Part shown: one piece after another, positions 1-64,000 of the stretch | How the letters are laid out: the number at the start of each line of letters is the position of its first letter | Numbering within the stretch: position 1 is the first letter of the stretch | DNA from: Escherichia phage KIT06 | Strand: one strand, 5' to 3' | Sequence record: OQ349392.1 | Length of the DNA: 64,000 nucleotides | Notes under the pieces: generated by a model | Databases searched by the model: none | Told to the model about the DNA's origin: nothing | The model's input: the letters and a program-made list of their open reading frames with translations, nothing else | Program-made: the position numbers and the translations under genes

Positions 1-8
1 TAAAAGTT

Positions 9-40
9 GTTTACAGCAAGGTTATCACATGTTACTATAG
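9..40 (+). promoter_or_regulatory. T4-type early promoter (GTTTAC -35 box, TACTAT-like -10 region)
   Basis: aagttGTTTACa at 5-15 and gtTACTATag at 30-40; same architecture as about 14 other copies in the window; about 30 nt upstream of ORF 69..335. Confidence 0.5.
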
Positions 41-68
41 ACCTATCAAAAACATGAGGAGATTAAAA

Positions 69-335
69 ATGAACAAGTTAAACTTTATTCGTACTACTCT
101 GTCCGCTCTTGATAAAGACATCAAAGCCCTGGTAGAAAAATATGGTTCCAATCCTAACGGTAATGCAGTGAATGCCCTAGTTAAGAAATATGAAACCATG
201 GCTTATGCTACTGACTTCTGGTGGAACGGTGAATATTCTACCCATACCAAAGACAAATCTGGTAACTGGCTGAAAATCCAAGAAAATCGTATTGACTTCC
301 GTGACATCATCAACCGTCGAGTTAAGATTGCGTAG
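69..335 (+). CDS. hypothetical small early protein, opposite strand to the late module
   Basis: Track ORF 54..335; likely ATG at 69 preceded by GAGGAG 57-62; protein MNKLNFIRTTLSALDKD...; no family recognised. Confidence 0.5.
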   Translation: MNKLNFIRTTLSALDKDIKALVEKYGSNPNGNAVNALVKKYETMAYATDFWWNGEYSTHTKDKSGNWLKIQENRIDFRDIINRRVKIA

Positions 336-348
336 TATAGAAACAAGA

Positions 349-370
349 ATGGGAGACCGAAGTCTCCCAT
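349..370 (-). terminator. rho-independent terminator hairpin downstream of gene 23
   Basis: Perfect 9-bp stem atgggagac/gtctcccat with cgaa tetraloop, 15 nt past the gene 23 stop at 385; T-rich on the minus strand after the stem. Confidence 0.7.
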
Positions 371-384
371 AATAAGGTTATATC

Positions 385-1950
385 TTAGATACCTTTAACA
401 TATACACGGCGGAAGTAAGCGTTTTTACCAAGGCTATTCAGAATAGAAGGCATACCGCTCTGGATGCGAGAAGCCGGAGCCTGAGCAGCGGATTCTGCAA
501 ATGGGTTGATACCGATACCGTAACGAGTTTTGAATCCCATTACTGGTTGGAAGTTCTTCGGATCGGAACCACGCAGCGGAGTCAGAGCTACATATGGAGA
601 ATAGTAAATACCTGCATCCATTTCGTTCGGACCTTTATAACCTACGGTGAAATAATCCTGTTTAGCATACTGGTCGATATATACACGGTATTTACCACCC
701 AGAACACCAGCAAATACTGACTTGGTAGTATCAGTGTTAAAGCCGGTAGCCAGACCCTGTGCAGCATAAGAAATGCCAGTATCAACTGAAGCCAGAACGT
801 TAACTACGTTACGGGAAGCGATAATGAAGTTACCTTCACCGCGACCGGTCTGACGAGCAATTTCAACTGCTTCTTTGTCAATCTGGAACAACAGAGCTTT
901 AAAGGATTCACCTGCCCAGCGAGCGCCACGAATATCGATTGGGTCCTGGAAGTCAAATACACCAGCTTTAGAACCCGGAGTCAGGGTCATACCAGATTTA
1001 CCAACCTGAGCTGAGTAGTTAATCCAATCAACAACTTCACGGTTGATTTCCAGCATAATTTCTGTAGCCAGAATACCAGACAGTTCAGCATCAGCATCCA
1101 TACCGTGAACAGCGCGGAGGTCTTGTGCTAATTCGATAGAGTAAGCAGCTTTCAGCTGGCGAGATTTAGCTTCGATAACTTGTTTATCGATACGGAAGCC
1201 CATTTCATTCCATGGGTTATCTGTAGAACCGTTGAAACCTTCCTGAAGTTCAGCAATAGAAGTAGCCATACCTTCAGCGATTTCTACCAGTGCACCAGCT
1301 TCCATTTGTTTCTTAATTTCAGCATCTAATTTAGCTGCATCAGTTGCGCTTGCACTAATTGTTACTTGAACAGAAGCTTGCAGATACACAGTACCAGTGT
1401 CCTGGAAGAAGTGAGTATAGATATCACCTACTGTGGTTTGTGTGCTAGCAGCCAGAGCTGGGAATTTCTTAGCAGCACCCTGACCAGAGAACATTGCATC
1501 TGGACCATACATTGGGTGGAATGCTTCTTTAGCACCGGCAGCGATCGGATCTTTACCATATACCGCGCGGAGTGCGAATACCTGACCGGTTGGGCTGCTC
1601 ATCGGTTGAACACCGCAAATATCGAAAGCAATCAGGTTAGGAATAGCACGACGTACCATACCCATAACAGCCGGGCCAATCTGAGTTACTGCGCCAGAAG
1701 TCTGACCTGCAGCGATGTTGGTAGCATTGTAACCATGGTCACCACCGATTTCAGCTTCTGTTAAGAAAGAACCGAACGCCTGAGCGATTTTTTCGTCTTT
1801 GTACTCTGGAGCTGTCTGGAAATCTTTTTCCTGGTTTTCAAAGATTTTAGCGATAATCGCTTGTTTGCTATTAGCAATTTCCGGTAAACCTTCACCTTCC
1901 AGTAATGGCTTCCATTTGTTCAAAAGTTCAGCTTTAGTTTTGATAGTCAT
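385..1950 (-). CDS. 23: major capsid protein gp23
   Basis: 521-aa ORF; N-terminus MTIKTKAELLNKWKPLLEGEG... recognised as T4 gp23; size and position match T4. Confidence 0.97.
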   Translation of the reverse strand: MTIKTKAELLNKWKPLLEGEGLPEIANSKQAIIAKIFENQEKDFQTAPEYKDEKIAQAFGSFLTEAEIGGDHGYNATNIAAGQTSGAVTQIGPAVMGMVRRAIPNLIAFDICGVQPMSSPTGQVFALRAVYGKDPIAAGAKEAFHPMYGPDAMFSGQGAAKKFPALAASTQTTVGDIYTHFFQDTGTVYLQASVQVTISASATDAAKLDAEIKKQMEAGALVEIAEGMATSIAELQEGFNGSTDNPWNEMGFRIDKQVIEAKSRQLKAAYSIELAQDLRAVHGMDADAELSGILATEIMLEINREVVDWINYSAQVGKSGMTLTPGSKAGVFDFQDPIDIRGARWAGESFKALLFQIDKEAVEIARQTGRGEGNFIIASRNVVNVLASVDTGISYAAQGLATGFNTDTTKSVFAGVLGGKYRVYIDQYAKQDYFTVGYKGPNEMDAGIYYSPYVALTPLRGSDPKNFQPVMGFKTRYGIGINPFAESAAQAPASRIQSGMPSILNSLGKNAYFRRVYVKGI

Positions 1951-1968
1951 TTGTGTTAACCTTTAAAA

Positions 1969-2778
1969 TTAGAAACGAGATGCGACTTTCGCATATACAC
2001 TTACAATATCTTCTGCACCAGGTGCAGTTTTATCTTCTACAGCTTCAGTGACGAAATTCAGTCCGGCTGCTTCAGTATCAGGAGTATTTATACCCTCAGT
2101 AATAGTGCTTTCATCTTTATTAGACTTCTTCACCATTTCTACGATGGCACTCAATTTATTTGAGAATTCATCTGAATAATCCATACCTTCGACCAGAGCA
2201 GAGACTTTTTCTTTTTGAGACTCAGTCAGATCTTTAGTACTTTCGCTCAATGCCACTTCACGCTGCACATAATTGATATATGCGTCGCGCATATTGAGTT
2301 CTTCGAACAGACGAGCTGATTCTTCTTTATGTTCTTGCAGCTCTTCTTCCATTTCAGCCACAACATCAACTGATTCTTCTGGAACAACAACGTTGTGTTC
2401 AACAAAGAGCTCTTTTAATCCACCAAGCATGGATTCAAACAGTTCGGCTTTGATGCCTTTATCAACTGCTAATTTATTTTCAGCGAGCCATTCTTTCGCA
2501 AGATGGTCAATGAATTTAGAAGCTTGCTCAGCGATTTTCTTCTCAGCTTTTTCTTCTGCTTCTTCTTTATTTTTTTCTACTTCTTCTTCTGCTTTTTCAG
2601 CAATTTTAGCGATATGAGATTCAGCTAATTTAACGGCGTGCTGCTTGACGGTAGCTTCGAATACAGTGCCGAAAGTTTCTTTTGCTTCCGGAGAAATATT
2701 AACTGATTCGAAAATACTATCAAGAGCAACGGAAGCATCAATTTTTTGCGCTTCAGCAATCAGTTGTTCTTTAAGCAT
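1969..2778 (-). CDS. 22: prohead core scaffold protein gp22
   Basis: 269-aa ORF, acidic coiled-coil-rich, immediately upstream of gene 23; size and synteny as in T4. Confidence 0.93.
   Translation of the reverse strand: MLKEQLIAEAQKIDASVALDSIFESVNISPEAKETFGTVFEATVKQHAVKLAESHIAKIAEKAEEEVEKNKEEAEEKAEKKIAEQASKFIDHLAKEWLAENKLAVDKGIKAELFESMLGGLKELFVEHNVVVPEESVDVVAEMEEELQEHKEESARLFEELNMRDAYINYVQREVALSESTKDLTESQKEKVSALVEGMDYSDEFSNKLSAIVEMVKKSNKDESTITEGINTPDTEAAGLNFVTEAVEDKTAPGAEDIVSVYAKVASRF
2085..2092 (-). promoter_or_regulatory. candidate late promoter (TATAAATA on minus strand) inside the 3' end of gene 22, possibly serving gene 23
   Basis: Plus strand reads tatttata at 2085-2092; T4 late promoter consensus is TATAAATA; about 135 nt upstream of the gene 23 start. 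Confidence 0.4.
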
Positions 2779-2805
2779 TTTGTAGTCCTGTTGTTTAGAT
2801 AATAA

Positions 2806-2813
2806 TATTTATA
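2806..2813 (-). promoter_or_regulatory. late promoter (TATAAATA) for gene 22
   Basis: Plus strand tatttata at 2806-2813, 28 nt upstream of the gene 22 start codon at 2778. Confidence 0.7.
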
Positions 2814-3447
2814 ACGCTTTTTTCATGGCCTCTGCGAGAGCCATATAGGCGTCATCGGCACTTGTATCGGCTTCCGCCGTCTGTGATTCGGTAATTTCCT
2901 TAGGAGTTACCCATGCATCTGGAGCACTTGGACCCCATACTGCATCAACACCTACAGTTAATTTGAATCCTTCGTTTACGATACGATAACCTTTATTTGT
3001 GTCAGTCAATGAACCTAATCCACGAGAAGAAACTCCTGGAATCCATCCGGCACGAATATTAGCTGCTAATTTATCTCCAGGACCGTGGTCACCTTCAATA
3101 ACACGAGCTCGTCCGTATACGTCATTTCCTTTCCACCACATATCTTCTATAATGATAGCGGCTTGCATCGGGTCAACATTAGCGCGTGGAGGATGATTTA
3201 ATTCTCCGAGAGCTTGTTTTGTTAAAACTTGCTCATTGATATAGTCTTTTACCGCTTTTTCTAATATGCGTTTTGGATAAAGACGTTTATTTCTATTGAC
3301 GACTTCTGCTTGCATGAATATTCCTTCGATGTATAAACCCGGTTTTAAACCTAGGTCTTTTCCATCGTGGGATTCAAGCATTGGCACACCATCAATAATT
3401 TCGCCAGGTTGACCCCAAGTTTCAATTAGTAATTGGGGTTCATTCAT
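2809..3447 (-). CDS. 21: prohead core protease gp21
   Basis: 212-aa ORF; [16 protein letters not shown]...; size and synteny match T4 gp21. Confidence 0.93.
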   Translation of the reverse strand: MNEPQLLIETWGQPGEIIDGVPMLESHDGKDLGLKPGLYIEGIFMQAEVVNRNKRLYPKRILEKAVKDYINEQVLTKQALGELNHPPRANVDPMQAAIIIEDMWWKGNDVYGRARVIEGDHGPGDKLAANIRAGWIPGVSSRGLGSLTDTNKGYRIVNEGFKLTVGVDAVWGPSAPDAWVTPKEITESQTAEADTSADDAYMALAEAMKKAL

Positions 3448-3872
3448 TAGCTTAATCCTAATGCTTTACGGCGTTTAAGAGCTTTTTTACGCTTACGCTG
3501 AGCACGAGATTGACCTGCTGGATTGGCAATCTTCGTTTTGGTAGCTTTGCGAGCAATTTGTCTACGTTTTGCTTTAGACAGCCCAGTGGTTTGAAATGCA
3601 TTACGTTCGCGTGTTTTGCGGTCTTTAGTGCGTGTAATTTCACCACGAGCTGAAACGTGCTTAACAATGAATTCATTTAACGGCATATTTTCATTAATAG
3701 AAGCTAATGCAACTGCTAAATCAGTTTCATCGTCAAGCATATTCTCGACAATTGTATTTATATCGTCTTTATTTAAAGCAGAAGACAATTCGTCAAAGCG
3801 ACCCTGTGCTTCAGGAATAAGTGCTTCGACATTCTCGAGAACTAATTCATGAGTTTCAGGGATCAGAAGCAT
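3447..3872 (-). CDS. 68: prohead core protein gp68
   Basis: 141-aa ORF with basic C-terminus, between 21 and 67 as in T4. Confidence 0.85.
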
Positions 3873-4104
3873 TATTCATCATCCTCGTCTTCGTCAGAGT
3901 CTTTGTCTTTTTTGTCGTCTTTATCATCACCATCTTCGTCATCATCCTCGTCTTCAGGTTCTTCACCTTCGATTAAGAAATTACGAGCGATAGCGATTTT
4001 TTCTTCTTTAATTAAATCAATCGTTCTTGCAGCCATGGCTTCAGCAAATAATTTACGAGCGGCTACGAGGTCGTTTGATTTAATAGCTTCAATTAAACCT
4101 TCCA

Positions 4105-4105
<1 letters not shown>
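3872..4105 (-). CDS. 67: prohead core protein gp67 (highly acidic)
   Basis: 77-aa ORF ending in an Asp/Glu-rich tail ([27 protein letters not shown]); position as in T4. Confidence 0.85.
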
Positions 4106-5730
<1,625 letters not shown>

Positions 5731-5741
5731 TTAAGCAGGAT

Positions 5742-5757
5742 GGGGATTTCTCCCCAT
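5742..5757 (-). terminator. hairpin downstream of gene 19
   Basis: tgggga-tttc-tcccca stem-loop between the gene 19 stop (5763) and the gene 20 promoter. Confidence 0.5.
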
Positions 5758-5762
5758 TCATT

Positions 5763-6254
5763 TTATTCCCAATAATCGAGAGCGAGAGTTACTTCAAAGG
5801 TTTGGATTTCATTGTTTGAATCCCAATCTAATTGAAGTTCACCCACGTTAGTAGGCCACAGGCCTTTAATTTCGACTTCTTTTGTTACAGTTTTAGCGTC
5901 ACGAGCATATTGGCGTACAATAGCGCTCTTTTTATACTCTGCTGGTTTTCCACCAGTAATTTCGTTCCCTTGCCCAGCCGCAATGCTTTGCCAGTCAACA
6001 AACTTCTGACGTGCATCATGAGCCTCATCATTCATTACTGTAATAGTCCAGTCATCGAATGTACGATCGCCTGCTACGTTAATTTTACGGTTCATAAACC
6101 CGACTGGAATTTTTTCTACAATACCAGCTGGTAAAGCAGTGGCTTTACACTGAAACGTAAAATTTTGTCCAAGATAAGAAATTTCTACTTGGAACAAGTT
6201 AGGTCGAGCAAAATCACCAGATTCAAACGCTCGTGTTACATCATCTACAAACAT
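5763..6254 (-). CDS. 19: tail tube protein gp19
   Basis: 163-aa ORF; MFVDDVTRAFESGDFARPNLFQVEISYLGQNF...; size and synteny match T4. Confidence 0.95.
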   Translation of the reverse strand: MFVDDVTRAFESGDFARPNLFQVEISYLGQNFTFQCKATALPAGIVEKIPVGFMNRKINVAGDRTFDDWTITVMNDEAHDARQKFVDWQSIAAGQGNEITGGKPAEYKKSAIVRQYARDAKTVTKEVEIKGLWPTNVGELQLDWDSNNEIQTFEVTLALDYWE

Positions 6255-6267
6255 ATTAGCCTCTGTA

Positions 6268-6275
6268 GTATTTAT
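6268..6275 (-). promoter_or_regulatory. late promoter (TATAAATA) for gene 19
   Basis: Plus strand tatttata at 6268-6275, about 14 nt upstream of the gene 19 start; a second copy lies at 6328-6335. Confidence 0.6.
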
Positions 6276-6336
6276 ATCCCTATGTTTAACCTAGGGCATA
6301 TAGAATTAAAGAATTAAGGATATAGTGTATTTATAT

Positions 6337-6354
6337 GGCCTGCCGAAACAGGCC
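6337..6354 (-). terminator. terminator hairpin downstream of gene 18
   Basis: ggcctg-ccgaaa-caggcc stem-loop just past the gene 18 stop (6371). Confidence 0.6.
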
Positions 6355-6370
6355 TTTAGAATGCACCGTA

Positions 6371-8350
6371 TTAACCTGCAAGACCAGTTAACTCATCGAA
6401 ATCTGCACCAGTAGCAGTTGCTACGAAGTTCAAGGTAATGTAGTTAATGCTTCTAGCCGGTTGGATGTAGAATGTTGCAACAAACTCATTTCTATCAATT
6501 ACTGACGGAGTGTTATTTGTTGTATCGCAAACTACACGATATTCATAAATTCCACCGAGAGCTTTAATTCCCTGCAAGTACTGGGAAGTTTCTGTGCGGA
6601 ACGATGAACGAGTAAACGCGTTGTTTAATTCGAACAAACGATATTTTGAACTACGTCCGATATTCGTTTTCAACATATTAAACAGACGACGAACGTTAAT
6701 ACGATCAAATGGAGAAGGAACAGAAGTAGCTGTTTTATCACCATACAATACGTAACCATCACCACCTGTACCAGTTACTGGGTTGATAGCTTCTTGGTAT
6801 AAACGGTCGCGCTGCGCCTGGCGAGTTTCAATAGCAAGTTTAATAACGTTAAGAATCTGGCCACGATTATAACCAGCTGGAGACATCCAAGTCTGAGAAA
6901 CGTTATCAGTTCTTGCGCATAAACCAGCAATATCAGCTGCTAATGGAACCCAACGATTCACATCATTATATTTGTCATACTGATACTTGTAGTTACCATC
7001 AATTGCTGCATAGGTTGAACTGATATTAAAGTTATTATCAGTGTATGAACCTGCTGCAGTTCTCCAATTGACTAAGTTATCAACAGCACGAGTTACAGGA
7101 ATTCCAACCACAGTTTCACGCGGTGGTGAGCACAATACCAAGCAATCTTGGCGAGCATCCCCGATTGAAACAACATGTTTTTGTACAGTAGATGCTGTTT
7201 CTAAAGATTCACCGGCACAAGAACCCGCAATAAACAACTGAACATCAACGGATTCACGGTCAGCAAAGAAGTCCCAAGCTTCCATCAAATCTCCTGCTGT
7301 TACTTCAGCATTTGATGATAATCCGCCAGACAGAGTTAAAATTCCAGAGAAGCCTTCTGGCCAGTTTTGTGCAGTTGCGAAAATATATTCTGAACCACCT
7401 TTTGCGAAAAAGTCATCAATATAGATGTTACTATCGTAAATATCTTTTTCACCACGCTTCGTTGAAAGAACAACGCTTTGAACAATAGCATCATTGCGAC
7501 GAACTATAATAGCGTATTGCGAATCAGTTTGTGGTCCATATCCAAACACAGCTTTAGCAGTAGATGCACGAGTACCACCGCCTGGATAAATTGGCAGTAA
7601 TGCAGAAGCCCCTTTTGCGTAGTCAGCTTTAGATACGATTTCAATTTCAATTTTATCGCCCAACTCACCTGGATAAAGAGCTACTACTCCTGGAATTCCG
7701 TATTTTTCGAGATTTGCTTGAAAGTCAACCGCTGTCATAGCAGCTTCAGCATTTTCAATTTCAGCTAATAAAATACCAGAATCAGTAATAATTTTTCCAA
7801 GAGTTATTACTGCAGCTAAACCAGAGGAAGATGAAGAAATTTCCGCAGTCCAGTTAGAACCTAGTGTTGGATATTCACCGACTTCTTTAGCTTTAGCGAT
7901 AATTTTTGCAGTAGGAATATTAATTTTCTTAATTTTTCCATCTGTGTCTACTTCAGTAATTTTACCTTCAGTTTCAATAGCATCTGAAACATATTTGACC
8001 GTGATTTTATCTCCAACCGCATAGTTACTACCTGGGGTAGAAATAGTGTATTCAATATTACCAGCAATCGGAGATGAGTTTTTAGCGGTATCTCTATCGA
8101 CAGCACGCACAACTCGCAAATCATTTCCATATTGTAAGAAATTCATTGCAGACATAAAATAGTCAGCAGTTTCAGCTGTAGGTTGACCAAAAGTATTAAC
8201 TAAATCTACTTCATTTGTAACCTGTTTGATCTGAAAAGCAGGACCCCACTGGAATTTACCGGCCAAAGCTGCTGTACCAGTAGAGTTATTAACCACGGTG
8301 CTTTGAACCGTAGTTTCTTTGAGCTCAATGCCCGGAGATAATAAAGTCAT
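6371..8350 (-). CDS. 18: contractile tail sheath protein gp18
   Basis: 659-aa ORF; size and synteny match T4 gp18. Confidence 0.96.
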   Translation of the reverse strand: MTLLSPGIELKETTVQSTVVNNSTGTAALAGKFQWGPAFQIKQVTNEVDLVNTFGQPTAETADYFMSAMNFLQYGNDLRVVRAVDRDTAKNSSPIAGNIEYTISTPGSNYAVGDKITVKYVSDAIETEGKITEVDTDGKIKKINIPTAKIIAKAKEVGEYPTLGSNWTAEISSSSSGLAAVITLGKIITDSGILLAEIENAEAAMTAVDFQANLEKYGIPGVVALYPGELGDKIEIEIVSKADYAKGASALLPIYPGGGTRASTAKAVFGYGPQTDSQYAIIVRRNDAIVQSVVLSTKRGEKDIYDSNIYIDDFFAKGGSEYIFATAQNWPEGFSGILTLSGGLSSNAEVTAGDLMEAWDFFADRESVDVQLFIAGSCAGESLETASTVQKHVVSIGDARQDCLVLCSPPRETVVGIPVTRAVDNLVNWRTAAGSYTDNNFNISSTYAAIDGNYKYQYDKYNDVNRWVPLAADIAGLCARTDNVSQTWMSPAGYNRGQILNVIKLAIETRQAQRDRLYQEAINPVTGTGGDGYVLYGDKTATSVPSPFDRINVRRLFNMLKTNIGRSSKYRLFELNNAFTRSSFRTETSQYLQGIKALGGIYEYRVVCDTTNNTPSVIDRNEFVATFYIQPARSINYITLNFVATATGADFDELTGLAG

Positions 8351-8378
8351 TTTTAATCCTCTTTAATATGCTTTAATA

Positions 8379-11519
<3,141 letters not shown>

Positions 11520-11560
11520 GATTTCTCCTAATCTGGGCTTTAATTAGTTTATAATATTTA

Positions 11561-13262
<1,702 letters not shown>

Positions 13263-13275
13263 TTAAAAATCCTTT

Positions 13276-13291
13276 GGGGCCTTACGGCCCC
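13276..13291 (-). terminator. terminator hairpin downstream of wac
   Basis: ggggcc-ttac-ggcccc stem-loop between the wac stop (13295) and gene 13; followed on the minus strand by a T-run. Confidence 0.6.
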
Positions 13292-13294
13292 ATG

Positions 13295-14758
13295 TTATGC
13301 TGGTGATAAAAAGGTAGAAAGTAATACCCATTCGCCGTCTTTACGAACGTAAGCTTGACCATCTTTTGGAGCTTCAGGAATATAACCTGCTTCTTGTAGA
13401 GCTTGAACATCACCTTGCAGAGAAGATATACTGCCTTTGGCTGTATTCACTTCTTGCGTAACTGATGCAATGTTGGTTTCGTTAGCTTTTATTGAATTGG
13501 TTAATCCGCGTTCTTCGACAGTTGAACCGTTTGGATTAGTTCCATTTACTAAAGTATTTAACGCTACAACTTGCCCTTTAATTCCTGTGCTGTTATTACC
13601 AATCTCTACTTGTAGGTTTTGAACATCGTTGTTCAAGCTTGAAACAGAAGTTTCAATTGTAGAAACTCGGTTTAAAAGAGACCCAGGAGGAGAAGGTTGT
13701 CCACCGCTAGAATCAGTTCCAACAATTTGGTTTAACCACGAAACATTCGCTCTTAAACCAGATGAAGTGTTTTCGCCGACGATTCCATTTAGAGCTTCGA
13801 TTGAAGTTGTATTATCTTTGATTTGACCTTTAATACTCGAAGGAATATCATCTGAACCAATAGAAGTTTCAATAACGGTTAAACGCTGTTTAATACCTCC
13901 ACTTTGATTTAGCTCTAAATTAATAGATGCAATATTATCAGTGTTTGTATTAACACTCGTGATAATCGAATTATTTCCTGGATATCCTATTGAGGTCTTA
14001 ATAGCACTAATGTCAGACTCAACTGTTGTCTGTTTAGTGTCAATTTCATTTAAGCGACTATAAACGGTTTGTGAAAACGATGGTGGTTTTGGTCCAAGCT
14101 CTTCACGAAGATTACCAACTTCAATAGTTAAAGAACCTACATCAGATTCAATAAATTTTGTTTCTAATTCGCTTAAACGTATTCCCTGTGAAGTGATGAC
14201 ATCAGTATTATTAATAATGCGATGCTTCATTCCTGTGCTAGGATTTCCTACAACAGGAAGACCATTAATATCTTGGCCTGTATATTGCCCAAGTTCACGC
14301 TTTATCCACAGTAAATCATTTCTGATCGTTCTGTATACAGAGTTGGCCTCGGAGTTAAATGGACCAATATCAGCAAGAATGCTGTCAACCGTACTATTAG
14401 TCCCATTTAATATTTCTGTATGTTCACTGGTTAGCGTTTTAAGGTCAGAAATATCCTTTTTATTGATACTTATTTGGGCCAAAGCTTCAATATCACCAGA
14501 TACATCTAAGATGCCCTGAATTGTTTTAATATCACTATTCGCGGATTCTAAAGATGTTTTGAGTATTCCAATGTTTTTATCAAGAACTTCAACATTTCTT
14601 AGTACAGAAACTGTAGGTCTATTCATTGAACCTTCACTTCCGTACTGTGTGTCAGCTCCTAATATTTCTTCGCCGTTTTTAATCCAGGAAATGCGGCTCT
14701 GGCCCTCTGCAGGAGGGCCGTCAACGAATGGTAAGTCATTCAGTACAATATCTGTCAT
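13295..14758 (-). CDS. wac: fibritin (whisker antigen control)
   Basis: 487-aa ORF, Ser/Thr/Asn-rich coiled-coil repeats, C-terminal foldon-like [27 protein letters not shown]. Confidence 0.95.
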
Positions 14759-16338
14759 TCTTTTACCTTAATTATGTAGTTTAAAGAAATGTTCCATGGA
14801 CGTGTTTCATTTCCAATTAATTCAGGACGATTTAATGTATATTTGGAATTTCGTTGTGATGCTGGGTCAATTTCATATCCATCATTGGTGAAGTATGAAC
14901 GGTTATCCCAGTCAAGTCCTTTACGTGTACCAACAAAATTTGATCTACGGGTATTACCGAATGCTCCAGAATCATCATGCTCACCAAATCCGCCAGCGTG
15001 TTTATGATAAGACATCTGTTGTTTTTGTACTTCACCAACATATCCACCGGTACAACCTACACCTAATCTAGGTTTACCGAATTGGTCATTACCATTAACA
15101 TTTGGATTTGTTAAGTGAGAGCCACGACCAGAACCACGAACAAAAAGACCACGCATATCAGGTAATCCAGGATTTGATGAGCTTCCGCCGTATCTTGTTC
15201 CAATTCTAGAAGCATATAATGGGCAATCCGACGCTGAAACAGTTCCACCATGACAGAAGCGCCAAGCATCACTAGGAAGACTATCTGCCGCCCACATCAT
15301 AATAGCTCCGACAGGAATAGTTCTATCTATTTCATTCTGTGTTACAACACGCTTACCCTGAATATAACCACCGGTCATGTTAACTGTTCCGGTAATATTT
15401 GCTCCGCCTGAAGCTATTGTGAGCGTATTATTAATGCGAAGTGTTCCATTAATCGTTTGACCACCTCTTTGGTGGATAACGTCAGCATTCCAAGCTAGTG
15501 CTGATGAAGCATCACCCCCACTCTGTGAGCCGGCGGTTGTAGTTAATTTAACTACGCCTCTCATTGACGTTGTAGAACCACGACCATTAAGAGTTGCGCC
15601 AGTAACCGCAACAGAAGCATTATTCGAGTTAACTTCTGATTGTGTTCCTAATTTAATTACGCCTTTATATTCTTCAGTAGCAGTAGAATTCATTAGCGTA
15701 TAAGGAGAAATTGCATAGCCTTCTCTTAATGTTCCTTGACGAACTTGAGCTACTGTCGCTAATTGAACAACACCTTGGGCCGATTCGGTAGCTGTGGATT
15801 CAGAAGGAGCGATTTGCGCAATTAGTTTAATAGCTAACTGCTGTGTTTTTAATGGAGTCATTGCAGTAGTATCATCAGCACCTGCCAATGCTTGTGGCAA
15901 TGACGAAATTTTAATAACTCCATTCTTTGATTCAGTTGAAACGCGTGTTTCAAAGGCGTTATTAAGGGCAACAGTAAATTTAGCAGGAGTTATAGAAGAT
16001 TCATTATTAACTCCGGCAATTGCTTCATCATTGGTTGAATATCTTGTTAATCCGTAAACGGTTTCAGTTGCGTTTGGATAAGATAATCTTGTTGCCAATG
16101 TTGCGGGTGTAACTGCTTTGGTATTATCAGTTCCGTCGATAACTTCCTGTTCAGTGGCAAGAAATAAAATTCCTTTTGTTGTTGATGATGCATCAGGAAC
16201 TCCATTTACACCAGCAGGAGAAATGGCTGCTATAGCAGCCTGAACATCAGTAATCTCTGCCGGAAAATTTGTACCAGTTGGATCAAATTTTACATAGCGA
16301 GATTCATTAGAAACGTGTTGATATGTATTATTACTCAT
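14755..16338 (-). CDS. 12: short tail fibre protein gp12
   Basis: 527-aa ORF; size and synteny match T4. Confidence 0.93.
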
Positions 16339-17012
16339 GCTGTTCTCTCAAAATGATAAAGTACTATTGGAGTTTGCTGATTATCTAAAGTTACAGTTTG
16401 TGCACCAAGCAAATTCCATGTGCCATATCCAGGCTTAGATTCTGAAATAATTTCTTGGGAAATAGTTATTCCATATGTGGAATATGTGCTTAATACATGT
16501 TTTTGATTATCTAAATAAGTAACTTCTAATTTACTACCGTCAGTTGGATGGTCTTTATATGAATTGATAGCAGTAAATGACGCAATAGCTTCTTGCAGTG
16601 CAACACGAACTTTGGCGACAAACTCAATAGCTGTCATTCCAGTTGTTGCTGAAACTGGAAGACCAAATACTAATACAGTAACAGGAGAACCAGGAGGAAG
16701 CGAATCATCTGTCACAGTTCCTGAAAATGCCCAATAATCAGTTTGAGAAACACCCTCAGGAGAAACACCAGTTTTATTAGTAATAATTGTACCAACGTCT
16801 TTTATAGAAAAATTATGAACGTCATTAATAGCTGATTCTACGTTTGGTTCATAAAATCCTTTAGCTAATTGAGAAATTGTCACTGACCCAACTGATTGAC
16901 GATTCATTACATCGATGTCGCCAGTTTTAGGTCTAAAACCAAGAAAATCGGCTAAGCGGGAAATAACTCCCGCTTTATTATTAAGTAAACTCATTATGCA
17001 ATCCTTATCCAA
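16335..17012 (-). CDS. 11: baseplate wedge / short tail fibre attachment protein gp11
   Basis: 225-aa track ORF; T4 gp11 is 219 aa, so the start is likely the Met at MSLLNNKAG (16994), overlapping the gene 10 stop. Confidence 0.9.
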
Positions 17013-18802
17013 CGATAAACTGTAATATATGGTTGAATGTTAGTTATTGATGTTGGCGGAGTGTGAGTAGAGTTAGTAGATGCTTTAGCTTCACGGTATT
17101 TCGTGTAAACTGGACCGGATTCATCTGGGTCGTATTGACATCCACCAACAATGACTGATCCATTTTCATCAACTATTAGAACTTCTTCATCCGTTTCAGT
17201 TGCAGGAAGATTAGCATTTTCCAATGTAACAGAAGTAGAACCGCCTGTTCCACCCGCAGTATGTGAAGGATTTCCACCCGAATCTAAATCGTTGTTATTT
17301 AGAGCAAAGTTAGGGTCCGAAATATCTTCATTCCATCCAACTAAAACTTTTCCTTGCCCAAATAATTTCCATGAGCCGAATCCCATATATGTAACAGGGT
17401 TATTTGGATTAACAGCGTTTTCATATATAGTTCCAATAGGATAAATCGTATCAAAGATATTTGAAACAGCATTAAATTCGCGTTGATAGGATTGAACTGC
17501 TTCTACATTTGGCCAACCAATTTTATCGAAGTCTGTTAAATTTACATCACCGGAAATATCTACTCCCGGTCCTTGTGATACATAAAGATTATCAGTTTCA
17601 TCAATAATCTCATCTTTTGTTAATAATGTACCTAAATCATTATTAAACCAGGTGATATTGATAATGTCACCATGCTCAAATACTCTATCGAAATGTAAAA
17701 TTTCCGGTATGCCGTTTTCATCAGTTTCAACTGAATAATCGGTATGAGACTGTTCCCAAGTTCCACCTAGAACAGCGCATTCTACTTCATCGTCTGAATC
17801 AGCACCAACACAATGAAATAATGGCATTCCAACTGTTCCAGCCAATTCTTGTAAAATTCCATTAAAACGAACCTCAAGAGAATTAGGATTAATAGGTTCA
17901 CCTGGAATTAATCCAAAAGCTGAAAATGGAATTGATTTCATTGTTGATAAATCAGTAACGTAAATGCTTCCTTCTAAAGAAGTTTTTGACGTTAATTTTG
18001 AATCTAACAGTCTAATTTGGCGTCTTGTATATGAACTTCTCCATTGTGATACACCATCCATAAATGTTTCAATTTGAACAGTGTCACCAATATTACAAGG
18101 CTGTCTTAATCGAATATTAAATCCATCAAGAGGAACCAGTTCTCCTTCATTTTCGCCCGGAGAGCCAAAATCGCTGTTTTCACTAAATACATCGCCGTAA
18201 TACAATTCGTTACCACGATGTTTTACTCTGATGTTATTTACATTATAACTAGTTCCACGGAAAACATCTAAAAAGTCTGTTTGTCCTTGGACTTCGACTA
18301 AAAATTCTTTACGAGCTACATTACTAATGTCTGAACTGGTAATTTTGTCAATTTGCTTATTTTTGACATATTCCCAACGTCCTGGGGCGCAATACACTAA
18401 TTCCAAATCGCTGAATTGAACATTAATTTCAACTGGTACTGCAGACCCTTTAATCGTATCGCCGGAAGCAGCTACTAATGTAACTGGGTTGACGTTCCAT
18501 GTAGCAAATACGTCTCTAGCTCTAATTACCTTGTTGTAATCATTGACAGTTCCTTTTGGAAGATTTATAGTTACTCTTCCAGAAGAGGTATTAATAGCGT
18601 ATGATTTTCCCCACTCAGCTTTTAGTGTTTGGCCAGATGAAGCATCATAAGTTTTCCAGGCACCGGCTGAATATGGAACATCTCCATCACCAAGCTCGTA
18701 ATAAAGCTCATCAAAGTTTTCATTTATTTTTATACCACCTTTACGCAGGTAGTCACCGGTACCATCATCAACAACATTACCGATATTAATATTTTGTTTC
18801 AT
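16994..18802 (-). CDS. 10: baseplate wedge protein gp10
   Basis: 602-aa ORF; size and synteny match T4. Confidence 0.93.
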
Positions 18803-19668
18803 TATTGAGCCACCCCGATTTTCTGCGTAGCGATAACTTTAACTGCTGCTCTCATACCGACAGTTGAAGAACTTATAGTCGCCGTTACATAATTTTCTTT
18901 AATACTAAATGCAATGTTAGCGATTTCGTCTTCTTCGGTTTCATTCCCAACTCGCATGACAGCATATTCAGAAGAAATGACCTCTGAATTAACAGTATCC
19001 ACAAGAATATTTATTTCTGCCGTTTTAATTTTTCTTCCATCTACTGATTGGCATGTAACTAACAATTTAGCCATGTTATATTCAGTACGATGAAATAGTG
19101 GAATATCAACTGATCCGGATGTAGAAATATTCCATGTACCTTCAGCTGGCGATTCCTTTTGACCAAACATACTTTCAATAGAATAATTCCAAACTGATGT
19201 AGAATTATCAGATGAAATACAACGTAAAGTTACTTTACTATATGGGCTAGTTACTACCAAATTACCTGAAACACCTTTAATTGAATCAATAGCTTGAATC
19301 GTTAAAGGATTAGTAACTGATATTGATCCATTTGAGTTAATAAATTCAACGCAGTCGCCAAGTTCGCCTCTTTCAATGATAACTTTAACACCTACAGTAG
19401 AGGTATCAATATCATGTCTAGTGCCAACTTTTACTGGAGTTGCGTACTCTGCGATAGAGTGTTTTTGATAATATCCAGTAGCATGGATAATTTGGCCATC
19501 TGCTCCAGTGCCATTTGCTACTGCCATTTTACGTTGATCGCCAAACGCATTATAAATTGCGTTAAAATCACTATTAATTTTATTACCACCGTCGAATAAG
19601 ATATCACCAGTAGAAGCGTTACCAATTTCGCCGGTATCAATCAATTTCTTTGGTTCTTGAATGAACAT
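18802..19668 (-). CDS. 9: baseplate wedge protein gp9 (long tail fibre socket)
   Basis: 288-aa ORF; size and synteny match T4. Confidence 0.93.
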   Translation of the reverse strand: MFIQEPKKLIDTGEIGNASTGDILFDGGNKINSDFNAIYNAFGDQRKMAVANGTGADGQIIHATGYYQKHSIAEYATPVKVGTRHDIDTSTVGVKVIIERGELGDCVEFINSNGSISVTNPLTIQAIDSIKGVSGNLVVTSPYSKVTLRCISSDNSTSVWNYSIESMFGQKESPAEGTWNISTSGSVDIPLFHRTEYNMAKLLVTCQSVDGRKIKTAEINILVDTVNSEVISSEYAVMRVGNETEEDEIANIAFSIKENYVTATISSSTVGMRAAVKVIATQKIGVAQ

Positions 19669-19692
19669 AGCGGTTTCCTTATGAGTTTATAG

Positions 19693-19700
19693 TATTTATA
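19693..19700 (-). promoter_or_regulatory. late promoter (TATAAATA) for gene 9
   Basis: Plus strand tatttata at 19693-19700, about 25 nt upstream of the gene 9 start. Confidence 0.65.
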
Positions 19701-19708
19701 AAGAAAAA

Positions 19709-19726
19709 GGGAGCCCATGGGCTCCC
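19709..19726 (-). terminator. rho-independent terminator downstream of gene 8
   Basis: Perfect palindrome gggagccc-at-gggctccc just past the gene 8 stop, followed on the minus strand by ctttttcttt. Confidence 0.7.
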
Positions 19727-19731
19727 TTAAT

Positions 19732-20736
19732 TTAAAATGTAAACAGAATATTGATTTCTTCTGTTTGATCCATTGCCATGATAATAGGTGGCCTATTTTC
19801 CATATAAATCATTTCGCCCGAATGCCTCATTAAATCTTCCGGATCATAATAATCCTTTTCAGCTTTAACGTTTGGGTCATTTGGATGAGCTTTAGCTTCA
19901 AGAGGATTCGTGATTATTGATATTTGTCTAAATCCTTTATTTCCTGGCAATGCAGCTTCAGGAAAATAAACTGAATCTAAATATGCTTTAAAACGGATAG
20001 TATTTGCCTTAACCCGATAAATTAATCCAAAATCGTCTTGTTGCCAAGTGAGATTATCTTCATATCCCCATCTAGTCGGGTCTTCTTTTAATTCCTCAGG
20101 CCAAGGAACCACGATATATTCATTCGTACATCTATTTATAGATACATCAGGCGGAATCTCAAATAGATATTCCCACACATACCCGTCTCCGGGTTCAATT
20201 GTTCCTTCAGCATCTCCTCGACCTTCAGGAGGAGTCATTGACCTAGCAGAAGGAGTCCATTTTCCACCTAACTTAAGGCATTCATCCTTATCAGTTAAAG
20301 ATGCTATTGAACACATTCCTGTGTCAGGAACATCTAAACAACGATATACTAACCAGCCTGCGCCTGATTCGGTAGCATTGTAAGGAGCTGAGTTACACAC
20401 TACAATATCATTAATTCTAAATGTGTATGGATCCGGATATCTAGTATCTCCCCAATCTCTGCGAGGAATAACTGCATCAAGCATTGATGGAAGAACTTTT
20501 ACTGTTCCCATCATATGAGTCCACATGTCAGTTACACCTAATACAGAATCGGTAGGATAAGGTGGGGCAAAGCCCACCTCATTTTCATTTGATGACCACG
20601 GTTCTGATCTTCCAAATGTGATAAAGATAGTGTTTTTATCCGGACCACTTCCAATTGAATTATAAAAATTCAACATTTTTTCTGTTCTAAATTTTGAAGT
20701 AACTATCGCACGATAGATAACACTTGAATCATTCAT
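19732..20736 (-). CDS. 8: baseplate wedge protein gp8
   Basis: 334-aa ORF; size and synteny match T4. Confidence 0.93.
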   Translation of the reverse strand: MNDSSVIYRAIVTSKFRTEKMLNFYNSIGSGPDKNTIFITFGRSEPWSSNENEVGFAPPYPTDSVLGVTDMWTHMMGTVKVLPSMLDAVIPRRDWGDTRYPDPYTFRINDIVVCNSAPYNATESGAGWLVYRCLDVPDTGMCSIASLTDKDECLKLGGKWTPSARSMTPPEGRGDAEGTIEPGDGYVWEYLFEIPPDVSINRCTNEYIVVPWPEELKEDPTRWGYEDNLTWQQDDFGLIYRVKANTIRFKAYLDSVYFPEAALPGNKGFRQISIITNPLEAKAHPNDPNVKAEKDYYDPEDLMRHSGEMIYMENRPPIIMAMDQTEEINILFTF

Positions 20737-23700
20737 CTATTTTAACCTGTGTTGGATTTTCAGGGTCTCTTGGATTTCCTATATCGTCTTTTAGACGTTT
20801 ATTAACTAAATCCCTAAATTGTGCAAATGTTGTTCCAGATGCATCAAATAAAGGACTCATTAATTTACGTCGTTCAGACGGCAATTGACCTTGAAATATT
20901 GAATTATTATTTTCAGCATTATAGTCATCAGGAAGAGGATATTTTACACCAGCCATTGGGCCAGGTTCATAAATTGCTTCGCCTGTTACCGAATCATGCT
21001 CAATTTCACCAGCTGGAGTCAATTTAGCTACTCTATCAGCATATTCAGTAGGCAATCCAGAATCCCATTTATAGTTTTTGTATTTATTAATTATAGTCTC
21101 TGTATGTTTAAGAGTTAAACCAACATTAATAAACATCGTTAAAAGAGTAATTGCTATAAATCCAAATCCTACTGGATGAACAAAACGAATAACGTCGGAT
21201 TTCCAGCGGGAAGAAGGCAAATTGGATTTAATTTTCATTACATAATATGATCGACTTCTATTAATATAGTCTATATTATTTTGAAGCAAATCCTTCCCTT
21301 TAACTCCACGAATAATTTCGCCTTCAAAACTAGGGAGTCTTTCTGCTTTAACTTCTTGACCGGCAATTAATCTTCCTAAAAGATTATGAATAGTTACAGT
21401 CCATTGCAATTTACCGTTAGAATAACTTCTTTCTATATAAGTAACATTACATCTTCCTGTGGCTGTATAAATCGTTTGTCCTACTAAGTCTTCAGTCAAA
21501 GAATCAGATTGAACGATTATATCATATTCAGTACCAGCCCCAGATTCAATTTCAATTTCAACCTCTTCATTATAAAGAACTTTAAAAAGAAATTTGTATG
21601 ATGCTTCAATTCCTTTAGTAGAATAAAAATCATAGCTACGTGATTCGAAAAATCTTGGTACCAGCCCCAGATTCAATTTCAATTTCAACCTCTTCATTAT
21701 AAAGAACTTTAAAAAGAAATTTGTATGATGCTTCAATTCCTTTAGTAGAATAAAAATCATAGCTACGTGATTCGAAAAATCTTGCAACAGCATCACGTTT
21801 GTCAGCATTTAAATAAATGTTTCTTTTATATATCTCTGACCACAAATATTCCCATGCATGCTCTTCTCGTGGATATTTGTTACGAATTAAATTTCGTAAA
21901 TTGTTATATTGGGTTCCATATCCATCAGAAAGATATTGAATATATGCTTCGCAAAATGCCTCAAAATTCGAATCCTGTAACAAATAAGAATCAGGCATCA
22001 TTGTGCCAATCAATGGTCTTAAATCAGGGTCAGCTAATCCACGCTCTTCTTCAGGCGACCAAGGAGTTTCATGCTCTTGGTTTTGTAAAAATGCTTTTAA
22101 AAATACTTCAGTTGGCTTCCAAATAATTTCTACAGTGTCTCTAACACGATAGTTAAAATCATAGTAAGAAATTATTTCACCAGAAGCTTTATAGAAAAGC
22201 ATCCCAGATGCATATTTTTTAAATCCAGTGAATTTAACATTTGGCATTACTATAGTGCAATCGCCATCGTCCCAATATTCATGAACTAATCTATCTGGTG
22301 ATGTTTCCGGAATATTTTCTATAACTTTAGTGTATTTTAAATCAGCATAAACTACTACAACCCTATCAGAGTTGTTTATCCAACAACGTGTGTTAGATTT
22401 TTTAGACCAGTTAAAGAATGGTTCAGCGTAGTATTTCATCGGCTGAGGAGTAAAAGTTTCCCAATCAGACTTTTCATCTGCTATAAATGCCATCATATGA
22501 TAATGCTTATCAGCTAGCCATTCACGAGGAAATTCATATTTAACGGCACCGATTAACTGATATTTTGCTGCAGTTTCAGGGTCATTAACAACATTATCAC
22601 TTAAAAATTTAAAATTACTCGATGATAGAGAAACTAATTTACCATCAGTTGACATATTCGCATACCCTGGTTGAATACGTCTTCTTTCTTCTTCAGTGTT
22701 GCCAAAAACTCTTTTCCATGTTTTTGTGTCATGATTTAAAACATATATTCCTTTATCAGCAGAATCAATTATTTTTGATGTTCTAGGATTAGCATTTAAT
22801 GTTTCAACTTCACCAATAATAAGAGCAAAAACTTTATCACCGACAGAATCCATTTTATAGCATACTGCTTTAGGATTTCCGGTTATAGTCATAGTATCAG
22901 GTTCAAAAAGTCTTTCCGAATATGTCGGAGATAATGGATCAGAATCTATAGGTGCATTACTCGTTTTTATGTATCTAACTTTGTCTCTGGCGACAACGTA
23001 AATGTAATCATCGGTGCAAGTAATAGCTTCTGCAATGCGATATACATTAGCTGGTAAAGTCGCGTAAGTGGCAAAAATTTCTACATCAAATCCTAGATGT
23101 AATTGGTCACCGAGTTTAGCGAATGTTATATCCTGCGAACTAAATCTGACATCATCAGCTGACCATCTAACATCAGTCGATTTGCGGCCATAGAAAATCT
23201 TGTCGTATCCTAGAACGTATGTTGTGTTCGCAGATTGGTAATATACTGTCTTAGATAAAGGATATCCTACGCGGTCATTGAAGAGCTTTACAGCTTTCCA
23301 GGTTTGTCCTTTATCATTAGATACTTTAACTACAGGTTGATAACGCTCAAAAAGATATAGAATCCCTTCTGATTCCATCAAATAAACTCGGTTAATATCC
23401 TTACATACTTGCTGAATAGAACCTTGTATTTCATGATACTCATTTTCACCAATAATAAAATTACTTATTGATGAAACATCAACATATGATGGGCTGAATT
23501 GAAACGATTCATTCATCAATGCAGCCATTATAGTGTCATTGTTAAAATTGACATAATCAGAATTATTAAGAGTAAATTTTTCCTGAATGAATTTATTAGC
23601 TAATTGCATTTCAATCATGTTTTGAAATGTATAAGCATTTGTAGCAAAAGTTTCAAACTCTTCGGTATAAATCCAATCAGACTGCTCAAAATCTTGTGCA

Positions 23701-23954
23701 GCTGTAGCTACTCTAATAACGTATGATGTCAATGGGTCAGCATCATCAAAAAAGAAGCTGTTATTTGCAGTATATCCTAAGTTAATCCATCTGTATTGAT
23801 TACTCGGGAGATTTTCCCCCGAGTTTGTTTTTGTCTCAGCGATTTCTACAAAATAGTAGAAATTAGCACCAACGTCATCCCAGCGTACTTGCACCTGATT
23901 TGCGGATAACTTGGAAATTCTGAGACTAGTGACTGAAGGTGCTTTTACTGTCAT
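20729..23954 (-). pseudogene. 7: baseplate wedge initiator gp7, reading frame interrupted by a 127-bp perfect tandem duplication
   Basis: Two overlapping track ORFs (21636..23954, 772 aa; 20729..21808, 359 aa) share the peptide RFFESRSYDFYSTKGIEASYKFLFKVLYNEEVEIEIESGAGT; the span is 3226 nt and deleting one 127-nt copy gives 3099 nt = 1033 codons, the T4 gp7 length. Confidence 0.9.
21531..21784. repeat. perfect direct tandem duplication, 2 x 127 bp (21531-21657 and 21658-21784)
   Basis: The two units read identically base for base; 127 is not a multiple of 3. Confidence 0.95.
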
Positions 23955-25933
23955 TGTGATATAGGCTCCAAATCGATAGTTAAGTATTGTGGACGTAAGT
24001 CATTTTCAAATACAATCAGTGAACCATCGCGAGTAAAGATAACATCATCGGTTGGGTCAGAATATAATTCAATAGTCTGAACTTCAAATTTTTCAGATGT
24101 TAAATTAATTTTAGCGATATTCCAATAAATCACATCAGCTGGATAATTTATTTCACCGATAACATAGTATTTGTCGCGTCCATCAGAATTTGCTAATTTG
24201 TTAAAATCGTTGCCTGTATACGGCTGAATGTTTTCATTTTCTGTAACATCGCCAGAAGCAAATGGACCAATAATAACTTTACCAATTCCTTTAGAATCTC
24301 GGTCTGTTGATACTATGCGAACGTCATATAATACATCTTCTTCTAAACCAGTATCAGGATTTACAACCTTTCGTCCAGAATTAAATGAAAACGTATTAGA
24401 TTCCATAGAACGATCTTTTATTTGATTATTGTATTTAATACCTGCTTCAGGCGTTTTATAGAAGTTTTGTACTTCACGAACAATTTGAATTGTCGCTGAT
24501 GAACCAATGATAGAATGATCTGCATCATCTACATATGTCAACATCTTAGATTTAGCGAAAGATGAGTTAAAAATTTCTACGTCTTCGGTATAATAACGAT
24601 CAATTTTATCAATTATTTGACCTTCAAGCCACTGTTCGGATTCTTGCAGCTTATTTAAAGCATATGTGACTTTTAAATTAGTCTTAATAAAAAGATAATT
24701 AGGAGAAATAATTGATGGCGTAATAGGAGCTAAATTATAGTCTTTGAGATAATTTTTAATATCTTCGCGTTGTACAGTAGTTAAATACAACCCTGATTTA
24801 GGTTTAGCAGCAATAAATGCATAACCAGGTTTAGTAGAATCAGTGAAAGTCTGAACTGCTTGAATAATAGAACCAAATCTCTCTGAAACGAATGTATCAT
24901 AGTCAGTCGCAGTTACGCAGCGTTGCTGGGTTTCACGTTTAATAGTACCCAATTCGCGAATACGTTCAATATCTTCTGGGTCACCGCCGCCATCTGCCCC
25001 AACAAAATCTGGGTCATCGTTTGGATTTTCATTAATGTTGATGACAGTTATATTTGTTAATGTATCTGCGTATGAAAATCCGACTGCGCCATTCGCATCG
25101 GCACCGTTAGTACTGATGTACTCAATAACAATCGTAGAGTTCTGGGTAGGTTTAAGACCTCCAATGTAATTAGCGGTCAATGCTCCTTCTGCCGCATTAA
25201 CAGAAATCTCACCTTCACCAAAATAAAATTCAGTATTTCCATCAATAGTTTCACGCATGTAGTAAATTGTTGATGTAGAACCAGCATGAACCATTGACTT
25301 TCTTGTCCAGTTAATCCATTCTGCTCCATCAACATACAGCTTAACTTGGTTTCTATCTATATTTTTGTCATAAATGATAATAGGTGTTAATTTATCATAA
25401 ATGATTTCAGTTCTTACTATACGTCCCTGGGCTAATTTTAAACGCGGAAAATATTGGTTATTTTTATCGCGAATAGCAATAACATCTTCGGTAGAGACAA
25501 AGTTATAAGGATTAACAGAAGTATCCTTTGCATATGCTAAAAAGCGAGTACCACGAGGAATAGTAATGTAATTTCTATTCAATGCGTCTGTACAAGTTAG
25601 CATAATTTCAGTTTGAGCAGCTGATTTTGAAGTAGGTAAATATCCATTATCTTGTGCAGCTTGAACTACTGAACTACGTAAGTTAGCAGTACGCATAAAG
25701 CTTTCATACACGGCAGCATTACCAAACTGCTGAATGTATAATGTGTTATAAGCCAAAAGGTCGCACAGAACGTTTAATCTTGAGCCTTCAAAATCATAAT
25801 CCAAAAATTCATTTTGACCATTAAGCCATTCAATGAGGTTTTGTTTTATTTCAGCAAATGTACCCCCGACGAATATCTCGGGAATAGCATTTGCTGTTCT
25901 TGTTAATTGATAATTTACAGGGGTATTTGCCAT
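23951..25933 (-). CDS. 6: baseplate wedge protein gp6
   Basis: 660-aa ORF; size and synteny match T4. Confidence 0.93.
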   Translation of the reverse strand: MANTPVNYQLTRTANAIPEIFVGGTFAEIKQNLIEWLNGQNEFLDYDFEGSRLNVLCDLLAYNTLYIQQFGNAAVYESFMRTANLRSSVVQAAQDNGYLPTSKSAAQTEIMLTCTDALNRNYITIPRGTRFLAYAKDTSVNPYNFVSTEDVIAIRDKNNQYFPRLKLAQGRIVRTEIIYDKLTPIIIYDKNIDRNQVKLYVDGAEWINWTRKSMVHAGSTSTIYYMRETIDGNTEFYFGEGEISVNAAEGALTANYIGGLKPTQNSTIVIEYISTNGADANGAVGFSYADTLTNITVININENPNDDPDFVGADGGGDPEDIERIRELGTIKRETQQRCVTATDYDTFVSERFGSIIQAVQTFTDSTKPGYAFIAAKPKSGLYLTTVQREDIKNYLKDYNLAPITPSIISPNYLFIKTNLKVTYALNKLQESEQWLEGQIIDKIDRYYTEDVEIFNSSFAKSKMLTYVDDADHSIIGSSATIQIVREVQNFYKTPEAGIKYNNQIKDRSMESNTFSFNSGRKVVNPDTGLEEDVLYDVRIVSTDRDSKGIGKVIIGPFASGDVTENENIQPYTGNDFNKLANSDGRDKYYVIGEINYPADVIYWNIAKINLTSEKFEVQTIELYSDPTDDVIFTRDGSLIVFENDLRPQYLTIDLEPISQ

Positions 25934-25941
25934 TTTAAATC

Positions 25942-26235
25942 CTATTTAATGAATACTTTAGATGATGCCTGAGCCACAGTATCACCGCATGATATTGGAT
26001 CAGCCATTTGAACAGCTTTCTTTCCAGTGACATATACCTTAGAAGTTCTAGGTTGTGTCACTCCGCCATGTGTTTCATATGGCTTTTTAATTTCTGTATG
26101 TTCTGTAATTGGATCACCTGCTACGAGAACAGCAATTCCTCCAGTGAATACTTTACTTTGTGTAGCATTTACAACCGTTGGAGGCCATGCTTCATGGCCG
26201 GCAGTAACACACTTATCATAACTTAATCCTGACAT
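25942..26235 (-). CDS. 5.4: baseplate spike tip protein gp5.4 (PAAR-like)
   Basis: 97-aa ORF directly downstream of 5.1/5; size matches T4 gp5.4. Confidence 0.85.
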
Positions 26236-26793
26236 TTATGGCCTCTCATACACATAGCTTCTCAATTTATTAGCCCAACGACTCCAATTTCCAACTATAG
26301 TTTTTGTGTAATTTTTAACAAGAGTTTTTCTTATTGGAGCTGGAGGATTCGTTGGTTCAGTAGTATCAGAAGATGACCTAGAATTACTGCCAGAACCTCC
26401 AGATTCACCTTGTTCTTGGTAGTCATATATTAATGTTACTTCGTAAGTGAATGTCTTCTGGAGGTTTTGAGGAGCTTTCCACAAATATAACTGAGTATTA
26501 GAATCAGTTGGAAGGTCTTCCCATGAAGCAGCAGTTTTAAATTCATTATCTAAACGATATTTCAGCGCATCATTTCCAAATCCAAATACAGATTCATACG
26601 TTCCATATAAACGATTTTCTTCTACTAAAACCCCAGGAGTTTCTTCGTAACTAGTTATATTTATAGATACTAACGTTTCACCCGTTTCTAATTGAGCGGT
26701 AAAGGTGACGTCGATAGAAGAACCTTCCATGGATTCTCCTAAATCAGCGCTCATTGGAAGTATATTAGCCAATGTCAATCCTCGATCCATCAA
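26236..26793 (-). CDS. 5.1: gp5.1-like protein
   Basis: 185-aa ORF between gene 5 and 5.4, overlapping the gene 5 3' end. Confidence 0.75.
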
Positions 26794-28492
26794 TTGTGTA
26801 TTGACCAGATGAAATAGAACTCATAGATGCCATTTTTTCTGTCCAATCACCACCAACGTCCCAGTCAACCGTCCCAGCAACTTTCCAAGAAAGATTTCCA
26901 TTTACTGTATTAGTCTGATTTCCTTCAACTAAAGTGGTAGCATCCCCTTTAACTGTAATGTCAGCATTACCTTCAACTACAATAGTAACATTACCTTTGA
27001 CTAGGATAGTTCCATTACCTTCAACCGTCTTAGTTTCATCGCCACGCACAAATATTGTGTTGCTTCCATCTATTTGGTGAAGACGATTATCCATGTTGTA
27101 ATAAATTTCTGATCCACCGACGTTAGTCTTTTTATCGCCGGCTACTAAAAAATTACCATCAGCATTTGTTATATCATACAAATTATCAACAGTTTTTCTT
27201 GTTCTTCTTCCTGACGGTGATACTTCCTCATATGTTCCAGTCGGATGAACTAATCTGTATCGTTCTTGTCCCGGGGTATCGTCAAATTCCTGAATATGAC
27301 CGCTTTCAGTTTCCATTGTATGAACATACGGATATTCACCTTTATATGAAGAAACAGGTTCTTTGAATAAAATTCTCGAATCATTCGGAATAGGAGGATC
27401 AGCTGGATCAGAAGACTTTGCTACAGTAGCAGCCATTGCAGACAAAGACCTAGCTGGCGTTTTCACTTCAATACCGTATGATTCCAAATTCCCGGTAAGA
27501 ATAATCATGGTAACACGGGATGCACGGCCTTTTGTTTGTTGATACCACAATGAATCACGACCGGCTTTATATGCTTTTTCCCAATCTCCGGCTAACATAG
27601 CAGTTAACATTGTGTTAAATTTAGCTACACCGCCAACACCCATCTGAAATGCCATATTTTCTAATGCCATTTGACGAGAACGATTAACTGCCTGCCAAAC
27701 TGGGCCAACTTTAGAATGTGATTTAATGTCACGTTGCATATCAGCCAAATCACGTTCAAATAAAGTTACCGCTTCTTCCATTGTAATAGAACCTGGATTT
27801 CCGGTAATTTCACGACCAACTTGTTTTGATAAAACTTTATTAATTTGGGCCATATCACGAACTGGCTGCTTCATGATAAGATGACCAATACCAATTGTCG
27901 GATATCCTTCGGTATCCCAATAAACTTTTAGTCTTAATCCTTCATCACGGCGAAGCATTTCAGCCATTGACATATTTGGATTATCATCAGTTGGAATCTC
28001 TGATAGTGGTCTATCATCGGGATTTATCGCAGTATCTAAATTACTATCTTGGATAATATTAGAAGACGAATCATATCCTACTTCTCCGCCTTGGTTTAAT
28101 ACGTTAGTATCATTTCCTAGACGTCTAGGATACTGTCCAGTCGGGTCAGAAAATCCTTCAAGTCTATTAGGCTTTTCGCGAACTATTCCGCCATATGTGC
28201 CAAGAACAATTCCGTTAGTTTTCCATTTGTCTAAAAAATGACCATAAACTCTAGTTCCTTCTACTGGCCCTGTAACAGAACCTCCAATTCCAGACATTGC
28301 TGCAGAAGTTATAGGTTGAATAACTGACATCCAAGGCAATTTATCAGTTGGAATACCCATTACATCGCCTTGCGCTCTTTGAGGTGGATGCAGACCAACT
28401 ACACGAACACGAACACGACCTAATTTTAATGGGTCCATTCTATCTTCAACAACACCAACAAACCAATTAAGATTATTACTTATCATTTCCAT
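26765..28492 (-). CDS. 5: baseplate hub and tail lysozyme gp5
   Basis: 575-aa ORF; lysozyme-like core (RRDEGLRLKVYWDTEGYPTIGIGHL) resembling the e lysozyme; C-terminal VxGxxxxx beta-helix repeats. Confidence 0.96.
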   Translation of the reverse strand: MEMISNNLNWFVGVVEDRMDPLKLGRVRVRVVGLHPPQRAQGDVMGIPTDKLPWMSVIQPITSAAMSGIGGSVTGPVEGTRVYGHFLDKWKTNGIVLGTYGGIVREKPNRLEGFSDPTGQYPRRLGNDTNVLNQGGEVGYDSSSNIIQDSNLDTAINPDDRPLSEIPTDDNPNMSMAEMLRRDEGLRLKVYWDTEGYPTIGIGHLIMKQPVRDMAQINKVLSKQVGREITGNPGSITMEEAVTLFERDLADMQRDIKSHSKVGPVWQAVNRSRQMALENMAFQMGVGGVAKFNTMLTAMLAGDWEKAYKAGRDSLWYQQTKGRASRVTMIILTGNLESYGIEVKTPARSLSAMAATVAKSSDPADPPIPNDSRILFKEPVSSYKGEYPYVHTMETESGHIQEFDDTPGQERYRLVHPTGTYEEVSPSGRRTRKTVDNLYDITNADGNFLVAGDKKTNVGGSEIYYNMDNRLHQIDGSNTIFVRGDETKTVEGNGTILVKGNVTIVVEGNADITVKGDATTLVEGNQTNTVNGNLSWKVAGTVDWDVGGDWTEKMASMSSISSGQYTIDGSRIDIG

Positions 28493-29066
28493 AAGATTTC
28501 TCCATTATACGTATAAGGTCGTTCATAAATGAATTGATGTCTGATTTTGCTATTATTTTTATTTGACGAAGTTTTTCATTTTCAAGAACAGCAGCTTCAT
28601 ACGTATCGACCGCAGCAAGTGCTCCTTCGTATTGAGGATATTTTCTAGCTTTATCGCCTTTGTCATACCAAACATACGGATTATCATCGTATGATATTAA
28701 ATTATAAAATTTTTCACCATTCTCATTCACGTGATATACTATTTGGTCTCCACCTACATTTTTGTATTTTTGTATAGATGCTTGATAAGCAGCTTCTTGC
28801 GAAGTAATCCATCCATAATACGGATCGTAATTATCATTACACATCAATAAAACCCAATACAACTGCGGATTTCCATATATAGCATTTGCTAATTCTTCCG
28901 GGCGTGGTGAACCTTTAATATAATAAGTACGTAAGCGATATCCCGCAAGAGCGCGTTTGAAATAGTCTTTATAGTTTCTAAAAATATCTGTCATAGGAAT
29001 AGTCGGCGCGTTTTTATTCACCGTTTTGGCCGCATATTCAATCGGATCAAAAAATGTAAAGAGCAT
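28476..29066 (-). CDS. 53: baseplate wedge protein gp53
   Basis: 196-aa ORF; size and synteny match T4 gp53. Confidence 0.88.
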   Translation of the reverse strand: MLFTFFDPIEYAAKTVNKNAPTIPMTDIFRNYKDYFKRALAGYRLRTYYIKGSPRPEELANAIYGNPQLYWVLLMCNDNYDPYYGWITSQEAAYQASIQKYKNVGGDQIVYHVNENGEKFYNLISYDDNPYVWYDKGDKARKYPQYEGALAAVDTYEAAVLENEKLRQIKIIAKSDINSFMNDLIRIMEKSYGNDK

Positions 29067-29079
29067 GGGCCCTCCTGTT

Positions 29080-29087
29080 TATAAATA
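29080..29087 (+). promoter_or_regulatory. late promoter (TATAAATA) for gene 4
   Basis: tataaata at 29080-29087, 27 nt upstream of the gene 4 ATG (29114). Confidence 0.7.
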
Positions 29088-29094
29088 TATTATC

Positions 29095-29102
29095 TATTTA
29101 TA
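29095..29102 (-). promoter_or_regulatory. late promoter (TATAAATA on minus strand) for gene 53
   Basis: Plus strand tatttata at 29095-29102, about 29 nt upstream of the gene 53 start (29066); divergent with the gene 4 promoter. Confidence 0.7.
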
Positions 29103-29113
29103 AGGAGAATCCA

Positions 29114-29566
29114 ATGGCATATTCTGGAAAATGGGTTCCTAAAAATATATCAAAATATAGAGGTGACCCTAAAAAAATTACGTATAGATCAAATTGGGAA
29201 AAATTCTTTTTTGAATGGTTAGATAAAAATCCAGAAATTATTGCATGGGGTAGTGAAACAGCAGTAATTCCTTATTTTTGTAATGCAGAAGGGAAAAAAC
29301 GTAGATACTTCATGGATATTTGGATGAAAGATTCTTCTGGACAAGAATTTTTTATTGAAATAAAACCTAAAAAAGAAACACAACCACCAGTTAAACCGGC
29401 ACATCTAACAACTGCAGCGAAGAAAAGATTTATGAATGAAATTTATACATATTCCGTTAATACCGACAAATGGAAAGCAGCACAATCTTTAGCTGAAAAG
29501 CGCGGAATAAAATTTAGAATTCTAACAGAAGATGGATTACGAGCTCTTGGCTTTAAGGGGGCATAA
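29114..29566 (+). CDS. 4: head completion protein gp4
   Basis: 150-aa ORF; SD ggagaa upstream; size and synteny match T4 gp4. Confidence 0.9.
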
Positions 29567-30390
29567 TGGCTATTTTTCAAATAATTAATGAAAGCACTCC
29601 CCAAGTTCCAAAGGTTAAGCAATCATTAAACGAAAAGAAATGGATTCAGATAGGTCTTGAATACAGAAAGGCCAAAGCAAAAGGAATGACAGGAAAGCAA
29701 TTTGCTGAAGAAAGAGGAATTAAATATTCTACGTTTACTTCGGCAATGTCAAAATATGCTTCAGGAATTAAAACGGCTGAAAAGATTCAAAAGCTTGAAT
29801 CAAAACCAATGAATAAACTCAATAAGCAAGAAAGACAACTGCTTATGATAAATTCATTCAGACAAACGTTGCGTGATAAAATTCGTAATGAAGGTGCAGC
29901 AATTAATAATAAAACCAGAAAGTGGTTTGCTGAAACTATTAAGCAAGTAAAAGGACATAAAGTTGTTCGCCCGCAGCCGGGACGAATATATGCTTTTGCT
30001 TACGATGCTAAACACAAAGAAACTCTTCCTTATTGGGATAAATTTCCTTTGATAATTTACCTCGGTTTAGGTAAACATAATTTAATGTACGGATTGAACT
30101 TGCACTATATTCCACCTAAAGCTCGTCAGCAATTTCTAGAAGAGCTTTTAAAGCAATATTCAAATACACCTACTATTACTAATAAAACGAAATTAAAAAT
30201 TGATTGGAGCCAAGTGAAAGGATTTAGGGGTGCAGACCAAATGATTAAGGCATATATACCTGGTAATATTATGGGTAGCCTTGTTGAAATCGCCCCGAAA
30301 GACTGGGCGAACGTTGTGTTGATGCCACTTCAGCAGTTCGTTTCAAAAGGAAAACGTTTCTCTGCAAACAAAGTCTGGTCAAATATCTAA
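29566..30390 (+). CDS. 2: DNA end protector protein gp2
   Basis: 274-aa ORF; ATGA overlap with gene 4; size and synteny match T4 gp2. Confidence 0.9.
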
Positions 30391-30496
30391 TTCTATTATC
30401 TTCCATTCTTTTCTATTGTTTGTTCTAATTGGAATTGAATGGAAGGGACTTAGACCCATTATACCACCAACACTTATAAAGCATTATGAGGAATAT

Positions 30497-31027
30497 ATGT
30501 CGCAAGCACTACAACAAATTTTTAACCAAGCAAATACAACTAACTTTGTAGTATCAATACCACATAGTAATACTACATCTGCTTTTACTTTAAATGCTCA
30601 GTCAGTTCCTATTCCGGGAATTAGGATACCTGTTACTGATACCGTGACTGGGCCGTTTGGACTAGGCCGTGCACAGCGTCCAGGAGTTACATTTGAGTAC
30701 GACCCACTCATTGTGAGATTTATAGTTGATGAAGAGCTTAAGTCATGGATAGGAATGTATGAATGGATGCTAGGAACTAGTAACTATCTTACAGGCGAAA
30801 ATACTGCCCAAAAAACAGGTCCTGAATACATTACGCTTTACATTTTAGATAACAGTAAAACTGAAATCGTGATGTCAATAAATTTTTATAAGCCTTGGGT
30901 TTCTGACCTGTCTGAAGTAGAATTTAGCTACACGGAAGATTCAGACCCAGCTTTAGTATGTACAGCAACGATTCCTTATACGTATTTTCAAGTAGAAAAA
31001 GATGGTAAAATTATAGCAGAAGTTTAA
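30497..31027 (+). CDS. 3: tail completion / sheath stabiliser gp3
   Basis: Track ORF 30416..31027 begins at TTG; first ATG at 30497 (MSQALQQIFNQANTTNFVV...) gives 176 aa, the T4 gp3 length. Confidence 0.88.
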   Translation: MSQALQQIFNQANTTNFVVSIPHSNTTSAFTLNAQSVPIPGIRIPVTDTVTGPFGLGRAQRPGVTFEYDPLIVRFIVDEELKSWIGMYEWMLGTSNYLTGENTAQKTGPEYITLYILDNSKTEIVMSINFYKPWVSDLSEVEFSYTEDSDPALVCTATIPYTYFQVEKDGKIIAEV

Positions 31028-31051
31028 TGCTTCAGTTTTGTGTGTTATAAT
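31028..31051 (+). promoter_or_regulatory. candidate MotA-dependent middle promoter for gene 1
   Basis: MotA-box-like aTGCTTCA at 31028-31034 followed 11 nt later by TATAAT at 31046-31051, upstream of the gene 1 ATG (31077). Confidence 0.5.
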
Positions 31052-31076
31052 CTTAACTAAATTTGAGGAGAAACAT

Positions 31077-31789
31077 ATGAAACTAATCTTTTTAAGTGGT
31101 GTAAAGCGTAGTGGAAAAGATACTACTGCAGATTTTATCATGAATAATTATTCTGCAGTTAAATATCAACTTGCTGGTCCTATTAAGGATGCATTGGCTT
31201 ATGCATGGGGCGTATTTGCAGCAAACACTGACTATCCTTGTTTAACTCGTAAAGAGTTTGAAGGAATTGACTATGATCGCGAGACTAATTTAAATCTGAC
31301 TAAATTAGAAGTAATTACGATTATGGAACAAGCATTTTGCTATCTTAATAGTAAAAGCCCAATTAAAGGTGTGTTTGTTTTTGATGACGCAGTTAATTTC
31401 GTAGCATTTAACAAGATTGCTGACGTTATAAATAATATTGAAGATCAATGGTCAGTCCGTCGTCTGATGCAAGCCCTAGGTACGGATTTGATTGTTAATA
31501 ACTTCGACCGCATGTATTGGGTAAAATTATTTGCTTTAGATTATCTTGATAAATTTAACTCAGGTTATGATTATTATATCGTTCCTGATACTCGTCAAGA
31601 TCATGAAATGGATGCGGCTAGGGCGATGGGTGCTACAGTAATTCATGTAGTTCGTCCTGGTCAAAAATCCAATGATACTCATATTACAGAAGCTGGATTG
31701 CCAATTCGTGATGGTGATTTAGTAATTACAAACGATGGTTCTCTTGAAGAACTTTTTTCTAAAATTAAAAATACACTAAAGGTACTATA

Positions 31790-31790
<1 letters not shown>
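31077..31790 (+). CDS. 1: deoxynucleoside monophosphate kinase
   Basis: Track ORF 31038..31790; ATG at 31077 preceded by GAGGAG; P-loop at the N-terminus (MKLIFLSGVKRSGKDT). Confidence 0.9.
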
Positions 31791-32487
<697 letters not shown>

Positions 32488-32498
32488 TTTCACAAAGT

Positions 32499-32530
32499 TG
32501 TTTACACGCTGATGAGGTAGTGATACTATT
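32499..32530 (+). promoter_or_regulatory. early promoter plus stem-loop module (PeSL-like) upstream of ipI
   Basis: GTTTAC -35 at 32499-32504, gtGATACTAT -10 region, inverted repeat gatgag/ctcatc around the -10. Confidence 0.6.
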
Positions 32531-32559
32531 ATCTCATCAAAATTAATTAGGAAAATAAA

Positions 32560-32847
32560 ATGAAAACTTTCAAAGAATTTACTTCTACAACTATCCCGGT
32601 TTCTACTATTACTGAAGCTACTCTTACTTCTGAAGTTATTAAAGCAAATAAAGGACGAGAAGGTAAACCAATGATTAGTTTGGTTGATGGCGAAGAAATC
32701 AAAGGTACTGTTTACCTAGGTGATGGGTGGTCTGCTAAAAAGGATGGTGCTACAATCATTATCTCTCCTGCTGAAGAAACTGCGTTGTTTAAAGCTAAAC
32801 ACATTTCTGCGGCACATCTCAAGATTATTGCTAAAAATCTTTTGTAA
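32560..32847 (+). CDS. ipI: internal protein I precursor (capsid-targeted; mature IPI* would be 76 aa)
   Basis: 95-aa ORF with capsid targeting sequence MKTFKEFTSTTIPVSTITE followed by ATLTSEVIKANKGREGKPMISLVDGEEIKG... Confidence 0.9.
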   Translation: MKTFKEFTSTTIPVSTITEATLTSEVIKANKGREGKPMISLVDGEEIKGTVYLGDGWSAKKDGATIIISPAEETALFKAKHISAAHLKIIAKNLL

Positions 32848-32865
32848 TAAATATTTCACAAAGTT

Positions 32866-32897
32866 GTTTACATAGGGTTTTAGTTGTGATACTATTA
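32866..32897 (+). promoter_or_regulatory. early promoter plus stem-loop module (PeSL-like)
   Basis: GTTTAC at 32866-32871; gtGATACTAT -10 region; inverted repeat tagggt/accctat. Confidence 0.6.
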
Positions 32898-32923
32898 CCC
32901 TATCAACTACTGAGGAGAATAAA

Positions 32924-33196
32924 ATGAAAACATTTAAAGAATTTATCAATGAAGCTACTTTTAACGAAAAAGTAAAAATTAGCAAAGCTGTCAAGACTAT
33001 GATTGATAACATCAATTACCTATATGGTATTGATTTAACTGACTATGTAACAGTTGGTAACAAACGTAACTATTTCGTGTTTGACATCTCTGAACTTGAC
33101 CAGAATCAAATTAACAACATTGAGCGTTTTGCTAATGATAAGGGTCTTCGTCATGAGTCAGCGGGTTATAAAAAATACGCAATTTATTTAAAATGA
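32924..33196 (+). CDS. internal-protein-like capsid-targeted protein (ip cassette 2)
   Basis: 90-aa ORF starting MKTFKEFINEA (CTS-like), own promoter module, unrelated body sequence. Confidence 0.7.
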   Translation: MKTFKEFINEATFNEKVKISKAVKTMIDNINYLYGIDLTDYVTVGNKRNYFVFDISELDQNQINNIERFANDKGLRHESAGYKKYAIYLK

Positions 33197-33228
33197 GTTT
33201 ACTTTTAAATAGGGTTGTGGTACTATTA
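33197..33228 (+). promoter_or_regulatory. early promoter plus stem-loop module (PeSL-like)
   Basis: GTTTAC at 33197-33202; gtGGTACTAT -10 region; imperfect inverted repeat. Confidence 0.55.
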
Positions 33229-33256
33229 CCTTATCAAAATTAATTAGGAAAATAAA

Positions 33257-33565
33257 ATGAAAACTTACCAAGAATTTATCAATGAAGCGGCTGCACCAAA
33301 GACATTCATTATTTATACTCAAGCGGGTCTTGATGATGAGTATGCGGAAGCAATTCTGAGGTCACTTGCTAAGAACGGCGTTGAAGTAATCGCCTCGGAC
33401 TTTAAGAAAGGGGCTTCCGAGCTGTTTATTTCTATAACTAAAGGATCTAAAGCTAAAATCAAATCATCATTCGGAGTTGCTCGTACCGATCAAATCGACA
33501 ATCATGACTTTAAACAAACTGGTGCTAAACGGCAGAACACAATTGCATCACGCGGAATAAAATAG
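33257..33565 (+). CDS. internal-protein-like capsid-targeted protein (ip cassette 3)
   Basis: 102-aa ORF starting MKTYQEFINEAAAPK (CTS-like). Confidence 0.7.
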   Translation: MKTYQEFINEAAAPKTFIIYTQAGLDDEYAEAILRSLAKNGVEVIASDFKKGASELFISITKGSKAKIKSSFGVARTDQIDNHDFKQTGAKRQNTIASRGIK

Positions 33566-33575
33566 TTTATAAACC

Positions 33576-33607
33576 GTTTACTTTTAGATAGGGTAGTGAT
33601 ATTATTA
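33576..33607 (+). promoter_or_regulatory. early promoter plus stem-loop module (PeSL-like)
   Basis: GTTTAC at 33576-33581; gtGATATTAT -10 region; inverted repeat tagggta/taccctat. Confidence 0.55.
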
Positions 33608-33633
33608 CCCTATCAACTACTGAGGAGAATAAA

Positions 33634-33857
33634 ATGAAAACTTATCAAAAATTTATCGCTGAAGCTAAAAGACATGAAGATGAACTACCAATTGTTACGA
33701 AAACTTTTGATGGTACATTAAGTGATTTTAAAAAATTCCTAGCGATAAACTTTCTAAGTTAACTGGCTCTATTAGTGAAAAGGATGGTAAAGTCACGTTT
33801 TCTGCTCGTGGCACTGCTAATCTTAAAAAGCTTTTGAAAGCTGCTGGAGCGGAATAA
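33634..33857 (+). pseudogene. internal-protein-like cassette 4, frame broken in an A6 run
   Basis: ATG 33634 gives MKTYQKFIAEAKRHEDELPIVTKTFDGTLSDFKKFLAINFLS then stop at 33760; the -1 frame continues from the A-run (33730-33735) as IPSDKLSKLTGSISEKDGKVTFSARGTANLKKLLKAAGAE to 33857. Confidence 0.55.
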
Positions 33858-33860
33858 GTT

Positions 33861-33892
33861 GTTTACTTCTGGGTAGTAGTGTGATACTATTA
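33861..33892 (+). promoter_or_regulatory. early promoter plus stem-loop module (PeSL-like)
   Basis: GTTTAC at 33861-33866; gtGATACTAT; inverted repeat gggtag/taccc. Confidence 0.55.
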
Positions 33893-33918
33893 CCCTATCA
33901 ACTACTGAGGAGAATAAA

Positions 33919-34104
33919 ATGAAACGTTGTGAATTAATTCGAAATGTTGCTATTGCAATTTCTGCTTCCGCTTTTAGTTTTTCAATGTTTGTTGGATTTA
34001 TATGCGGATTATTGACTACAGCAGAAAATGTTTTTTCACTTGTAGTAGCATTTTTAATTGGTTTAATCGCTATTGTTATGGATAAAATTTCTAAAGGTGA
34101 ATAA
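33919..34104 (+). CDS. small two-helix membrane protein
   Basis: 61-aa ORF, two hydrophobic segments, SD gaggagaa upstream. Confidence 0.55.
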   Translation: MKRCELIRNVAIAISASAFSFSMFVGFICGLLTTAENVFSLVVAFLIGLIAIVMDKISKGE

Positions 34105-34509
34105 ATGAATATTAACGAATATTATGTTTATGCTGGGGATTATGCAAATCCTTCTCATTTTGAAGGTAATTTAATACCTGATAGAGTTTTTAATACTCCT
34201 TTTGAAGCGTGGAGTTGGGTTGAAAGTAAAAATGGATTTTCTTATCGTTATGTTGAAGTAACTGATTGGAAAGGAACTAAATATCCTAAAGAGCATTATT
34301 ATGTAGACCCATCTAAAGTAAATTTTCTTTTGTTCGCAGGCGATAATTACTATCCTTGCGGTGGATATGATGATTTGATTGCGTATGCTGAAACAGAAGA
34401 TGAATTACGCCAAATTATTGAAGACAATAAATCAAAACGATTTGGTGATAGTTTTGACTGGTGGCAAATCGTAAATGCCCATACACATACTATTGTTGAT
34501 AAAGGTTAA
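34105..34509 (+). CDS. hypothetical protein
   Basis: 134-aa ORF tightly packed after the previous stop; Tyr/Trp-rich; no family recognised. Confidence 0.6.
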   Translation: MNINEYYVYAGDYANPSHFEGNLIPDRVFNTPFEAWSWVESKNGFSYRYVEVTDWKGTKYPKEHYYVDPSKVNFLLFAGDNYYPCGGYDDLIAYAETEDELRQIIEDNKSKRFGDSFDWWQIVNAHTHTIVDKG

Positions 34510-34511
34510 TA

Positions 34512-34802
34512 ATGATTCTTTATGCGAAAGTATCATCCATTGAAAATGGATATAAATATGATCAAGATGCGGCTAAAGCCTTGATTGATGATTATGGCAT
34601 TTTAACATGTTTTGAAGTTGAAAAGGTTTACATTGACCGTTCATCTTCTCAAGTTAAATTAGTGAAGGAAGACCGTAAATTTAATACAGTAAATTTTGAT
34701 TTCTTTATTGAAACAGAAAAAGGTCCTCTTGAATATGATATTTTCAAGAATCCTTTGGGTCTTGAATGTATTAAATATACTTACATTAATGCAGCGTGGT
34801 GA
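34512..34802 (+). CDS. hypothetical protein
   Basis: 96-aa ORF, tight packing. Confidence 0.55.
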   Translation: MILYAKVSSIENGYKYDQDAAKALIDDYGILTCFEVEKVYIDRSSSQVKLVKEDRKFNTVNFDFFIETEKGPLEYDIFKNPLGLECIKYTYINAAW

Positions 34803-34804
34803 AA

Positions 34805-35320
34805 ATGAATATTTGTTTGGGTACTACAATTCCGCAGGGTTACGTAATTGATGTCACTACCTGGGAAAATGATGGTGACAACTATAAAACCAAAACACTG
34901 TTTGGCGTAGAAGAGCATGAAATCTTACAATTCCAATATCTTTTAAAGAAGTTTAAAAGCCGACATTCTAGTACTAAAATTGAGCACTATTGTGGTAATG
35001 CTTCGTTCAGTGAGCAATCGCTTTTTATCTATGAATACTTGGTTGAAGGACTGTTCTCAGACCAACTTTATCCAGAATTCATTAAAAAGGTCTTTGATAT
35101 AGAAGTTGACCTTGGTAATAAATCTGAAGAAGATGAAGAACGTGTATTTGACTTATTCTTTGTGAATGGTAATAAAGTGCTTGAAGGACTTATTAATATT
35201 TTAGGTAATGCTTCTGAGTATTATGATTATGATTTTTTGCGTGTAGTTGAGAGTGTTAAATACTCTTATATAGAAGAAGAAATTGTTTTGCCGACCGTTA
35301 AAATGTTTAATTTGCTTTAA
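34805..35320 (+). CDS. hypothetical protein
   Basis: Track ORF 34796..35320 (GTG); first ATG at 34805; about 171 aa. Confidence 0.55.
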   Translation: MNICLGTTIPQGYVIDVTTWENDGDNYKTKTLFGVEEHEILQFQYLLKKFKSRHSSTKIEHYCGNASFSEQSLFIYEYLVEGLFSDQLYPEFIKKVFDIEVDLGNKSEEDEERVFDLFFVNGNKVLEGLINILGNASEYYDYDFLRVVESVKYSYIEEEIVLPTVKMFNLL

Positions 35321-35406
35321 GAATTATTTGTTATTATTAACTCATATCGCATTGATTAATACCCTCTATCATCAAGGGTTCTTTCCTGAGAGCCTTTGTT
35401 AATAAT

Positions 35407-35479
35407 TGGGAATTAGCCAAGTTGGTAAGGCATAGCACTTTGACTGCTAGATGCAAAGGTTCGAGTCCTTTATTCCCAG
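35407..35479 (+). tRNA. tRNA-Gln (anticodon UUG)
   Basis: Cloverleaf folded by hand: acceptor tgggaat/attccca, anticodon loop ctTTGac, T-arm aaagg-ttcgagt-ccttt. Confidence 0.85.
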
Positions 35480-35480
35480 C

Positions 35481-35567
35481 GCGAGAATGGTCAAATTGGT
35501 AAAGGCACAGCACTTAAAATGCTGCGGAATGATTTCCTTGTGGGTTCGAGTCCCACTTCTCGCACCA
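35481..35567 (+). tRNA. tRNA-Leu (anticodon UAA), type II, CCA encoded
   Basis: Acceptor gcgagaa/ttctcgc, anticodon loop ctTAAaa, long variable arm. Confidence 0.85.
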
Positions 35568-35572
35568 AATTT

Positions 35573-35647
<75 letters not shown>

Positions 35648-35657
35648 ATTTAATTTA

Positions 35658-35731
35658 CTCCGTGTAGCTCAGTTTGGTAGAGCGTCTGCTTTGGGAGCAG
35701 AATGTCGCAGGTTCAAATCCTGCCGCGGAGA
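35658..35731 (+). tRNA. tRNA-Pro (anticodon UGG)
   Basis: Acceptor ctccgtg/cgcggag, anticodon loop ttTGGga, T-loop ttcaaat. Confidence 0.8.
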
Positions 35732-35733
35732 CT

Positions 35734-35823
35734 GGAGGCGTGGCAGAGTGGTTTAATGCACCGGTCTTGAAAACCGGCAGTCGCTCCGGCGACTCATAGG
35801 TTCAAATCCTATCGCCTCCGCCA
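35734..35823 (+). tRNA. tRNA-Ser (anticodon UGA), type II
   Basis: Acceptor ggaggcg/cgcctcc, anticodon loop ctTGAaa, long variable arm. Confidence 0.85.
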
Positions 35824-35828
35824 GTTTT

Positions 35829-35904
35829 GCTGATTTAGCTCAGTAGGTAGAGCAACTCACTTGTAATGAGAAGGTCGGCGGTTCGATTCCGTCAATCAGC
35901 ACCA
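35829..35904 (+). tRNA. tRNA-Thr (anticodon UGU)
   Basis: Acceptor gctgatt/aatcagc, anticodon loop ctTGTaa. Confidence 0.85.
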
Positions 35905-35905
35905 A

Positions 35906-35980
35906 GGCCCTGTAGCTGGAAGGTTCAAGCAAGCGACTCATAATCGCCAGATGGTGGTTCAATTCCACCCAGGGCCACCA
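35906..35980 (+). tRNA. tRNA with anticodon CAU (Ile by lysidine modification as in T4, or Met)
   Basis: Acceptor ggccctg/cagggcc, anticodon loop ctCATaa. Confidence 0.8.
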
Positions 35981-35989
35981 AATTAATTT

Positions 35990-36076
35990 GGGGAGTTATC
36001 CCGTAGAGGTAGCGGTGTGGACTGTAAATCCATTGTCATTGCGACTCGGGTGGTTCGACTCCATCACTCCCCACCA
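35990..36076 (+). tRNA. tRNA-Tyr (anticodon GUA), type II
   Basis: Acceptor ggggagt/actcccc, anticodon stem gtgga/tccat, loop ctGTAaa, long variable arm, T-loop ttcgact. Confidence 0.7.
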
Positions 36077-36080
36077 ATTT

Positions 36081-36155
36081 GGATGTGTAGCTCAATGGCA
36101 GAGCGATCGCCTGTTAAGCGATTGGTTATAGGTTCGAATCCTATCACGTCCGCCA
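36081..36155 (+). tRNA. tRNA-Asn (anticodon GUU)
   Basis: Acceptor ggatgtg/cacgtcc, anticodon stem atcgc/gcgat, loop ctGTTaa, T-loop ttcgaat. Confidence 0.75.
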
Positions 36156-36159
36156 AATC

Positions 36160-36235
36160 CGAGGCATAGCTCAGAAGGAAGAGCAAGGACCTTCTAAGTC
36201 CTAGGTCGTAGGTTCGATCCCTATTGCCTCGACCA
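36160..36235 (+). tRNA. tRNA-Arg (anticodon UCU)
   Basis: Acceptor cgaggca/tgcctcg, anticodon stem aggac/gtcct, loop ctTCTaa. Confidence 0.85.
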
Positions 36236-36251
36236 ATTAAGTGAGGAAAAT

Positions 36252-36602
36252 ATGAAAGGTAATGTTTATTTAGTAGTTCATGGTTTAACATTCTATTTTA
36301 ATCACAATGACACTGTTATTTCTGAACGTGTAATTAATTTACTTTATCAGCATGCAGATTATGTTTATGTCGAAAACGAATACGGTCATTGGCAATTTCT
36401 CAAAAATCGTTCATTTGGTTTAGATGGTTACGAATACTTTGAACGTAAAGACCTTTTAGATAAAATTCCATTATCTACACAATATCAAAATCACAAGTCT
36501 TTATATAAATGCCGTCCAATTCGAAATGCTGAATCTGCGTATGAAGTAATTGATTTATGGCGTAAACGTCGTGGACAGGTTGATGCTTTAAAAGAATATT
36601 AA
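36252..36602 (+). CDS. hypothetical protein between tRNA-Arg and the structured RNA region
   Basis: 116-aa ORF with SD gtgaggaaaat upstream of the ATG. Confidence 0.6.
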   Translation: MKGNVYLVVHGLTFYFNHNDTVISERVINLLYQHADYVYVENEYGHWQFLKNRSFGLDGYEYFERKDLLDKIPLSTQYQNHKSLYKCRPIRNAESAYEVIDLWRKRRGQVDALKEY

Positions 36603-36913
36603 GAAACCGGGTCGCTACCGGTAAGTCGTCGGACTGATGTTCCCTGGGTAAGGACTGGCATTAACAAATCTTTACGATCTGTTAATGTCCCCTTACATCA
36701 CAGCAGAAACGGCGCACCGAATTATCGATTCGAGGAAATATCTTTGCCGTAAGCCGAGTAGCGTTTTTGACGGAACGTTCGGATATGGTCGAGATATGGC
36801 CTTTTAAAAATATTGAGTAGCGTCAACTACTCAATAACCGGGTTCGAATCCCGGCGTTTCGTACAAACACTTGCCTTAGCAGGTGGAACCCCGACAAGGT
36901 TGCCGCAAGGCTT
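36603..36913 (+). ncRNA. structured non-coding RNA region, candidate T4 species 1/2-like stable RNAs, with a tRNA-like T-arm
   Basis: About 310 nt without an ORF, GC-richer than surroundings, multiple hairpins, tRNA-like element ttgagtag-cgtcaa-ctactcaa followed by ccggg-ttcgaat-cccgg; ends at a strong terminator. Confidence 0.4.
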
Positions 36914-36941
36914 AGCCCCGACCGAAAGGTCGGGGCTTTTT
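36914..36941 (+). terminator. rho-independent terminator closing the tRNA/stable-RNA transcription unit
   Basis: agccccgacc-gaaa-ggtcggggct stem-loop followed by ttttt. Confidence 0.85.
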
Positions 36942-37074
36942 GGCATCTAGGCCTTTCTGGACCTCTCTAGGCATCATTTAGTTTCTACCCTTTATAATAT
37001 ATTATCCTACATTTTAATTGCCCCTCCCTGCCCTAGAATTCCCTAAAACTTTTTAAAAAATTTTTCACAAAACT

Positions 37075-37106
37075 GTTTACATCCCCGTTCTTCCATGGTA
37101 CTATAC
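37075..37106 (+). promoter_or_regulatory. early promoter (GTTTAC ... tGGTACTATac)
   Basis: GTTTAC at 37075-37080 and gGTACTATAC at 37097-37106, upstream of ORF 37149. Confidence 0.55.
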
Positions 37107-37148
37107 AACTATCAACTACTGATACAGAAAAACAACTTGGAGAATGAA

Positions 37149-37412
37149 ATGGATAATTACGGCGAACTGTTCAACTTCTTTATGAAATGCGTTTCAGAAG
37201 ATTTCGGTCGTACAGTGAATGATATTAAAGTCATCGGTCCTGACCATCCGATGTTTGAAACTTACGCAGTAATGGGTAATGAAGACGGTCAGTGGTATAC
37301 TGTAAAAGTTGTGATTAATATGTTCACTGCTGAAGGTTATGTTAAACTGTCTTCTAAAGTTTACCACGATAACGATGAAATCGCAGAAGAATATTTCAAT
37401 AATATGAAATAA
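37149..37412 (+). CDS. hypothetical protein (e.8-position)
   Basis: Track ORF 37095..37412; ATG at 37149 preceded by ggagaa; 87 aa. Confidence 0.55.
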   Translation: MDNYGELFNFFMKCVSEDFGRTVNDIKVIGPDHPMFETYAVMGNEDGQWYTVKVVINMFTAEGYVKLSSKVYHDNDEIAEEYFNNMK

Positions 37413-37480
37413 GTGTGTACAAACACCAAGGACGGTGTTATTATAGATTTATCAAAACAATCACAGAAGCGGAGAAATAA

Positions 37481-37657
37481 ATGACTATTTTAACTATTTG
37501 GTTTGACGAAAATGAAGAAACATACTGTGTGAACATTGATGAAAGTCCAATGCCTGACTTTGAATCTTCAGATAAAAACTCGGTTGTATCTTGGGCTGAA
37601 GGTTATAAAGCAGCAAAAGGCGATGTTGAAATAGTTTACAAACTATCCGGAGTATAA
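37481..37657 (+). CDS. hypothetical small protein (58 aa), not in the ORF track
   Basis: Translated by hand: ATG 37481 with SD agcggagaaataa; MTILTIWFDENEETYCVNIDESPMPDF...; stop TAA. Confidence 0.45.
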   Translation: MTILTIWFDENEETYCVNIDESPMPDFESSDKNSVVSWAEGYKAAKGDVEIVYKLSGV

Positions 37658-37700
37658 TACTCTCATGGATTTTAAATCTTAATTAACCTAAGGAAATACT

Positions 37701-38294
37701 ATGAACACACTGAAGAAAATTGTTGATTTTATTCGCACTAAACTTGGTTCTGCAATGGCTAAAAATCTATCTGTTGAAGAACAGTATACTGCTGCAGCAG
37801 CAAAACTGCTTGATAAAATTAAAGACCTAAAAACTGCTTCTGTTAAATCTATTAATGAAGAAAAACGTATTCGTGAACTTATTGTTGAAAAGAATAAACA
37901 GGCTGAATCAAAAGAGCGTGAAATTCGCAAGCTTCTTTCCGAAGGTCAAGATGTAACAATGCATGCTAAACTCGGTTTACTATATCGCCGAACAGCTGAG
38001 CAGTTGACTACTAAAGCTGACGGTTATGCTGAAATGCGAATTGAAATCGCCAAGAAAGTAGTTGAGTTAGATGATGCTCGCCAAGAACTTGCGGTTAAAT
38101 TGGAATATATCCGTGAAACTCGTGCGGCAAATGCCCTTGGAATTAGTACTGCCGATGATGTAGTTGAAATTGCAGCACTGACTAAGGTTGATATTGAAGA
38201 TACCCTTGCTCGAGTTGAAACCTTTAATGGTAATATTTCCGGGGTTGAAACTACCTCTGCCGATGTTCAGGAATACATTAATTCTCTGAAATAA
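37701..38294 (+). CDS. coiled-coil protein, possibly PspA/IM30-like
   Basis: 197-aa ORF, SD aaggaaa upstream; long heptad-rich helical sequence with loose resemblance to PspA. Confidence 0.5.
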
Positions 38295-38299
38295 TGATA

Positions 38300-38315
38300 A
38301 GGGGCTTCGGCCCCT
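38300..38315 (+). terminator. hairpin after ORF 37701..38294
   Basis: aggggc-ttcg-gcccct stem-loop immediately after the stop codon. Confidence 0.5.
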
Positions 38316-38335
38316 ATTACTTGGAGTAAATAGGA

Positions 38336-38944
38336 ATGAAAATGCAAAGTGATTTCAATTCAATGTTTGAAGAGTTCCAAAGACAGGTTGATGTTCCAGA
38401 TCAATTACTAAATGCTCTTAAACGTATGGCAGAAGGACGTAATTACTATTGGGGGTCTTCATATGAAACTGATGAAAGCCTTTCTGGAAGATTTTATAAA
38501 GGTAAAAAGTCTTTAATACGTCCTGGAATACTCATTAAAAGTATTGAATCAATTCATTCATTGACGTGTGATTTTGATGTTGAATTTACTGATTTCATTT
38601 CTCCTGAATGGACAGTTTGTTATTTAAATGACGATTATGATTATCTTGGCGTTTACAGTTTAAGTGACGCATGGTTTAAACGTAATTTACAAAAGTCAAA
38701 TTTATTTTATATTGATACTACGGTAAAATTTCAGGGAAAGAAATATTTCTTTACTCTTATAGTTGATTCTGAAACAAAACATGAAAATAAACGTATTCTT
38801 AGTAAAAAGAATATCTTGACTATTGTTGATGATCTTTTTGATAAATTCGTAGAAAATCCTAATTTTGAAAGCGATTTATTATTAGAAAAATTTGTTAAGG
38901 AATGTAGAGAATATGTCAAAGCCATCACTATACCTTCCAAGTAA
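38336..38944 (+). CDS. hypothetical protein, first of four tandem paralogs sharing a C-terminal FVxECR motif
   Basis: 202-aa ORF; C-terminal ...EKFVKECREYVKAITIPSK. Confidence 0.6.
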   Translation: MKMQSDFNSMFEEFQRQVDVPDQLLNALKRMAEGRNYYWGSSYETDESLSGRFYKGKKSLIRPGILIKSIESIHSLTCDFDVEFTDFISPEWTVCYLNDDYDYLGVYSLSDAWFKRNLQKSNLFYIDTTVKFQGKKYFFTLIVDSETKHENKRILSKKNILTIVDDLFDKFVENPNFESDLLLEKFVKECREYVKAITIPSK

Positions 38945-39305
38945 ACCTGTGAAGTATGAACTAAAGCGTCAGCTAATTCCTACTGACGTATTAATAGGTC
39001 CTGTGACAGCTATATCATTTGTAATTCTATTGATTGTTGGAATGGTTATAGACTTTATGACTGATATTGAATCTGGCGTAATATTTTTGTTAGTATTAAT
39101 TCTTCCATTAGTAGTTCCATTTTTATTGGTACCTGTAAATTGGGTAGGATATTGGTATCAAGGAAGGCATTATCGTAAACGTGTACGTGAATGGAAAGCT
39201 CAGTGTAAAAAGATTAAAAAGGAACACCAGCTTAAACTAAATATGTATGAATTTAATGAAATTATGAAATTTGTTAAGGAATCACGATGCAAAAGCCAAA
39301 ACTAA
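38913..39305 (+). CDS. membrane protein, tandem paralog family
   Basis: Track ORF 38892..39305 (TTG); ATG at 38913; hydrophobic helices; C-terminal ...EIMKFVKESRCKSQN. Confidence 0.55.
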   Translation: MSKPSLYLPSKPVKYELKRQLIPTDVLIGPVTAISFVILLIVGMVIDFMTDIESGVIFLLVLILPLVVPFLLVPVNWVGYWYQGRHYRKRVREWKAQCKKIKKEHQLKLNMYEFNEIMKFVKESRCKSQN

Positions 39306-39661
39306 ATAAAGTCAAATATTCTTTTTCTGAGTCATTTTTAATTTTTGCTGTGGCGTTGGCTGCAGCTCTTGCTGGTAGTCTTATTGGATTAATGATTGAC
39401 TGTATTATTTTAAACATCCGCAGTAACGTCAGCGGTATAGTAGATATAATAGAAGTTTGGAGTGAACTTCATTATACTATAGCGATTTCATTATTTTCAT
39501 TCTTTGGTATTATTTTATATTTTCATTATGATAATTTTAAAATAAATTGGCAAAGAAAAAAGGATTACAAAATACAATTAAAAGAATATAATAACTACAT
39601 GTCTTATATTGAAAATGAATCAATGAAAGAATTCGTGAATGATTGTAGGAAAATCAAATGA
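39287..39661 (+). CDS. membrane protein, tandem paralog family
   Basis: 124-aa ORF with hydrophobic segments; C-terminal ...MKEFVNDCRKIK; ATGA overlap with next gene. Confidence 0.6.
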   Translation: MQKPKLNKVKYSFSESFLIFAVALAAALAGSLIGLMIDCIILNIRSNVSGIVDIIEVWSELHYTIAISLFSFFGIILYFHYDNFKINWQRKKDYKIQLKEYNNYMSYIENESMKEFVNDCRKIK

Positions 39662-40146
39662 TTTTAAAAACTCGCTGGTATGATTTAGATGATGGGGACG
39701 ATGGCATTCCAGTTGATAGAGTTGACTGGAATGGCTGTTCCGAAGATATGAAAAATTTGTTAATTAGGGAGTTTAGAATGGGATATCAGCCAGTTAAGCC
39801 ATCTACTGCAACAGATGATAAGTTTGTATGTATTCAAAATGGCCGCGCTAAGTTAACGAACGCTGATTGGTTCACAGATAAAATTATGATTCTGTGGTAT
39901 ATTATTAGTCTTCCTGTGACATCATTCGTATTTTACTTTTTTATAAAAAATCCAATGGACAGAATAGGAGATTGGATTCTTTTAACCATACTTGTTAATA
40001 TTTTTACAGCAGCAATATTATCTGGGATATGGTACACGTTCATTGAAATGCCATGGCGGCTACGCAGACAACAAAAGATTTTTGATGAAAAGAAATATAC
40101 TCAAAATTTAAATAACTTTATCACTGAATGCAGGAAATTAAAATGA
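39658..40146 (+). CDS. membrane protein, tandem paralog family
   Basis: 162-aa ORF with hydrophobic segments; C-terminal ...LNNFITECRKLK. Confidence 0.6.
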   Translation: MILKTRWYDLDDGDDGIPVDRVDWNGCSEDMKNLLIREFRMGYQPVKPSTATDDKFVCIQNGRAKLTNADWFTDKIMILWYIISLPVTSFVFYFFIKNPMDRIGDWILLTILVNIFTAAILSGIWYTFIEMPWRLRRQQKIFDEKKYTQNLNNFITECRKLK

Positions 40147-40583
40147 AAACATTATCAGCTGGTATTATCTTTATGACAGAAGATAAAGATTTATTCATGG
40201 GACGGGTTACTGGTTCTCGTAAGCCTGGAATGATGGCACATCGCTGGGATATCCCAAAGGGCCGCGTAGAAAATTCTGATTTAAGCGCACTAGATGCAGC
40301 ACGAAGAGAATGTTTAGAAGAGACTGGTTTTAACAATTATAATCCAGACCTTCTAGAAGACCTAGGTGTATTTAAATATTCTAGTAATAAAGACTTACAT
40401 CTGTTTTATTATACGATTCCAGTAGAGCATGAGATGTTTAGAAATTGCCATTGCGAGTCTTATTTTGAAAATAAAGATGGCGTTATGATTCCAGAGATGG
40501 ATGCTTTTGCTCTTATTCCTCGTACTCAGTGGCAATATGTGATGGGTCCTTCACTTTACCGAATAATGAACAACCTCTTTTAA
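40143..40583 (+). CDS. nudE: Nudix hydrolase NudE (e.1)
   Basis: Nudix box GRVENSDLSALDAARRECLEETGF; track ORF starts at 40128, but the ATG at 40143 has the SD aggaaa. Confidence 0.8.
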   Translation: MKTLSAGIIFMTEDKDLFMGRVTGSRKPGMMAHRWDIPKGRVENSDLSALDAARRECLEETGFNNYNPDLLEDLGVFKYSSNKDLHLFYYTIPVEHEMFRNCHCESYFENKDGVMIPEMDAFALIPRTQWQYVMGPSLYRIMNNLF

Positions 40584-41114
<531 letters not shown>

Positions 41115-41117
41115 AGT

Positions 41118-41150
41118 TGTTTACTTTCTCCTAGAACTGTGATAGTATAT
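41118..41150 (+). promoter_or_regulatory. early promoter (GTTTAC ... gtGATAGTATAT)
   Basis: GTTTAC at 41118-41123 and -10 region at 41139-41150, upstream of ORF 41186. Confidence 0.55.
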
Positions 41151-41185
41151 TCATAGTTACTAATTAAAATATTTAAAGGAACCAT

Positions 41186-41503
41186 ATGAAAACGTTTAAA
41201 GAATTTATTGCAGAATCTGCCCAAGGACAACGTGTAGAAGGCGGTTATATCTGGATTGAACAAGTTGAGCCGCCAAGTCGCACTTCTACAGGTAAATGGA
41301 AAATTACTGTTGATGGTCCTGGTGGTAAACGTAGGACTCTTAAAGAAATTAATGGGTACTATGAAGAAGCTCTTTCGGATGCAGGAACTTACATGATGCA
41401 AATCATGATTAAAAACCCTGAAAACCGTTTTGCAGCTAGAGTTTTCCGACGCATCGGTAATAAACTTTATGACGCATACTCTAAAAACTTCCCTAAAGAA
41501 TAA
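41186..41503 (+). CDS. ipII: internal protein precursor, IPII-like
   Basis: 105-aa ORF with CTS MKTFKEFIAESAQ; assignment to ipII is by size and position. Confidence 0.65.
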   Translation: MKTFKEFIAESAQGQRVEGGYIWIEQVEPPSRTSTGKWKITVDGPGGKRRTLKEINGYYEEALSDAGTYMMQIMIKNPENRFAARVFRRIGNKLYDAYSKNFPKE

Positions 41504-41529
41504 CATGAATTAAAACAATAGGAACAAAA

Positions 41530-42108
41530 ATGAAAACGTATCAAGAATTTATTGCTGAAGCTTCTGTAGTAAAGGCCAAAGGCATTAATAAGGACGAGTG
41601 GAACTATCGTGGTGGAAACGGCTTTGACCCTAAAACAGCCCCTATTGAACGATACTTAGCTACAAAAGCTTCCGATTTTAAAGCTTTCGCTTGGGAAGGA
41701 CTTCGCTGGCGTACCGATTTAAATATTGAAGTTGACGGACTTAAATTTGGTCATATTCAAGATGTTGTTGCTAGTAACTTGGACGCAGCTTTTGTTAAAG
41801 CTGACGGTGACCTTCGTCGCTGGAATTTAAAACTATTCTCTAAACAGAAAGGCCCGGTGTTTGTGCCTAAAGCTGGTAAATGGGTTATTGATAATAAATT
41901 AGCTAAGGCTGTCAACTACGCTGGCCTTGAATTCGCCAAGCATAAATCATCATGGAAAGGTCTTGATGCAATGGCCTTCCGTAAAGAATTTGCTGATGTT
42001 ATGGCTAAAGGCGGCTTTAAGGCAGAAATAGATACCTCTAAAGGTACGTTTAAGGACGCTAATGTTCAGTACGCTTATGCCGTTGCTAATGCAGCCCGTG
42101 GTAATTAA
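41530..42108 (+). CDS. ipIII: internal protein precursor, IPIII-like
   Basis: 192-aa ORF with CTS MKTYQEFIAEAS; assignment to ipIII is by size and position. Confidence 0.65.
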   Translation: MKTYQEFIAEASVVKAKGINKDEWNYRGGNGFDPKTAPIERYLATKASDFKAFAWEGLRWRTDLNIEVDGLKFGHIQDVVASNLDAAFVKADGDLRRWNLKLFSKQKGPVFVPKAGKWVIDNKLAKAVNYAGLEFAKHKSSWKGLDAMAFRKEFADVMAKGGFKAEIDTSKGTFKDANVQYAYAVANAARGN

Positions 42109-42110
42109 TA

Positions 42111-42128
42111 AGGCCGATACTTAGGCCT
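42111..42128 (+). terminator. hairpin after the ipIII-like gene
   Basis: aggcc-gatactta-ggcct stem-loop immediately after the stop; weak T-tract. Confidence 0.4.
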
Positions 42129-42285
42129 ATTTACATTCAAATAACATGGGAACAACCTGGACCTCATGATTCTATGAGGGATTCCCGCCAACCTGTAATA
42201 AGGTCGAGCCCAAGTGCGGTAATGGGTAAATACAGAAATGGACAATTCATGCGCCATGGAATGGCCCAAATTTAGAGAGAATAAA

Positions 42286-42825
42286 ATGAGAACATTTTTA
42301 ACTGGTCCTTATCTATCCCTGATGAATGCTTTTACACACCATTCTGATGCTAGAGTAGAAGAAATTTGTAAAAACGATTATATCCCACCATTTGAAGACT
42401 TACTCAAACAGTATTGTACACTTCGTTTAGATGGTGGCAGACAATCTGGTAAATCAACTGCAGTAACTAATTTTGCCGCTAATTGGTTATATGATGGTGG
42501 AACAGTTATTGTTCTTTCTAATACTTCAGCTTATGCTAAAATTTCTGCGGGCCACATTAAAAAAGAATTTTCTCGTTATTCTAGCGATGATATTCGATTC
42601 CGCTTATTTACCGATTCTGTCCGTAGTTTTATCGGTAATAAAGGAAGCAAGTTCAGAGGTTTATTGCTTTCGCGAATTTTGTATATAATTGATGATCCTG
42701 TTAAAGCTCCTGATATGGATAAAATTTACGATATTCATATTGAAACTGTGCACCACTGTTGCAATAGTAAATGCTGCATTGGTGGTATTACTCGTCCACA
42801 GTTTTTCATAATCGGAATGCAATGA
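42286..42825 (+). CDS. P-loop NTPase-like protein of unknown function
   Basis: Track ORF 42238..42825; ATG at 42286 with SD gagagaataaa; Walker A-like GGRQSGKST. Confidence 0.6.
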   Translation: MRTFLTGPYLSLMNAFTHHSDARVEEICKNDYIPPFEDLLKQYCTLRLDGGRQSGKSTAVTNFAANWLYDGGTVIVLSNTSAYAKISAGHIKKEFSRYSSDDIRFRLFTDSVRSFIGNKGSKFRGLLLSRILYIIDDPVKAPDMDKIYDIHIETVHHCCNSKCCIGGITRPQFFIIGMQ

Positions 42826-43151
42826 TGACAGACACGCAACTTTTCGAATATCTTTATTTTTCGCCAAAAACTGTTAAAAATAAATTGGTGAATCATTTTG
42901 AAATTTTGGCAAATAACAACGTCTTGAGCGAATTTTATCCTAAGCAATACAAACTACAAAAAGGTGTATTCAAAGGATGCAGAGTTTTGTGCACTGCTCC
43001 TAATGTAAGATTAATGAATAAAATTCCATATTTTACCATGGAATTTATTGATGGGCCTTTTAAAGGACTAATCACGCAGAGTTTAATGGCATATGATTCT
43101 GAGCCATTTTTAATTAAAGAGCAATCTTGGATAAATTTATTTTCTAATTGA
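42822..43151 (+). CDS. hypothetical protein
   Basis: Track ORF 42771..43151; ATG at 42822 overlapping the previous stop (ATGATGA); [13 protein letters not shown]... Confidence 0.55.
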
Positions 43152-43159
43152 GAGGTTAT

Positions 43160-43522
43160 ATGAAAGCATATCAAATTCTTGAAGGCACGCATAAAGGTAC
43201 TATTTATTTTGAAGACGGTATTCAAGCACGAATTATTGTCTCTAAAACTTTTAAAGAGGACTCTTTTGTAGACCCAGAAATTTTCTATGGTTTGCATGCC
43301 CGTGAAATTGAAATTGAAACACAACCTACAGTTAAAATTGAAGGTGGTCAACACCTGAACGTTAACGTTCTGCGTCGTGAAACTCTGGAAGATGCAGTTA
43401 AGCATCCGGAAAAATATCCGCAGCTGACCATCCGTGTATCCGGTTATGCAGTTCGCTTTAACTCTCTGACTCCGGAACAGCAGCGCGACGTTATCGCTCG
43501 TACCTTTACTGAGAGTCTGTAA
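43160..43522 (+). CDS. autonomous glycyl-radical cofactor (GrcA/YfiD-like; T4 Y06I-type)
   Basis: ATG 43160 with SD gagagg; C-terminal about 60 aa ([60 protein letters not shown]) matches the glycyl-radical domain of E. coli GrcA/PflB as I recall it. Confidence 0.85.
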
Positions 43523-43743
43523 TGGCAAAGATAATTATTGAAGGTTCTGAAGATGTGTTAAATGCTTTCGCCGAATGGTTTAGTAATTCAGGCGAACAGC
43601 AATTTAATGAAGCGTGGAACATGGGTGATATTAGTGGAATTTATCCTACGACAGAAATTTCTGTTCAGGGATATGGCATTCATGAGCCTATTCGTTTAAT
43701 TGAATATGATTTGGGTACTGGTGAGGAAGTAAAATATGATTGA
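43522..43743 (+). CDS. hypothetical protein
   Basis: 73-aa ORF, ATGG overlap with the preceding stop. Confidence 0.5.
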   Translation: MAKIIIEGSEDVLNAFAEWFSNSGEQQFNEAWNMGDISGIYPTTEISVQGYGIHEPIRLIEYDLGTGEEVKYD

Positions 43744-44002
43744 AGATATTAAGGGTTATAAGCCACATACTGAAGAGAAAATCGGTAAAGTGAATGCTAT
43801 CAAAGATGCTGAAGTTCGTTTAGGACTTATCTTTGATGCTTTATATGATGAATTCTGGGAAGCACTAGATAATTGTGAAGACTGTGAATTCGCGAAGAAT
43901 TATGCTGAAAGCCTTGATCAGTTAACTATTGCTAAAACTAAACTCAAAGAAGCCAGTATGTGGGCTTGTCGTGCTGTGTTCCAACCAGAGGAAAAATATT
44001 AA
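43736..44002 (+). CDS. hypothetical small protein (candidate vs.4/Acb2-position gene)
   Basis: 88-aa ORF upstream of regB; assignment by position only. Confidence 0.5.
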
Positions 44003-44280
44003 TGGCTCAATTAAGCGCAGGGTTTGGTTATGAGTATTATACTGCCCCTCGTCGTGTATCTGTTGCTCCTAAGAAAATTCAAAGTCTTGATGATTTCCAG
44101 GAAGTAATTCGTAACGCTTTCCAGGACTATGCGCGTTATCTTAAAGAAGATTCACAGGACTGTCTCGAAGAAGATGAAATTGCTTACTATGAGCAGCGTC
44201 TTGAACAGCTTAAAAACTTACATGAGGTTCGTGCAGAAGTTTCAAAGTCTATGAATAAATTGATTAGATTTAAAGAATAA
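44002..44280 (+). CDS. hypothetical protein
   Basis: Track ORF 43960..44280; ATG at 44002 overlapping the previous TAA (TAATG); 92 aa. Confidence 0.5.
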
Positions 44281-44282
44281 CT

Positions 44283-44311
44283 GTTTACTTTTCCTCTTGA
44301 CTGTGGTATAA
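44283..44311 (+). promoter_or_regulatory. early promoter (GTTTAC ... tgtGGTATAAT)
   Basis: GTTTAC at 44283-44288, extended -10 tgtggtataat at 44301-44311, upstream of regB. Confidence 0.65.
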
Positions 44312-44339
44312 TTTTTCTATCAGTTAAGAGGAGAATAAC

Positions 44340-44801
44340 ATGACTATCAACACAGAAGTTTTTATCCGTCGAAATAAGCTCCGTCGTCACTTTGAGTCGG
44401 AGTTTCGTCAAATTAACAATGAGATTCGTGAGGCATCAAAAGCAGCAGGGGTCTCATCGTTTCATCTAAAATATTCTCAGCATCTTCTTGATCGTGCAAT
44501 TCAACGGGAGATTGATGAGACATATGTTTTTGAATTATTCCATAAAATAAAAGACCATGTTTTAGAAGTTAATGAATTCCTGAATATGCCTCCACGCCCT
44601 GACATTGACGAGGATTTTATTGATGGGATTGAATATCGTCCTGGGCGTTTAGAAATCACAGATGGAAATCTTTGGCTTGGATTTACAGTTTGTAAACCTA
44701 ATGCGAAGTTCAAAGACCCGTCGCTTCAATGCAGGATGGCAATTATCAACAGTCGTCGTTTACCGGGAAAGGCTTCTAAGGCAGTAATTAAAACTCAATG
44801 A
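44340..44801 (+). CDS. regB: site-specific endoribonuclease RegB
   Basis: 153-aa ORF (T4 RegB is 153 aa); SD gaggag; early promoter immediately upstream. Confidence 0.8.
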   Translation: MTINTEVFIRRNKLRRHFESEFRQINNEIREASKAAGVSSFHLKYSQHLLDRAIQREIDETYVFELFHKIKDHVLEVNEFLNMPPRPDIDEDFIDGIEYRPGRLEITDGNLWLGFTVCKPNAKFKDPSLQCRMAIINSRRLPGKASKAVIKTQ

Positions 44802-44808
44802 GGTAAGC

Positions 44809-45354
44809 ATGAGAAAAGCACTACTCGCTGGTCTATTGGCCATTTCTATGATGGCACATAGCTCCGAGCATACTTTCAGTAATGTCCAACTCGATAACAT
44901 GCGTTACGCGTATCAATTCGGGGAACAATTTTCTAAGGATGGAAAATATAAAACACACAAAAATATCCACAAGAGCGGATTAGGTCATATAATGGCTGCT
45001 ATTTTATGGCAAGAAAGCTCTGCCGGAGTTAATTTAAAATCTAAACCAAAGCATCATGCCTACGGAATGTTCCAAAATTATTTGCCGACCATGCGCGCAA
45101 GAGTTAAGGAACTTGGTTATAATATGACCGATGCCGAAATAAAAAGAATGTTGAATAAACGGTCCAATTCAGCTTCCTGGGCGTACATTGAACTTTCTTA
45201 TTGGTTAAATATACATAAGGGCGATATAAGAAAAGCAATATCCTCTTATAATTCGGGATGGAATGTTAAAGCAGGTTCTAAATATGCTTCTGAAGTCCTA
45301 GAAAAGGCTAACTACCTTAAAAATAATAAACTGTTGGAAATAGTAAATGACTAA
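44809..45354 (+). CDS. secreted/periplasmic protein, possible transglycosylase-like
   Basis: 181-aa ORF with N-terminal signal-peptide-like MRKALLAGLLAISMMAHS. Confidence 0.55.
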   Translation: MRKALLAGLLAISMMAHSSEHTFSNVQLDNMRYAYQFGEQFSKDGKYKTHKNIHKSGLGHIMAAILWQESSAGVNLKSKPKHHAYGMFQNYLPTMRARVKELGYNMTDAEIKRMLNKRSNSASWAYIELSYWLNIHKGDIRKAISSYNSGWNVKAGSKYASEVLEKANYLKNNKLLEIVND

Positions 45355-45688
45355 AATTTTGGTTTTATGTGTAGGATTAATTTCATTTTCTGCGTTAGCA
45401 GATATATCATATTCTGAAGTTAGAGAGTATGTAAACCGTACTGCCGCGGATTATTGTGGGAAAAATAAAGCATGCCAAGCTGAATTTGCGCAGAAATTAA
45501 TATATGCATATAAAGACGGAGAAAGAGATAAATCAAGTAGATACAAGAACGATACTTTATTAAAACGATATGCTAAAAAGTGGAATACCTTAGAATGTTC
45601 AGTTGCGGAGGAGAAAGATAAAGCCGCTTGTCATTCAATGGTTGACCGTTTAGTAGATTCTTATAATCGAGGATTGAGTACTAGATGA
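45347..45688 (+). CDS. small secreted protein (possibly vs-like)
   Basis: 113-aa ORF with signal-peptide-like MTKILVLCVGLISFSALA; several Cys. Confidence 0.5.
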   Translation: MTKILVLCVGLISFSALADISYSEVREYVNRTAADYCGKNKACQAEFAQKLIYAYKDGERDKSSRYKNDTLLKRYAKKWNTLECSVAEEKDKAACHSMVDRLVDSYNRGLSTR

Positions 45689-46164
45689 TTGTAAAATATA
45701 TCAAGGGCGATATTGTCGCCCTATTTCTTCAAGGTAATATTATTGCGCACGGGTGCAATTGTTTTCATACTATGGGTTCAGGTGTAGCAGGTCAATTAGC
45801 AAGGGCCTATCCTAAAATTTTAGAAATAGATAAAACTACTACCGAGTACGGTTCTCGCGATAAATTAGGCGATATGTCTATTGTTTTTAAACATAGTCCT
45901 ACGGGATTTGGTATATGCTATAACCTGTATACGCAATACGAACCGGGTCCTAATCTTGATTATGGTGCTTTAGTAAACTGCATGATAGAATTAAATCTAC
46001 AGGCAGAGACCCTTTTGTTTAAACCAGTAATTTACATTCCACGCATAGGTTGCGGTATTGCTGGCGGTGATTGGGATAAGGTTTCTAAATTAATCGATAT
46101 GTTTACTCCTGATATTGATTTAATAGTGGTGGATTATGAAAGTACATTACCCGCATCCGTTTGA
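45685..46164 (+). CDS. macro-domain-like protein (predicted ADP-ribose binding or hydrolysing)
   Basis: 159-aa ORF; motif GNIIAHGCNCFHTMGSGVAGQL resembles the macro-domain nucleotide-binding loop; later GIAGGDWD. Confidence 0.55.
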   Translation: MIVKYIKGDIVALFLQGNIIAHGCNCFHTMGSGVAGQLARAYPKILEIDKTTTEYGSRDKLGDMSIVFKHSPTGFGICYNLYTQYEPGPNLDYGALVNCMIELNLQAETLLFKPVIYIPRIGCGIAGGDWDKVSKLIDMFTPDIDLIVVDYESTLPASV

Positions 46165-46348
46165 TCCTAAAAACAAAGCGGAAATTATTCGTCAATGGGA
46201 ACGCATTTGCCGTACTAAATGCCCAATTAATAGTTCTCATGATGTAGATAAAGATTATATTGGAACATTCGTTGAATATACCTTTATTGATAGGAAAGGT
46301 CGTAAACAACATGTAGAAGAATATTGCTTAAAGGTTACATGGTTATGA
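46136..46348 (+). CDS. hypothetical small protein
   Basis: 70-aa ORF overlapping the end of the macro-domain gene. Confidence 0.45.
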   Translation: MKVHYPHPFDPKNKAEIIRQWERICRTKCPINSSHDVDKDYIGTFVEYTFIDRKGRKQHVEEYCLKVTWL

Positions 46349-46530
46349 GTCTGAGTAAAGAACAAAAAGATAAATTGTTTGAGCTTATCCATGAACTTCT
46401 AGATGAGCATACAGAAGCAAACACCTTTTATGATGAATACGGCCCGCTATCTCCCGAACAGCAAGAAGAATTTGCTGACCGGTTTGATAAGAAAGAAAAC
46501 GAATTAATAGCTTATGTGAATACGCTTTAA
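46324..46530 (+). CDS. hypothetical small acidic protein
   Basis: 68-aa ORF. Confidence 0.45.
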   Translation: MLKGYMVMSLSKEQKDKLFELIHELLDEHTEANTFYDEYGPLSPEQQEEFADRFDKKENELIAYVNTL

Positions 46531-46539
46531 GAAGGTGAT

Positions 46540-47121
46540 ATGGCGAGTTTAATTTTTACTTATGCAGCAATGAATGCTGGAAAATCTGCTTCTCTTTTGA
46601 CTGCTGCGCATAATTATAAAGAACGCGGAATGGGTGTATTAGTTCTTAAACCTGCTATTGATACTCGCGATTCTGTCTGTGAAGTCGTTTCTCGCATTGG
46701 AATTAAGCAGGAAGCGAATATTATTACGGATGATATGGATATTTTTGAGTTCTATAAATGGGCTGAAGCACAAAAAGATATTCATTGCGTATTTGTAGAT
46801 GAAGCTCAGTTTTTAAAAACTGAACAGGTGCATCAATTAAGCCGAATTGTCGATACATACAATGTTCCTGTTATGGCTTATGGTCTAAGGACTGATTTCG
46901 CTGGAAAATTATTTGAAGGTTCTAAAGAACTTTTGGCGATTGCAGATAAACTTATTGAACTAAAGGCAGTTTGTCATTGCGGTAAAAAAGCGATTATGAC
47001 GGCTCGATTAATGGAAGATGGAACACCAGTTAAAGAAGGTAATCAAATCTGTATTGGTGATGAAATTTATGTTTCTTTGTGCAGAAAACATTGGAATGAA
47101 TTAACTAAAAAGCTCGGTTAG
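46540..47121 (+). CDS. tk: thymidine kinase
   Basis: 193-aa ORF; P-loop MNAGKSAS; C-terminal Zn-ribbon Cys pairs (CHCGKKA ... CIGDEIYVSLC). Confidence 0.95.
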   Translation: MASLIFTYAAMNAGKSASLLTAAHNYKERGMGVLVLKPAIDTRDSVCEVVSRIGIKQEANIITDDMDIFEFYKWAEAQKDIHCVFVDEAQFLKTEQVHQLSRIVDTYNVPVMAYGLRTDFAGKLFEGSKELLAIADKLIELKAVCHCGKKAIMTARLMEDGTPVKEGNQICIGDEIYVSLCRKHWNELTKKLG

Positions 47122-47163
47122 TGCAAAAGTTATAAATAGGTTTATCTAACTAAAGGGGTATAT

Positions 47164-47376
47164 ATGCTACAATTAACTGAAAAGCAACTTCGCAATCTTA
47201 CTGTTCTTCAATTAGATGAAATTCGTAGGGAAGTTGGAAATATCATTTCAGCTTTGCGTCGAGAAGTATCACTCAACCAATCTCCGGCAGACTATACTAG
47301 ATTGCGAAATTTTGAAAAATACCTTGATAAAGTTAAGGCCGTGCATCGGCACAAAGTAAATACAGGACAAAAATGA
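47164..47376 (+). CDS. hypothetical small protein (rI.-1 position)
   Basis: 70-aa ORF with SD aaagggg upstream. Confidence 0.55.
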
Positions 47377-47388
47377 TAGGAGGCCTTT

Positions 47389-47682
47389 ATGGCCTTAAAA
47401 GCAACGGCACTATTTGCCATGCTAGGATTAGCGTTTGCTTTATCTCCACCGATTGAAGCGAATGTCGATCCTCATTTTGATAAATTTATGGAATCTGGCA
47501 TTAGACATGTTTATATGCTTTTTGAAAATAAAAGCGTAGAATCATCTGAACAGTTCTATAGTTTTATGCGAACGACCTATAAAAATGACCCGTGCTCTTC
47601 CGATTTTGAATGTATAGAGCGAGGCGCGGAGATGGCACAATCATACGCTAGAATTATGAACATTAAATTGGAGACTGAATGA
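47389..47682 (+). CDS. rI: lysis inhibition regulator RI (antiholin)
   Basis: 97-aa ORF with signal-anchor N-terminus MALKATALFAMLGLAFALSPPIEA; size and position match T4 RI. Confidence 0.88.
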   Translation: MALKATALFAMLGLAFALSPPIEANVDPHFDKFMESGIRHVYMLFENKSVESSEQFYSFMRTTYKNDPCSSDFECIERGAEMAQSYARIMNIKLETE

Positions 47683-48065
47683 AATTCAGCGACTTTTCAC
47701 AAAGTGGAAAACCTTCAAAGGCAGATGAATACTTAGGTTTATTAATGGCTGCACAAGCTTATTTTCATTCTGCACATTTTGAAACTAAAAGTTATGCTAG
47801 ACACAAAGCATACGATTTTATTTTCTCTGAGTTGCCAGATTTGATTGATAAATTTGGTGAGCAATATTTGGGGTATTCTGGTAGAAAATACACACCTTCT
47901 ATTCCAGATGCCAGTAAACTTCCTACCGACACAATTAAAATGATTGATCGCATATTAGACCAATCTAACAGCATTTACAAAGAAATGCCTCCAGCCATTC
48001 AAAGCACGATAGATGATATTACTGGAATGTTTTATCAAAGTAAATATCTTCTTTCCCTCGAATAA
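47679..48065 (+). CDS. hypothetical protein (rI.1 position)
   Basis: 128-aa ORF, ATGA overlap with rI. Confidence 0.6.
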
Positions 48066-48070
48066 CATTA

Positions 48071-48092
48071 GTCTCCTTCGGGAGACTTTTTT
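48071..48092 (+). terminator. rho-independent terminator
   Basis: gtctcc-ttcg-ggagac followed by tttttt, 6 nt after the stop at 48065. Confidence 0.85.
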
Positions 48093-48102
48093 CATTTTAC
48101 CG

Positions 48103-48134
48103 GTTTACTTTCCATTTGAGCTGTGATACTATAC
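48103..48134 (+). promoter_or_regulatory. early promoter (GTTTAC ... gtGATACTATAC)
   Basis: GTTTAC at 48103-48108 and -10 region 48123-48134. Confidence 0.6.
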
Positions 48135-48160
48135 AACTATCGGATAAAGAGGAGAACATC

Positions 48161-48349
48161 ATGAAAATTGAAGCACTTAATCAAGAAGGAAATATCTACG
48201 TCATCATTAATGGTGATTTTTTCGTCGACATGGATGAAGTTACCAGTGAAGAACTTGAAAAACTTCTTAAGAAACGTTATGATATGTGTGATGAAGCTGC
48301 AACTCATATGGCGTGTGCAATATTCTCTCTTTCATATGTGGTGGAATAA
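48161..48349 (+). CDS. hypothetical small protein
   Basis: Track ORF 48116..48349; ATG at 48161 with SD gaggagaa; 62 aa. Confidence 0.5.
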
Positions 48350-48552
48350 TGATTAGTATCGAACAAGCAGATAAAATTAAAGAATTGGTAGCTTTAATTC
48401 GCAAAGCAGACGAGGAACTTAGTGACTTTGCTTGGTTTTCGGCAGGCATTGCAAATAAAGGCGCTGAAGAACTTGAAGCTAAAGTTGATAATGCTGTAGA
48501 AGCTTTAGATATGTTTCTTGATGAAATTATCGATCATAATACGAGAGTTTAA
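48349..48552 (+). CDS. hypothetical small protein
   Basis: Track ORF 48313..48552; ATG at 48349 overlapping the previous TAA (TAATGA); [16 protein letters not shown]... Confidence 0.5.
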   Translation: MISIEQADKIKELVALIRKADEELSDFAWFSAGIANKGAEELEAKVDNAVEALDMFLDEIIDHNTRV

Positions 48553-48554
48553 GT

Positions 48555-48749
48555 ATGCTAACACGTGAACAGTTTGAAAAAATCATTAAATTAGCACGTG
48601 ATATTGAAATAGATTCATACCAATTGGCAGTTGAGCATTGTGAAGGATATTCATACGATGGTATAGAAGCAGCTAAAAAGGATTTGGATAAATCCAAAGC
48701 TAAGTTAGTTCAATATCTTGAAATGATTAGGTGGAATAATGAAAACTGA
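48555..48749 (+). CDS. hypothetical small protein
   Basis: 64-aa ORF. Confidence 0.5.
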   Translation: MLTREQFEKIIKLARDIEIDSYQLAVEHCEGYSYDGIEAAKKDLDKSKAKLVQYLEMIRWNNEN

Positions 48750-48912
48750 AAAGCAGATGTTTTTAATGAAGCTAATTGAAGAATATGCTAATGCAGTTTC
48801 TGACTATGAGTATTCTTCTCGTGAAAGAGGTACAGCTTTCGCAAAGGAAGAAATGAAAATCATGGTTGATGCTCACACAAAGCTTCAGAATTTTATTGAA
48901 AACGTCATTTAA
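48739..48912 (+). CDS. hypothetical small protein (57 aa), not in the ORF track
   Basis: Translated by hand: MKTEKQMFLMKLIEEYANAVSDYEYSSRERGTAFAKEEMKIMVDAHTKLQNFIENVI. Confidence 0.45.
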   Translation: MKTEKQMFLMKLIEEYANAVSDYEYSSRERGTAFAKEEMKIMVDAHTKLQNFIENVI

Positions 48913-48914
48913 TG

Positions 48915-48947
48915 GTTTACAAGTTGGCAAGGTTATGGTATAGTAAT
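48915..48947 (+). promoter_or_regulatory. early promoter plus stem-loop module
   Basis: GTTTAC at 48915-48920; tGGTATAGTAAT -10 region; inverted repeat ttggcaag/cttgtcaa. Confidence 0.5.
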
Positions 48948-49125
48948 CTTGTCAACTGCCAAGGAGAAGAGAATGAAAATTTTGTTTGTTGTGTATGTGA
49001 TGATTCAATATAATTACCCAATGTTTACTTATAATCTAGTGAACAACATTATTGATATTATTCAAAGGAGTATGTAATGACAAATGAACAAGCTTTTAAG
49101 TTAAGAGAATTAATTGAAACTTTAA

Positions 49126-49404
49126 TTGGTGAATAATGTGAGCTTTCCGAAATTAGAAGTAGGTGATTTAGTCTTAACAAAATTGTGGAATGATGCTCAA
49201 TCAGTAGAAATCTGCCAATATCGTGGAGCAACAGGTAATTTGATGTACACGATTTATAATCCAGAAATTTTATTAGAGTGTCATTTGGAACGCTTTATAA
49301 AAGACACTGATAGTATGCCTTATAGTGTATCGATTGTGCGTAAATCTGATACAAAGGAATACTCTAAAATTTTAGAAAAAATTCATGCCAATAAAAAGGA
49401 TTAA
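49126..49404 (+). CDS. hypothetical protein with no ATG start (TTG/GTG only)
   Basis: 92-aa track ORF; first in-frame ATG is deep inside; preceded by two tiny hand-translated ORFs (48973..49077 and 49077..49136). Confidence 0.35.
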   Translation: MVNNVSFPKLEVGDLVLTKLWNDAQSVEICQYRGATGNLMYTIYNPEILLECHLERFIKDTDSMPYSVSIVRKSDTKEYSKILEKIHANKKD

Positions 49405-49405
49405 T

Positions 49406-49936
49406 ATGAAACGATTAGTACTAGAAGTTAGTTCACTTTTTGGTGAATTGGCTATAGAAAAAGTAAATAATATGTATCGTTTGACGCAAGAAGACGATAT
49501 GCTGTATTTTACACCTAGTGAAATTATTCATTTAACCCAAATTGAAAAACCTTATACTGATAAAATTGTAAGCATTAATGATGAGCATAAAATTCATTTC
49601 TATTCTTTATGCCCAGGATTTAACATTGAAAGCGAGTCAATATGCTTATCAATTAATAATTGGGATAATTTTATAACTAAAATTAAATATTTTTATTATT
49701 CTAACGAAAGAAAACATGGTTTAAAATGGTTTAAAAATTGCAATGCTATTATTACTAACGCTTGTAATCAAAATTATGAAACTGTTTTAAATGTATCAAA
49801 GTGTTACGAAGAAGGAGATGTCTTAACTATTCGTCAATCGGTAAATGATGTTAATGTTGTTGTATTAAACAAAGAAGAAGCTGTTTTATTAAAGACTTAT
49901 CTTGATTCTGTCATTCCAACTATGATTTCAAAGTGA
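49406..49936 (+). CDS. hypothetical protein, paralog pair member A
   Basis: Track ORF 49385..49936; ATG at 49406; C-terminus ...EEAVLLKTYLDSVIPTMISK resembles the next gene. Confidence 0.55.
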   Translation: MKRLVLEVSSLFGELAIEKVNNMYRLTQEDDMLYFTPSEIIHLTQIEKPYTDKIVSINDEHKIHFYSLCPGFNIESESICLSINNWDNFITKIKYFYYSNERKHGLKWFKNCNAIITNACNQNYETVLNVSKCYEEGDVLTIRQSVNDVNVVVLNKEEAVLLKTYLDSVIPTMISK

Positions 49937-49942
49937 GGAAAT

Positions 49943-50464
49943 ATGTTTATTTCAAGTGAAAGCGGTTTAATTCGTGTTGAATTTAAAAATGACATCTTCC
50001 TTATTCAAGGAGATGATATTATTAAAATGAGTTATGATGAAATTAAGAAAATTTGTAATGCTCTTGAAAATCATGGAAAGGTGAATGCTGTCATTGATAT
50101 TGGCGATTTATGGGTGACACTTTATGAAGTATCCGAAGGATTTAACATTGAAGATGAAAACAACATCTTAGCTATTGATAAAAGAAGTGATTTGTTTGAT
50201 GTGTTAAAAGTTTATGAACAGTCAAACGGTGGAAGAAAAGCTGCATTGATTTATCAAAAACCACATTCATGCGGAACTGCTTCAATCATTTCAGATATTG
50301 AAGATGAAACTGATACTTATATGTGTATTTTAAAAGCTGGTGGTGACCGTCATCCGGATTTTATTTCTATTCGTCAAAACAATGGAGAAATTTCATTATC
50401 AAAATCAGAAGCTGAAGCTATGATTAAGTATTTAACAACTGTTACACCTTCAATGAAAGGATAA
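49943..50464 (+). CDS. hypothetical protein, paralog pair member B
   Basis: 173-aa ORF; C-terminus ...KSEAEAMIKYLTTVTPSMKG. Confidence 0.55.
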   Translation: MFISSESGLIRVEFKNDIFLIQGDDIIKMSYDEIKKICNALENHGKVNAVIDIGDLWVTLYEVSEGFNIEDENNILAIDKRSDLFDVLKVYEQSNGGRKAALIYQKPHSCGTASIISDIEDETDTYMCILKAGGDRHPDFISIRQNNGEISLSKSEAEAMIKYLTTVTPSMKG

Positions 50465-50466
50465 TT

Positions 50467-50928
50467 ATGATTATTAATGAAAGCTCTTGGCACTATAAAT
50501 TATTCAAAATGTTTAACGACGAATGGAAACGACCTAAGACACTGTGTGCATATTTTTGGTCTATTGTTATCCCTACATTTTTCGTTTCTTTTTTCGGATG
50601 TACTATACTCGCAGGTCTAACTATCATCTGCGCAGAAATCATGCAGAAATGGCTTATTTTTGGTAGTTTATGGACTCTTATTCCATCAGCATTTATACTT
50701 GCTATTTTGCTTGTTTTACTTATTATTGGTTCATTTGTTATTCCTGCACAATTGCATGAAAAATATAAAGATTATAAATGGAAAAAGGATTATGCTTTAC
50801 ATGTAGAAAATATTGATAGAGCGTATAAAGGTTTACCTCCTATTCAACCAAAGAAATCTATTATCGTCGAATTTTTAAAAGCGCGTAAAGCTAAAGTATG
50901 TCCTGTTATTGAATATAAGGCTGAATGA
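50467..50928 (+). CDS. integral membrane protein
   Basis: 153-aa ORF with three hydrophobic segments. Confidence 0.55.
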   Translation: MIINESSWHYKLFKMFNDEWKRPKTLCAYFWSIVIPTFFVSFFGCTILAGLTIICAEIMQKWLIFGSLWTLIPSAFILAILLVLLIIGSFVIPAQLHEKYKDYKWKKDYALHVENIDRAYKGLPPIQPKKSIIVEFLKARKAKVCPVIEYKAE

Positions 50929-51938
50929 TGAAAACAGTAATGAAAAGCTATTTTGGTAGTCATCTTTATGGAACTTCTACTCCAGAATCTGATGTAGATT
51001 TTAAAGAAATCTTTGTTCCTCCTGCTCGTGATATTCTTATCGGAAATGTTAAAGAGCATATGAGTAAAAACACTAACAACACATCATCTAAAAACACTAA
51101 AGATGATATTGACCATGAACTATACAGTCTTAAGTATTTCTTTAAATTAGCAGCAGATGGTGAAACTGTAGCATTGGATATGCTCCACACTCCACCTGAA
51201 CTGGTAGTTAAATCTGATTTGCCTGATGTATGGAAGTTTATTCAAGACAATCGTTCTCGTTTTTATACAACTAACATGAAATCTTATTTAGGATATGTCC
51301 GCAAGCAAGCTTCTAAATATGGTGTCAAGGGTTCTCGTTTGGCCGCATTGCGTGATGTATTGAAAGTAGTTAATCAAATCCCTGAGCAATGGGTTGATTA
51401 CCAAGAAGACGGTTCCATTAAGCAGCGTCGAACTAAAGTTGAAGATATTAAGCATCGTCTTCCAGAGAACGAATTCTGTGAATGGGTATTCCATAATCAT
51501 GAGAAAACAGGCCCACAAACGTTCTACACTGTGTTGGGCCGTAAATATCAGACAACGCTTTCTCTTATCGAGCTTAAGCAGTCACTGAACAAATTAGATG
51601 CTGAATATGGCGAGCGCGCTCGTAAGGCTGAAGCTAATGAAGGTATTGACTGGAAAGCTCTGAGTCATGCTTGTCGTGGTGGACTCCAACTATTGGAAAT
51701 TTACAAAACTGGTGACTTAGTCTATCCACTTCAAGACGCTCCTTTTATTCTCGACGTGAAGTTGGGTAAACATCCATTTAAAACTGTTCAAGAGTTTTTG
51801 GAAGATGTGGTCGATCAAGTAGAAGCAGCATCCATTGAAGCTTCTAAGAACGGTATGCAGCAAAAAGTAGATATGAGTTTCTGGGATGACTTCCTTGAGA
51901 GGGTTTATCTTGAAAACCACCGAAGTTATTATAAATGA
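50925..51938 (+). CDS. predicted Pol-beta-superfamily nucleotidyltransferase-like protein
   Basis: 337-aa ORF with N-terminal motif YFGSHLYGTSTPESDVDF (G-S-x9-13-D-x-D pattern). Confidence 0.45.
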   Translation: MMKTVMKSYFGSHLYGTSTPESDVDFKEIFVPPARDILIGNVKEHMSKNTNNTSSKNTKDDIDHELYSLKYFFKLAADGETVALDMLHTPPELVVKSDLPDVWKFIQDNRSRFYTTNMKSYLGYVRKQASKYGVKGSRLAALRDVLKVVNQIPEQWVDYQEDGSIKQRRTKVEDIKHRLPENEFCEWVFHNHEKTGPQTFYTVLGRKYQTTLSLIELKQSLNKLDAEYGERARKAEANEGIDWKALSHACRGGLQLLEIYKTGDLVYPLQDAPFILDVKLGKHPFKTVQEFLEDVVDQVEAASIEASKNGMQQKVDMSFWDDFLERVYLENHRSYYK

Positions 51939-51940
51939 TA

Positions 51941-51964
51941 GGGAGCCTTCGGGCTCCCTTTTTT
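51941..51964 (+). terminator. rho-independent terminator
   Basis: gggagcc-ttcg-ggctccc followed by ttttttg, directly after the stop at 51938. Confidence 0.85.
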
Positions 51965-51986
51965 GTTTAAATGACGTCACAAAGTT

Positions 51987-52018
51987 GTTTACAAGCATAA
52001 AGCTTTGTGGTACTATAC
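51987..52018 (+). promoter_or_regulatory. early promoter plus stem-loop module
   Basis: GTTTAC at 51987-51992; tGGTACTATAC; inverted repeat acaaag/ctttgt. Confidence 0.6.
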
Positions 52019-52050
52019 AACTATCAACTGATGTGGATTTGGGGAATAAA

Positions 52051-52200
52051 ATGAAAACTACGTTAATTGAAGTAAAAAAGTTGATTGACACAGAAGAGAT
52101 TTCAGCTTATTTTGAAAATTTCTTAGAAGATGCAACTGAAGATAACGCGGTTTATCTCGCTCAGAAAATTATAGAAACATATTTGGAGCAGAATCAATGA
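52051..52200 (+). CDS. hypothetical small acidic protein (49 aa)
   Basis: ATG 52051 (MKTTLIEVKKLIDTEEISAYFENF...) inside track ORF 51886..52200; promoter upstream. Confidence 0.45.
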   Translation: MKTTLIEVKKLIDTEEISAYFENFLEDATEDNAVYLAQKIIETYLEQNQ

Positions 52201-52460
52201 CAGTTTACGTAGATGTTTTAATGAATCATGGATGGAAACTTCGCGGTCATCCAACTAAAAATTGTCATATGTTCACTGATGGAGATATTGAAGAGCTTCA
52301 TGAAATGGCAGAAGCAATAGGAATGAAACGTTCTTGGTTTCAAGATAAACGCATTAAACATTATGACTTACACGCGCGGCGACGCCAAAAAGCCGTAGAA
52401 CTTGGAGCTGTAGAAGTATCTCGTCGCGAAGCAGTAAAAATTTGGCGAACATTAAAATAA
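52197..52460 (+). CDS. hypothetical protein
   Basis: 87-aa ORF, ATGA overlap. Confidence 0.5.
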   Translation: MTVYVDVLMNHGWKLRGHPTKNCHMFTDGDIEELHEMAEAIGMKRSWFQDKRIKHYDLHARRRQKAVELGAVEVSRREAVKIWRTLK

Positions 52461-52463
52461 ATT

Positions 52464-52495
52464 GTTTACAGTAGGGTAGTAGTGTGATACTATTA
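52464..52495 (+). promoter_or_regulatory. early promoter plus stem-loop module (PeSL-like)
   Basis: GTTTAC at 52464-52469; gtGATACTAT; inverted repeat gtagggtag/taccctat. Confidence 0.6.
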
Positions 52496-52529
52496 CCCTA
52501 TCAAAACAAATGTGAAATTGGAGAATAAA

Positions 52530-53498
52530 ATGAAAACTGTAACTATCAATAAGGGTATCTACTTCGGTAAAGAAATCTCTGGAACTTTTGAGCTTTTAGG
52601 CGAATGGTTCCCAGATAATGCTCCGGTAGATGCACAAGGAGATGGTAAAGTTTTTGTTGAAATTGACGGTAAACGTCGCGGTGTTTGGGTTTACAAATCA
52701 GATATTTCATATGATGGTGTAAAAGTTGAAGAAGTTAAAGAATCATATGAAGATATGAAAACCCGCATTAATAAAAGATTTAATGTTATGGGAATGATGA
52801 CGAATGGTATTATTAACGGAAATATTCGTTCATTGATTATCTCTGGCGCAGCAGGTATTGGTAAAACGTATTCTTTAGATAAAGCTTTAAATAAAGCAAA
52901 TGATATTGGATACATTGAATATAAAAGCATTAATGGTAAAATCTCTGGTATTGGTCTTTATGAACAGCTTTGGAATAATCGTGAAGAGAATTCTGTCCTT
53001 TTGATTGATGATGTGGATGTTTTCTCTGATATGGACATTCTTAATCTTCTAAAAGCTGCTCTGGACACTGGAGAGACCCGTAAAGTCTGCTGGAGCACTG
53101 CATCTTCTTACTTAGAAGAAAAAGGCATTGACCGTGAGTTTGAATTTAAAGGAACGATTGTTTTTATCACAAACGTTGACATTGACCGCGAATTAGACCG
53201 TGGTACTAAACTTGCCCCACACTTACAAGCATTAGTGTCCCGCTCAGTTTATTTGGATTTGGGTGTTCACACTAATGAAGAAATTATGGTCAGGGTTGAA
53301 GATGTTATTCTTTCAACTGACATGATGCAAAAGCGCGGTCTTTCTGATGAAGAAACTTATAAAGCATTATCATGGATGAAAGTTAATGTTAATCGTTTAC
53401 GCAATGTTTCACTGCGTACTGCTCTTTATCTTGCTGACTTTATTATGACCGACAAAAACGGTTGGGAAGAAATTGCTGAGGTTACTCTTCTGAAATAA
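52530..53498 (+). CDS. AAA-family ATPase
   Basis: Track ORF 52512..53498; ATG at 52530; Walker A ISGAAGIGKTYSL and Walker B VLLIDDVD. Confidence 0.7.
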   Translation: MKTVTINKGIYFGKEISGTFELLGEWFPDNAPVDAQGDGKVFVEIDGKRRGVWVYKSDISYDGVKVEEVKESYEDMKTRINKRFNVMGMMTNGIINGNIRSLIISGAAGIGKTYSLDKALNKANDIGYIEYKSINGKISGIGLYEQLWNNREENSVLLIDDVDVFSDMDILNLLKAALDTGETRKVCWSTASSYLEEKGIDREFEFKGTIVFITNVDIDRELDRGTKLAPHLQALVSRSVYLDLGVHTNEEIMVRVEDVILSTDMMQKRGLSDEETYKALSWMKVNVNRLRNVSLRTALYLADFIMTDKNGWEEIAEVTLLK

Positions 53499-53587
53499 TT
53501 CATAAGAGGACTTCTATGACAAAAAGGCAGTTCAGAAATAGATTATATGGACTGCCATCAAAAAGATGACTAGAATTAAACTGGTGA

Positions 53588-53902
53588 ATGGAGGTAGTGA
53601 TGTTATACTCAAAGGCTCGTGAAATTTACGAAACTAAGATTAAAGAAGCTGTATTTCAATTCGCAACGACAATGCGATGGACAAATGATTGGGAATATTC
53701 AAAAAATCATAAGAAGCCCTTGGTGACAAGAAAGGCTCATATGTTAGTGTTAATAGACCGTGAGCAGATTAAAGCCCGAGAAGCCCTCCAGAATCATAAA
53801 AAGGCTGCCTTTGAATGGTTTATGGATAACACTGCTCCTGAGACTAAGAAAGCAGTGAGCGCTTGGTTCAGTGGAAAAAATTGTGAAAGAAGTTTCTTTT
53901 AG
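53588..53902 (+). CDS. hypothetical protein
   Basis: 104-aa ORF. Confidence 0.5.
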   Translation: MEVVMLYSKAREIYETKIKEAVFQFATTMRWTNDWEYSKNHKKPLVTRKAHMLVLIDREQIKAREALQNHKKAAFEWFMDNTAPETKKAVSAWFSGKNCERSFF

Positions 53903-53904
53903 TG

Positions 53905-53937
53905 GTTTACAAGACTGTTCCTCTGTGGTACTATACA
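53905..53937 (+). promoter_or_regulatory. early promoter (GTTTAC ... tGGTACTATAC)
   Basis: GTTTAC at 53905-53910 and -10 region 53927-53937. Confidence 0.6.
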
Positions 53938-53962
53938 ACTATCAACTACGGAGGAACAGAAA

Positions 53963-54490
53963 ATGAACGCTAAAGATATTTTCAACTTGGTAAATTACAA
54001 TGATGGTAAATTTAAATCTGAAGCACAGAGTAAGTTCTTTAATGACATCTCAATCGGAGGTGAAATCACTGTTGATGGAGGACAAATTTACAAATCCCGT
54101 TGGAATTGGATCGTTATTATTGATGAGATTGGTATTGTAGAAATTTACAAGAATACGAATAAAAATCGTACATTACACTGGTCTCGTGATACTAACGAAC
54201 AGTACAAAAAGGATAAAGCATCTAAATTATCTCGTGTAACTCAAGAAGATATTGAGTTCATCAAGAAAGATATTTTAATGTATGATAACTTAATTGCTGA
54301 AGAGCAAGCTGTTATTGATAAATTTGATGAGATTAAAGCTTCTCGTGAAATTCCTGATTTTATGAAAGAATCAGTAAATGAACGATACACTCTCATTTCA
54401 GAGCGTATTGAAACTTACAAAAAGCAAAGAGCTGAACGCCAAAATACTCTTCGGAAGTTTGAAGAACGGTTAAAGACGGTACTCGCATAA
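53963..54490 (+). CDS. hypothetical protein
   Basis: 175-aa ORF with SD ggaggaa upstream. Confidence 0.55.
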   Translation: MNAKDIFNLVNYNDGKFKSEAQSKFFNDISIGGEITVDGGQIYKSRWNWIVIIDEIGIVEIYKNTNKNRTLHWSRDTNEQYKKDKASKLSRVTQEDIEFIKKDILMYDNLIAEEQAVIDKFDEIKASREIPDFMKESVNERYTLISERIETYKKQRAERQNTLRKFEERLKTVLA

Positions 54491-54545
54491 CCGCTTTATA
54501 CCAAGGATGGTATAATGGTTCTAAGCCCTTTTAATTGAGATTATT

Positions 54546-54953
54546 ATGAAACAGTTGATAATTAAAAGATTGAATTTATTGATATGTTGTTTATGTGTAG
54601 TAGTTGCATACGGTTATTATGCTATTAATGATTATATGCATTATAAAGATTATGATGTTACTGTAGTTAATACCATTACAGGAACACAAGGAAAAGGGTC
54701 TAGTTTATCGTTTATTGCCGTATATGAACTTAAAGACGGTTATAGATTTAGTGAATATATTTCCCCAGAGATGTATTCTTCAATAGAAAAAGGTGATAAT
54801 ATTACTGTAAGTTTACGTCCTTTCGACGTAAAACAGACACTGTTTGATAATATTGTTTGGTTCTTTGGGATGGTATTAGTTCAATCTGTGTGCGGTGCTT
54901 ATGTAGTCTGTTCCATCTTATTCTGTATATTTAGTAAAATTGAAATTGAGTGA
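54546..54953 (+). CDS. membrane protein
   Basis: 135-aa ORF with N- and C-terminal hydrophobic helices. Confidence 0.5.
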   Translation: MKQLIIKRLNLLICCLCVVVAYGYYAINDYMHYKDYDVTVVNTITGTQGKGSSLSFIAVYELKDGYRFSEYISPEMYSSIEKGDNITVSLRPFDVKQTLFDNIVWFFGMVLVQSVCGAYVVCSILFCIFSKIEIE

Positions 54954-54960
54954 GGAAAAT

Positions 54961-55851
54961 ATGTCAGTAGTAATTAATAATGTCAATGCAGTAATTAAAT
55001 CTTTAGTTAATAAAAAAATGATGAATGAATGGACTGTATTTCGTCGTGGAGAGCCAGATAAATTTTTTCATAGATTTAACCCAACTTTGGATTTGAATGT
55101 TATCGACAAAGATGTTCATGCAGAAATTTTAGATAAGTTTAAAGTTGATATTGGATTTGGATTAGAAAAACATTTACAGCGAACAACCGGGTCTGGAATG
55201 AGTTTATCTAATCGCATTATGAAAGCCCTTAATAAAATTGGAGCGTTGTCTCGTATTAATGCGAGTGAAATTCTTCGTAATTATAATAAAGGATATGACC
55301 TTTATGGTCGACTAATGCCGAAATTATCATTCGATCAAATGATTGCGGATTTGTGGGAAAATCAACGACGATTATTAGCATTAGGCGCTCGATTAGCTAA
55401 AGGTCTAGATAAACAAATGATTTTTAAGACCAATAATACAGAAGACCTTAAATGCTTTAAATTTAGTATTCGTGGAGATGATTATTACATCAGAGCTCGC
55501 TCTACCGATTATATTAATATGGGACATCATCTCTGTTTAGCTTTTGAAGTTTTAAAAGAAGCTGGAACACTAGAATATTCATCTGGTGCAAAATGCCCTA
55601 TTGGTTCAAGTTGTATTTTAATTTATCGCCCGGATGAATCTAGTTCAACTAAATTGCCTACAAAACCTGTACCGGTTCGTAGTAACGAAAAACATTCTGA
55701 ACAAATTGATTATTTTAATAAGCAGATTGAAGAGCTGAATATTTCTATTCAACAATATGATGATGAAATTTTCAGACTATCTGGATTGAGTAGTAAAGCT
55801 AAATCTGAGCGTGAAAAGTTAATTAAAATTGTTGATTTACTTAAATCTTAA
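54961..55851 (+). CDS. hypothetical protein, member 1 of a four-gene tandem family with a C-terminal coiled coil
   Basis: Track ORF 54940..55851; ATG at 54961 with SD gaggaaaat; C-terminal heptad-like ...SKAKSEREKLIKIVDLLKS. Confidence 0.6.
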   Translation: MSVVINNVNAVIKSLVNKKMMNEWTVFRRGEPDKFFHRFNPTLDLNVIDKDVHAEILDKFKVDIGFGLEKHLQRTTGSGMSLSNRIMKALNKIGALSRINASEILRNYNKGYDLYGRLMPKLSFDQMIADLWENQRRLLALGARLAKGLDKQMIFKTNNTEDLKCFKFSIRGDDYYIRARSTDYINMGHHLCLAFEVLKEAGTLEYSSGAKCPIGSSCILIYRPDESSSTKLPTKPVPVRSNEKHSEQIDYFNKQIEELNISIQQYDDEIFRLSGLSSKAKSEREKLIKIVDLLKS

Positions 55852-55859
55852 GGAACACC

Positions 55860-56888
55860 ATGAAAACTCGTTCTCAAATTGAAGATATGGTTCGTACTGC
55901 CAGTGATACTCGTAATGTTATGACATTTTTGTGTGAAAATAATTTAGACCCTGATAAAGTTAATCGTGTTATTCATCACTTTAAGTATACGAATAGCAGT
56001 GAATGGGTGCGTAATTTTAGTAAAGCGGGTTATATTACACAAATGACTGCTCGTGAGCAACTCACCGATTTCTGTAAAACTATTGATTATAAAAATCCTC
56101 TATTTGTTCAAGGCGTTGGTCAAAGTAAGGTCGATTTATCATCTGGATTTTTCAATCCAAATCATTATCGTATTGAATGGAGATTTATTGCTCTGTTCCG
56201 TAGACAATTAAAGCAAATTTTATCAACTGCGAGTCGATTAAAAGGTTCTGATATTAATTTAAAGAATCTGAAATTTGATGGTTATACTCTTCAGATGGAA
56301 GTAAGACCATTAAAAGAAAATAATAGAACTGCACGAATTAGCTTTAAACCTAATACAAAAAATTCTCTTTCAATTTGCGAATGCCTTAAATCGCAGTTGA
56401 CAGAAGCATTTAAGTATATGGATGTTGTTGCCGCTGTTCAGTCTAAGATTTTACCTCGTTTTGAGCGATTTAAATTAGACACAACAACATATGAACTTGA
56501 TATGATCGTTTCATTTAAATACGATTTTTTGAGAAAGGATGAAGTCACGCAAGAGAAAAAGCAAGAAGTGCAAGATAACTTAAATTTAAATTTATCCAAT
56601 TACTCATCAAACGACCCTAAATTTTGGATGTATAGCTCAAGCAATATAGATGCATGTAAACTTAATAAAGTGAGTTTTCTTCCTACTGAAAATTCAAATT
56701 TTAAACCTGTAGAAAAATGGCACGCTGACGCGATTGAGAAGTCTCTTGAGGCAGTAGATGATGAACTCGTTAAAGCGACCAATGAAGTGCTAGAAGCTGA
56801 AAAGGTGTTAGAACAAGCTCAGTCAAGGGTTCAAAATCTGACAAAGCAACGTTCTAAACTGAACAATGCACTAAATGCACTGAACTAG
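55860..56888 (+). CDS. hypothetical protein, member 2 of the tandem family
   Basis: 342-aa ORF; C-terminal ...EAEKVLEQAQSRVQNLTKQRSKLNNALNALN. Confidence 0.6.
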   Translation: MKTRSQIEDMVRTASDTRNVMTFLCENNLDPDKVNRVIHHFKYTNSSEWVRNFSKAGYITQMTAREQLTDFCKTIDYKNPLFVQGVGQSKVDLSSGFFNPNHYRIEWRFIALFRRQLKQILSTASRLKGSDINLKNLKFDGYTLQMEVRPLKENNRTARISFKPNTKNSLSICECLKSQLTEAFKYMDVVAAVQSKILPRFERFKLDTTTYELDMIVSFKYDFLRKDEVTQEKKQEVQDNLNLNLSNYSSNDPKFWMYSSSNIDACKLNKVSFLPTENSNFKPVEKWHADAIEKSLEAVDDELVKATNEVLEAEKVLEQAQSRVQNLTKQRSKLNNALNALN

Positions 56889-56917
56889 TTTACTTTGCCA
56901 CAAGGATGTGGTATAAT
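56889..56917 (+). promoter_or_regulatory. early promoter (GTTTAC ... tgtGGTATAAT)
   Basis: GTTTAC at 56889-56894 and extended -10 at 56907-56917. Confidence 0.65.
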
Positions 56918-56945
56918 GTTCTTACTTTCTACTGAGGAGATTAAT

Positions 56946-57947
56946 ATGACTCGTAACGAATATATCAAATCATTCAATAGTGTTATTGATGATAAAGCTA
57001 TACCGATGTTTGGCCAAAATAGCGTTCTTTCTATTATCAATCAATGGCTCAATAGTGTTGATGCAGGTATTGTTTCTTCTACTAAATTTATTCATGAAAT
57101 TCGTAAAATTTCTAGTCGTGTAGATAAAGATGTTATCAAGAAAACCTTTAAAGAGTCTCGTCTTCTTTCATATTTGGTTAATCGGGATATTCTTGGTAAT
57201 TTTGGGAAAGAAATTAAACGAACCAAAGATGTAGTAGGATATAATTGGTTCGGTGATGTTAATTCTTATCATCTTAATAATAAAGAAGACCCTGAGAATA
57301 TTTTTACTCGTCGTTGGATTAGTAATTTCAGACTTTTCAAAGGACAGATTCTAAAATCAGCTTCTAAATTATGTTATGGCGATTATCGTCAAATTCATCC
57401 TTTGGCTTCTGATATGATTATCATAAAAGAATATGAACTTGATAAAAATAAAGTATCTATTTTTGTGAATTATGGATTTTTTACACCAGAAACTAACCAA
57501 AAGAATATTAATAAATTTTTCTCAATTGCTAGCACTATAACTCGTCAATTAGAAACCGCATTACTTTGTATGGAAACGGTAGAAAATATTCATACTTATC
57601 CTTTTAAGAATATGTGTGGTTGGGAAGGATATAAAATTATAATTAGCCTTCGTGAAGTGAAATGCGCTTATTCACCGACTGATAAAGAAATTTACCAACA
57701 AAAATGTGATGAAATTGTGAATACTCCTAAAGAAGAAACTACCCTTGAAGAACTAATGGATAATCTTGACGATTCGCCTGAACCGATAGAAATTCGTCCA
57801 GAAGTTATTGCACTAGAAAAAGCTTATAAAGAAGTTCTAGAAATTTCTAATAAAGCGCAGAAAGAATATGAGAAGGCTAAAAGGATTTGGGAAGAATCTG
57901 TTAATCGTCTGGATCGTCTTGAACAAGCTTTACAGCTAATTAAGTAA
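56946..57947 (+). CDS. hypothetical protein, member 3 of the tandem family
   Basis: Track ORF 56895..57947; ATG at 56946 with SD gaggag; C-terminal ...KAKRIWEESVNRLDRLEQALQLIK. Confidence 0.6.
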   Translation: MTRNEYIKSFNSVIDDKAIPMFGQNSVLSIINQWLNSVDAGIVSSTKFIHEIRKISSRVDKDVIKKTFKESRLLSYLVNRDILGNFGKEIKRTKDVVGYNWFGDVNSYHLNNKEDPENIFTRRWISNFRLFKGQILKSASKLCYGDYRQIHPLASDMIIIKEYELDKNKVSIFVNYGFFTPETNQKNINKFFSIASTITRQLETALLCMETVENIHTYPFKNMCGWEGYKIIISLREVKCAYSPTDKEIYQQKCDEIVNTPKEETTLEELMDNLDDSPEPIEIRPEVIALEKAYKEVLEISNKAQKEYEKAKRIWEESVNRLDRLEQALQLIK

Positions 57948-57999
57948 TTTAAAGCCAAGGATGGCTCGGAGTATAAATCATTAACCAAATGAGAAGAAC

Positions 58000-58929
58000 A
58001 TGAAAACTCGTAAACATTATATTGATTATTTTGATAGTCTTATTACTAAACACCGTAATTATCAGATCGGACACAGAGCAGTAATCAATAATATTCTTCG
58101 TGATTTCCTTCAATATGTTGGCCAGGAAAATCATATCTGTAAAGATACACAGAACGCTTATTCTCATTCGTTGGGCAATTTGCTTCAATGGTTTAAACGT
58201 TCTCGTATGTTATCTTCTACTGTAGCTCGCGATAACATTAAAAACTTTATGAAGCCGAGTTTTATTAAATCTGCGACATCTATAACTGATTTGGTTGAAT
58301 TTACTATTGTTAACGATGTTAAAAAGACCCATTTGGCTGATTGGCTATCTACCATTCCTGAAACTAAATTTGCTGATAAATTTGCCTGTCAATTTAATGA
58401 CCAAGTGAATATGCTTTTTAAGCATGCTCGTAAACTATTTACCGCAGGCGATGACCGTACAAATACAGTTCATGTTAAGGACTGGGTTATTGCTGATGAA
58501 GTAACACACAAGCCAGGTGGTTCATCAGTATTAATTAATATCCAGGTTCCTTATTATTACTCACGTAATCTCGGCACCATGACAGCTAGAGAAATTAATA
58601 AGCACAACAAAACTATTCGTTCGTTGTCTTATAAACTCCGCATGATGCTAAAAATTATGGACGTAGTGGAAATGTATGACGAAACCGAAGATAACGGTTC
58701 AATGTTATACAGTTCACGCATTCTAATTAAACTGAAGAACCCTAATACATATAAGACAGTTGTAAAAGAGCCTAAAGTAGAAAAGATTGATAACTTGAGC
58801 GAAGAACGTGAATATCTCAATGCTCGCTTAATTGAAGTTGAATCCCAGATTGCCGAACACACCAAATTGTTAAAAGCTCTTAATGCAAAAGCAAATGGTT
58901 TACGCAATGCTATTGAGGTATTGAAATGA
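58000..58929 (+). CDS. hypothetical protein, member 4 of the tandem family
   Basis: 309-aa ORF; C-terminal ...[24 protein letters not shown]. Confidence 0.6.
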   Translation: MKTRKHYIDYFDSLITKHRNYQIGHRAVINNILRDFLQYVGQENHICKDTQNAYSHSLGNLLQWFKRSRMLSSTVARDNIKNFMKPSFIKSATSITDLVEFTIVNDVKKTHLADWLSTIPETKFADKFACQFNDQVNMLFKHARKLFTAGDDRTNTVHVKDWVIADEVTHKPGGSSVLINIQVPYYYSRNLGTMTAREINKHNKTIRSLSYKLRMMLKIMDVVEMYDETEDNGSMLYSSRILIKLKNPNTYKTVVKEPKVEKIDNLSEEREYLNARLIEVESQIAEHTKLLKALNAKANGLRNAIEVLK

Positions 58930-59243
58930 AAAAGCGTCTATTAGAAGATATTGCAGCTTCAAGTAATTCCAGTCTAATTAAAATTATTATGGCTGGTGAA
59001 GAAGACGATCTGGAAATGCGTGGAAAGATTCATGGTTGCGATGATTTAGACTTTAAACCTCCAGCCTGGGATGCCATTATGGTTATGGTTGAACGCCGCG
59101 AAAGGGCTTCTAAGAATGTTCCGAACTGCCCAAAATGTGGTACTGAACAGGTTCAATTAATTCATTGGCAGACTAGTAATCTTCGTTATAAATGTCGTCA
59201 TTGCAAACACCGATTTAACCGAGAAGAAAATGACCAAGCGTAA
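58926..59243 (+). CDS. zinc-ribbon protein
   Basis: 105-aa ORF with CPKCG...CRHCKH C4 motif. Confidence 0.55.
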
Positions 59244-59472
59244 AGAATATATGGAGATTGCTGAAAAGGCAGTCCGCGAATTAGCAATAGCTTATTATTA
59301 TGAACATGGTAAATTTCCTGATAGATACAGCGTGCTTAAATCTGCTTTAACTCGTTCATATAAAAATATGCTATCAGAAGTAAGTGATATTATATACAAA
59401 CATAAAGAACAAACAGGTCAAAGTCTTGATTACGACGAGACTTTTAAACAAGTACTAGGAATTAAGGAATAA
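59230..59472 (+). CDS. hypothetical protein
   Basis: 80-aa ORF overlapping the previous gene. Confidence 0.5.
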
Positions 59473-59473
59473 T

Positions 59474-59737
59474 ATGTTTAAAGTATATGGTTATGATAGC
59501 AGCATCCATAAATGTGTGTATTGCGATAATGCAAAACGTCTTTTGACTGTGAAGAAACAGCCGTTTGAATTTATCAACATTATGCCGGAAAAAGGTGTTT
59601 TTGATGATGAGAAAATCGCTGAGCTTCTAACTAAACTGGGTCGTGATACTCAAATTGGTTTGACAATGCCACAAGTATTTGCTCCTGATGGAAGTCATAT
59701 TGGTGGATTTGACCAATTGCGGGAATACTTTAAATGA
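59474..59737 (+). CDS. nrdC: phage glutaredoxin/thioredoxin NrdC
   Basis: 87-aa ORF MFKVYGYDSSIHKCVYCDNAKRLL... with CVYC redox motif. Confidence 0.92.
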   Translation: MFKVYGYDSSIHKCVYCDNAKRLLTVKKQPFEFINIMPEKGVFDDEKIAELLTKLGRDTQIGLTMPQVFAPDGSHIGGFDQLREYFK

Positions 59738-59949
59738 TGCTCGAAGGAACTGATTATATCCATGACTACCGCGGAAGCTCGGTATATGTAGGTGATGAGG
59801 TTGCAGTTTATTACGGGTATGGAACTTTGATGACAGCAAAGGTTATTCAAATTAAAAATAATCGTGCTAAACTCGAAGTTTATTATTCTAACGGTGAAAA
59901 GTCTATTTCTAAATGGAAATACGGCGATTGCATGGTCAAACTGGGGTAA
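59734..59949 (+). CDS. hypothetical protein
   Basis: 71-aa ORF, ATGA overlap with nrdC. Confidence 0.5.
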   Translation: MMLEGTDYIHDYRGSSVYVGDEVAVYYGYGTLMTAKVIQIKNNRAKLEVYYSNGEKSISKWKYGDCMVKLG

Positions 59950-59951
59950 AT

Positions 59952-60122
59952 ATGATTTACGATATTAGTGTATCAAGAACTCCGTCAATGGTTACTATTC
60001 CAGCCGAAGAATTAGATCGTCTTCAGAAAATTGAAGAGCTTCTTTGGGAAATTGAATCTGATTTGCCATCAGGATTAGAATCCTGGATTGATTATGAAGA
60101 ACTTAATAAATTGCGAAATTAA
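59952..60122 (+). CDS. hypothetical small protein
   Basis: Track ORF 59913..60122; ATG at 59952; 56 aa. Confidence 0.45.
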   Translation: MIYDISVSRTPSMVTIPAEELDRLQKIEELLWEIESDLPSGLESWIDYEELNKLRN

Positions 60123-60133
60123 AGTGGTGAAAA

Positions 60134-60454
60134 ATGAATATTGAAAATAAATTAGATGTTGATGCAGTTCTGAGTGAAATCATCGAAGACCATGATGCAT
60201 TTTCAGAAAATTATGATTTCGATTTTTCGGATTATCTTAAACCTGTCGAAATAGAAGATTGGGTACAAGATGGCAAATGCCAATATCGGAAGTGCGTTTA
60301 TTTTAGTCCGAAACATAATGTACATGTTTCCGTAAATGAATCTCGCTCAGGTTCTTACCATTCTGACTGGTATTATGCAGTTCCAACTGTTGAACTAGTC
60401 GAGCCTCGTGAACGCGTAGTAACTCAGACAATACGAGAATGGATTACGCTATAA
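60134..60454 (+). CDS. hypothetical acidic protein
   Basis: 106-aa ORF. Confidence 0.5.
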   Translation: MNIENKLDVDAVLSEIIEDHDAFSENYDFDFSDYLKPVEIEDWVQDGKCQYRKCVYFSPKHNVHVSVNESRSGSYHSDWYYAVPTVELVEPRERVVTQTIREWITL

Positions 60455-60577
60455 AACCTTGGTGGGCGGCTAGATGGGAAACTGTAGAGCCAGAGCCGGA
60501 AGAACCGGTTTACACTGATGAAGAAACAGTATATAATGAACCTACGATAAATGACTTAATTGATATGGAGATGGGAC

Positions 60578-61024
60578 ATGATTACAGTAGATAAGTGGTT
60601 TAGAATTAATCGTGCTGATACAGGGCTGTGTAATTATTGGCCGGAACTTAGTGCAGGTACTGTCTTTAAAGTTCGTGAACTTACAAAAGAATGCGAAGAT
60701 GATATAGAACCTGATACTGGAATTATTGAAATTGAACTTTCTGATGGAAAGATTATTAACATCTACGATAAGCCAATTACGTATTGGTGCTTATGGAATA
60801 CTGAATCAGTAGAAAATGGCGAAATTGAAGAGGTCGTAGAACGAGTTGATCAAGCTATTCATAAACCTAAAGCCGCTTTTCAAGGTGAACGTATTTCATA
60901 TGCATTAGCTAAATTAGCTGCGCAAGAAAACAACGATGGCTATGAAGGAAATTTGATGCAAGCTGCGGCAGAATATATTGAATGGCTTGAAACTCAAATT
61001 TCTTTTTCTGACCGAGCATTTTAA
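60578..61024 (+). CDS. hypothetical protein
   Basis: Track ORF 60560..61024 (TTG); first in-frame ATG at 60578; about 148 aa; a possible 52-aa overlapping ORF at 60439..60597 is unresolved. Confidence 0.5.
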   Translation: MITVDKWFRINRADTGLCNYWPELSAGTVFKVRELTKECEDDIEPDTGIIEIELSDGKIINIYDKPITYWCLWNTESVENGEIEEVVERVDQAIHKPKAAFQGERISYALAKLAAQENNDGYEGNLMQAAAEYIEWLETQISFSDRAF

Positions 61025-61073
61025 TACTTGAAAATAATAAATACCCTTATCTATTCAAGGTAAGGGTTTTATT

Positions 61074-61547
61074 ATGTTATTGACTGGCAAATTATACAAA
61101 GAAGAAAAACAAAAATTTTATGATGCACAAAACGGTAAATGCTTAATTTGCCAACGAGAACTAAATCCTGATGTTCAAGCTAATCACCTTGACCATGACC
61201 ATGAATTAAATGGACCAAAAGCAGGAAAGGTACGTGGGTTGCTATGTAATCTCTGTAATGCTGCAGAAGGTCAAATGAAGCATAAATTCAATCGTTCTGG
61301 CTTAAAGGGACAAGGTGTTGATTATCTTGAATGGCTAGAAAATTTACTTACTTATTTAAAATCCGATTACACCCAAAATAATATTCACCCTAACTTCGTT
61401 GGAGATAAATCAAAGGAATTTTCTCGTTTAGGAAAAGAGGAAATGATGGCTGAGATGCTTCAAAGAGGATTTGAATATAATGAATCTGACACTAAAACAC
61501 AATTAATAGCTTCATTTAAGAAGCAGCTTAGAAAGAGTTTAAAATGA
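61074..61547 (+). CDS. 49: endonuclease VII (Holliday junction resolvase)
   Basis: 157-aa ORF; CxxC...HLDHDH...CNLCN zinc and active-site motifs; size matches T4 gp49. Confidence 0.88.
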   Translation: MLLTGKLYKEEKQKFYDAQNGKCLICQRELNPDVQANHLDHDHELNGPKAGKVRGLLCNLCNAAEGQMKHKFNRSGLKGQGVDYLEWLENLLTYLKSDYTQNNIHPNFVGDKSKEFSRLGKEEMMAEMLQRGFEYNESDTKTQLIASFKKQLRKSLK

Positions 61548-63361
61548 CAATTGAAAAAGAAATTGAAGGATTGATTCATAAAACTAATAAAGACCTTTTA
61601 AACGAGAATGCTAATAAAGATTCTCGTGTTTTTCCAACTCAACGGGACCTTATGGCTGGTATTGTGTCTAAACACATTGCCAAAAATATGGTCCCGTCTT
61701 TTATTATGAAAGCGCATGAAAGCGGAATTATTCATTTCCATGATATTGATTATTCCCCTGCTCTTCCATTTACTAATTGCTGTTTAGTAGATTTAAAAGG
61801 AATGCTTGAGAACGGATTTAAGCTCGGTAATGCACAGATTGAAACTCCTAAATCAATCGGTGTTGCTACTGCAATTATGGCACAAATTACTGCACAGGTT
61901 GCTTCCCATCAATATGGTGGAACGACTTTTGCGAATGTAGATAAAGTACTTTCTCCTTATGTTAAACGCACCTATGCAAAACATATTGAGGACGCAGAAA
62001 AATGGCAAATCGCTGATGCGTTGAATTATGCCCAATCTAAAACAGAAAAAGATGTATACGATGCATTCCAAGCTTATGAATACGAAGTAAATACTCTCTT
62101 TAGTTCAAACGGACAAACGCCTTTTGTAACAATTACATTTGGTACGGGAACTGACTGGACTGAACGAATGATTCAGAAAGCAATTCTGAAAAATCGTATT
62201 AAAGGCCTTGGTCGCGACGGGATAACTCCTATTTTCCCTAAACTTGTTATGTTCGTTGAAGAAGGTGTTAATCTTTATAAAGACGATCCGAACTATGATA
62301 TTAAGCAGCTTGCTCTAGAATGTGCAAGTAAAAGAATGTATCCTGACATCATTTCGGCTAAGAACAATAAAGCTATCACCGGTTCATCTATTCCTGTTTC
62401 TCCAATGGGTTGTCGTAGTTTCTTGGGTGTATGGAAAGATTCGACTGGTAATGAAATTCTTGATGGACGTAATAATCTTGGTGTTGTAACACTGAATCTT
62501 CCTCGCATTGCACTAGATTCTTATATTGGAACACAGTTCAATGAACAGAAATTTGCCGAATTGTTCAATGAGAGAATGGATTTATGTTTTGAAGCATTGA
62601 TGTGTAGAATTAGTTCATTAAAAGGAGTTAAAGCTACTGTTGCTCCTATTCTTTACCAAGAAGGTGCATTCGGGGTTCGTCTTAAACCTGATGACGATAT
62701 AATTGAGTTATTTAAAAACGGTAGAAGTTCAGTGTCTTTGGGATACATTGGTATTCACGAATTGAATATTCTTGTCGGTCGTGATATTGGACAAGAAATT
62801 TTAACTAAAATGAATGCTCATCTTAAGCAGTGGACTGAAAGAACTGGTTTTGCTTTTAGTTTGTATTCGACACCTGCTGAAAACCTGTGCTATCGCTTCT
62901 GTAAACTTGATACCGAAAAATATGGAAGTGTAAAAGATGTTACCGATAAAGGCTGGTACACTAACAGTTTCCACGTTTCAGTAGAAGAAAATATCACTCC
63001 GTTTGAAAAGATTTCTCGTGAAGCACCATATCATTTCATTGCGACAGGTGGTCACATTTCTTATGTTGAACTTCCTGATATGAAAAATAACCTAAAAGGT
63101 CTTGAGGCTGTATGGGATTATGCTGCGCAACATTTAGATTATTTTGGCGTTAACATGCCAGTAGATAAATGTTTTACGTGTGGAAGTACCCATGAAATGA
63201 CTCCTACTGAAAACGGATTTGTTTGTTCTATTTGTGGAGAAACTGATCCTAAAAAGATGAACACAATAAGAAGAACATGCGGATATCTTGGAACTCCTAG
63301 CGTTGTTCCATGGAATTTAGGTAAAATGAAAGAAATGGTAAAACGAGTAAAACATGCATAG
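61544..63361 (+). CDS. nrdD: anaerobic ribonucleoside-triphosphate reductase NrdD, uninterrupted
   Basis: 605-aa continuous ORF; C-terminal Zn-ribbon (CFTCGSTHE...CSICGETD) and glycyl-radical motif RRTCGYLG; ATGA overlap with gene 49. Confidence 0.95.
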   Translation: MTIEKEIEGLIHKTNKDLLNENANKDSRVFPTQRDLMAGIVSKHIAKNMVPSFIMKAHESGIIHFHDIDYSPALPFTNCCLVDLKGMLENGFKLGNAQIETPKSIGVATAIMAQITAQVASHQYGGTTFANVDKVLSPYVKRTYAKHIEDAEKWQIADALNYAQSKTEKDVYDAFQAYEYEVNTLFSSNGQTPFVTITFGTGTDWTERMIQKAILKNRIKGLGRDGITPIFPKLVMFVEEGVNLYKDDPNYDIKQLALECASKRMYPDIISAKNNKAITGSSIPVSPMGCRSFLGVWKDSTGNEILDGRNNLGVVTLNLPRIALDSYIGTQFNEQKFAELFNERMDLCFEALMCRISSLKGVKATVAPILYQEGAFGVRLKPDDDIIELFKNGRSSVSLGYIGIHELNILVGRDIGQEILTKMNAHLKQWTERTGFAFSLYSTPAENLCYRFCKLDTEKYGSVKDVTDKGWYTNSFHVSVEENITPFEKISREAPYHFIATGGHISYVELPDMKNNLKGLEAVWDYAAQHLDYFGVNMPVDKCFTCGSTHEMTPTENGFVCSICGETDPKKMNTIRRTCGYLGTPSVVPWNLGKMKEMVKRVKHA

Positions 63362-64000
63362 GTATTATATAATTTATAAAATAACAAATATAATTAATTC
63401 AAAGGAATATATCGGTGCGCATAGCACCGATAACATAAATGACGGTTATATGGGGTCAGGAACATTGATTCGTGCCGCTTTATTAAAATATGGTAGAAAA
63501 AATTTTAATAAAGAAATTTTACATGTTTTTGATAATGAAAAACAAATGTATGATAAAGAAGCTGAACTCGTAACCGAAGAGTATTGTCTAAAAGAAAATA
63601 CATATAATATTAAACCTGGTGGAAAAGGTGGAACTGCCTATGAACAGACACTTGAACATCGCCGCAAAAATAGTTTAGCAAATAAAGGTAAAAAGAGAAC
63701 AGAAGAAACTAAAATAGCTATTTCACGTGCTTTAAAGAAATATAAACGTACGCCAGAGCATCAAGCAAATTTAAATAAAGCCGTAAGCATAGCTATGAAG
63801 CGAAAAGATGTTAGAAGTAAATTAGCTGGAGAGCGGTCTGAGAAAGATAAATTATCTATATCAAACGGTGTTAAAAAATATTACAATTCTTTGAGTGAAG
63901 AAGAACGCGAACTTCATCGCAAGCGAATTATTGAAGGTAAAAAGAATTCTCCCATGTCATTGGAATCTAGACAAAAGCTTTCAAAAGCTTTAAAAGGACT
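63354..64000 (+). mobile_element. GIY-YIG homing endonuclease gene (free-standing, Seg/I-Tev-like), 3' end beyond the window
   Basis: Translated by hand from ATG 63354, overlapping the nrdD stop: MHRYYIIYKITNIINSKEYIGAHS... (GIY-x10-YIG), conserved R and E, then repeated basic NUMOD3-like segments; at least 215 aa with no stop before the window end. Confidence 0.8.

What the first reader, a model, noticed from the sequence alone, without database searches (positions are those of the whole stretch)
21531..21784. Perfect 127-bp tandem duplication breaks the reading frame of essential baseplate gene 7
Positions 21531-21657 and 21658-21784 are identical. The six-frame track splits gp7 into a 772-aa N-terminal ORF and a 359-aa ORF that share a 43-aa peptide. 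Removing one copy restores exactly 1033 codons, the T4 gp7 length. gp7 is essential for baseplate wedge assembly, so this genome as written encodes a truncated gp7. The zero divergence between copies points to a very recent duplication, a defective or suppressor-dependent mutant, or an assembly artefact.
Basis: seen in the sequence. Interest (0 to 1): 0.75.

Follow-up and report, generated by a model that had tools for sequence, protein, structure and literature searches.

The report
Assembler overlap left inside phage gene
The perfect 127-base doubling that breaks the essential tail gene 7 of this T4-like phage is almost certainly a leftover of genome assembly (127 is the overlap the SPAdes assembler leaves at contig ends), not a mutation in the virus.

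Summary
Window 21531-21657 and 21658-21784 are identical: exactly two copies, with no extension on either side. The duplication splits minus-strand gene 7 into ORFs of 772 and 359 aa. Deleting one copy gives an intact 1032-aa gp7.

The biological readings do not hold.
1. An independent k=31 assembly of raw reads (Logan, SRA run SRR17680687) contains the same phage. Two of its contigs match the window with 0 mismatches over 21,464 and 11,195 bp. The only difference is that the 127-bp unit occurs once and gp7 is intact. That contig stops at a 34-bp repeat but runs unbroken through gene 7, so the duplication junction is absent or rare in the reads.
2. Every relative examined has a single copy. 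The junction sequence occurs nowhere else in any collection searched.
3. 127 is the largest k-mer SPAdes allows. [quoted passage not shown]
4. T4-like genomes are circularly permuted and assemble as circles. Re-opening or joining such a contig without trimming the overlap produces exactly this structure.

Verdict: this is an assembly or finishing artefact, not a real feature (confidence about 0.93). Its only value is for database quality control.

The parts
21531..21657 (.). Copy 1 of the 127-bp unit (downstream copy in gene orientation)
   Evidence: identical to 21658-21784. Either copy can be deleted to restore the gene.
21658..21784 (.). Copy 2 of the 127-bp unit (upstream copy in gene orientation). 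The artificial junction lies between 21657 and 21658.
   Evidence: The junction 40-mer was not found in viral contigs, metagenome contigs or genome contigs, and a 120-bp query spanning the junction (window 21598-21717) found no match in E. coli genomes.
21636..23954 (-). N-terminal fragment of gene 7 as written (772 aa: gp7 residues 1-766 plus KIFRIT)
   Evidence: Pfam Gp7_helical at residues 643-689.
20729..21808 (-). ORF holding the C-terminal part of gene 7 (359 aa: 51 out-of-frame residues, then gp7 residues 725-1032)
   Evidence: Pfam Gp7_5th and Gp7_6th.
20729..23954 (-). True gene 7 (baseplate wedge protein gp7). With one 127-bp copy removed it is 3099 nt, 1032 aa.
   Evidence: repair. 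(100% identical to the gp7 of Logan contig L016). (aligns 1-1032 to T4 gp7 in PDB 5hx2 and 5iv5).
19732..20736 (-). Gene 8 (baseplate wedge protein gp8), intact, downstream neighbour
   Evidence: Pfam Phage-Gp8 at the same position in relatives.
23951..25933 (-). Gene 6 (baseplate wedge protein gp6), intact, upstream neighbour
   Evidence: the identical 660-aa protein is listed in 103 blocks of the collection.

Best explanation
The duplication is an assembly or finishing artefact. The genome is a T4-like (Tequatrovirus) phage. Its DNA is circularly permuted and terminally redundant, so short reads assemble into a 'circular' de Bruijn path. SPAdes writes such a path as a linear contig whose first and last k bases are the same, and its largest k is 127. 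If that contig is later re-opened at another position, or if two graph-adjacent contigs are joined end to end, and the k-base overlap is not trimmed, the two copies become adjacent. The result is a perfect 127-bp tandem duplication at an arbitrary place. Here that place is inside gene 7. The phage itself has one copy and a normal 1032-aa gp7. Shown here: the single copy in an independent read-based assembly of the same phage, the single copy in all relatives examined, and the length equal to the SPAdes maximum k. Inferred: that SPAdes was the assembler and that the contig was rotated or joined without trimming.
For: (1) Identical phage with one copy. Logan contig SRR17680687_2 (L016, 21,464 bp) is an exact substring of the window once one copy is deleted, with 0 mismatches and 0 gaps. 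The unit occurs once there, and gp7 is called as 1032 aa. (2) Same phage confirmed elsewhere. A second contig of that run (L024, 11,195 bp) is an exact substring of window 37100-48294. This region is hypervariable, and other relatives there are 93-99% identical and fragmented by indels and gene-content differences. The next-best relative over the structural region is 98.7% identical. (3) The junction would have broken the contig. In a k=31 graph the duplication creates branch nodes at 21531, 21628, 21658 and 21755. By coordinate arithmetic the Logan contig ends at window 32565, which is exactly the 30-mer branch node 32536-32565 of a 34-bp repeat. Yet it passes unbroken through gene 7. So the junction k-mers are absent or rare in the reads. 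(4) Relatives. All 19 relatives spanning the site encode a 1032-aa gp7. All 40 top phage records of 512 span 574 bp, not 701 bp. All ten loci aligned re-use the same 127 bp. (5) The junction was not found in any of the other collections searched. (6) Length. [quoted passage not shown] (7) The copies show zero divergence and there is no junction microhomology. (8) All other structural genes in the window are intact at T4 lengths. (9) A frameshift in the essential gene 7 would not allow the plaque-forming stock that was sequenced (established T4 genetics).
Against: The assembly history of the source record is unknown, and the record itself was not found in any collection. Use of SPAdes and a rotation step are therefore inferred from the number 127 alone. 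It is not proven that the window was assembled from SRR17680687 rather than from a sibling stock. I could not read raw reads, only a k=31 contig made from them. The start coordinate of that contig (window 32565) is computed, not observed.
Confidence: 0.93

Rival explanations
1. A genuine, very recent 127-bp tandem duplication is fixed in the sequenced stock. The phage would then be a gene 7 frameshift mutant, kept alive by complementation at high multiplicity, by a suppressor, or as a defective particle.
For: The sequence as written contains the duplication. Zero divergence between copies fits a recent event. Spontaneous tandem duplications are known in T4 genetics (own knowledge).
Against: An assembly of reads from a 100% identical phage shows one copy and no graph branch at the site. 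The junction has no microhomology, whereas illegitimate recombination usually leaves some. A length exactly equal to the SPAdes maximum k would be a coincidence. The window holds no second gene 7 that could complement. Gene 7 is essential for wedge assembly (established knowledge), so such a stock should not propagate as the majority genotype. No tandem duplication of this kind was found in 719 kb of related loci.
Confidence: 0.04
2. The duplication is real and gp7 is still produced. This could happen by a recoding event (ribosome bypass of 127 nt from the Thr codon ACC at the junction to the Thr codon ACU at the end of the second copy, as in T4 gene 60) or by two polypeptides that assemble together.
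For: T4 is the classic case of translational bypassing (gene 60, own knowledge). A duplication automatically supplies matching take-off and landing contexts. The break lies between the Pfam helical domain and domains V and VI.
Against: The identical phage has the single-copy gene, so nothing needs explaining. The RNA around the junction folds no better than shuffled sequence (z = 0.04). No stop codon directly follows the putative take-off codon; the stop comes 6 codons later. The 359-aa ORF begins with 51 out-of-frame residues, and nothing marks it as a real gene start. No relative has such an arrangement.
Confidence: 0.01
3. It is an artefact of another kind. It could come from a different assembler or from manual merging of two contigs or amplicons with a 127-bp overlap. 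It could also reflect a minority variant in the reads that the consensus step promoted.
For: The assembler is not known. Any end-to-end join of overlapping pieces gives a perfect tandem repeat.
Against: 127 specifically matches the SPAdes maximum k and the documented phage-assembly artefact. Other common assemblers leave other lengths, for example the k141_ names of MEGAHIT contigs seen. This rival leads to the same practical conclusion: the feature is not real.
Confidence: 0.02

Closest known systems
SPAdes k-mer-length terminal overlap on circular or permuted phage contigs ('127 bp artificial overlaps', '127 bp DTR, assembly artefact')
   Same: The length is exactly 127 bp and the copies are 100% identical. 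The genome is of a type that assembles as a circle. The repeat is absent from an independent assembly of the same phage.
   Different: In the published descriptions the two copies sit at the two ends of the contig. Here they are adjacent and internal, more than 21 kb from either end of the window. That requires an extra step: rotation, re-opening or contig joining without trimming. That step is inferred, not shown.
T4 gp7 baseplate wedge protein (PDB 5hx2, 5iv5)
   Same: After removal of one copy the product is 1032 aa and aligns 1-1032 with T4 gp7 (2362 bits). It carries the Gp7_helical, Gp7_5th and Gp7_6th domains and lies between genes 6 and 8.
   Different: As written in the window, the gene is split by the duplication into 772-aa and 359-aa ORFs.
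Spontaneous tandem duplications and frameshift mutants of T4 (classical rII-type genetics)
   Same: A head-to-tail repeat inside a coding region that shifts the frame.
   Different: There is no junction microhomology. The event lies in an essential gene of a stock that was propagated. It is not present in the read-based assembly of the identical phage.
T4 gene 60 translational bypass
   Same: A T4-like phage with an interruption in a coding sequence that would need to be skipped.
   Different: The gap would be 127 nt rather than 50 nt. There is no stop directly after the take-off codon, no stable local structure and no conservation in relatives. The interruption is simply a copy of the adjacent coding sequence.

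Membership tests
SPAdes k=127 contig-end overlap artefact | Repeat length equals the assembler's final k (127, the SPAdes maximum) | tested here: met
   The repeat is exactly 127 bp with 0 extension on either side. 127 is the largest SPAdes k (PMC5481147).
SPAdes k=127 contig-end overlap artefact | The two copies are identical | tested here: met
   127 of 127 bases match.
SPAdes k=127 contig-end overlap artefact | The organism's real DNA or reads have one copy | tested here: met
   Logan contigs of SRR17680687 are identical to the window over 32.7 kb, apart from having one copy. The contig is unbroken at the site although it breaks at a 34-bp repeat. Raw reads themselves were not inspected.
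SPAdes k=127 contig-end overlap artefact | The replicon assembles as a circle (circular, or circularly permuted and terminally redundant) | tested here: met
   The window is 97-98% identical to Tequatrovirus genomes. Headful packaging and circular permutation of T4-like phages are established knowledge, not tested here.
SPAdes k=127 contig-end overlap artefact | The copies correspond to the two ends of the original contig, and the record was produced with SPAdes | not testable with these tools
   The source record and its assembly metadata were not found. The truncated ORFs are not on record. No phage record is 100% identical.
T4 gp7 baseplate wedge protein | Full-length sequence homology to T4 gp7 with its domains | tested here: met
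   The repaired protein aligns 1-1032 to 5hx2_A. Pfam Gp7_helical, Gp7_5th and Gp7_6th are present.
T4 gp7 baseplate wedge protein | Position between genes 6 and 8 in the baseplate wedge cluster | tested here: met
Genuine tandem duplication mutation | The junction is present in independent sequence data of the same phage | tested here: not met
   L016 has a single copy. The junction 40-mer was not found in viral, metagenome or genome contigs, and a 120-bp junction-spanning query had no match in E. coli genomes.
Genuine tandem duplication mutation | Short homology at the duplication end points (usual for illegitimate recombination) | tested here: not met
   0 bp of extension on both sides. This evidence is weak on its own.
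Gene 60-type programmed translational bypass | A take-off codon followed at once by a stop, a stable stem-loop at take-off, and conservation among relatives | tested here: not met
   The stop comes 6 codons after the junction. The fold z-score is 0.04. All relatives have an uninterrupted gene.

The most novel reading that the evidence does not exclude
The duplication is real in the deposited phage stock. It would then be a newly arisen 127-bp tandem duplication in essential gene 7. The stock would be viable either because the lysate is a mixture with wild type or because gp7 is rescued by ribosomal bypassing or by assembly of two fragments. The match to the SPAdes maximum k would be a coincidence, and SRR17680687 would represent the ancestor.
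Probability: 0.03. Interest if true: 0.55.

Novelty: not a real feature. Interest (0 to 1): 0.07.

Why it matters
The finding has no biological significance. The phage almost certainly has a normal gene 7. Its value is practical. The deposited sequence carries a 127-bp error that splits an essential structural gene into two false ORFs. That would mislead annotation, pangenome and protein-clustering work, and screens for 'defective phages'. A perfect tandem repeat whose length equals an assembler's k (55, 77, 99 or 127 for SPAdes, 141 for MEGAHIT) is a simple and general quality-control flag for rotated circular assemblies.

Tried and rejected
1. I looked for the source record. Neither the truncated 772-aa ORF nor the 359-aa ORF is on record. 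No phage record is 100% identical; the best are 98-99%.
2. I searched for the junction 40-mer in viral, metagenome and genome contigs, and a 120-bp junction-spanning query in E. coli genomes. All were negative.
4. The look-up of the 202-aa ORF at 38336-38944 found nothing, probably because the called start differs.
5. I tried to fetch the start of Logan contig SRR17680687_2 through the Acb1 gene. The contig was not among the 10 places shown, so its start coordinate remains arithmetic.
6. A literature search for SRR17680687 gave 0 papers.
7. I considered a gene 60-like bypass or a functional split gene. Both are rejected because the identical phage has the uninterrupted gene and there is no structure signal.
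8. I considered a second, complementing gene 7 in the window. None exists.

Full report
**Observation.** Window 21531-21657 and 21658-21784 are identical over 127 bp. The array is exactly 2.0 copies. The periodicity extends by 0 bases to the left and 0 to the right, so the junction has no microhomology. This is the only long perfect repeat in the 64-kb window. It is also the only perfect tandem duplication of period 40-400 bp in the window plus 719 kb of 37 related T4-like loci.

The affected gene lies on the minus strand. As written, it is split into ORFs 21636..23954 (772 aa) and 20729..21808 (359 aa). Deleting either copy gives 3099 nt, which is 1032 aa plus a stop. Two details of the finding need correcting:
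- The peptide shared by the two ORFs is 42 aa, not 43.
- The 772-aa ORF holds native residues 1-766 plus KIFRIT, and the first 51 residues of the 359-aa ORF are out of frame.

**What the region is.** The window is a Tequatrovirus (T4-like) genome segment, 97-98% identical to many Escherichia, Shigella and Salmonella phages. It carries the usual structural block, from genes 23, 22, 21 and 20 through 18 and 17 to wac, 12, 11, 10, 9, 8, 7, 6, 5 and 53. Every gene other than 7 is intact at T4-like length. The repaired product aligns 1-1032 with T4 gp7 of the baseplate structures 5hx2 and 5iv5. The helical domain falls in the N-terminal ORF and domains V and VI fall in the C-terminal ORF. The window contains no second gene 7.

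**Relatives.**
- All 40 best phage records of 512 match the 701-bp query over 574 bp in two overlapping pieces, which means they hold one copy.
- All ten loci carrying the identical gp6 re-use the same 127 bp in two BLAST pieces.
- All 19 loci that span the site encode a 1032-aa gp7 that is 98.3-100% identical to the repaired protein.
- The 40-mer across the junction occurs in no viral, metagenome or genome contig, and a 120-bp query spanning the junction matched no complete E. coli genome.

**The decisive result.** One of the contigs carrying the window's exact fibritin protein is Logan contig SRR17680687_2 (47,354 bp). Logan contigs are k=31 assemblies made directly from a public read set.
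- The 21,464 bp fetched from it (L016) are an exact substring of the window after one 127-bp copy is removed, with 0 mismatches and 0 gaps. The unit occurs once, and gp7 there is 1032 aa, identical to my repaired protein.
- The next-best relative over that stretch is only 98.7% identical.
- A second contig of the same run (L024, 11,195 bp) is an exact substring of window 37100-48294. This is a hypervariable early-gene region where the other carriers of the query protein are 93-99% identical and fragmented by indels and gene-content differences.

So this read set holds the same phage as the window. It is very probably the stock the window was assembled from.

**Could a k=31 assembler simply have collapsed a true duplication?** It could not have done so silently. 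In a k=31 graph of the window, the duplication creates branch nodes at 21531, 21628, 21658 and 21755, because the bases flanking the two copies differ (A versus G on the left, G versus C on the right). Without the duplication, the nearest branch node on that side is the 30-mer 32536-32565, part of a 34-bp repeat between early promoter and gene-start copies. By coordinate arithmetic, position 1 of contig SRR17680687_2 is window 32565, which is exactly that node. The contig therefore does stop at a short repeat, yet it runs through gene 7 without a break. I infer that the junction k-mers are absent, or rare enough to be cleaned away, in those reads. This rests on how unitig and contig construction works. 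I did not see the reads themselves.

[quoted passage not shown] Phage-genomics papers describe exactly this. [quoted passage not shown] T4-like DNA is circularly permuted and terminally redundant (established knowledge), so it assembles as a cycle that SPAdes writes out with a k-base overlap at an arbitrary break point. Re-opening that contig elsewhere, or joining graph-adjacent contigs, without trimming places the two 127-mers side by side. This accounts for four features at once: the length, the perfect identity, the lack of microhomology and the arbitrary location inside a gene. The SPAdes and rotation steps are inferred, because the record's assembly history was not available.

**Rivals.**
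- *A genuine fixed duplication.* This would be a frameshift in a gene essential for wedge assembly (established T4 genetics). It would be incompatible with the propagated stock, it is contradicted by the read-based contig, and it would need the length to match the SPAdes k by coincidence.
- *A recoding or split-protein rescue.* This has nothing to explain once the identical phage shows the uninterrupted gene. There is also no local RNA structure (z = 0.04), the stop comes six codons after the junction rather than directly at it, and no relative shares the arrangement.
- *A different kind of joining artefact.* This cannot be excluded, but it leads to the same conclusion.

**Verdict.** The feature is not real as a property of the phage. 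Confidence in the artefact explanation is about 0.93. Interest is low and limited to data quality. A read-level count of junction-spanning reads in SRR17680687, or a PCR giving 274 bp versus 401 bp, would settle it.

Noticed in passing
window 35407-36235 (+): A tight cluster of 10 tRNA genes: Gln, Leu, Gly, Pro, Ser, Thr, a CAU-anticodon tRNA called Met (possibly Ile, as in T4), Tyr, Asn and Arg. From memory, T4 itself has 8, so this phage would carry two more (Tyr, Asn).
   Followed up: no
window 32492-33952, also 1-49, 37045-37122, 41111-41159, 51957-52059, 52456-52538, 53875-53952: A family of 49-92 nt direct repeats. Each has GTTTAC, a spacer, GATACTAT, then CTATCAA...GAGGAGAATAAAATGAAAAC. 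They look like T4-type early promoters with a ribosome-binding site and the conserved start (MKTFKEFI / MKTYQEFI) of small paralogous early genes. These repeats are where the k=31 Logan contigs break.
   Followed up: partly
L031 20273-20456 (GCA_025336695.1, JAODFN010000001.1, 489,447-bp contig): T4-like phage genes lie on a 489-kb contig directly next to a LysE-family gene. A lytic T4-like genome joined to what looks like bacterial DNA suggests a chimeric assembly in that public record.
   Followed up: no
L034 2651-4687 and L037 1980-4016: Two relatives carry a 678-aa ORF with no Pfam hit between genes 5 and 6. It replaces the small PAAR (gp5.4) and Y07E genes found at that position in the window and in most relatives.
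   Followed up: no

What the first reader, a model, noticed from the sequence alone, without database searches (positions are those of the whole stretch)
32488..33900. Expanded internal-protein cassette locus: ipI plus three further capsid-targeting-sequence genes, each behind its own promoter/stem-loop module
Four consecutive small genes all start with the CTS-like N-terminus MKT(F/Y)(K/Q)EF(I/T) that targets T4 internal proteins to the prohead and is cleaved by the gp21 protease, but their bodies are unrelated. The first is IPI itself, whose processed form IPI* is a known inhibitor of the host GmrS/GmrD restriction system. Each is preceded by a near-identical 60-70-bp module (GTTTAC, gtGATACTAT, inverted repeat). 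This is the hypervariable ip locus architecture described for T-even phages; the extra cassettes are candidate injected anti-defence proteins of unknown target.
Basis: partly seen in the sequence, partly recalled or inferred. Interest (0 to 1): 0.6.

Follow-up and report, generated by a model that had tools for sequence, protein, structure and literature searches.

The report
T4-type internal-protein gene cassette locus
This is the well-described variable "internal protein" locus of a T4-like coliphage, carrying the known restriction-enzyme inhibitor IPI plus the catalogued genes ip9, ip7 and a frameshifted ip8, so it is a correct reading of a known feature, not a discovery.

Summary
Window 32488-33918 lies between gene 57B (Acb1) and tRNA.4 of a Tequatrovirus, 99.6% identical to phage EP01. 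It holds four consecutive + strand genes that begin MKT(F/Y)(K/Q)(E/K)F and carry an I-x-E gp21 cleavage motif.

- **Gene 1** is IPI: 75/76 identical to the solved IPI* structure 2JUB.
- **Genes 2-4** are the catalogued Ip9, Ip7 and Ip8, first named in phage RB15 in 1994.
- **Bodies:** mutually unrelated; the mature forms are small and basic.
- **Spacers:** each 60-76 nt spacer holds a T4 early promoter, a hairpin across the -10 box, and a ribosome-binding site.

- ip8 is broken by a 1-nt deletion in an A7 run, giving 42 aa instead of 74.
- A fifth module precedes tRNA.4, which has no targeting sequence.
- The modules are 61-91% identical and fall into two subtypes.

Comparison with other phages places the insertion/deletion junctions inside the module plus the targeting-sequence codons, which fits cassette shuffling by homologous recombination.

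The targets of Ip7, Ip8 and Ip9 remain unknown. An Ip9 structure model gave no informative match. The architecture has been published, and the same gene set is annotated in GenBank. Novelty: already known. Interest is low.

The parts
32032..32487 (+). Gene 57B = Acb1 anti-CBASS phosphodiesterase; left border of the IP locus (context)
   Evidence: Pfam PF23474 Acb1, E = 7.8e-60; annotated 57B in RB32
32488..32559 (+). Module 1: early promoter (-35 GTTTAC 32500-32505; extended -10 TGATACTAT 32521-32529), hairpin 32510-32539, SD AGGAAA
   Evidence: RNA fold -14.8 kcal/mol, z = -4.1
32560..32847 (+). ipI, 95 aa: 19-aa propeptide ending ITE19, then the 76-aa IPI* GmrS/GmrD inhibitor
   Evidence: Pfam IPI_T4 2e-53; 75/76 identical to PDB 2JUB
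32848..32923 (+). Module 2: early promoter (GTTTAC 32866-32871, TACTAT 32890-32895), hairpin 32872-32903, SD GAGGAG; left copy of the direct repeat that flanks the ip9-ip7-ip8 block
   Evidence: -14.2 kcal/mol; junction with T4-type phage G50 at 32929
32924..33196 (+). ip9-type internal protein, 90 aa; CTS MKTFKEFINE|A; mature 80 aa, pI 8.9
   Evidence: phrog_7673 3.6e-54; 87% identical to RB15 Ip9; AF2 model pLDDT 86
33197..33256 (+). Module 3: early promoter (GTTTAC 33197-33202, TACTAT 33221-33226), weak hairpin 33209-33234, SD AGGAAA
   Evidence: -6.2 kcal/mol, z = -0.2
33257..33565 (+). ip7-type internal protein, 102 aa; CTS MKTYQEFINE|A; mature 92 aa, pI 9.7; folded core plus a conserved, predicted-disordered basic tail
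   Evidence: phrog_2667 6.7e-41; RB15/RB32 Ip7; AF2 pLDDT 64, residues 73-102 below 50
33566..33633 (+). Module 4: early promoter (GTTTAC 33576-33581, TATTAT 33600-33605), hairpin 33587-33614, SD GAGGAG
   Evidence: -16.4 kcal/mol, z = -4.5
33634..33858 (+). ip8-type internal protein gene, frameshifted. A6 at 33724-33729 instead of A7, so the ORF as it stands ends at 33762 (42 aa); the intact relatives encode 74 aa ending at the position of 33858
   Evidence: alignments; translations; phrog_8765 hit limited to residues 1-34
33859..33918 (+). Module 5: early promoter (GTTTAC 33861-33866, TACTAT 33885-33890), hairpin 33871-33895, SD GAGGAG; right copy of the direct repeat; precedes a non-CTS gene
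   Evidence: -14.0 kcal/mol; junction with G50 at 33856
33919..34104 (+). tRNA.4, 61-aa predicted membrane protein without a CTS; right border of the IP locus
   Evidence: phrog_1692 6e-35; annotated tRNA.4 in RB32 and UFV-AREG1
2809..3447 (-). gp21 prohead protease, the enzyme expected to remove the CTS (trans-acting partner in the same window)
   Evidence: Pfam Peptidase_S77, E = 1.5e-111
1969..2778 (-). gp22 scaffolding core protein. CTS propeptides have affinity for the prohead core, of which gp22 is the scaffold
   Evidence: Pfam T4_CASP, E = 9.1e-90; role of the core from PMC9026906

Best explanation
This is the 57B-tRNA internal-protein (IP) locus of a Tequatrovirus, in the configuration ipI-ip9-ip7-ip8, with ip8 frameshifted.

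**Expression.** Each gene is a self-contained cassette. Its spacer carries a T4-type early promoter (GTTTAC, 17-nt spacer, extended -10 TGnTAYTAT) and a Shine-Dalgarno site. A hairpin has the -10 box in its loop. A transcript that starts at the cassette's own promoter lacks the 5' arm, so only read-through RNA from upstream can form the hairpin. The hairpin would therefore attenuate or stabilise the 3' end of upstream transcripts (inferred).

**Delivery.** The first 10 residues (19 in IPI) are a capsid targeting sequence. It takes the protein into the prohead core. The phage's gp21 protease cuts after the Glu of I-x-E. The small basic mature protein (64-92 aa, pI 8.9-9.7) stays with the packaged DNA and is injected with it. 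This is inferred from T4 IPIII and IPI and is not shown for these genes.

**Function.** IPI* blocks the GmrS/GmrD type IV restriction enzyme that attacks glucosyl-hmC DNA; this is established for the T4 protein, which is 99% identical. By analogy with Ip1, Ip2 and Ip3, Ip9, Ip7 and Ip8 most likely each neutralise another host nuclease or defence variant. Their targets are unknown.

**Evolution.** The ~100 nt conserved block of promoter, hairpin, SD and CTS codons serves as portable homology. Recombination within it inserts, deletes and swaps cassettes between phages.
For: **Identity of the genes**
- IPI: Pfam 2e-53 and 75/76 identity to 2JUB.
- The same four-gene set is annotated in UFV-AREG1 as ipI plus internal head/virion proteins.

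**Targeting and processing**
- All four proteins have a CTS and an I-x-E|A site.
- Published rules: gp21 cuts after L/I-X-E; the first 10 residues of IPIII suffice for targeting; residues 4 and 7 drive targeting; residues 8 and 10 drive processing (PMC9026906).
- The window encodes the gp21 protease and gp22 scaffold.

**Promoter and hairpin**
- The promoter consensus occurs 15 times against 0.08 expected. It fits the published T-even consensus TTTACW-N17-TAYWAT (PMC4122927).
- Across phages, ip-locus modules other than the ip7-upstream ones fold at -10 to -17 kcal/mol. Other early promoters in the window fold at -2 to -8, with one exception.
- Two of 9 stem pairs change compensatorily. 90.5% of cells pair, against 32-67% when the 3' arm is slid.

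**Cassette junctions**
- T4-type phage G50 (ipI then tRNA.4) aligns to window 32000-32929 and 33856-34600.
- The ~926 bp ip9-ip7-ip8 block therefore sits between two 91%-identical module copies.
- RB32 junctions fall at 32593, 32853, 33639 and 33881, that is in module plus CTS codons.

**Other combinations in other phages**

**Function by analogy**
- Ip1, Ip2 and Ip3 each inhibit a distinct GmrSD (PMC12373910).
Against: - No data accessible here show that Ip9, Ip7 or Ip8 are in virions, are cleaved, or inhibit anything.
- No hairpin is followed by a T-run, and the terminator scan found nothing. A terminator role is therefore unproven.
- The hairpin upstream of ip7 is weak.
- No late-promoter consensus TATAAATA lies on the + strand between 31434 and 34551. 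How synthesis continues until prohead assembly therefore rests on read-through, or on knowledge from T4.
- ip8 as sequenced cannot make the full-length protein.
Confidence: 0.85

Rival explanations
1. Ip9, Ip7 and Ip8 are packaged, but they are generic basic DNA-associated proteins for charge neutralisation or DNA packing. They have no specific host target.
For: - All mature forms are small and basic, pI 8.9-9.7.
- A review reports that lysines of internal proteins contact DNA phosphates in the T4 head (PMC3012670).
- No recognisable domain or informative fold match was found.
Against: - The bodies are mutually unrelated, and presence or absence varies between very close phages. This fits arms-race turnover better than a packing role.
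- All three T4 IPs that have been tested turned out to be specific GmrSD inhibitors.
- The Ip9 body also exists without a CTS in a Guernseyvirinae phage and as a domain of an 849-aa Agtrevirus protein. The domain therefore has a function independent of a T4 head.
Confidence: 0.12
2. The CTS-like N-termini persist only because their codons are part of the recombination and translation-initiation module. The products are ordinary early cytoplasmic proteins that are not packaged.
For: - The DNA repeat runs through the first ~11 codons (families D1 and D3).
- Locus junctions fall in those codons.
- The promoters are of the early type, and there is no local late promoter.
Against: - tRNA.4 shares the module up to the ATG but has no CTS, so the CTS is not forced by the module.
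- The residues known to matter are kept despite synonymous and other changes: aromatic at position 4, Phe at 7, Ile at 8, Glu at 10.
- IPI, in the same kind of cassette, is an established packaged protein.
Confidence: 0.04
3. The ip8 frameshift is a homopolymer miscall in the assembly and not a property of the phage. The real phage would then carry four intact cassettes.
For: - The change is a single missing A in an A7 run.
- The only two database records with this allele, EP01 and vB_SsoM_113, both have A7.
- No public assembly encodes the 42-aa product.
- Everything downstream of the shift is otherwise intact in the alternative frame.
Against: - It is one of only five small indels in ~22 kb aligned to EP01. 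It is the only one that shifts a reading frame; the others are an in-frame 12-nt deletion in gene 1, a 1-nt difference at the tRNA.4 stop, and two intergenic changes. The assembly is therefore not riddled with homopolymer errors.
- The same A7-to-A6 change is present in a different ip8 allele in phage ZCEC14. The tract may be a true slippage hot spot.
Confidence: 0.4

Closest known systems
[not shown]
   Same: - Same position, between 57B and tRNA.4.
- Same conserved leader, and same ~70 bp early promoter with an overlapping inverted repeat on each side of each ORF.
- Same ip9-ip7-ip8 run, ~90% DNA identity over 1.1 kb.
   Different: - The first cassette is ipI instead of ip5.
- ip8 carries a 1-nt deletion.
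- The paper itself could not be opened here. Its content is taken from citing papers and from my memory of its abstract.
Escherichia phages EP01 (OM135583) and UFV-AREG1 (NC_031030)
   Same: Identical gene order 57B-ipI-ip9-ip7-ip8-tRNA.4 at 99.6% and 94% DNA identity. UFV-AREG1 is annotated as ipI plus internal head/virion proteins.
   Different: - Both have an intact 74-aa Ip8.
- Downstream of tRNA.4, EP01 differs from the window.
T4 IPI / IPI* (PDB 2JUB; Pfam PF11634), inhibitor of the GmrS/GmrD type IV restriction enzyme
   Same: The mature 76 residues are 75/76 identical, and cleavage after Glu19 gives the same N-terminus, ATLTSE.
   Different: One substitution, V47I in mature numbering. 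Activity was not tested here.
PeSL (promoter-early stem-loop) mobile regulatory cassettes of T4-like phages (Arbiol 2010, PMC2839356; Comeau 2014, PMC4122927)
   Same: - Composite of promoter, stem-loop and SD in intergenic spacers of hyperplastic regions.
- The stem-loop lies between the -35 and -10 boxes or overlaps the -10.
- The cassettes coincide with indel junctions between related phages.
   Different: Arbiol et al. call the T-even IP-locus elements analogues of RB49/phi1 PeSLs, not homologues. They are based on T4 early promoters and have weaker, AT-richer stems without polyG/polyC. That matches what is seen here: GATAGGGTA/TACCCTATC stems and no T-run.
T4 Ip2 and Ip3 (Silas et al. 2025, PMC12373910)
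   Same: Injected proteins with a CTS. Each blocks one GmrSD subtype. The window's second IP locus at 41186-42108 carries an IpIII homologue.
   Different: The bodies of Ip9, Ip7 and Ip8 share no detectable similarity with Ip2-like or IpIII proteins. No target is known for them.

Membership tests
T4-type internal proteins (CTS-bearing, gp21-processed) | N-terminal ~10-residue capsid targeting sequence resembling MKTYQEFIAE, with an aromatic at position 4 and Phe at position 7 | tested here: met
   All four ORFs start MKT(F/Y)(K/Q)(E/K)F. The residue roles are from PMC9026906.
T4-type internal proteins (CTS-bearing, gp21-processed) | gp21 cleavage motif L/I-X-E at the end of the propeptide | tested here: met
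   ITE19|A, INE10|A, INE10|A and IAE10|A.
T4-type internal proteins (CTS-bearing, gp21-processed) | The phage encodes the gp21 prohead protease and the gp22 scaffolding core | tested here: met
   Peptidase_S77 at 1.5e-111 and T4_CASP at 9.1e-90 in window 1969-3447, - strand.
T4-type internal proteins (CTS-bearing, gp21-processed) | The gene lies in one of the two polymorphic IP loci (57B-tRNA.4, or next to e) | tested here: met
   Flanked by 57B/Acb1 and tRNA.4.
T4-type internal proteins (CTS-bearing, gp21-processed) | The mature protein is physically present in the virion and is injected with the DNA | not testable with these tools
   No proteomic data for Ip9, Ip7 or Ip8 were found. A Klebsiella T4-like virion MS study lists only generic "internal virion proteins", whose gene numbers adjoin a lysozyme-annotated gene.
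IPI (Pfam PF11634, GmrS/GmrD inhibitor) | Sequence match above the family's gathering score and to the solved IPI* structure | tested here: met
   178.7 bits against a cutoff of 25; 75/76 identical to 2JUB_A.
IPI (Pfam PF11634, GmrS/GmrD inhibitor) | Inhibits GmrS/GmrD restriction of glucosyl-hmC DNA | not testable with these tools
   Inferred from 99% identity to the T4 protein, for which this is documented.
Ip9 / Ip7 / Ip8 families (RB15 nomenclature; phrog_7673, phrog_2667, phrog_8765) | Full-length similarity to the named RB15/RB32 proteins | tested here: met
   - Ip9: 87% identity to RB15 Ip9 over 90 aa.
- Ip7: covers phrog_2667 positions 1-101 of 101.
- Ip8: similarity to phrog_8765 stops at residue 34 because of the frameshift. 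With one A restored, the protein is identical to the 74-aa EP01 Ip8, which aligns full-length with RB15 Ip8.
IP-locus promoter/stem-loop cassette (PeSL-like) | Early promoter fitting TTTACW-N17-TAYWAT in the intergenic spacer, followed by an SD and the ATG | tested here: met
   Five of five spacers. The consensus is from PMC4122927.
IP-locus promoter/stem-loop cassette (PeSL-like) | Stem-loop overlapping the promoter | tested here: met
   Four of five hairpins fold at -14 to -16.4 kcal/mol with z from -2.5 to -4.5; the fifth is weak. Two stem pairs change compensatorily.
IP-locus promoter/stem-loop cassette (PeSL-like) | Coincides with insertion, deletion or replacement junctions between related genomes | tested here: met
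   Junctions with G50, RB32 and RB15 fall in the modules and CTS codons.
IP-locus promoter/stem-loop cassette (PeSL-like) | Demonstrated promoter and terminator/attenuator activity | not testable with these tools
   Shown experimentally only for RB49/phi1 PeSLs. Here there is no T-run and the terminator scan found nothing.

The most novel reading that the evidence does not exclude
Ip9, Ip7 and Ip8 are each specific inhibitors of distinct host defence nucleases that have not yet been matched to them, for example further GmrSD/BrxU subtypes. The Ip9 body would then be a portable anti-defence domain that unrelated phages deploy in different ways:
- with a CTS in T4-likes
- as a free small protein in Guernseyvirinae
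- as the C-terminal domain of an ~850-aa Ackermannviridae protein

In addition, the A7 tract in ip8 would be a genuine slippage hot spot that switches this cassette off and on.
Probability: 0.3. Interest if true: 0.5.

Novelty: already known. Interest (0 to 1): 0.18.

Why it matters
The locus is a textbook example of how T-even phages diversify injected counter-defence proteins by cassette exchange. Calling it correctly has annotation value, because EP01 lists all of these genes as "hypothetical".

The open question, beyond this window, is what Ip9, Ip7 and Ip8 target. Only Ip1, Ip2 and Ip3 have known targets, and all three are GmrSD variants. A phage carrying ipI plus three further cassettes, and two more CTS proteins at the second locus, is a convenient natural panel for such screens.

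Nothing in the sequence itself is unexpected to a T4 specialist.

Tried and rejected
- **Function from sequence.** Pfam gave no family for Ip9, Ip7 or Ip8.
- **Homologue searches.** Word-indexed searches returned only 17 and 14 close relatives, all T4-like IPs. A full HMMER scan of 1.84 billion representatives with Ip9 found only 12 clusters.
- **Function from structure.**
  - The Foldseek search against BFVD gave one match at E <= 0.001, to an unnamed 535-aa protein.
  - The Ip7 model was too weak (pLDDT 64) to search.
- **Known RNA family for the hairpins.** Rfam gave no match at E <= 1.
- **Canonical terminators.** None were found.
- **Local late promoters.** There is no TATAAATA on the + strand inside the locus.
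- **Frequency of the A6 ip8 allele.**
  - Exact-pattern scans of IMG/VR hit only unrelated sequences for A6, and one true ip8 for A7.
  - The 42-aa product is not on record.
  - I first read (107 of 107 records with >= 80% cover) as "all intact". I withdrew that, because the tool joins tblastn pieces, and ZCEC14 proved to be frameshifted.
- **Literature.** A search for Ip7, Ip8 and Ip9 by name returned only unrelated papers. Repoila 1994 is not held.
- **Rejected idea.** The repeated module is not ip-specific. It also precedes tRNA.4, and a near-copy lies at 52464.
Full report
**What is there**

The window is a Tequatrovirus (T4-like coliphage) genome segment. On the + strand the gene order around the finding is as follows:

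| Coordinates | Gene |
|---|---|
| 30416-31027 | gp3 |
| 31038-31790 | gp1 dNMP kinase |
| 31790-32032 | 57A |
| 32032-32487 | 57B = Acb1 (Pfam PF23474, 7.8e-60) |
| 32560-33858 | four small genes |
| 33919-34104 | tRNA.4 |
| 34105-34802 | tRNA.3 and tRNA.2 |
| 34796-35320 | an RB32ORF135c-like ORF |
| 35407-36235 | a ten-gene tRNA cluster |

A megablast of 32400-34150 against 50,697 phage records matched 815 records. The best was Escherichia phage EP01, at 99.6% over 98% of the query. Only five records cover at least 80% of the query.

**Check of the observation**

The four ORFs at 32560-32847, 32924-33196, 33257-33565 and 33634-33762 begin MKTFKEF, MKTFKEF, MKTYQEF and MKTYQKF. A six-frame scan of the whole window finds this motif only six times, always at an ORF start on the + strand. 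The other two lie in a second IP locus at 41186-42108.

Each of the four proteins has an I-x-E site followed by Ala: ITE19, INE10, INE10 and IAE10. The published gp21 specificity is L/I-X-E. In IPIII, residues 4 and 7 of the leader drive targeting, and residues 8 and 10 drive processing (PMC9026906).

After removal of the leader the bodies show no pairwise similarity (best blastp E = 0.3). The mature products are 64-92 aa with pI 8.9-9.7.

The spacers are 60-76 nt and are filled by a repeated module. Each module has three parts:
- GTTTAC, then 15 nt, then TGNTAYTAT
- an inverted repeat whose loop contains the -10 box
- GAGGAG or AGGAAA followed by AATAAAATG

The promoter pattern occurs 15 times in 64 kb, all on the + strand, against 0.08 expected. 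Five of those lie here. The hairpins fold at -14.8, -14.2, -6.2, -16.4 and -14.0 kcal/mol. Four of the five have z-scores from -2.5 to -4.5.

1. *The fourth gene is broken.* The window has A6 at 33724-33729, where EP01, UFV-AREG1, RB15 and F13076 have A7.
   - The frame ends at 33762 after 42 aa, instead of 74 aa ending at 33858.
   - Restoring one A gives a protein identical to EP01 Ip8.
2. *There are five modules.* The fifth precedes tRNA.4, a 61-aa membrane protein with no targeting sequence.
3. *The modules are 61-91% identical and fall into two subtypes.* One ends in AAAATTAATTAGGAAAATAAAATG (upstream of ipI and ip7). The other ends in CAACTACTGAGGAGAATAAAATG (upstream of ip9, ip8 and tRNA.4).

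**Identity of the genes**

- *Gene 1 is IPI.* It matches Pfam IPI_T4 at E = 2e-53 over residues 20-95. It is 75/76 identical to the solved IPI* chain 2JUB_A, starting exactly after Glu19.
- RefSeq annotates the same four genes in UFV-AREG1 as ipI plus internal head/virion proteins.
- By tblastn, Ip9 occurs in 182 phage records, Ip7 in 283 and Ip8 in 107.
- The window also encodes the trans-acting machinery: gp21 protease (Peptidase_S77, 1.5e-111), gp22 scaffold and gp67.

**How the cassettes are exchanged**

Local alignments show the following.
- The T4-type phage G50 has ipI directly followed by tRNA.4. It matches window 32000-32929 (98.9%) and 33856-34600 (98.5%).
- The ~926 bp block carrying ip9-ip7-ip8 is therefore bracketed by two module copies, 32861-32929 and 33856-33924, that are 91% identical.
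- RB32 (ip5-ip9-ip7) matches 32020-32593, 32853-33639 and 33881-34597. Its junctions sit in the module and the first ~11 codons.

Other configurations were seen:
- RB15: ip5-ip9-ip7-ip8
- F13076: ip9-ip7-ip8
- ZCEC14: ip7-ip8
- a 170-kb IMG/VR contig: 57B-ip8-ip9

This is the signature of homologous recombination in the conserved 5' block.

The hairpin is an added feature and not a by-product of the promoter. Other early promoters in the window fold at only -2 to -8 kcal/mol, except one at 52464. Across 14 distinct module sequences, 2 of 9 stem pairs change on both sides. 90.5% of cells pair, against 32-67% when the 3' arm is slid. This is modest support from a small, related sample.

In several phages the modules upstream of ip7 combine the 5' arm of one type with the 3' arm of another, which breaks the hairpin. 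That would be expected from crossovers inside the loop.

**Mechanism, and how far it is shown**

*Shown by sequence:*
- cassette anatomy
- leader and cleavage motif
- IPI identity
- presence of the protease and scaffold genes
- junction positions

*Established in the literature for T4, and transferred by homology:*
- CTS-dependent packaging and gp21 processing
- IPI* inhibition of GmrS/GmrD

*Inferred:*
- Ip9, Ip7 and Ip8 are packaged and injected. They act against other defence variants, by analogy with Ip1, Ip2 and Ip3, each of which blocks a distinct GmrSD (PMC12373910).
- The hairpins attenuate or stabilise read-through transcripts. A transcript starting ~7 nt after the -10 lacks the 5' arm. 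There is no T-run, and the scan found no canonical terminator.
- Late supply may depend on read-through from upstream. The nearest + strand TATAAATA is at 31427 in gene 1, and none lies inside the locus.

**Attempts to find a function for the extra cassettes**

- Pfam gave nothing.
- Large protein searches returned only T4-like IPs and a small family of 12 clusters.
- AlphaFold2 gave a confident Ip9 model (pLDDT 86). It has two helices, then a beta-beta-alpha-beta-beta unit.
- The Ip7 model was weaker (pLDDT 64). It has a folded core at 15-71 and a conserved, predicted-disordered basic tail at 73-102.
- Foldseek against BFVD gave one match at E <= 0.001, to an unnamed 535-aa protein.
- The targets therefore remain unknown.

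**Comparison with what is known**

- Silas et al. 2025 cite Repoila et al. [quoted passage not shown]
- Arbiol et al. 2010 cite the same paper for PeSL-like elements at the two highly variable IP loci. These elements are built on T4 early promoters with AT-rich stem-loops, and may be responsible for the plasticity of those loci.
- Comeau et al. [quoted passage not shown]
- The ~70 bp size of the element, and its position on both sides of most ORFs, rest on my memory of the 1994 abstract. The paper itself could not be opened.
- Arbiol et al. explicitly call these elements analogues of PeSLs.
- The exact gene order is in GenBank for EP01 and UFV-AREG1.
- The finding is therefore a correct recognition of a known system.

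**Verdict**

Novelty: already known. Interest: 0.18.

The residual interest lies in three things:
- the unknown targets of Ip9, Ip7 and Ip8
- the occurrence of the Ip9 domain outside T4-like phages
- the recurrent A-tract frameshift in ip8

Noticed in passing
window 33724-33729; L011 (phage ZCEC14) 838-1061: The same A7-to-A6 frameshift in ip8 occurs in the window and, independently, in a different ip8 allele of phage ZCEC14. The only two database records with the window's allele (EP01, vB_SsoM_113) have A7. This is either a slippage hot spot or a recurrent homopolymer miscall. A -1 ribosomal slip on AAAAAA would restore the exact wild-type reading frame.
   Followed up: partly
window 32924-33196; L005 2480-2725; L006 212-2761: The Ip9 body is not confined to T4-like phages.
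- A homologue without a CTS (47% identical) stands alone in a Guernseyvirinae Klebsiella phage.
- A 33%-identical copy forms the C-terminal domain (residues 764-846) of an 849-aa protein of unknown function (phrog_3867) in Agtrevirus SW16-7.
- An 861-aa relative carries the domain at residues 661-735.
   Followed up: partly
window 41119-42108 (+): There is a second internal-protein locus just after the lysozyme gene e. It has an early promoter at 41119, a 105-aa CTS protein (MKTFKEFIAE|S; phrog_3966, unknown function) and a 192-aa IpIII homologue (phrog_5341). With these, the phage carries six CTS genes in this window.
   Followed up: partly
window 32032-32487 (+): Gene 57B, immediately upstream of ipI, is the anti-CBASS phosphodiesterase Acb1 (Pfam 7.8e-60). 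Many records still annotate it as RNA ligase or as hypothetical. With it, the ip cassettes form a contiguous counter-defence neighbourhood.
   Followed up: no
P0017 (phage OLB35 'ip7', 77 aa): This is a natural chimera. The N-terminal part is Ip7 (residues ~29-72) and is fused in frame to the C-terminal 35 residues of Ip9. It shows that recombination in this locus also occurs inside the coding bodies.
   Followed up: no
L002 2298, L003 683, L004 1845 (modules upstream of ip7 in UFV-AREG1, RB15, RB32): These modules pair the 5' arm of the ATAGGG hairpin type with the 3' arm of the CTCATC type, so the hairpin is lost (-2.6 to -4.4 kcal/mol). This looks like the scar of a crossover within the -10 loop.
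   Followed up: partly
window 52464-52509 (+): This early promoter has the strongest hairpin in the window (-19.3 kcal/mol). It is nearly identical to the module upstream of tRNA.4, and it precedes an ORF that starts MKTVTINKGIYF. It may mark another cassette-type hyperplastic region.
   Followed up: no
window 31389 (+), gene 1 (dNMP kinase): A 12-nt in-frame deletion relative to EP01 removes four residues of the deoxynucleoside monophosphate kinase.
   Followed up: no
window 32549-32556, 32912-32919, 33622-33629, 33907-33914: Three of the five Shine-Dalgarno regions read GAGGAG. They contain GGAG, which from my own knowledge is the motif cleaved by the T4 RegB endoribonuclease in early mRNAs. 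The other two read AGGAAA. A regB gene is annotated in EP01. This could mean early shut-off differs between cassettes.
   Followed up: no
L007 (phage Av-05, classified Vequintavirinae) 2501-2764: An Ip9 homologue with a CTS (MKTFNEFISE|S) is flanked by hairpin-containing spacers, in a 121-kb record that is not classified among the T4-like phages. The neighbouring annotations (HNH endonucleases, Lar-like protein, nudix hydrolase) were not examined.
   Followed up: no

What the first reader, a model, noticed from the sequence alone, without database searches (positions are those of the whole stretch)
33634..33857. Fourth ip cassette is split by a frameshift inside an A6 homopolymer run
The CTS-bearing ORF stops after 42 codons, but the -1 frame continues for another 40 sense codons from the run ttttaaaaaatt (33727-33737) to a stop at 33857, downstream of an intact promoter and SD. 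This is either a recently inactivated cassette, a homopolymer sequencing error, or a slippage-dependent gene.
Basis: seen in the sequence. Interest (0 to 1): 0.4.

Follow-up and report, generated by a model that had tools for sequence, protein, structure and literature searches.

The report
Frameshifted ip8 internal-protein gene, phage KIT06
One small, dispensable "internal protein" gene (ip8) of a T4-like phage has lost a single A from a run of seven, which cuts the protein in half; this is an ordinary slippage mutation (or, less likely, a sequencing error) and not a special recoding device.

Summary
ORF 33634-33762 encodes 42 aa with a T4-type capsid targeting sequence. The -1 frame then stays open for 40 codons to TAA at 33855-33857, and the switch point is the A6 run at 33730-33735.

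The window is Escherichia phage KIT06 (reverse complement of genome coordinates about 41452-105451), and the ORF is the authors' ORF137, a "hypothetical protein".

Relatives from four genera carry one continuous 225-nt, 74-aa gene, Ip8 (phrog_8765). Most have A7 at this site. Phage EP01 is identical across the cassette except for that one A. Both halves of the gene evolve under purifying selection in a single frame (dN/dS about 0.12). No relative shares the two-frame layout. There is no slippery heptamer and no downstream RNA structure, so programmed frameshifting is rejected.

The genome was sequenced on Illumina MiSeq at 153x, and no other gene in the 64 kb has a homopolymer frameshift. A real, very recent A7-to-A6 replication-slippage deletion is therefore most likely (about 0.75), and a consensus error less likely (about 0.15).

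Independent A-run frameshifts occur at two other A runs of ip8, in phage C6 and in a metagenomic scaffold. This fits the recently described phage "contingency loci". Interest is low.

The parts
32487..33918 (+). Array of four internal-protein (ip) cassettes between 57B/acb1 and tRNA.4. Five copies of a promoter/RBS module (GTTTAC-N17-TAyTAT...CTATCAA...GGAG..ATG) precede the four cassettes and tRNA.4.
   Evidence: Direct-repeat families D1-D3; promoter-like sites; PHROG and Pfam hits to internal head/virion proteins and IPI_T4
33576..33633 (+). Promoter/RBS module of the fourth cassette. It holds a promoter-like site at 33577-33605 and the SD GAGGAG at 33622-33627. It is intact and identical to EP01.
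33634..33762 (+). Truncated ip8 ORF of 42 aa. Residues 1-34 are native Ip8 and residues 35-42 (FLAINFLS) are out-of-frame. It equals KIT06 ORF137 / WCS66761.1.
33634..33663 (+). Capsid targeting sequence MKTYQKFIAE. The expected prohead-protease cut after Glu10 is an inference from T4 internal proteins.
   Evidence: Read directly from the sequence; the first 11 residues are conserved in all homologues; CTS concept from PMC3012670
33730..33735 (+). A6 run, the site of the 1-nt deletion. The ancestral state is A7 (AAA AAA ATT, coding K K I).
   Evidence: Alignments A1 and A2; indel list against EP01
33735..33857 (+). Out-of-frame remnant of ip8 codons 35-74 (IPSDK...AAGAE) plus the original TAA stop. 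It is unannotated in the KIT06 record.

Best explanation
The fourth cassette is the ip8 gene of Escherichia phage KIT06. It carries a very recent single-base deletion (A7 to A6) in its longest homopolymer.

The intact gene encodes a 74-aa precursor. It has a 10-residue capsid targeting sequence followed by a roughly 64-residue small alpha/beta domain. By analogy with T4 internal proteins, it would be packaged into the head and injected with the DNA.

The deletion most likely arose by strand slippage of the phage DNA polymerase on the A run (Streisinger-type). It shifts the frame after Lys34, so the product is a 42-aa precursor that keeps the targeting sequence and the first beta strand and loses the rest of the fold. 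This is a loss-of-function allele of a dispensable, fast-turnover gene.

Because the lesion sits in a homopolymer, it should revert (A6 to A7) at a high rate. Trace amounts of full-length protein could also arise from non-programmed slippage.

**Shown:** the frameshift, its position, the intact state in relatives, selection on the single frame, and the absence of recoding signals.

**Inferred:** that the mutation is real in the phage DNA, that the protein is packaged and injected, and that function is lost.
For: 1. Phages EP01, vB_SsoM_113 and UFV-AREG1, an IMG/VR contig, an ENA scaffold, and Marfavirus, Jiaodavirus and Dhakavirus phages all have a 225-nt single ORF. The site reads AAAAAAA-TT/TC or AAAAAA-GT. 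The window has 224 nt.
2. EP01 is identical over the whole cassette and both flanking promoter modules except for the one A.
3. A tblastn search with the restored protein found 107 phage records, all covering at least 80% of the query. All 120 rows displayed across the two listings were a single piece.
4. dN/dS is 0.11 for codons 1-34 and 0.13 for codons 35-74, in one frame. Variable columns by codon position are 17/13/45.
5. The family is Ip8 / phrog_8765 'internal virion protein'.
6. The source genome, KIT06, was sequenced on Illumina MiSeq 2x301 and assembled with SPAdes at 153x.
7. About 94 EP01 genes have a counterpart in the window. Only this one shows a homopolymer frameshift. The three other runs of 7 in the window lie in genes that are intact.
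8. The AlphaFold model (pLDDT 77) places strand 1 at residues 20-26. All remaining elements (helix 37-42, strands 45-50 and 53-59, helix 61-71) lie downstream of the frameshift.
9. Single-base repeats of 6 or more in T2, T4 and T6 show reversible +/-1 indels at about 3e-4 per read and revert 1,000- to 10,000-fold faster than point mutants (bioRxiv 10.1101/2025.10.21.683753).
Against: - No read-level data could be inspected, so a consensus error or a mixed population is not excluded.
- The same record contains one clear assembly artefact, the 127-nt tandem duplication in gene 7. The assembly was therefore not carefully curated.
- The 42-aa allele is a singleton among about 15 billion proteins. 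The A6 allele was not found in IMG/VR or JGI metagenomes. There is no independent confirmation that it exists in nature.
Confidence: 0.75

Rival explanations
1. Sequencing or assembly error. The phage really has A7 and an intact ip8, and the consensus dropped one A in the homopolymer.
For: - The lesion sits exactly in what would be one of only four runs of 7 or more in the 64 kb.
- There are no other differences from EP01 in the cassette.
- The record retains an uncurated SPAdes-type 127-nt overlap duplication that splits essential gene 7.
- The allele is seen nowhere else.
Against: - Illumina MiSeq at 153x rarely yields a wrong majority call at a 7-mer.
- The three other 7-runs and 50 runs of 6 show no frameshifts, and all other comparable genes are full length.
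- Within-stock indel frequencies at such runs are about 3e-4, far below a majority.
Confidence: 0.15
2. Slippage-dependent (recoded) gene. The two-frame arrangement is functional, and full-length Ip8 is made by programmed -1 ribosomal frameshifting or by transcriptional slippage on the A run.
For: - The promoter, SD, targeting sequence and downstream frame are all intact.
- AAA-AAA read by the single E. coli tRNA-Lys is intrinsically somewhat shift-prone (general knowledge).
- A -1 slip at the second Lys codon would recreate exactly the native protein.
Against: - No relative has the two-frame layout. All encode one ORF under purifying selection.
- The 0-frame context U-AAA-AAA is not an X-XXY-YYZ heptamer.
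- The -1 frame is closed by TAA up to the run.
- The downstream 95 nt fold no better than shuffles (z = -0.48).
- A6 is shorter than the runs of about 9 or more used for productive transcriptional slippage (general knowledge).
- An intact downstream frame is expected anyway for a deletion with zero subsequent substitutions.
Confidence: 0.03
3. Adaptive OFF state of a contingency locus. The A runs of ip8 act as a reversible switch, and the OFF allele was selected in KIT06's lineage because injected Ip8 is useless or harmful on its host.
For: - Three independent single-base indels lie at three different A runs of this 225-nt gene. They are KIT06 (A7 to A6), phage C6 (7 A where relatives have AAAAAG, a +1 change) and ENA scaffold SMIT22-1 (A6 to A5, on 3 contigs).
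- Phage contingency loci in T-even phages have been demonstrated for agt and rIIA.
- Internal proteins are counter-defence effectors in at least one case, IPI*.
Against: - Frameshifted alleles are rare. None occurs among 107 phage records, and only 3 of 18 protein clusters are affected.
- The A runs are explained by Lys-Lys codons in an AT-rich genome.
- Other Lys codons in the gene are equally often invariant AAA, so there is no sign of selection for the run.
- No phenotype is known for Ip8.
Confidence: 0.1

Closest known systems
Ip8 of T-even phage RB15 (EMBL Z35082, Repoila et al. 1994) / phrog_8765 'internal virion protein'
   Same: - Same family: the restored protein is 85% identical to RB15 Ip8 by tblastn, and the PHROG E-value is 1.4e-26.
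- Same N-terminal targeting sequence.
- Same position in the variable ip locus next to 57B.
   Different: The window's copy is frameshifted after codon 34. Every other deposited copy examined is a continuous 72-74-aa ORF.
T4 IPI / IPI* (PF11634), injected inhibitor of the GmrS/GmrD type IV restriction enzyme
   Same: - Same cassette architecture: promoter module, SD, targeting sequence and a small basic protein.
- IPI itself is the first cassette of this array, at 32560-32847.
- It serves as the functional model for what intact Ip8 may do (PMC3012670).
   Different: - There is no sequence or confident fold similarity between Ip8 and IPI.
- The Ip8 model gives no significant PDB match. The best Foldseek E-value is 0.26, with only a faint KH-like topology.
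- The target of Ip8 is unknown.
Streisinger slipped-strand frameshifts / phage contingency loci (Gomez, Barrick & Waters, bioRxiv 10.1101/2025.10.21.683753)
   Same: A +/-1 indel in a mononucleotide run of 6 or more inside a non-essential T-even gene, expected to be reversible at high frequency.
   Different: Here only one state is seen in one consensus genome. Neither an elevated rate, nor reversibility, nor a selective trade-off has been measured for ip8.
Programmed -1 frameshifting (E. coli dnaX A-AAA-AAG; phage tail chaperone G/GT)
   Same: Lys codons in an A run, and a -1 frame that continues into a meaningful polypeptide.
   Different: There is no proper heptamer, no stimulatory structure and no conservation of the arrangement. 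The relatives encode the fusion directly.

Membership tests
T4-type internal protein, Ip8 family | N-terminal capsid targeting sequence (MKTYQEFIAE-like, ending in I/L-x-E before the cleavage site) | tested here: met
   The sequence is MKTYQKFIAE|A. M1, K2, F7, I8, E10 and A11 are invariant in 15 homologues.
T4-type internal protein, Ip8 family | Sequence homology to named Ip8 / internal virion proteins | tested here: met
   phrog_8765 at E = 1.4e-26; tblastn hits to RB15 ip8 and VR5 ip8
T4-type internal protein, Ip8 family | Location in the variable ip locus between 57B and tRNA.4, behind its own promoter module | tested here: met
T4-type internal protein, Ip8 family | Continuous ORF encoding the full mature domain | tested here: not met
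   224 nt instead of 225 nt, with a frame change after codon 34
T4-type internal protein, Ip8 family | Protein present in the head, cleaved by the prohead protease and injected | not testable with these tools
   Needs virion proteomics
Programmed -1 ribosomal frameshift site | Slippery heptamer X-XXY-YYZ in the 0 frame | tested here: not met
   The 0-frame codons are GAU UUU AAA AAA UUC. The heptamer U-AAA-AAA fails at the first position. The -1 frame carries UAA at 33729-33731.
Programmed -1 ribosomal frameshift site | Downstream stimulatory RNA structure | tested here: not met
   MFE -17.1 kcal/mol against a shuffle mean of -15.7, z = -0.48
Programmed -1 ribosomal frameshift site | Two-frame arrangement conserved in relatives | tested here: not met
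   All relatives are single-frame
Transcriptional-slippage gene | Long A/T run (typically 9 or more) conserved out of frame | tested here: not met
   The run is 6 nt. The relatives' run of 7 is in frame. The length threshold is from general knowledge.
Phage contingency locus (Gomez et al. 2025) | Mononucleotide repeat of 6 or more inside an ORF | tested here: met
   A6 here and A7 in relatives; criterion as given
Phage contingency locus (Gomez et al. 2025) | Elevated, reversible +/-1 mutation rate at the repeat | not testable with these tools
   Only indirect support: independent indels at two other A runs of ip8 in phage C6 and scaffold SMIT22-1
Phage contingency locus (Gomez et al. 2025) | Phenotypic trade-off between ON and OFF states | not testable with these tools
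   The function of Ip8 is unknown
Homopolymer sequencing artefact | Error-prone platform or low coverage | tested here: not met
   Illumina MiSeq 2x301, 153x
Homopolymer sequencing artefact | Other homopolymer frameshifts in the same assembly | tested here: not met
   None among the other comparable genes. The only other broken gene is gene 7, and that is split by a 127-nt duplication.
Homopolymer sequencing artefact | Reads disagree with the consensus | not testable with these tools
No Logan or ENA contig of this phage was found.

The most novel reading that the evidence does not exclude
The Lys-Lys A runs of ip8 work as a phage contingency locus. They reversibly switch an injected, host-directed protein on and off. 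The KIT06 OFF allele would then be a selected state, for example because Ip8 is sensed by a host defence, rather than neutral decay. The independent A-run frameshifts in phage C6 and in the SMIT22-1 scaffold would be further OFF states of the same switch.
Probability: 0.1. Interest if true: 0.5.

Novelty: new member of a known kind. Interest (0 to 1): 0.15.

Why it matters
For annotation, KIT06 ORF137 should be labelled a frameshifted ip8 (internal virion protein) rather than a 42-aa hypothetical protein.

For biology, it is a small natural example of gene turnover in the T-even internal-protein locus. Cassettes there are gained, lost and, in this case, switched off by homopolymer slippage.

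If the ON/OFF reading were confirmed, the recently proposed phage contingency-locus idea would extend to injected proteins that, by analogy with IPI*, may act against host defences. In itself the finding is unsurprising. It does not open a new question.

Tried and rejected
- **Independent assembly of the KIT06 reads.** Exact-protein look-ups of the 42-aa product and of the neighbouring 102-aa protein were not on record. The 61-aa and 90-aa neighbours led only to other phages. No read-level proxy was obtained.
- **The A6 allele elsewhere.** The short pattern gave two unrelated chance matches in IMG/VR. The longer degenerate A6 pattern gave no matches in IMG/VR or JGI metagenomes. The A7 control gave only 2 and 1 matches, so the test has little power.
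- **Function of Ip8.** Pfam gave only a sub-threshold KH hit at E = 0.086. The PDB sequence search found nothing with E below 0.4. Foldseek against PDB found nothing with E below 0.26. No function can be assigned.
- **Selection for the A run.** Other Lys codons in the alignment are about as often invariant AAA, so the idea that the run is specifically conserved was rejected.
- **Other apparent frame changes.** Multi-frame tblastn hits for gp9 and gp10 are paralogue cross-matches, not frameshifts.
- **Repoila et al. 1994** (PMC395341) could not be read.

Full report
**1. What is in the sequence**

The region lies in a T4-like genome. On the + strand the gene order is gene 1 (dNMP kinase), 57A, 57B, four short ORFs that start MKT(F/Y)(K/Q)(E/K)F, tRNA.4, tRNA.3, tRNA.2, and then a tRNA cluster.

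The fourth short ORF runs from 33634 to 33762 and encodes MKTYQKFIAEAKRHEDELPIVTKTFDGTLSDFKKFLAINFLS*. The -1 frame reads ...F*KIPSDKLSKLTGSISEKDGKVTFSARGTANLKKLLKAAGAE* and ends at 33855-33857. The two frames meet in an A6 run at 33730-33735.

A promoter-like site (33577-33605) and GAGGAG (33622-33627) precede the ATG. The same promoter/RBS module of about 55-90 nt occurs five times, before each of the four cassettes and before tRNA.4.

**2. Source of the window**

The 42-aa product is, letter for letter, WCS66761.1, 'hypothetical protein KIT06_00016 [Escherichia phage KIT06]', on a 167,059-bp contig. It is a singleton cluster among about 15 billion proteins.

The KIT06 paper (PMC11274021) gives the same genome length. 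Its supplementary ORF table lists ORF137 at 71818..71690, ORF138 at 72195..71887 and ORF152 at 81498..83816. These map exactly onto window ORFs under genome coordinate = 105452 - window coordinate. The stretch downstream of ORF137 is unannotated.

The genome was sequenced on Illumina MiSeq 2x301 and assembled with SPAdes 3.11 at 153x. The reads are in PRJNA1101219.

**3. Comparison with relatives**

KIT06 itself is not in the phage collection searched, where the best 24-kb match is 96.8% identical. Locally the closest relative is Escherichia phage EP01. It has the same four cassettes and annotates the fourth as a 225-nt CDS.

In the alignment the window and EP01 are identical over the whole cassette and both flanking modules, except that EP01 has seven A. 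vB_SsoM_113 and UFV-AREG1 also have A7 and a 74-aa ORF.

Six more homologues all have a 225-nt ORF. They are an IMG/VR contig, an ENA scaffold, Klebsiella phages of Marfavirus and Jiaodavirus, and two Dhakavirus phages. The site reads AAAAAAATT/ATC in four of these six and AAAAAAGTT/GTC in two.

A tblastn search with the restored protein found 107 phage records, all covering at least 80% of the query. Every one of the 120 rows displayed (best 60 plus a spread of 60) is a single piece. Among them are RB15 'ip8: Ip8' (Z35082.1) and VR5 'ip8', which gives the family its name. PHROGs files it as phrog_8765, 'internal virion protein'.

Among the nine relatives, variable columns fall 17/13/45 on codon positions 1/2/3. 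dN/dS is 0.11 for codons 1-34 and 0.13 for codons 35-74. The gene is thus one protein under purifying selection throughout, in one frame.

**4. Rejecting recoding**

It is not met in any relative.

The 0-frame context GAU UUU AAA AAA UUC contains no X-XXY-YYZ heptamer. The -1 frame is closed by UAA until the run itself. The 95 nt downstream fold no better than shuffled sequence (z = -0.48). Six A is well below the run lengths that support productive transcriptional slippage (general knowledge).

The open downstream frame needs no functional explanation. It is simply the undecayed remainder of a gene that differs from EP01 by nothing but the deletion.

**5. Real mutation or error?**

I compared about 94 EP01 proteins with the window by tblastn. 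Only two are broken: this gene and gene 7.

Gene 7 is split by a perfect 127-nt tandem duplication at 21531-21657 / 21658-21784. 127 is the largest default SPAdes k-mer. This is therefore almost certainly the untrimmed end-overlap of a circular contig, left inside the sequence when the genome was re-oriented. The authors' table indeed lists two gene-7 fragments. That is an assembly artefact, but of a different kind.

The indel list against EP01 shows that the A-run deletion is the only isolated 1-nt indel inside a coding region. The window has 50 runs of exactly six and three of exactly seven, and none longer. The three 7-runs lie in genes that are full length.

An Illumina consensus at 153x is very unlikely to miscall a 7-mer. 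The measured within-stock indel frequency at such runs in T2, T4 and T6 is about 3e-4.

I therefore put about 0.75 on a genuine deletion fixed, or at least in the majority, in the sequenced stock. I put about 0.15 on a consensus error. Only the reads can decide.

**6. Mechanism and consequence**

The ancestral A7 would have been one of only four runs of 7 or more in 64 kb, making it the most slippage-prone kind of site present. T-even DNA polymerase slippage at A runs is the classical Streisinger mechanism (general knowledge).

A recent preprint shows directly that repeats of 6 or more in T2, T4 and T6 undergo reversible +/-1 changes. Repeat mutants reverted 1,000- to 10,000-fold more often than point mutants in agt and rIIA.

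An AlphaFold model of the restored protein has mean pLDDT 76.8. It shows a disordered N-terminus (the targeting sequence), then strand 20-26, helix 37-42, strands 45-50 and 53-59, and helix 61-71. The frameshift after residue 34 removes everything but the first strand, so the product should be non-functional.

The targeting sequence is retained, so a 32-residue fragment might still be packaged. This is inference.

KIT06 was isolated, propagated and characterised with this allele (PMC11274021), so ip8 is dispensable on its laboratory host. This is consistent with the view of T-even internal proteins as a diverse, exchangeable set of injected proteins sharing only the targeting sequence. T4 IPI*, an inhibitor of the GmrS/GmrD restriction enzyme, is the one member with a known target (PMC3012670). 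IPI itself is the first cassette of this array (PF11634, E = 2e-53).

**7. Other frameshifted alleles of the family**

The protein search returned 18 clusters. Most are 72-74 aa, and three are truncated.

Besides KIT06, phage C6 (MW679410.1) has GCTAAAAAAACAC, with 7 A where intact relatives have AAAAAG or AAAAGA. This is a +1 change that stops the N-terminal ORF after 25 codons. Its C-terminal part was called as a 46-aa protein.

An ENA scaffold (SMIT22-1; three contigs carry the product) has CTTAAAAACTTTTGA. That is A5 where relatives have A6, and it truncates the last nine residues.

A fourth variant, P0024, has an in-frame 9-residue deletion.

Single-base indels thus occur independently at all three A runs of this Lys-rich 225-nt gene. 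This fits mutation-prone homopolymers in a dispensable gene and is compatible with the contingency-locus idea.

Such alleles are rare, however: none among 107 phage records. The runs are also explained by Lys-Lys codons in a 36% G+C genome, and other Lys codons are equally often invariant AAA. I see no evidence that the switch is selected.

**8. Function of intact Ip8**

The function remains unknown. There is no Pfam family above threshold, no PDB relative by sequence and no significant Foldseek match (best E = 0.26, faintly KH-like).

**9. Verdict**

It is best explained as a very recent slippage deletion that inactivates the ip8 cassette of phage KIT06. Programmed frameshifting is rejected, and sequencing error remains a minor alternative.

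It is a new instance of a well-known kind of event. Interest is low (0.15). The most novel reading not excluded is ip8 as a selected ON/OFF contingency locus for an injected protein. I give it about 0.1 probability, and it would be of moderate interest if true.

Noticed in passing
window 21531-21784 (gene 7, minus strand): A perfect 127-nt tandem duplication splits the essential baseplate gene 7 into ORFs of 772 and 359 aa, where EP01 has a single 1012-aa ORF. 127 is the largest default SPAdes k-mer, so this is almost certainly an untrimmed circular-contig overlap left inside the record. The KIT06 genome length of 167,059 bp is then overstated by 127 bp. The authors' ORF152 and ORF153 are two halves of one gene.
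   Followed up: yes
L024 1417-1641 (phage C6, MW679410.1) and L026 301-501 (ENA scaffold SMIT22-1): There are independent single-base indels at two other A runs of ip8. Phage C6 has 7 A where relatives have AAAAAG (a +1 change at codons 12-13). The scaffold has A5 where relatives have A6 (a -1 change at codons 64-65, on 3 contigs). All three A runs of this small gene are thus hit in different genomes.
   Followed up: partly
window 32487-33918; loci L009-L018: The number and identity of ip cassettes between 57B and tRNA.4 varies from 0 to 4 among otherwise similar T4-like contigs. L014 has none, L010 has IPI only, L018 has three, and the window and EP01 have four. Every cassette is bounded by the same promoter/RBS repeat, which could mediate gain and loss by recombination.
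   Followed up: partly
window 29114-31790; KIT06 paper Supplementary ORF table (ORFs 143-148): The functional labels in the published table appear shifted by one row. The 714-nt ORF (gene 1, dNMP kinase) is called 'tail fiber chaperone'. The 531-nt ORF (gp3, tail completion) is called 'dNMP kinase'. The 825-nt ORF (gp2) is called 'tail completion'. The 453-nt ORF (gp4) is called 'DNA end protector'. This is judged against the EP01 annotation of the same genes.
   Followed up: partly
window 32032-32487: Gene 57B, immediately upstream of the ip array, belongs to Pfam PF23474 (Acb1) according to the precomputed hits on its homologues in related contigs. If Ip8 is an anti-defence protein like IPI, the ip array would sit next to another anti-defence gene. 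Acb1 is known as an anti-CBASS nuclease (general knowledge).
   Followed up: no
window 34105-34509 and about 36000-36600, compared with L004: There are local mosaic differences from EP01. The window carries tRNA.3 (134 aa), which EP01 lacks. EP01 carries a homing endonuclease and a 187-aa ORF near the tRNA cluster that have no counterpart in the window. Gene 1 has an in-frame 12-nt deletion at 31390.
   Followed up: no

What the first reader, a model, noticed from the sequence alone, without database searches (positions are those of the whole stretch)
33919..35320. Four-gene block of unknown function between the ip cassettes and the tRNA array, at the position where T4 carries segB
As I recall T4, this interval holds the segB homing endonuclease. 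Here no GIY-YIG ORF is present; instead there are four tightly packed ORFs (61, 134, 96 and about 171 aa) with no recognisable domains, the first a two-helix membrane peptide. Position in a hyperplastic region next to injected-protein genes makes them candidates for host-takeover or counter-defence functions.
Basis: inference. Interest (0 to 1): 0.5.

Follow-up and report, generated by a model that had tools for sequence, protein, structure and literature searches.

The report
T4 trna.4–trna.2 early genes plus one
The four small genes are not a replacement for T4's segB but T4's own long-annotated genes trna.4, trna.3 and trna.2, plus a widespread phage gene that T4 has lost by deletion; all are real, expressed early and of unknown function, so the finding is largely ordinary.

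Summary
The four ORFs exist as described (61, 134, 96 and 171 aa). The premise is wrong. In T4, segB lies inside the tRNA array, between tRNA-Ile and tRNA-Arg. The ipI-to-tRNA-Gln interval in T4 holds trna.4, trna.3 and trna.2.

ORF1, ORF2 and ORF3 are 100%, 85% and 92% identical to those three T4 proteins. ORF4 is 96% identical to RB32ORF135c. It belongs to a family of more than 1000 phage proteins, and T4 lost it by a clean deletion.

ORF1–3 occur in as many phage records (760–798) as the core gene 57A (759). ORF4 is polymorphic (573 records).

The block is one translationally coupled early operon. A PeSL-type early promoter lies upstream (33861–33890), and the operon reads into the tRNA array. 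All four genes are under purifying selection. The three T4 genes are transcribed early (Trna.2 and Trna.3 also detected as early proteins) and are dispensable in the laboratory.

No sequence or fold search gives a function. The best inference is accessory host-interaction or counter-defence factors. Supporting points are the neighbours Acb1 and IPI, and the co-purification of Trna.2 with the defence protein DRT1. This remains unproven.

One open lead: ORF4 has a confident model with no structural neighbour in the PDB, an invariant WENDGD motif, and a recurrent position next to tRNA genes.

The parts
33861..33890 (+). T4-type early promoter inside a PeSL-like repeated promoter/RBS cassette (GTTTACT...TGATACTAT), followed by the SD GAGGAG; drives the block
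   Evidence: The pattern GTTTACW-N14-17-TGNTANNAT gives 14 hits in the window against 0.03 expected, all on the + strand, and one lies here. The cassette is repeated five times across 32487-33901, in front of the three intact ip genes, the frameshifted ip gene and ORF1.
33919..34104 (+). ORF1 = trna.4; 61-aa two-helix membrane protein
   Evidence: 100% identical to T4 Trna.4. PHROG 1692, E = 6e-35. Found in 779 phage records, 428 of them at 99% identity or more. Zero non-synonymous changes against dS of 0.13-0.16 versus T4 and RB32. Two hydrophobic stretches.
34105..34509 (+). ORF2 = trna.3; 134-aa acidic protein with a variable N-half and a conserved C-half carrying an invariant GDNYYPxGGYxD loop
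34512..34802 (+). ORF3 = trna.2; 96-aa acidic protein
   Evidence: 92% identical to T4 Trna.2. PHROG 2023. Found in 798 phage records. Only 19 cluster representatives among 1.84 billion proteins. T4 Trna.2 is enriched with DRT1.
34805..35320 (+). ORF4 = RB32ORF135c/PHROG 2290 family; 171-aa strongly acidic protein with an invariant WENDGD motif; absent from T4
35313..35337 (+). MotA-box middle-promoter-like site (TGCTTTA, 12 nt, TATTAT) overlapping the ORF4 stop codon, ahead of tRNA-Gln
   Evidence: Pattern match: 9 hits in the window against 2.2 expected. The sequence is conserved in T4 and RB32.
35407..36235 (+). Array of ten tRNA genes (Gln, Leu, Gly, Pro, Ser, Thr, Met, Tyr, Asn, Arg) downstream of the block, with no terminator-like site between
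   Evidence: ARAGORN, Rfam, no + strand terminator.

Best explanation
The interval is the conserved T-even 'tRNA-leader' early operon: trna.4, trna.3, trna.2 and a fourth gene of the RB32ORF135c/PHROG 2290 family that T4 itself has deleted. A PeSL-type early promoter at 33861-33890 starts transcription. The four cistrons are translationally coupled, and transcription can run on into the tRNA array, which also has its own MotA-type promoter overlapping the ORF4 stop codon. The products are one strictly conserved two-helix membrane peptide and three small acidic cytoplasmic proteins with no detectable relatives of known function. Gene identity and operon layout are shown by the data. The function is inferred: these are non-essential accessory factors made in the first minutes of infection, which bind host or defence components rather than serve a core phage process. 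Trna.2 is the member with a physical link to a defence protein, DRT1.
For: Identity. ORF1, ORF2 and ORF3 are 100%, 85% and 92% identical to T4 Trna.4, Trna.3 and Trna.2, and ORF4 is 96% identical to RB32ORF135c. The T4 and RB32 annotations show the same order between the ip genes and tRNA-Gln.

Real genes. dN/dS is 0-0.28.

Operon. An early promoter pattern lies at 33861-33890. Stop and start codons abut or lie 2 nt apart. No promoter of that type and no + strand terminator lies inside the block. A MotA-box site lies at 35313-35337.

Expression. In T4, trna.2 and trna.3 give early RNA and early protein, and trna.4 gives early RNA (PMC9697503 supplement).

Dispensability. All three T4 genes are scored 'Not Fit' in the T4 CRISPRi-ART screen, meaning knock-down did not impair the phage (PMC11879866 supplement).

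Counter-defence context. The upstream gene 57B is Acb1 (Pfam E = 7.8e-60). ipI matches IPI_T4 (E = 2e-53).

Physical link. Inh and Trna.2 were the only T4 proteins enriched with wild-type DRT1 over an RT-dead control (PMC13275509).

Variation typical of accessory genes. Trna.3 alleles are mosaic, and ORF4 is present or absent among close relatives.
Against: No function has been shown for any of the four proteins. The DRT1 authors did not follow up Trna.2, and enrichment could be indirect. Near-universal conservation of ORF1-3 and the absolute amino-acid conservation of Trna.4 are unusual for arms-race genes. They fit a conserved host or phage partner equally well. ORF4's invariant polar residues (W20, E21, N22, D23, D25, N65, Y140, R146) look more like a ligand-binding or catalytic site than a plain protein-binding surface. 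The proximity of the ORF4 and Trna.2 families to tRNA genes in unrelated jumbo phages hints at a tRNA-related role instead. Guilt by association in a hyperplastic region is weak evidence.
Confidence: 0.6

Rival explanations
1. The genes, ORF4 and Trna.2 in particular, serve the neighbouring tRNA genes. They might help to process, modify or protect phage tRNAs, or act as decoys or inhibitors of host tRNA-targeting defences such as anticodon nucleases.
For: ORF4 ends 86 nt before tRNA-Gln. Of 33 full-length ORF4 homologues in IMG/VR contigs, 22 lie within 2.1 kb of a tRNA gene. Several annotated phages have one within 150 nt. One of these is the jumbo phage K64-1, which is not a Straboviridae member. 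Its tRNA-Leu is not closely related to the one here, which argues against recent transfer of the whole segment. A Trna.2 homologue (E = 1.3e-29) sits inside the tRNA array of the jumbo Erwinia phage Kaldavass. The block is co-transcribed with the tRNAs.
Against: All ORF4 family members are strongly acidic, with net charge -10 to -27, which makes direct RNA binding unlikely. T4 and, on a rough sample, roughly two-thirds of Tequatrovirus records lack ORF4 yet keep the tRNA array. Aeromonas Ceceduovirus-type contigs and several other contigs carry a homologue with no tRNA gene within the DNA held, up to 10 kb on each side. Most of the association lies within one syntenic family, so independent observations are few. 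No RNA-binding or RNA-enzyme fold was found.
Confidence: 0.2
2. The block is mostly hitch-hiking cargo. These are small ORFs of marginal benefit, kept and spread because they sit in a recombination hotspot. That hotspot has PeSL cassettes upstream and, downstream, tRNA genes targeted by homing endonucleases such as SegB.
For: Five repeated PeSL-type cassettes end exactly at ORF1. PeSLs are documented to mediate modular shuffling (PMC2839356, PMC4122927). SegB homing co-converts flanking ORFs in the tRNA region (PMC2330249). ORF4 is polymorphic with a single shared deletion junction. Trna.3 is recombinationally mosaic. The three T4 genes are dispensable in the laboratory.
Against: All four genes are under purifying selection, with dN/dS of 0-0.28. 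Trna.4 has zero amino-acid changes against dS of about 0.15. ORF1-3 are as widespread as a core gene. Their order is kept in genera at 40-55% identity. The ORF4 family has more than 1000 members with invariant residues.
Confidence: 0.1
3. One reading: a novel four-gene cassette has replaced the segB homing endonuclease at this position in this phage.
For: No GIY-YIG ORF lies in the interval. This phage also lacks segB in its tRNA array.
Against: T4 segB lies between tRNA-Ile and tRNA-Arg, not here. T4 has trna.4, trna.3 and trna.2 in this interval. RB32 has all four genes and segB together. The segB-free array with Met, Tyr, Asn and Arg tRNAs matches the T2L type already described (PMC2330249).
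Confidence: 0.02

Closest known systems
Bacteriophage T4 genes trna.4, trna.3 and trna.2 (UniProt P13322, P13323, P13324; 'uncharacterized proteins in segB-ipI intergenic region')
   Same: Same position between the ip genes and tRNA-Gln, same order, same lengths, and 100%, 85% and 92% amino-acid identity.
   Different: Trna.3 here carries a C-terminal half from another allele lineage: dS to T4 is 0.46 in that half against 0.13 in the N-half. Here the block is preceded by extra ip cassettes rather than directly by ipI.
RB32ORF135c / RB69ORF151c / 44RRORF127c family (PHROG 2290)
   Same: ORF4 is 96% identical to RB32ORF135c and occupies the same position, after trna.2 and before tRNA-Gln. The family motifs WENDGD, GN, Y and R are present.
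   Different: Nothing notable. The family has no described function or solved structure.
T4 SegB GIY-YIG homing endonuclease
   Same: Only that it lies in the same general tRNA region of T-even genomes.
   Different: None of the four ORFs resembles it. Its true position is inside the tRNA array. This phage has the segB-free T2L-type array.
Neighbouring T4 counter-defence genes: Acb1 (gene 57B) and IPI
   Same: Same early, dispensable gene neighbourhood. All are small proteins in the same hyperplastic region, with PeSL-type promoters in front of the ip genes and ORF1.
   Different: No sequence or fold similarity. ORF1 lacks the capsid-targeting leader (MKTYQEF...) of the ip genes. No enzymatic domain comparable to the Acb1 domain was detected.

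Membership tests
T4 Trna.4 (PHROG 1692) | Protein of about 61 aa with two hydrophobic helices, encoded first after the ip genes; full-length sequence match | tested here: met
   100% identical to T4 Trna.4. PHROG 1692 E = 6e-35 over residues 1-61. Hydropathy.
T4 Trna.3 (PHROG 1411; PF26894 in the large database) | Protein of about 130 aa with a conserved C-half bearing NFLLFAGDNYYPxGGYxDL and WWQIVN; encoded after trna.4 | tested here: met
   85% identical to T4 Trna.3. PHROG 1411 E = 2.7e-50. The motifs are invariant in the alignment. Homologues carry PF26894. That model is absent from the local Pfam copy, so it was not scored directly.
T4 Trna.2 (PHROG 2023) | Protein of about 95 aa with the motifs NGY..D, GRSS(T/S), FNSVNF and EYDIF; encoded after trna.3 | tested here: met
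   92% identical to T4 Trna.2. PHROG 2023 E = 3.6e-48. Motifs shown.
RB32ORF135c family (PHROG 2290) | Acidic protein of about 145-185 aa with the N-terminal hairpin motif (S/T)WENDGD and a C-terminal Y...R(V)VE motif | tested here: met
   PHROG 2290 E = 1.5e-68. W20, E21, N22, D23 and R146 are invariant in 79 sequences. pI 4.5.
GIY-YIG homing endonucleases (SegB) | GIY-YIG catalytic domain, or similarity to SegB | tested here: not met
   No Pfam hit for any of the four ORFs. tblastn with T4 SegB finds nothing between 25.2 and 63.3 kb of the window.
T4 internal (injected) proteins | N-terminal capsid-targeting sequence MKT(F/Y)(K/Q)EFI..., cleaved by the prohead protease | tested here: not met
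   ORF1 shares the upstream promoter/RBS cassette and the first two codons, then diverges (MKRCELIRN...). ORF2-4 have no such leader.
Known anti-defence proteins (for example Acb1, IPI) | Sequence or fold match to a characterised inhibitor, or demonstrated inhibition of a defence system | tested here: inconclusive

The most novel reading that the evidence does not exclude
ORF4 (PHROG 2290) represents a large family of phage proteins that has escaped study because T4 deleted its copy. Its fold has no neighbour among solved structures, and it has an invariant acidic WENDGD/R/Y site. It travels with tRNA gene arrays in both T4-like and jumbo phages. Under this reading it works with the phage tRNAs, for example as an acidic mimic or inhibitor that neutralises a tRNA-targeting host defence, or as a binder of a conserved small ligand.
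Probability: 0.12. Interest if true: 0.6.

Novelty: already known. Interest (0 to 1): 0.25.

Why it matters
As flagged, the finding rests on a misremembered T4 map, and the genes are long-annotated conserved hypotheticals, so little is new.

The residual value is practical. Three near-universal early T-even genes, plus one gene missing from the model phage T4, still have no function. They sit between known counter-defence genes and the tRNA array. One of them now has a physical link to the DRT1 defence system. They are cheap, well-defined candidates for deletion and defence-panel screens. ORF4 would have to be studied in T2, T6, RB32 or this phage rather than in T4.

Tried and rejected
- **Domain and family searches.** All four proteins were run against Pfam, NCBIfam and PADLOC. 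Only sub-threshold noise came back. All 79 ORF4 homologues and the distant Trna.2 and Trna.3 homologues were also scanned against Pfam, with nothing found.
- **PDB sequence and profile searches** for ORF2-4 found nothing below E = 0.1.
- **Trna.2 and protein P0135.** The exhaustive search matched a 1225-aa NYN-plus-repeat protein at E = 1.9e-13. I rejected it. Each repeat scores only about 27 bits over 40 residues, the match misses most of the family motifs, and the total is inflated by seven repeats.
- **Trna.3 as an internal duplication.** The C-half profile does not significantly match the N-half.
- **Paralogy among ORF2, ORF3 and ORF4.** hhalign probabilities were below 1%.
- **A conserved Trna.2-ORF4 gene pair beyond the T-even group.** The small ORFs upstream of ORF4 homologues in Aeromonas and Cronobacter phages are unrelated to Trna.2.
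- **Recent transfer of ORF4 together with tRNA-Leu into K64-1.** The two tRNA sequences are not closely related.
- **Structured RNA in the block.** No Rfam family matched there.
- **Literature.** Searches for PF26894 and for the RB32, RB69 and 44RR locus names found nothing.

Full report
**What is there**

The window is a T4-like (Tequatrovirus) genome read on the strand opposite to the T4 reference. The region runs as follows:

| Feature | Coordinates | Note |
|---|---|---|
| gene 1 | 31038-31790 | |
| 57A | 31790-32032 | |
| 57B | 32032-32487 | Pfam Acb1, E = 7.8e-60 |
| ipI | 32560-32847 | Pfam IPI_T4, E = 2e-53 |
| two further ip genes | | |
| a frameshifted ip gene | | |
| the four flagged ORFs | | |
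| ten tRNA genes | 35407-36235 | |

The four ORFs are at 33919-34104 (61 aa), 34105-34509 (134 aa), 34512-34802 (96 aa) and 34805-35320 (171 aa). The mechanical ORF list starts the last one at GTG 34796. Its homologues are 171 aa and begin MNI..., so ATG 34805 is the real start. ORF1's stop codon abuts ORF2's ATG, and the other two junctions have 2-nt gaps.

**The premise is wrong**

In the T4 reference record, segB lies inside the tRNA array, between tRNA-Ile and tRNA-Arg. The interval between ipI and tRNA-Gln contains trna.4 (61 aa), trna.3 (136 aa) and trna.2 (95 aa). RB32 has tRNA.4, tRNA.3, tRNA.2 and RB32ORF135c (171 aa) in this interval, and it also has segB inside its array.

- ORF1 is 100% identical to T4 Trna.4.
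- ORF2 is 85% identical to Trna.3.
- ORF3 is 92% identical to Trna.2.
- ORF4 is 96% identical to RB32ORF135c.

tblastn with SegB finds nothing near the block. This phage does lack segB, but at the true segB site. Its array (Gln, Leu, Gly, Pro, Ser, Thr, Met, Tyr, Asn, Arg) resembles the segB-free T2L type described by Brok-Volchanskaya et al. (PMC2330249).

**T4 lost ORF4 by deletion**

The flanks of ORF4 align cleanly between this phage, RB32 and T4. At the site T4 keeps only ATG GTA AAT ATG CTT TAA, which joins the ORF4 start region to its last codons. The conserved tRNA leader follows. The same single-piece junction is common among Tequatrovirus records. ORF4 homologues occupy the equivalent position in other genera, so the ORF4-bearing state is probably ancestral.

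**Distribution**

Counts are tblastn hits against 50,697 phage records.

| Gene | Records | Note |
|---|---|---|
| ORF1 | 779 | 428 at 99% identity or more |
| ORF2 | 760 | 470 below 60% identity |
| ORF3 | 798 | |
| ORF4 | 573 | |
| 57A (core gene, for comparison) | 759 | |

ORF1-3 are therefore essentially universal in the T-even group. Their order, ending at the tRNA array, is kept in Dhakavirus, Marfavirus and Kanagawavirus at 40-55% identity.

ORF4 is found in only about 40% as many Escherichia phage records as ORF1-3 (229 against 511-543). It also occurs in Klebsiella, Enterobacter, Cronobacter and Aeromonas T4-likes and in jumbo phages such as K64-1 and PHA46. A profile search finds 1034 family members.

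**Real, constrained genes**

dN/dS against T4, RB32 and a Dhakavirus is 0-0.28 for all four ORFs. Trna.4 has no amino-acid change against dS of 0.13-0.16.

Trna.3 is an intragenic mosaic.

- Across alleles, the N-half averages 47% identity (minimum 21%) and the C-half 78%.
- Some alleles combine a foreign N-half with a C-half identical to the one here.
- Against T4, dS is 0.13 in the N-half and 0.46 in the C-half.

**Transcription layout**

The T4 early-promoter pattern GTTTAC(A/T)-N14-17-TGNTANNAT occurs 14 times in the window against 0.03 expected. All hits are on the + strand. One lies at 33861-33890, just upstream of ORF1.

That promoter is part of a cassette of about 54 nt holding promoter, stem-loop and RBS. 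The cassette is repeated five times across 32487-33901, in front of the three intact ip genes, the frameshifted ip gene and ORF1. This corresponds to the PeSL elements that mediate modular shuffling in T4-type phages (PMC2839356, PMC4122927).

No such promoter and no + strand terminator lies within the block. A MotA-box middle-promoter-like site (TGCTTTA, 12 nt, TATTAT) overlaps the ORF4 stop codon at 35313-35337 and is conserved in T4. The block therefore reads as one early operon that continues into the tRNA array, and the array has an additional promoter of its own. The promoter assignments are pattern matches, not mapped transcript ends.

**Published data on the T4 orthologues**

- trna.2 and trna.3 give early RNA and early protein, and trna.4 gives early RNA (PMC9697503 supplement).
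- All three are 'Not Fit' in the CRISPRi-ART screen, meaning knock-down did not impair the phage in the laboratory host (PMC11879866 supplement).
- In a pull-down of the defence reverse transcriptase DRT1 from T4-infected cells, only Inh and Trna.2 were enriched with wild-type DRT1 over an RT-dead control. The authors did not pursue this (PMC13275509).

**The proteins**

*ORF1.* It has two hydrophobic stretches joined by a conserved LLTTxEN turn, with charged ends.

*ORF2-4.* All three are acidic, with pI 4.5-4.8. No Pfam, NCBIfam, PADLOC or PDB sequence match was found. The PHROG families 1692, 1411, 2023 and 2290 are all of unknown function.

*Trna.3.*
- The AlphaFold model has pLDDT 77.5 and shows two small alpha/beta units.
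- The invariant YYPxGG loop is modelled with low confidence.
- A stand-alone 61-63 aa version of its C-terminal domain occurs between trna.4 and trna.3 in the Marfa and Kosakonia phages.

*Trna.2.* The family is small, with 19 cluster representatives among 1.84 billion proteins.

*ORF4.*
- It gives a confident model (pLDDT 92.4, pTM 0.86).
- The model has an N-terminal beta-hairpin with the invariant WENDGD at its turn, then five helices and a C-terminal strand preceded by invariant Y140 and R146.
- BFVD returns only uncharacterised phage proteins.
- All 79 sampled family members have net charge between -10 and -27.
- ORF2, ORF3 and ORF4 are not related to one another.

**A recurring tRNA neighbourhood**

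ORF4 homologues lie within about 2 kb of tRNA genes in 22 of 33 full-length IMG/VR loci. In several annotated phages they lie within 150 nt.

- One of these is the jumbo phage K64-1, where ARAGORN finds six unannotated tRNA genes just downstream.
- Its tRNA-Leu is not closely related to the one here, so a recent transfer of the whole segment is unlikely.
- A Trna.2 homologue lies inside the tRNA array of the jumbo Erwinia phage Kaldavass.

Against a functional link:
- Most cases fall within one syntenic family.
- Some lineages have a homologue with no tRNA gene in the flanking DNA held, up to 10 kb on each side.
- T4 does without ORF4.
- The proteins are too acidic to be likely RNA binders.

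Hitch-hiking in a recombination hotspot, between PeSL cassettes and tRNA genes targeted by homing endonucleases, is an adequate alternative.

**Verdict**

The block consists of three already annotated, near-universal T-even early genes plus a known polymorphic fourth gene.

The best-supported reading is an early accessory operon whose products act on host or defence components. Identity and layout are shown; the function is inferred. The rivals are a tRNA-linked role (about 0.2) and near-neutral cargo (about 0.1). Interest is low, at about 0.25. The one lead worth following is the ORF4 family.

Noticed in passing
window 33634-33858: An ip (internal protein) gene is split by a frameshift. The window has a run of six A at about 33730-33735, where the intact 74-aa homologue in IMG/VR contig L014 (8574-8798) has seven. 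It is either a pseudogene or a homopolymer sequencing error.
   Followed up: yes
window 32487-33901: There are five copies of a cassette of about 54 nt holding promoter, stem-loop and RBS (PeSL-like). They precede ipI, two further ip genes, the frameshifted ip gene and ORF1. This explains how ip genes are shuffled here while the four-gene block stays fixed.
   Followed up: partly
window 35407-36863: The tRNA array is the segB-free T2L type (Met, Tyr, Asn, Arg; no Ile). It is followed by a 116-aa ORF at 36252-36602 (PHROG 3355), which also appears to recur in the tRNA arrays of Klebsiella and Enterobacter phages, judged by eye from shared sequence motifs. After that come homologues of the T4 small RNAs rnaD (36602-36718, 88%) and rnaC (36725-36863, 99%).
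   Followed up: partly
window 63363-63632 (runs off the window end): A Seg-like GIY-YIG reading frame, 54% identical to the N-terminal 90 residues of T4 SegB, starts right after a 605-aa ORF that I take from memory to be nrdD (61544-63361). So the phage does carry seg-type homing endonuclease sequence, just not in the flagged region.
   Followed up: no
window 32032-32487: Gene 57B, labelled 'RNA ligase' in several public records, matches Pfam Acb1 (anti-CBASS nuclease) at E = 7.8e-60. The flagged block therefore lies about 1.4 kb downstream of a known counter-defence gene.
   Followed up: yes
L003 (Klebsiella phage K64-1) 3621-6098: ARAGORN finds six tRNA genes (Leu, Gly, Arg, Ser, Ser, Met) that the public record does not list as tRNA features, and several short annotated CDSs overlap them. 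They begin 141 nt after the ORF4 homologue.
   Followed up: partly
L071 3188-3373 (Klebsiella phage Marfa); L072 2205-2396 (Kosakonia phage 305): Proteins of 61-63 aa carrying the YYPxGG..D motif lie between trna.4 and trna.3. They look like stand-alone copies of the conserved C-terminal domain of Trna.3 (HMM E = 1e-3 and 7e-5). The domain also matches PHROGs 17649 and 4811.
   Followed up: partly
L005 3564-4013, L008 3843-4292, L072 3997-4458: In Klebsiella, Enterobacter and Kosakonia T4-likes, a gp30.3-family gene lies inside the tRNA array. Pfam Phage_30_3 scored E = 6e-56 for a clustered homologue. In the first two phages it lies next to or near the ORF4 homologue.
   Followed up: partly
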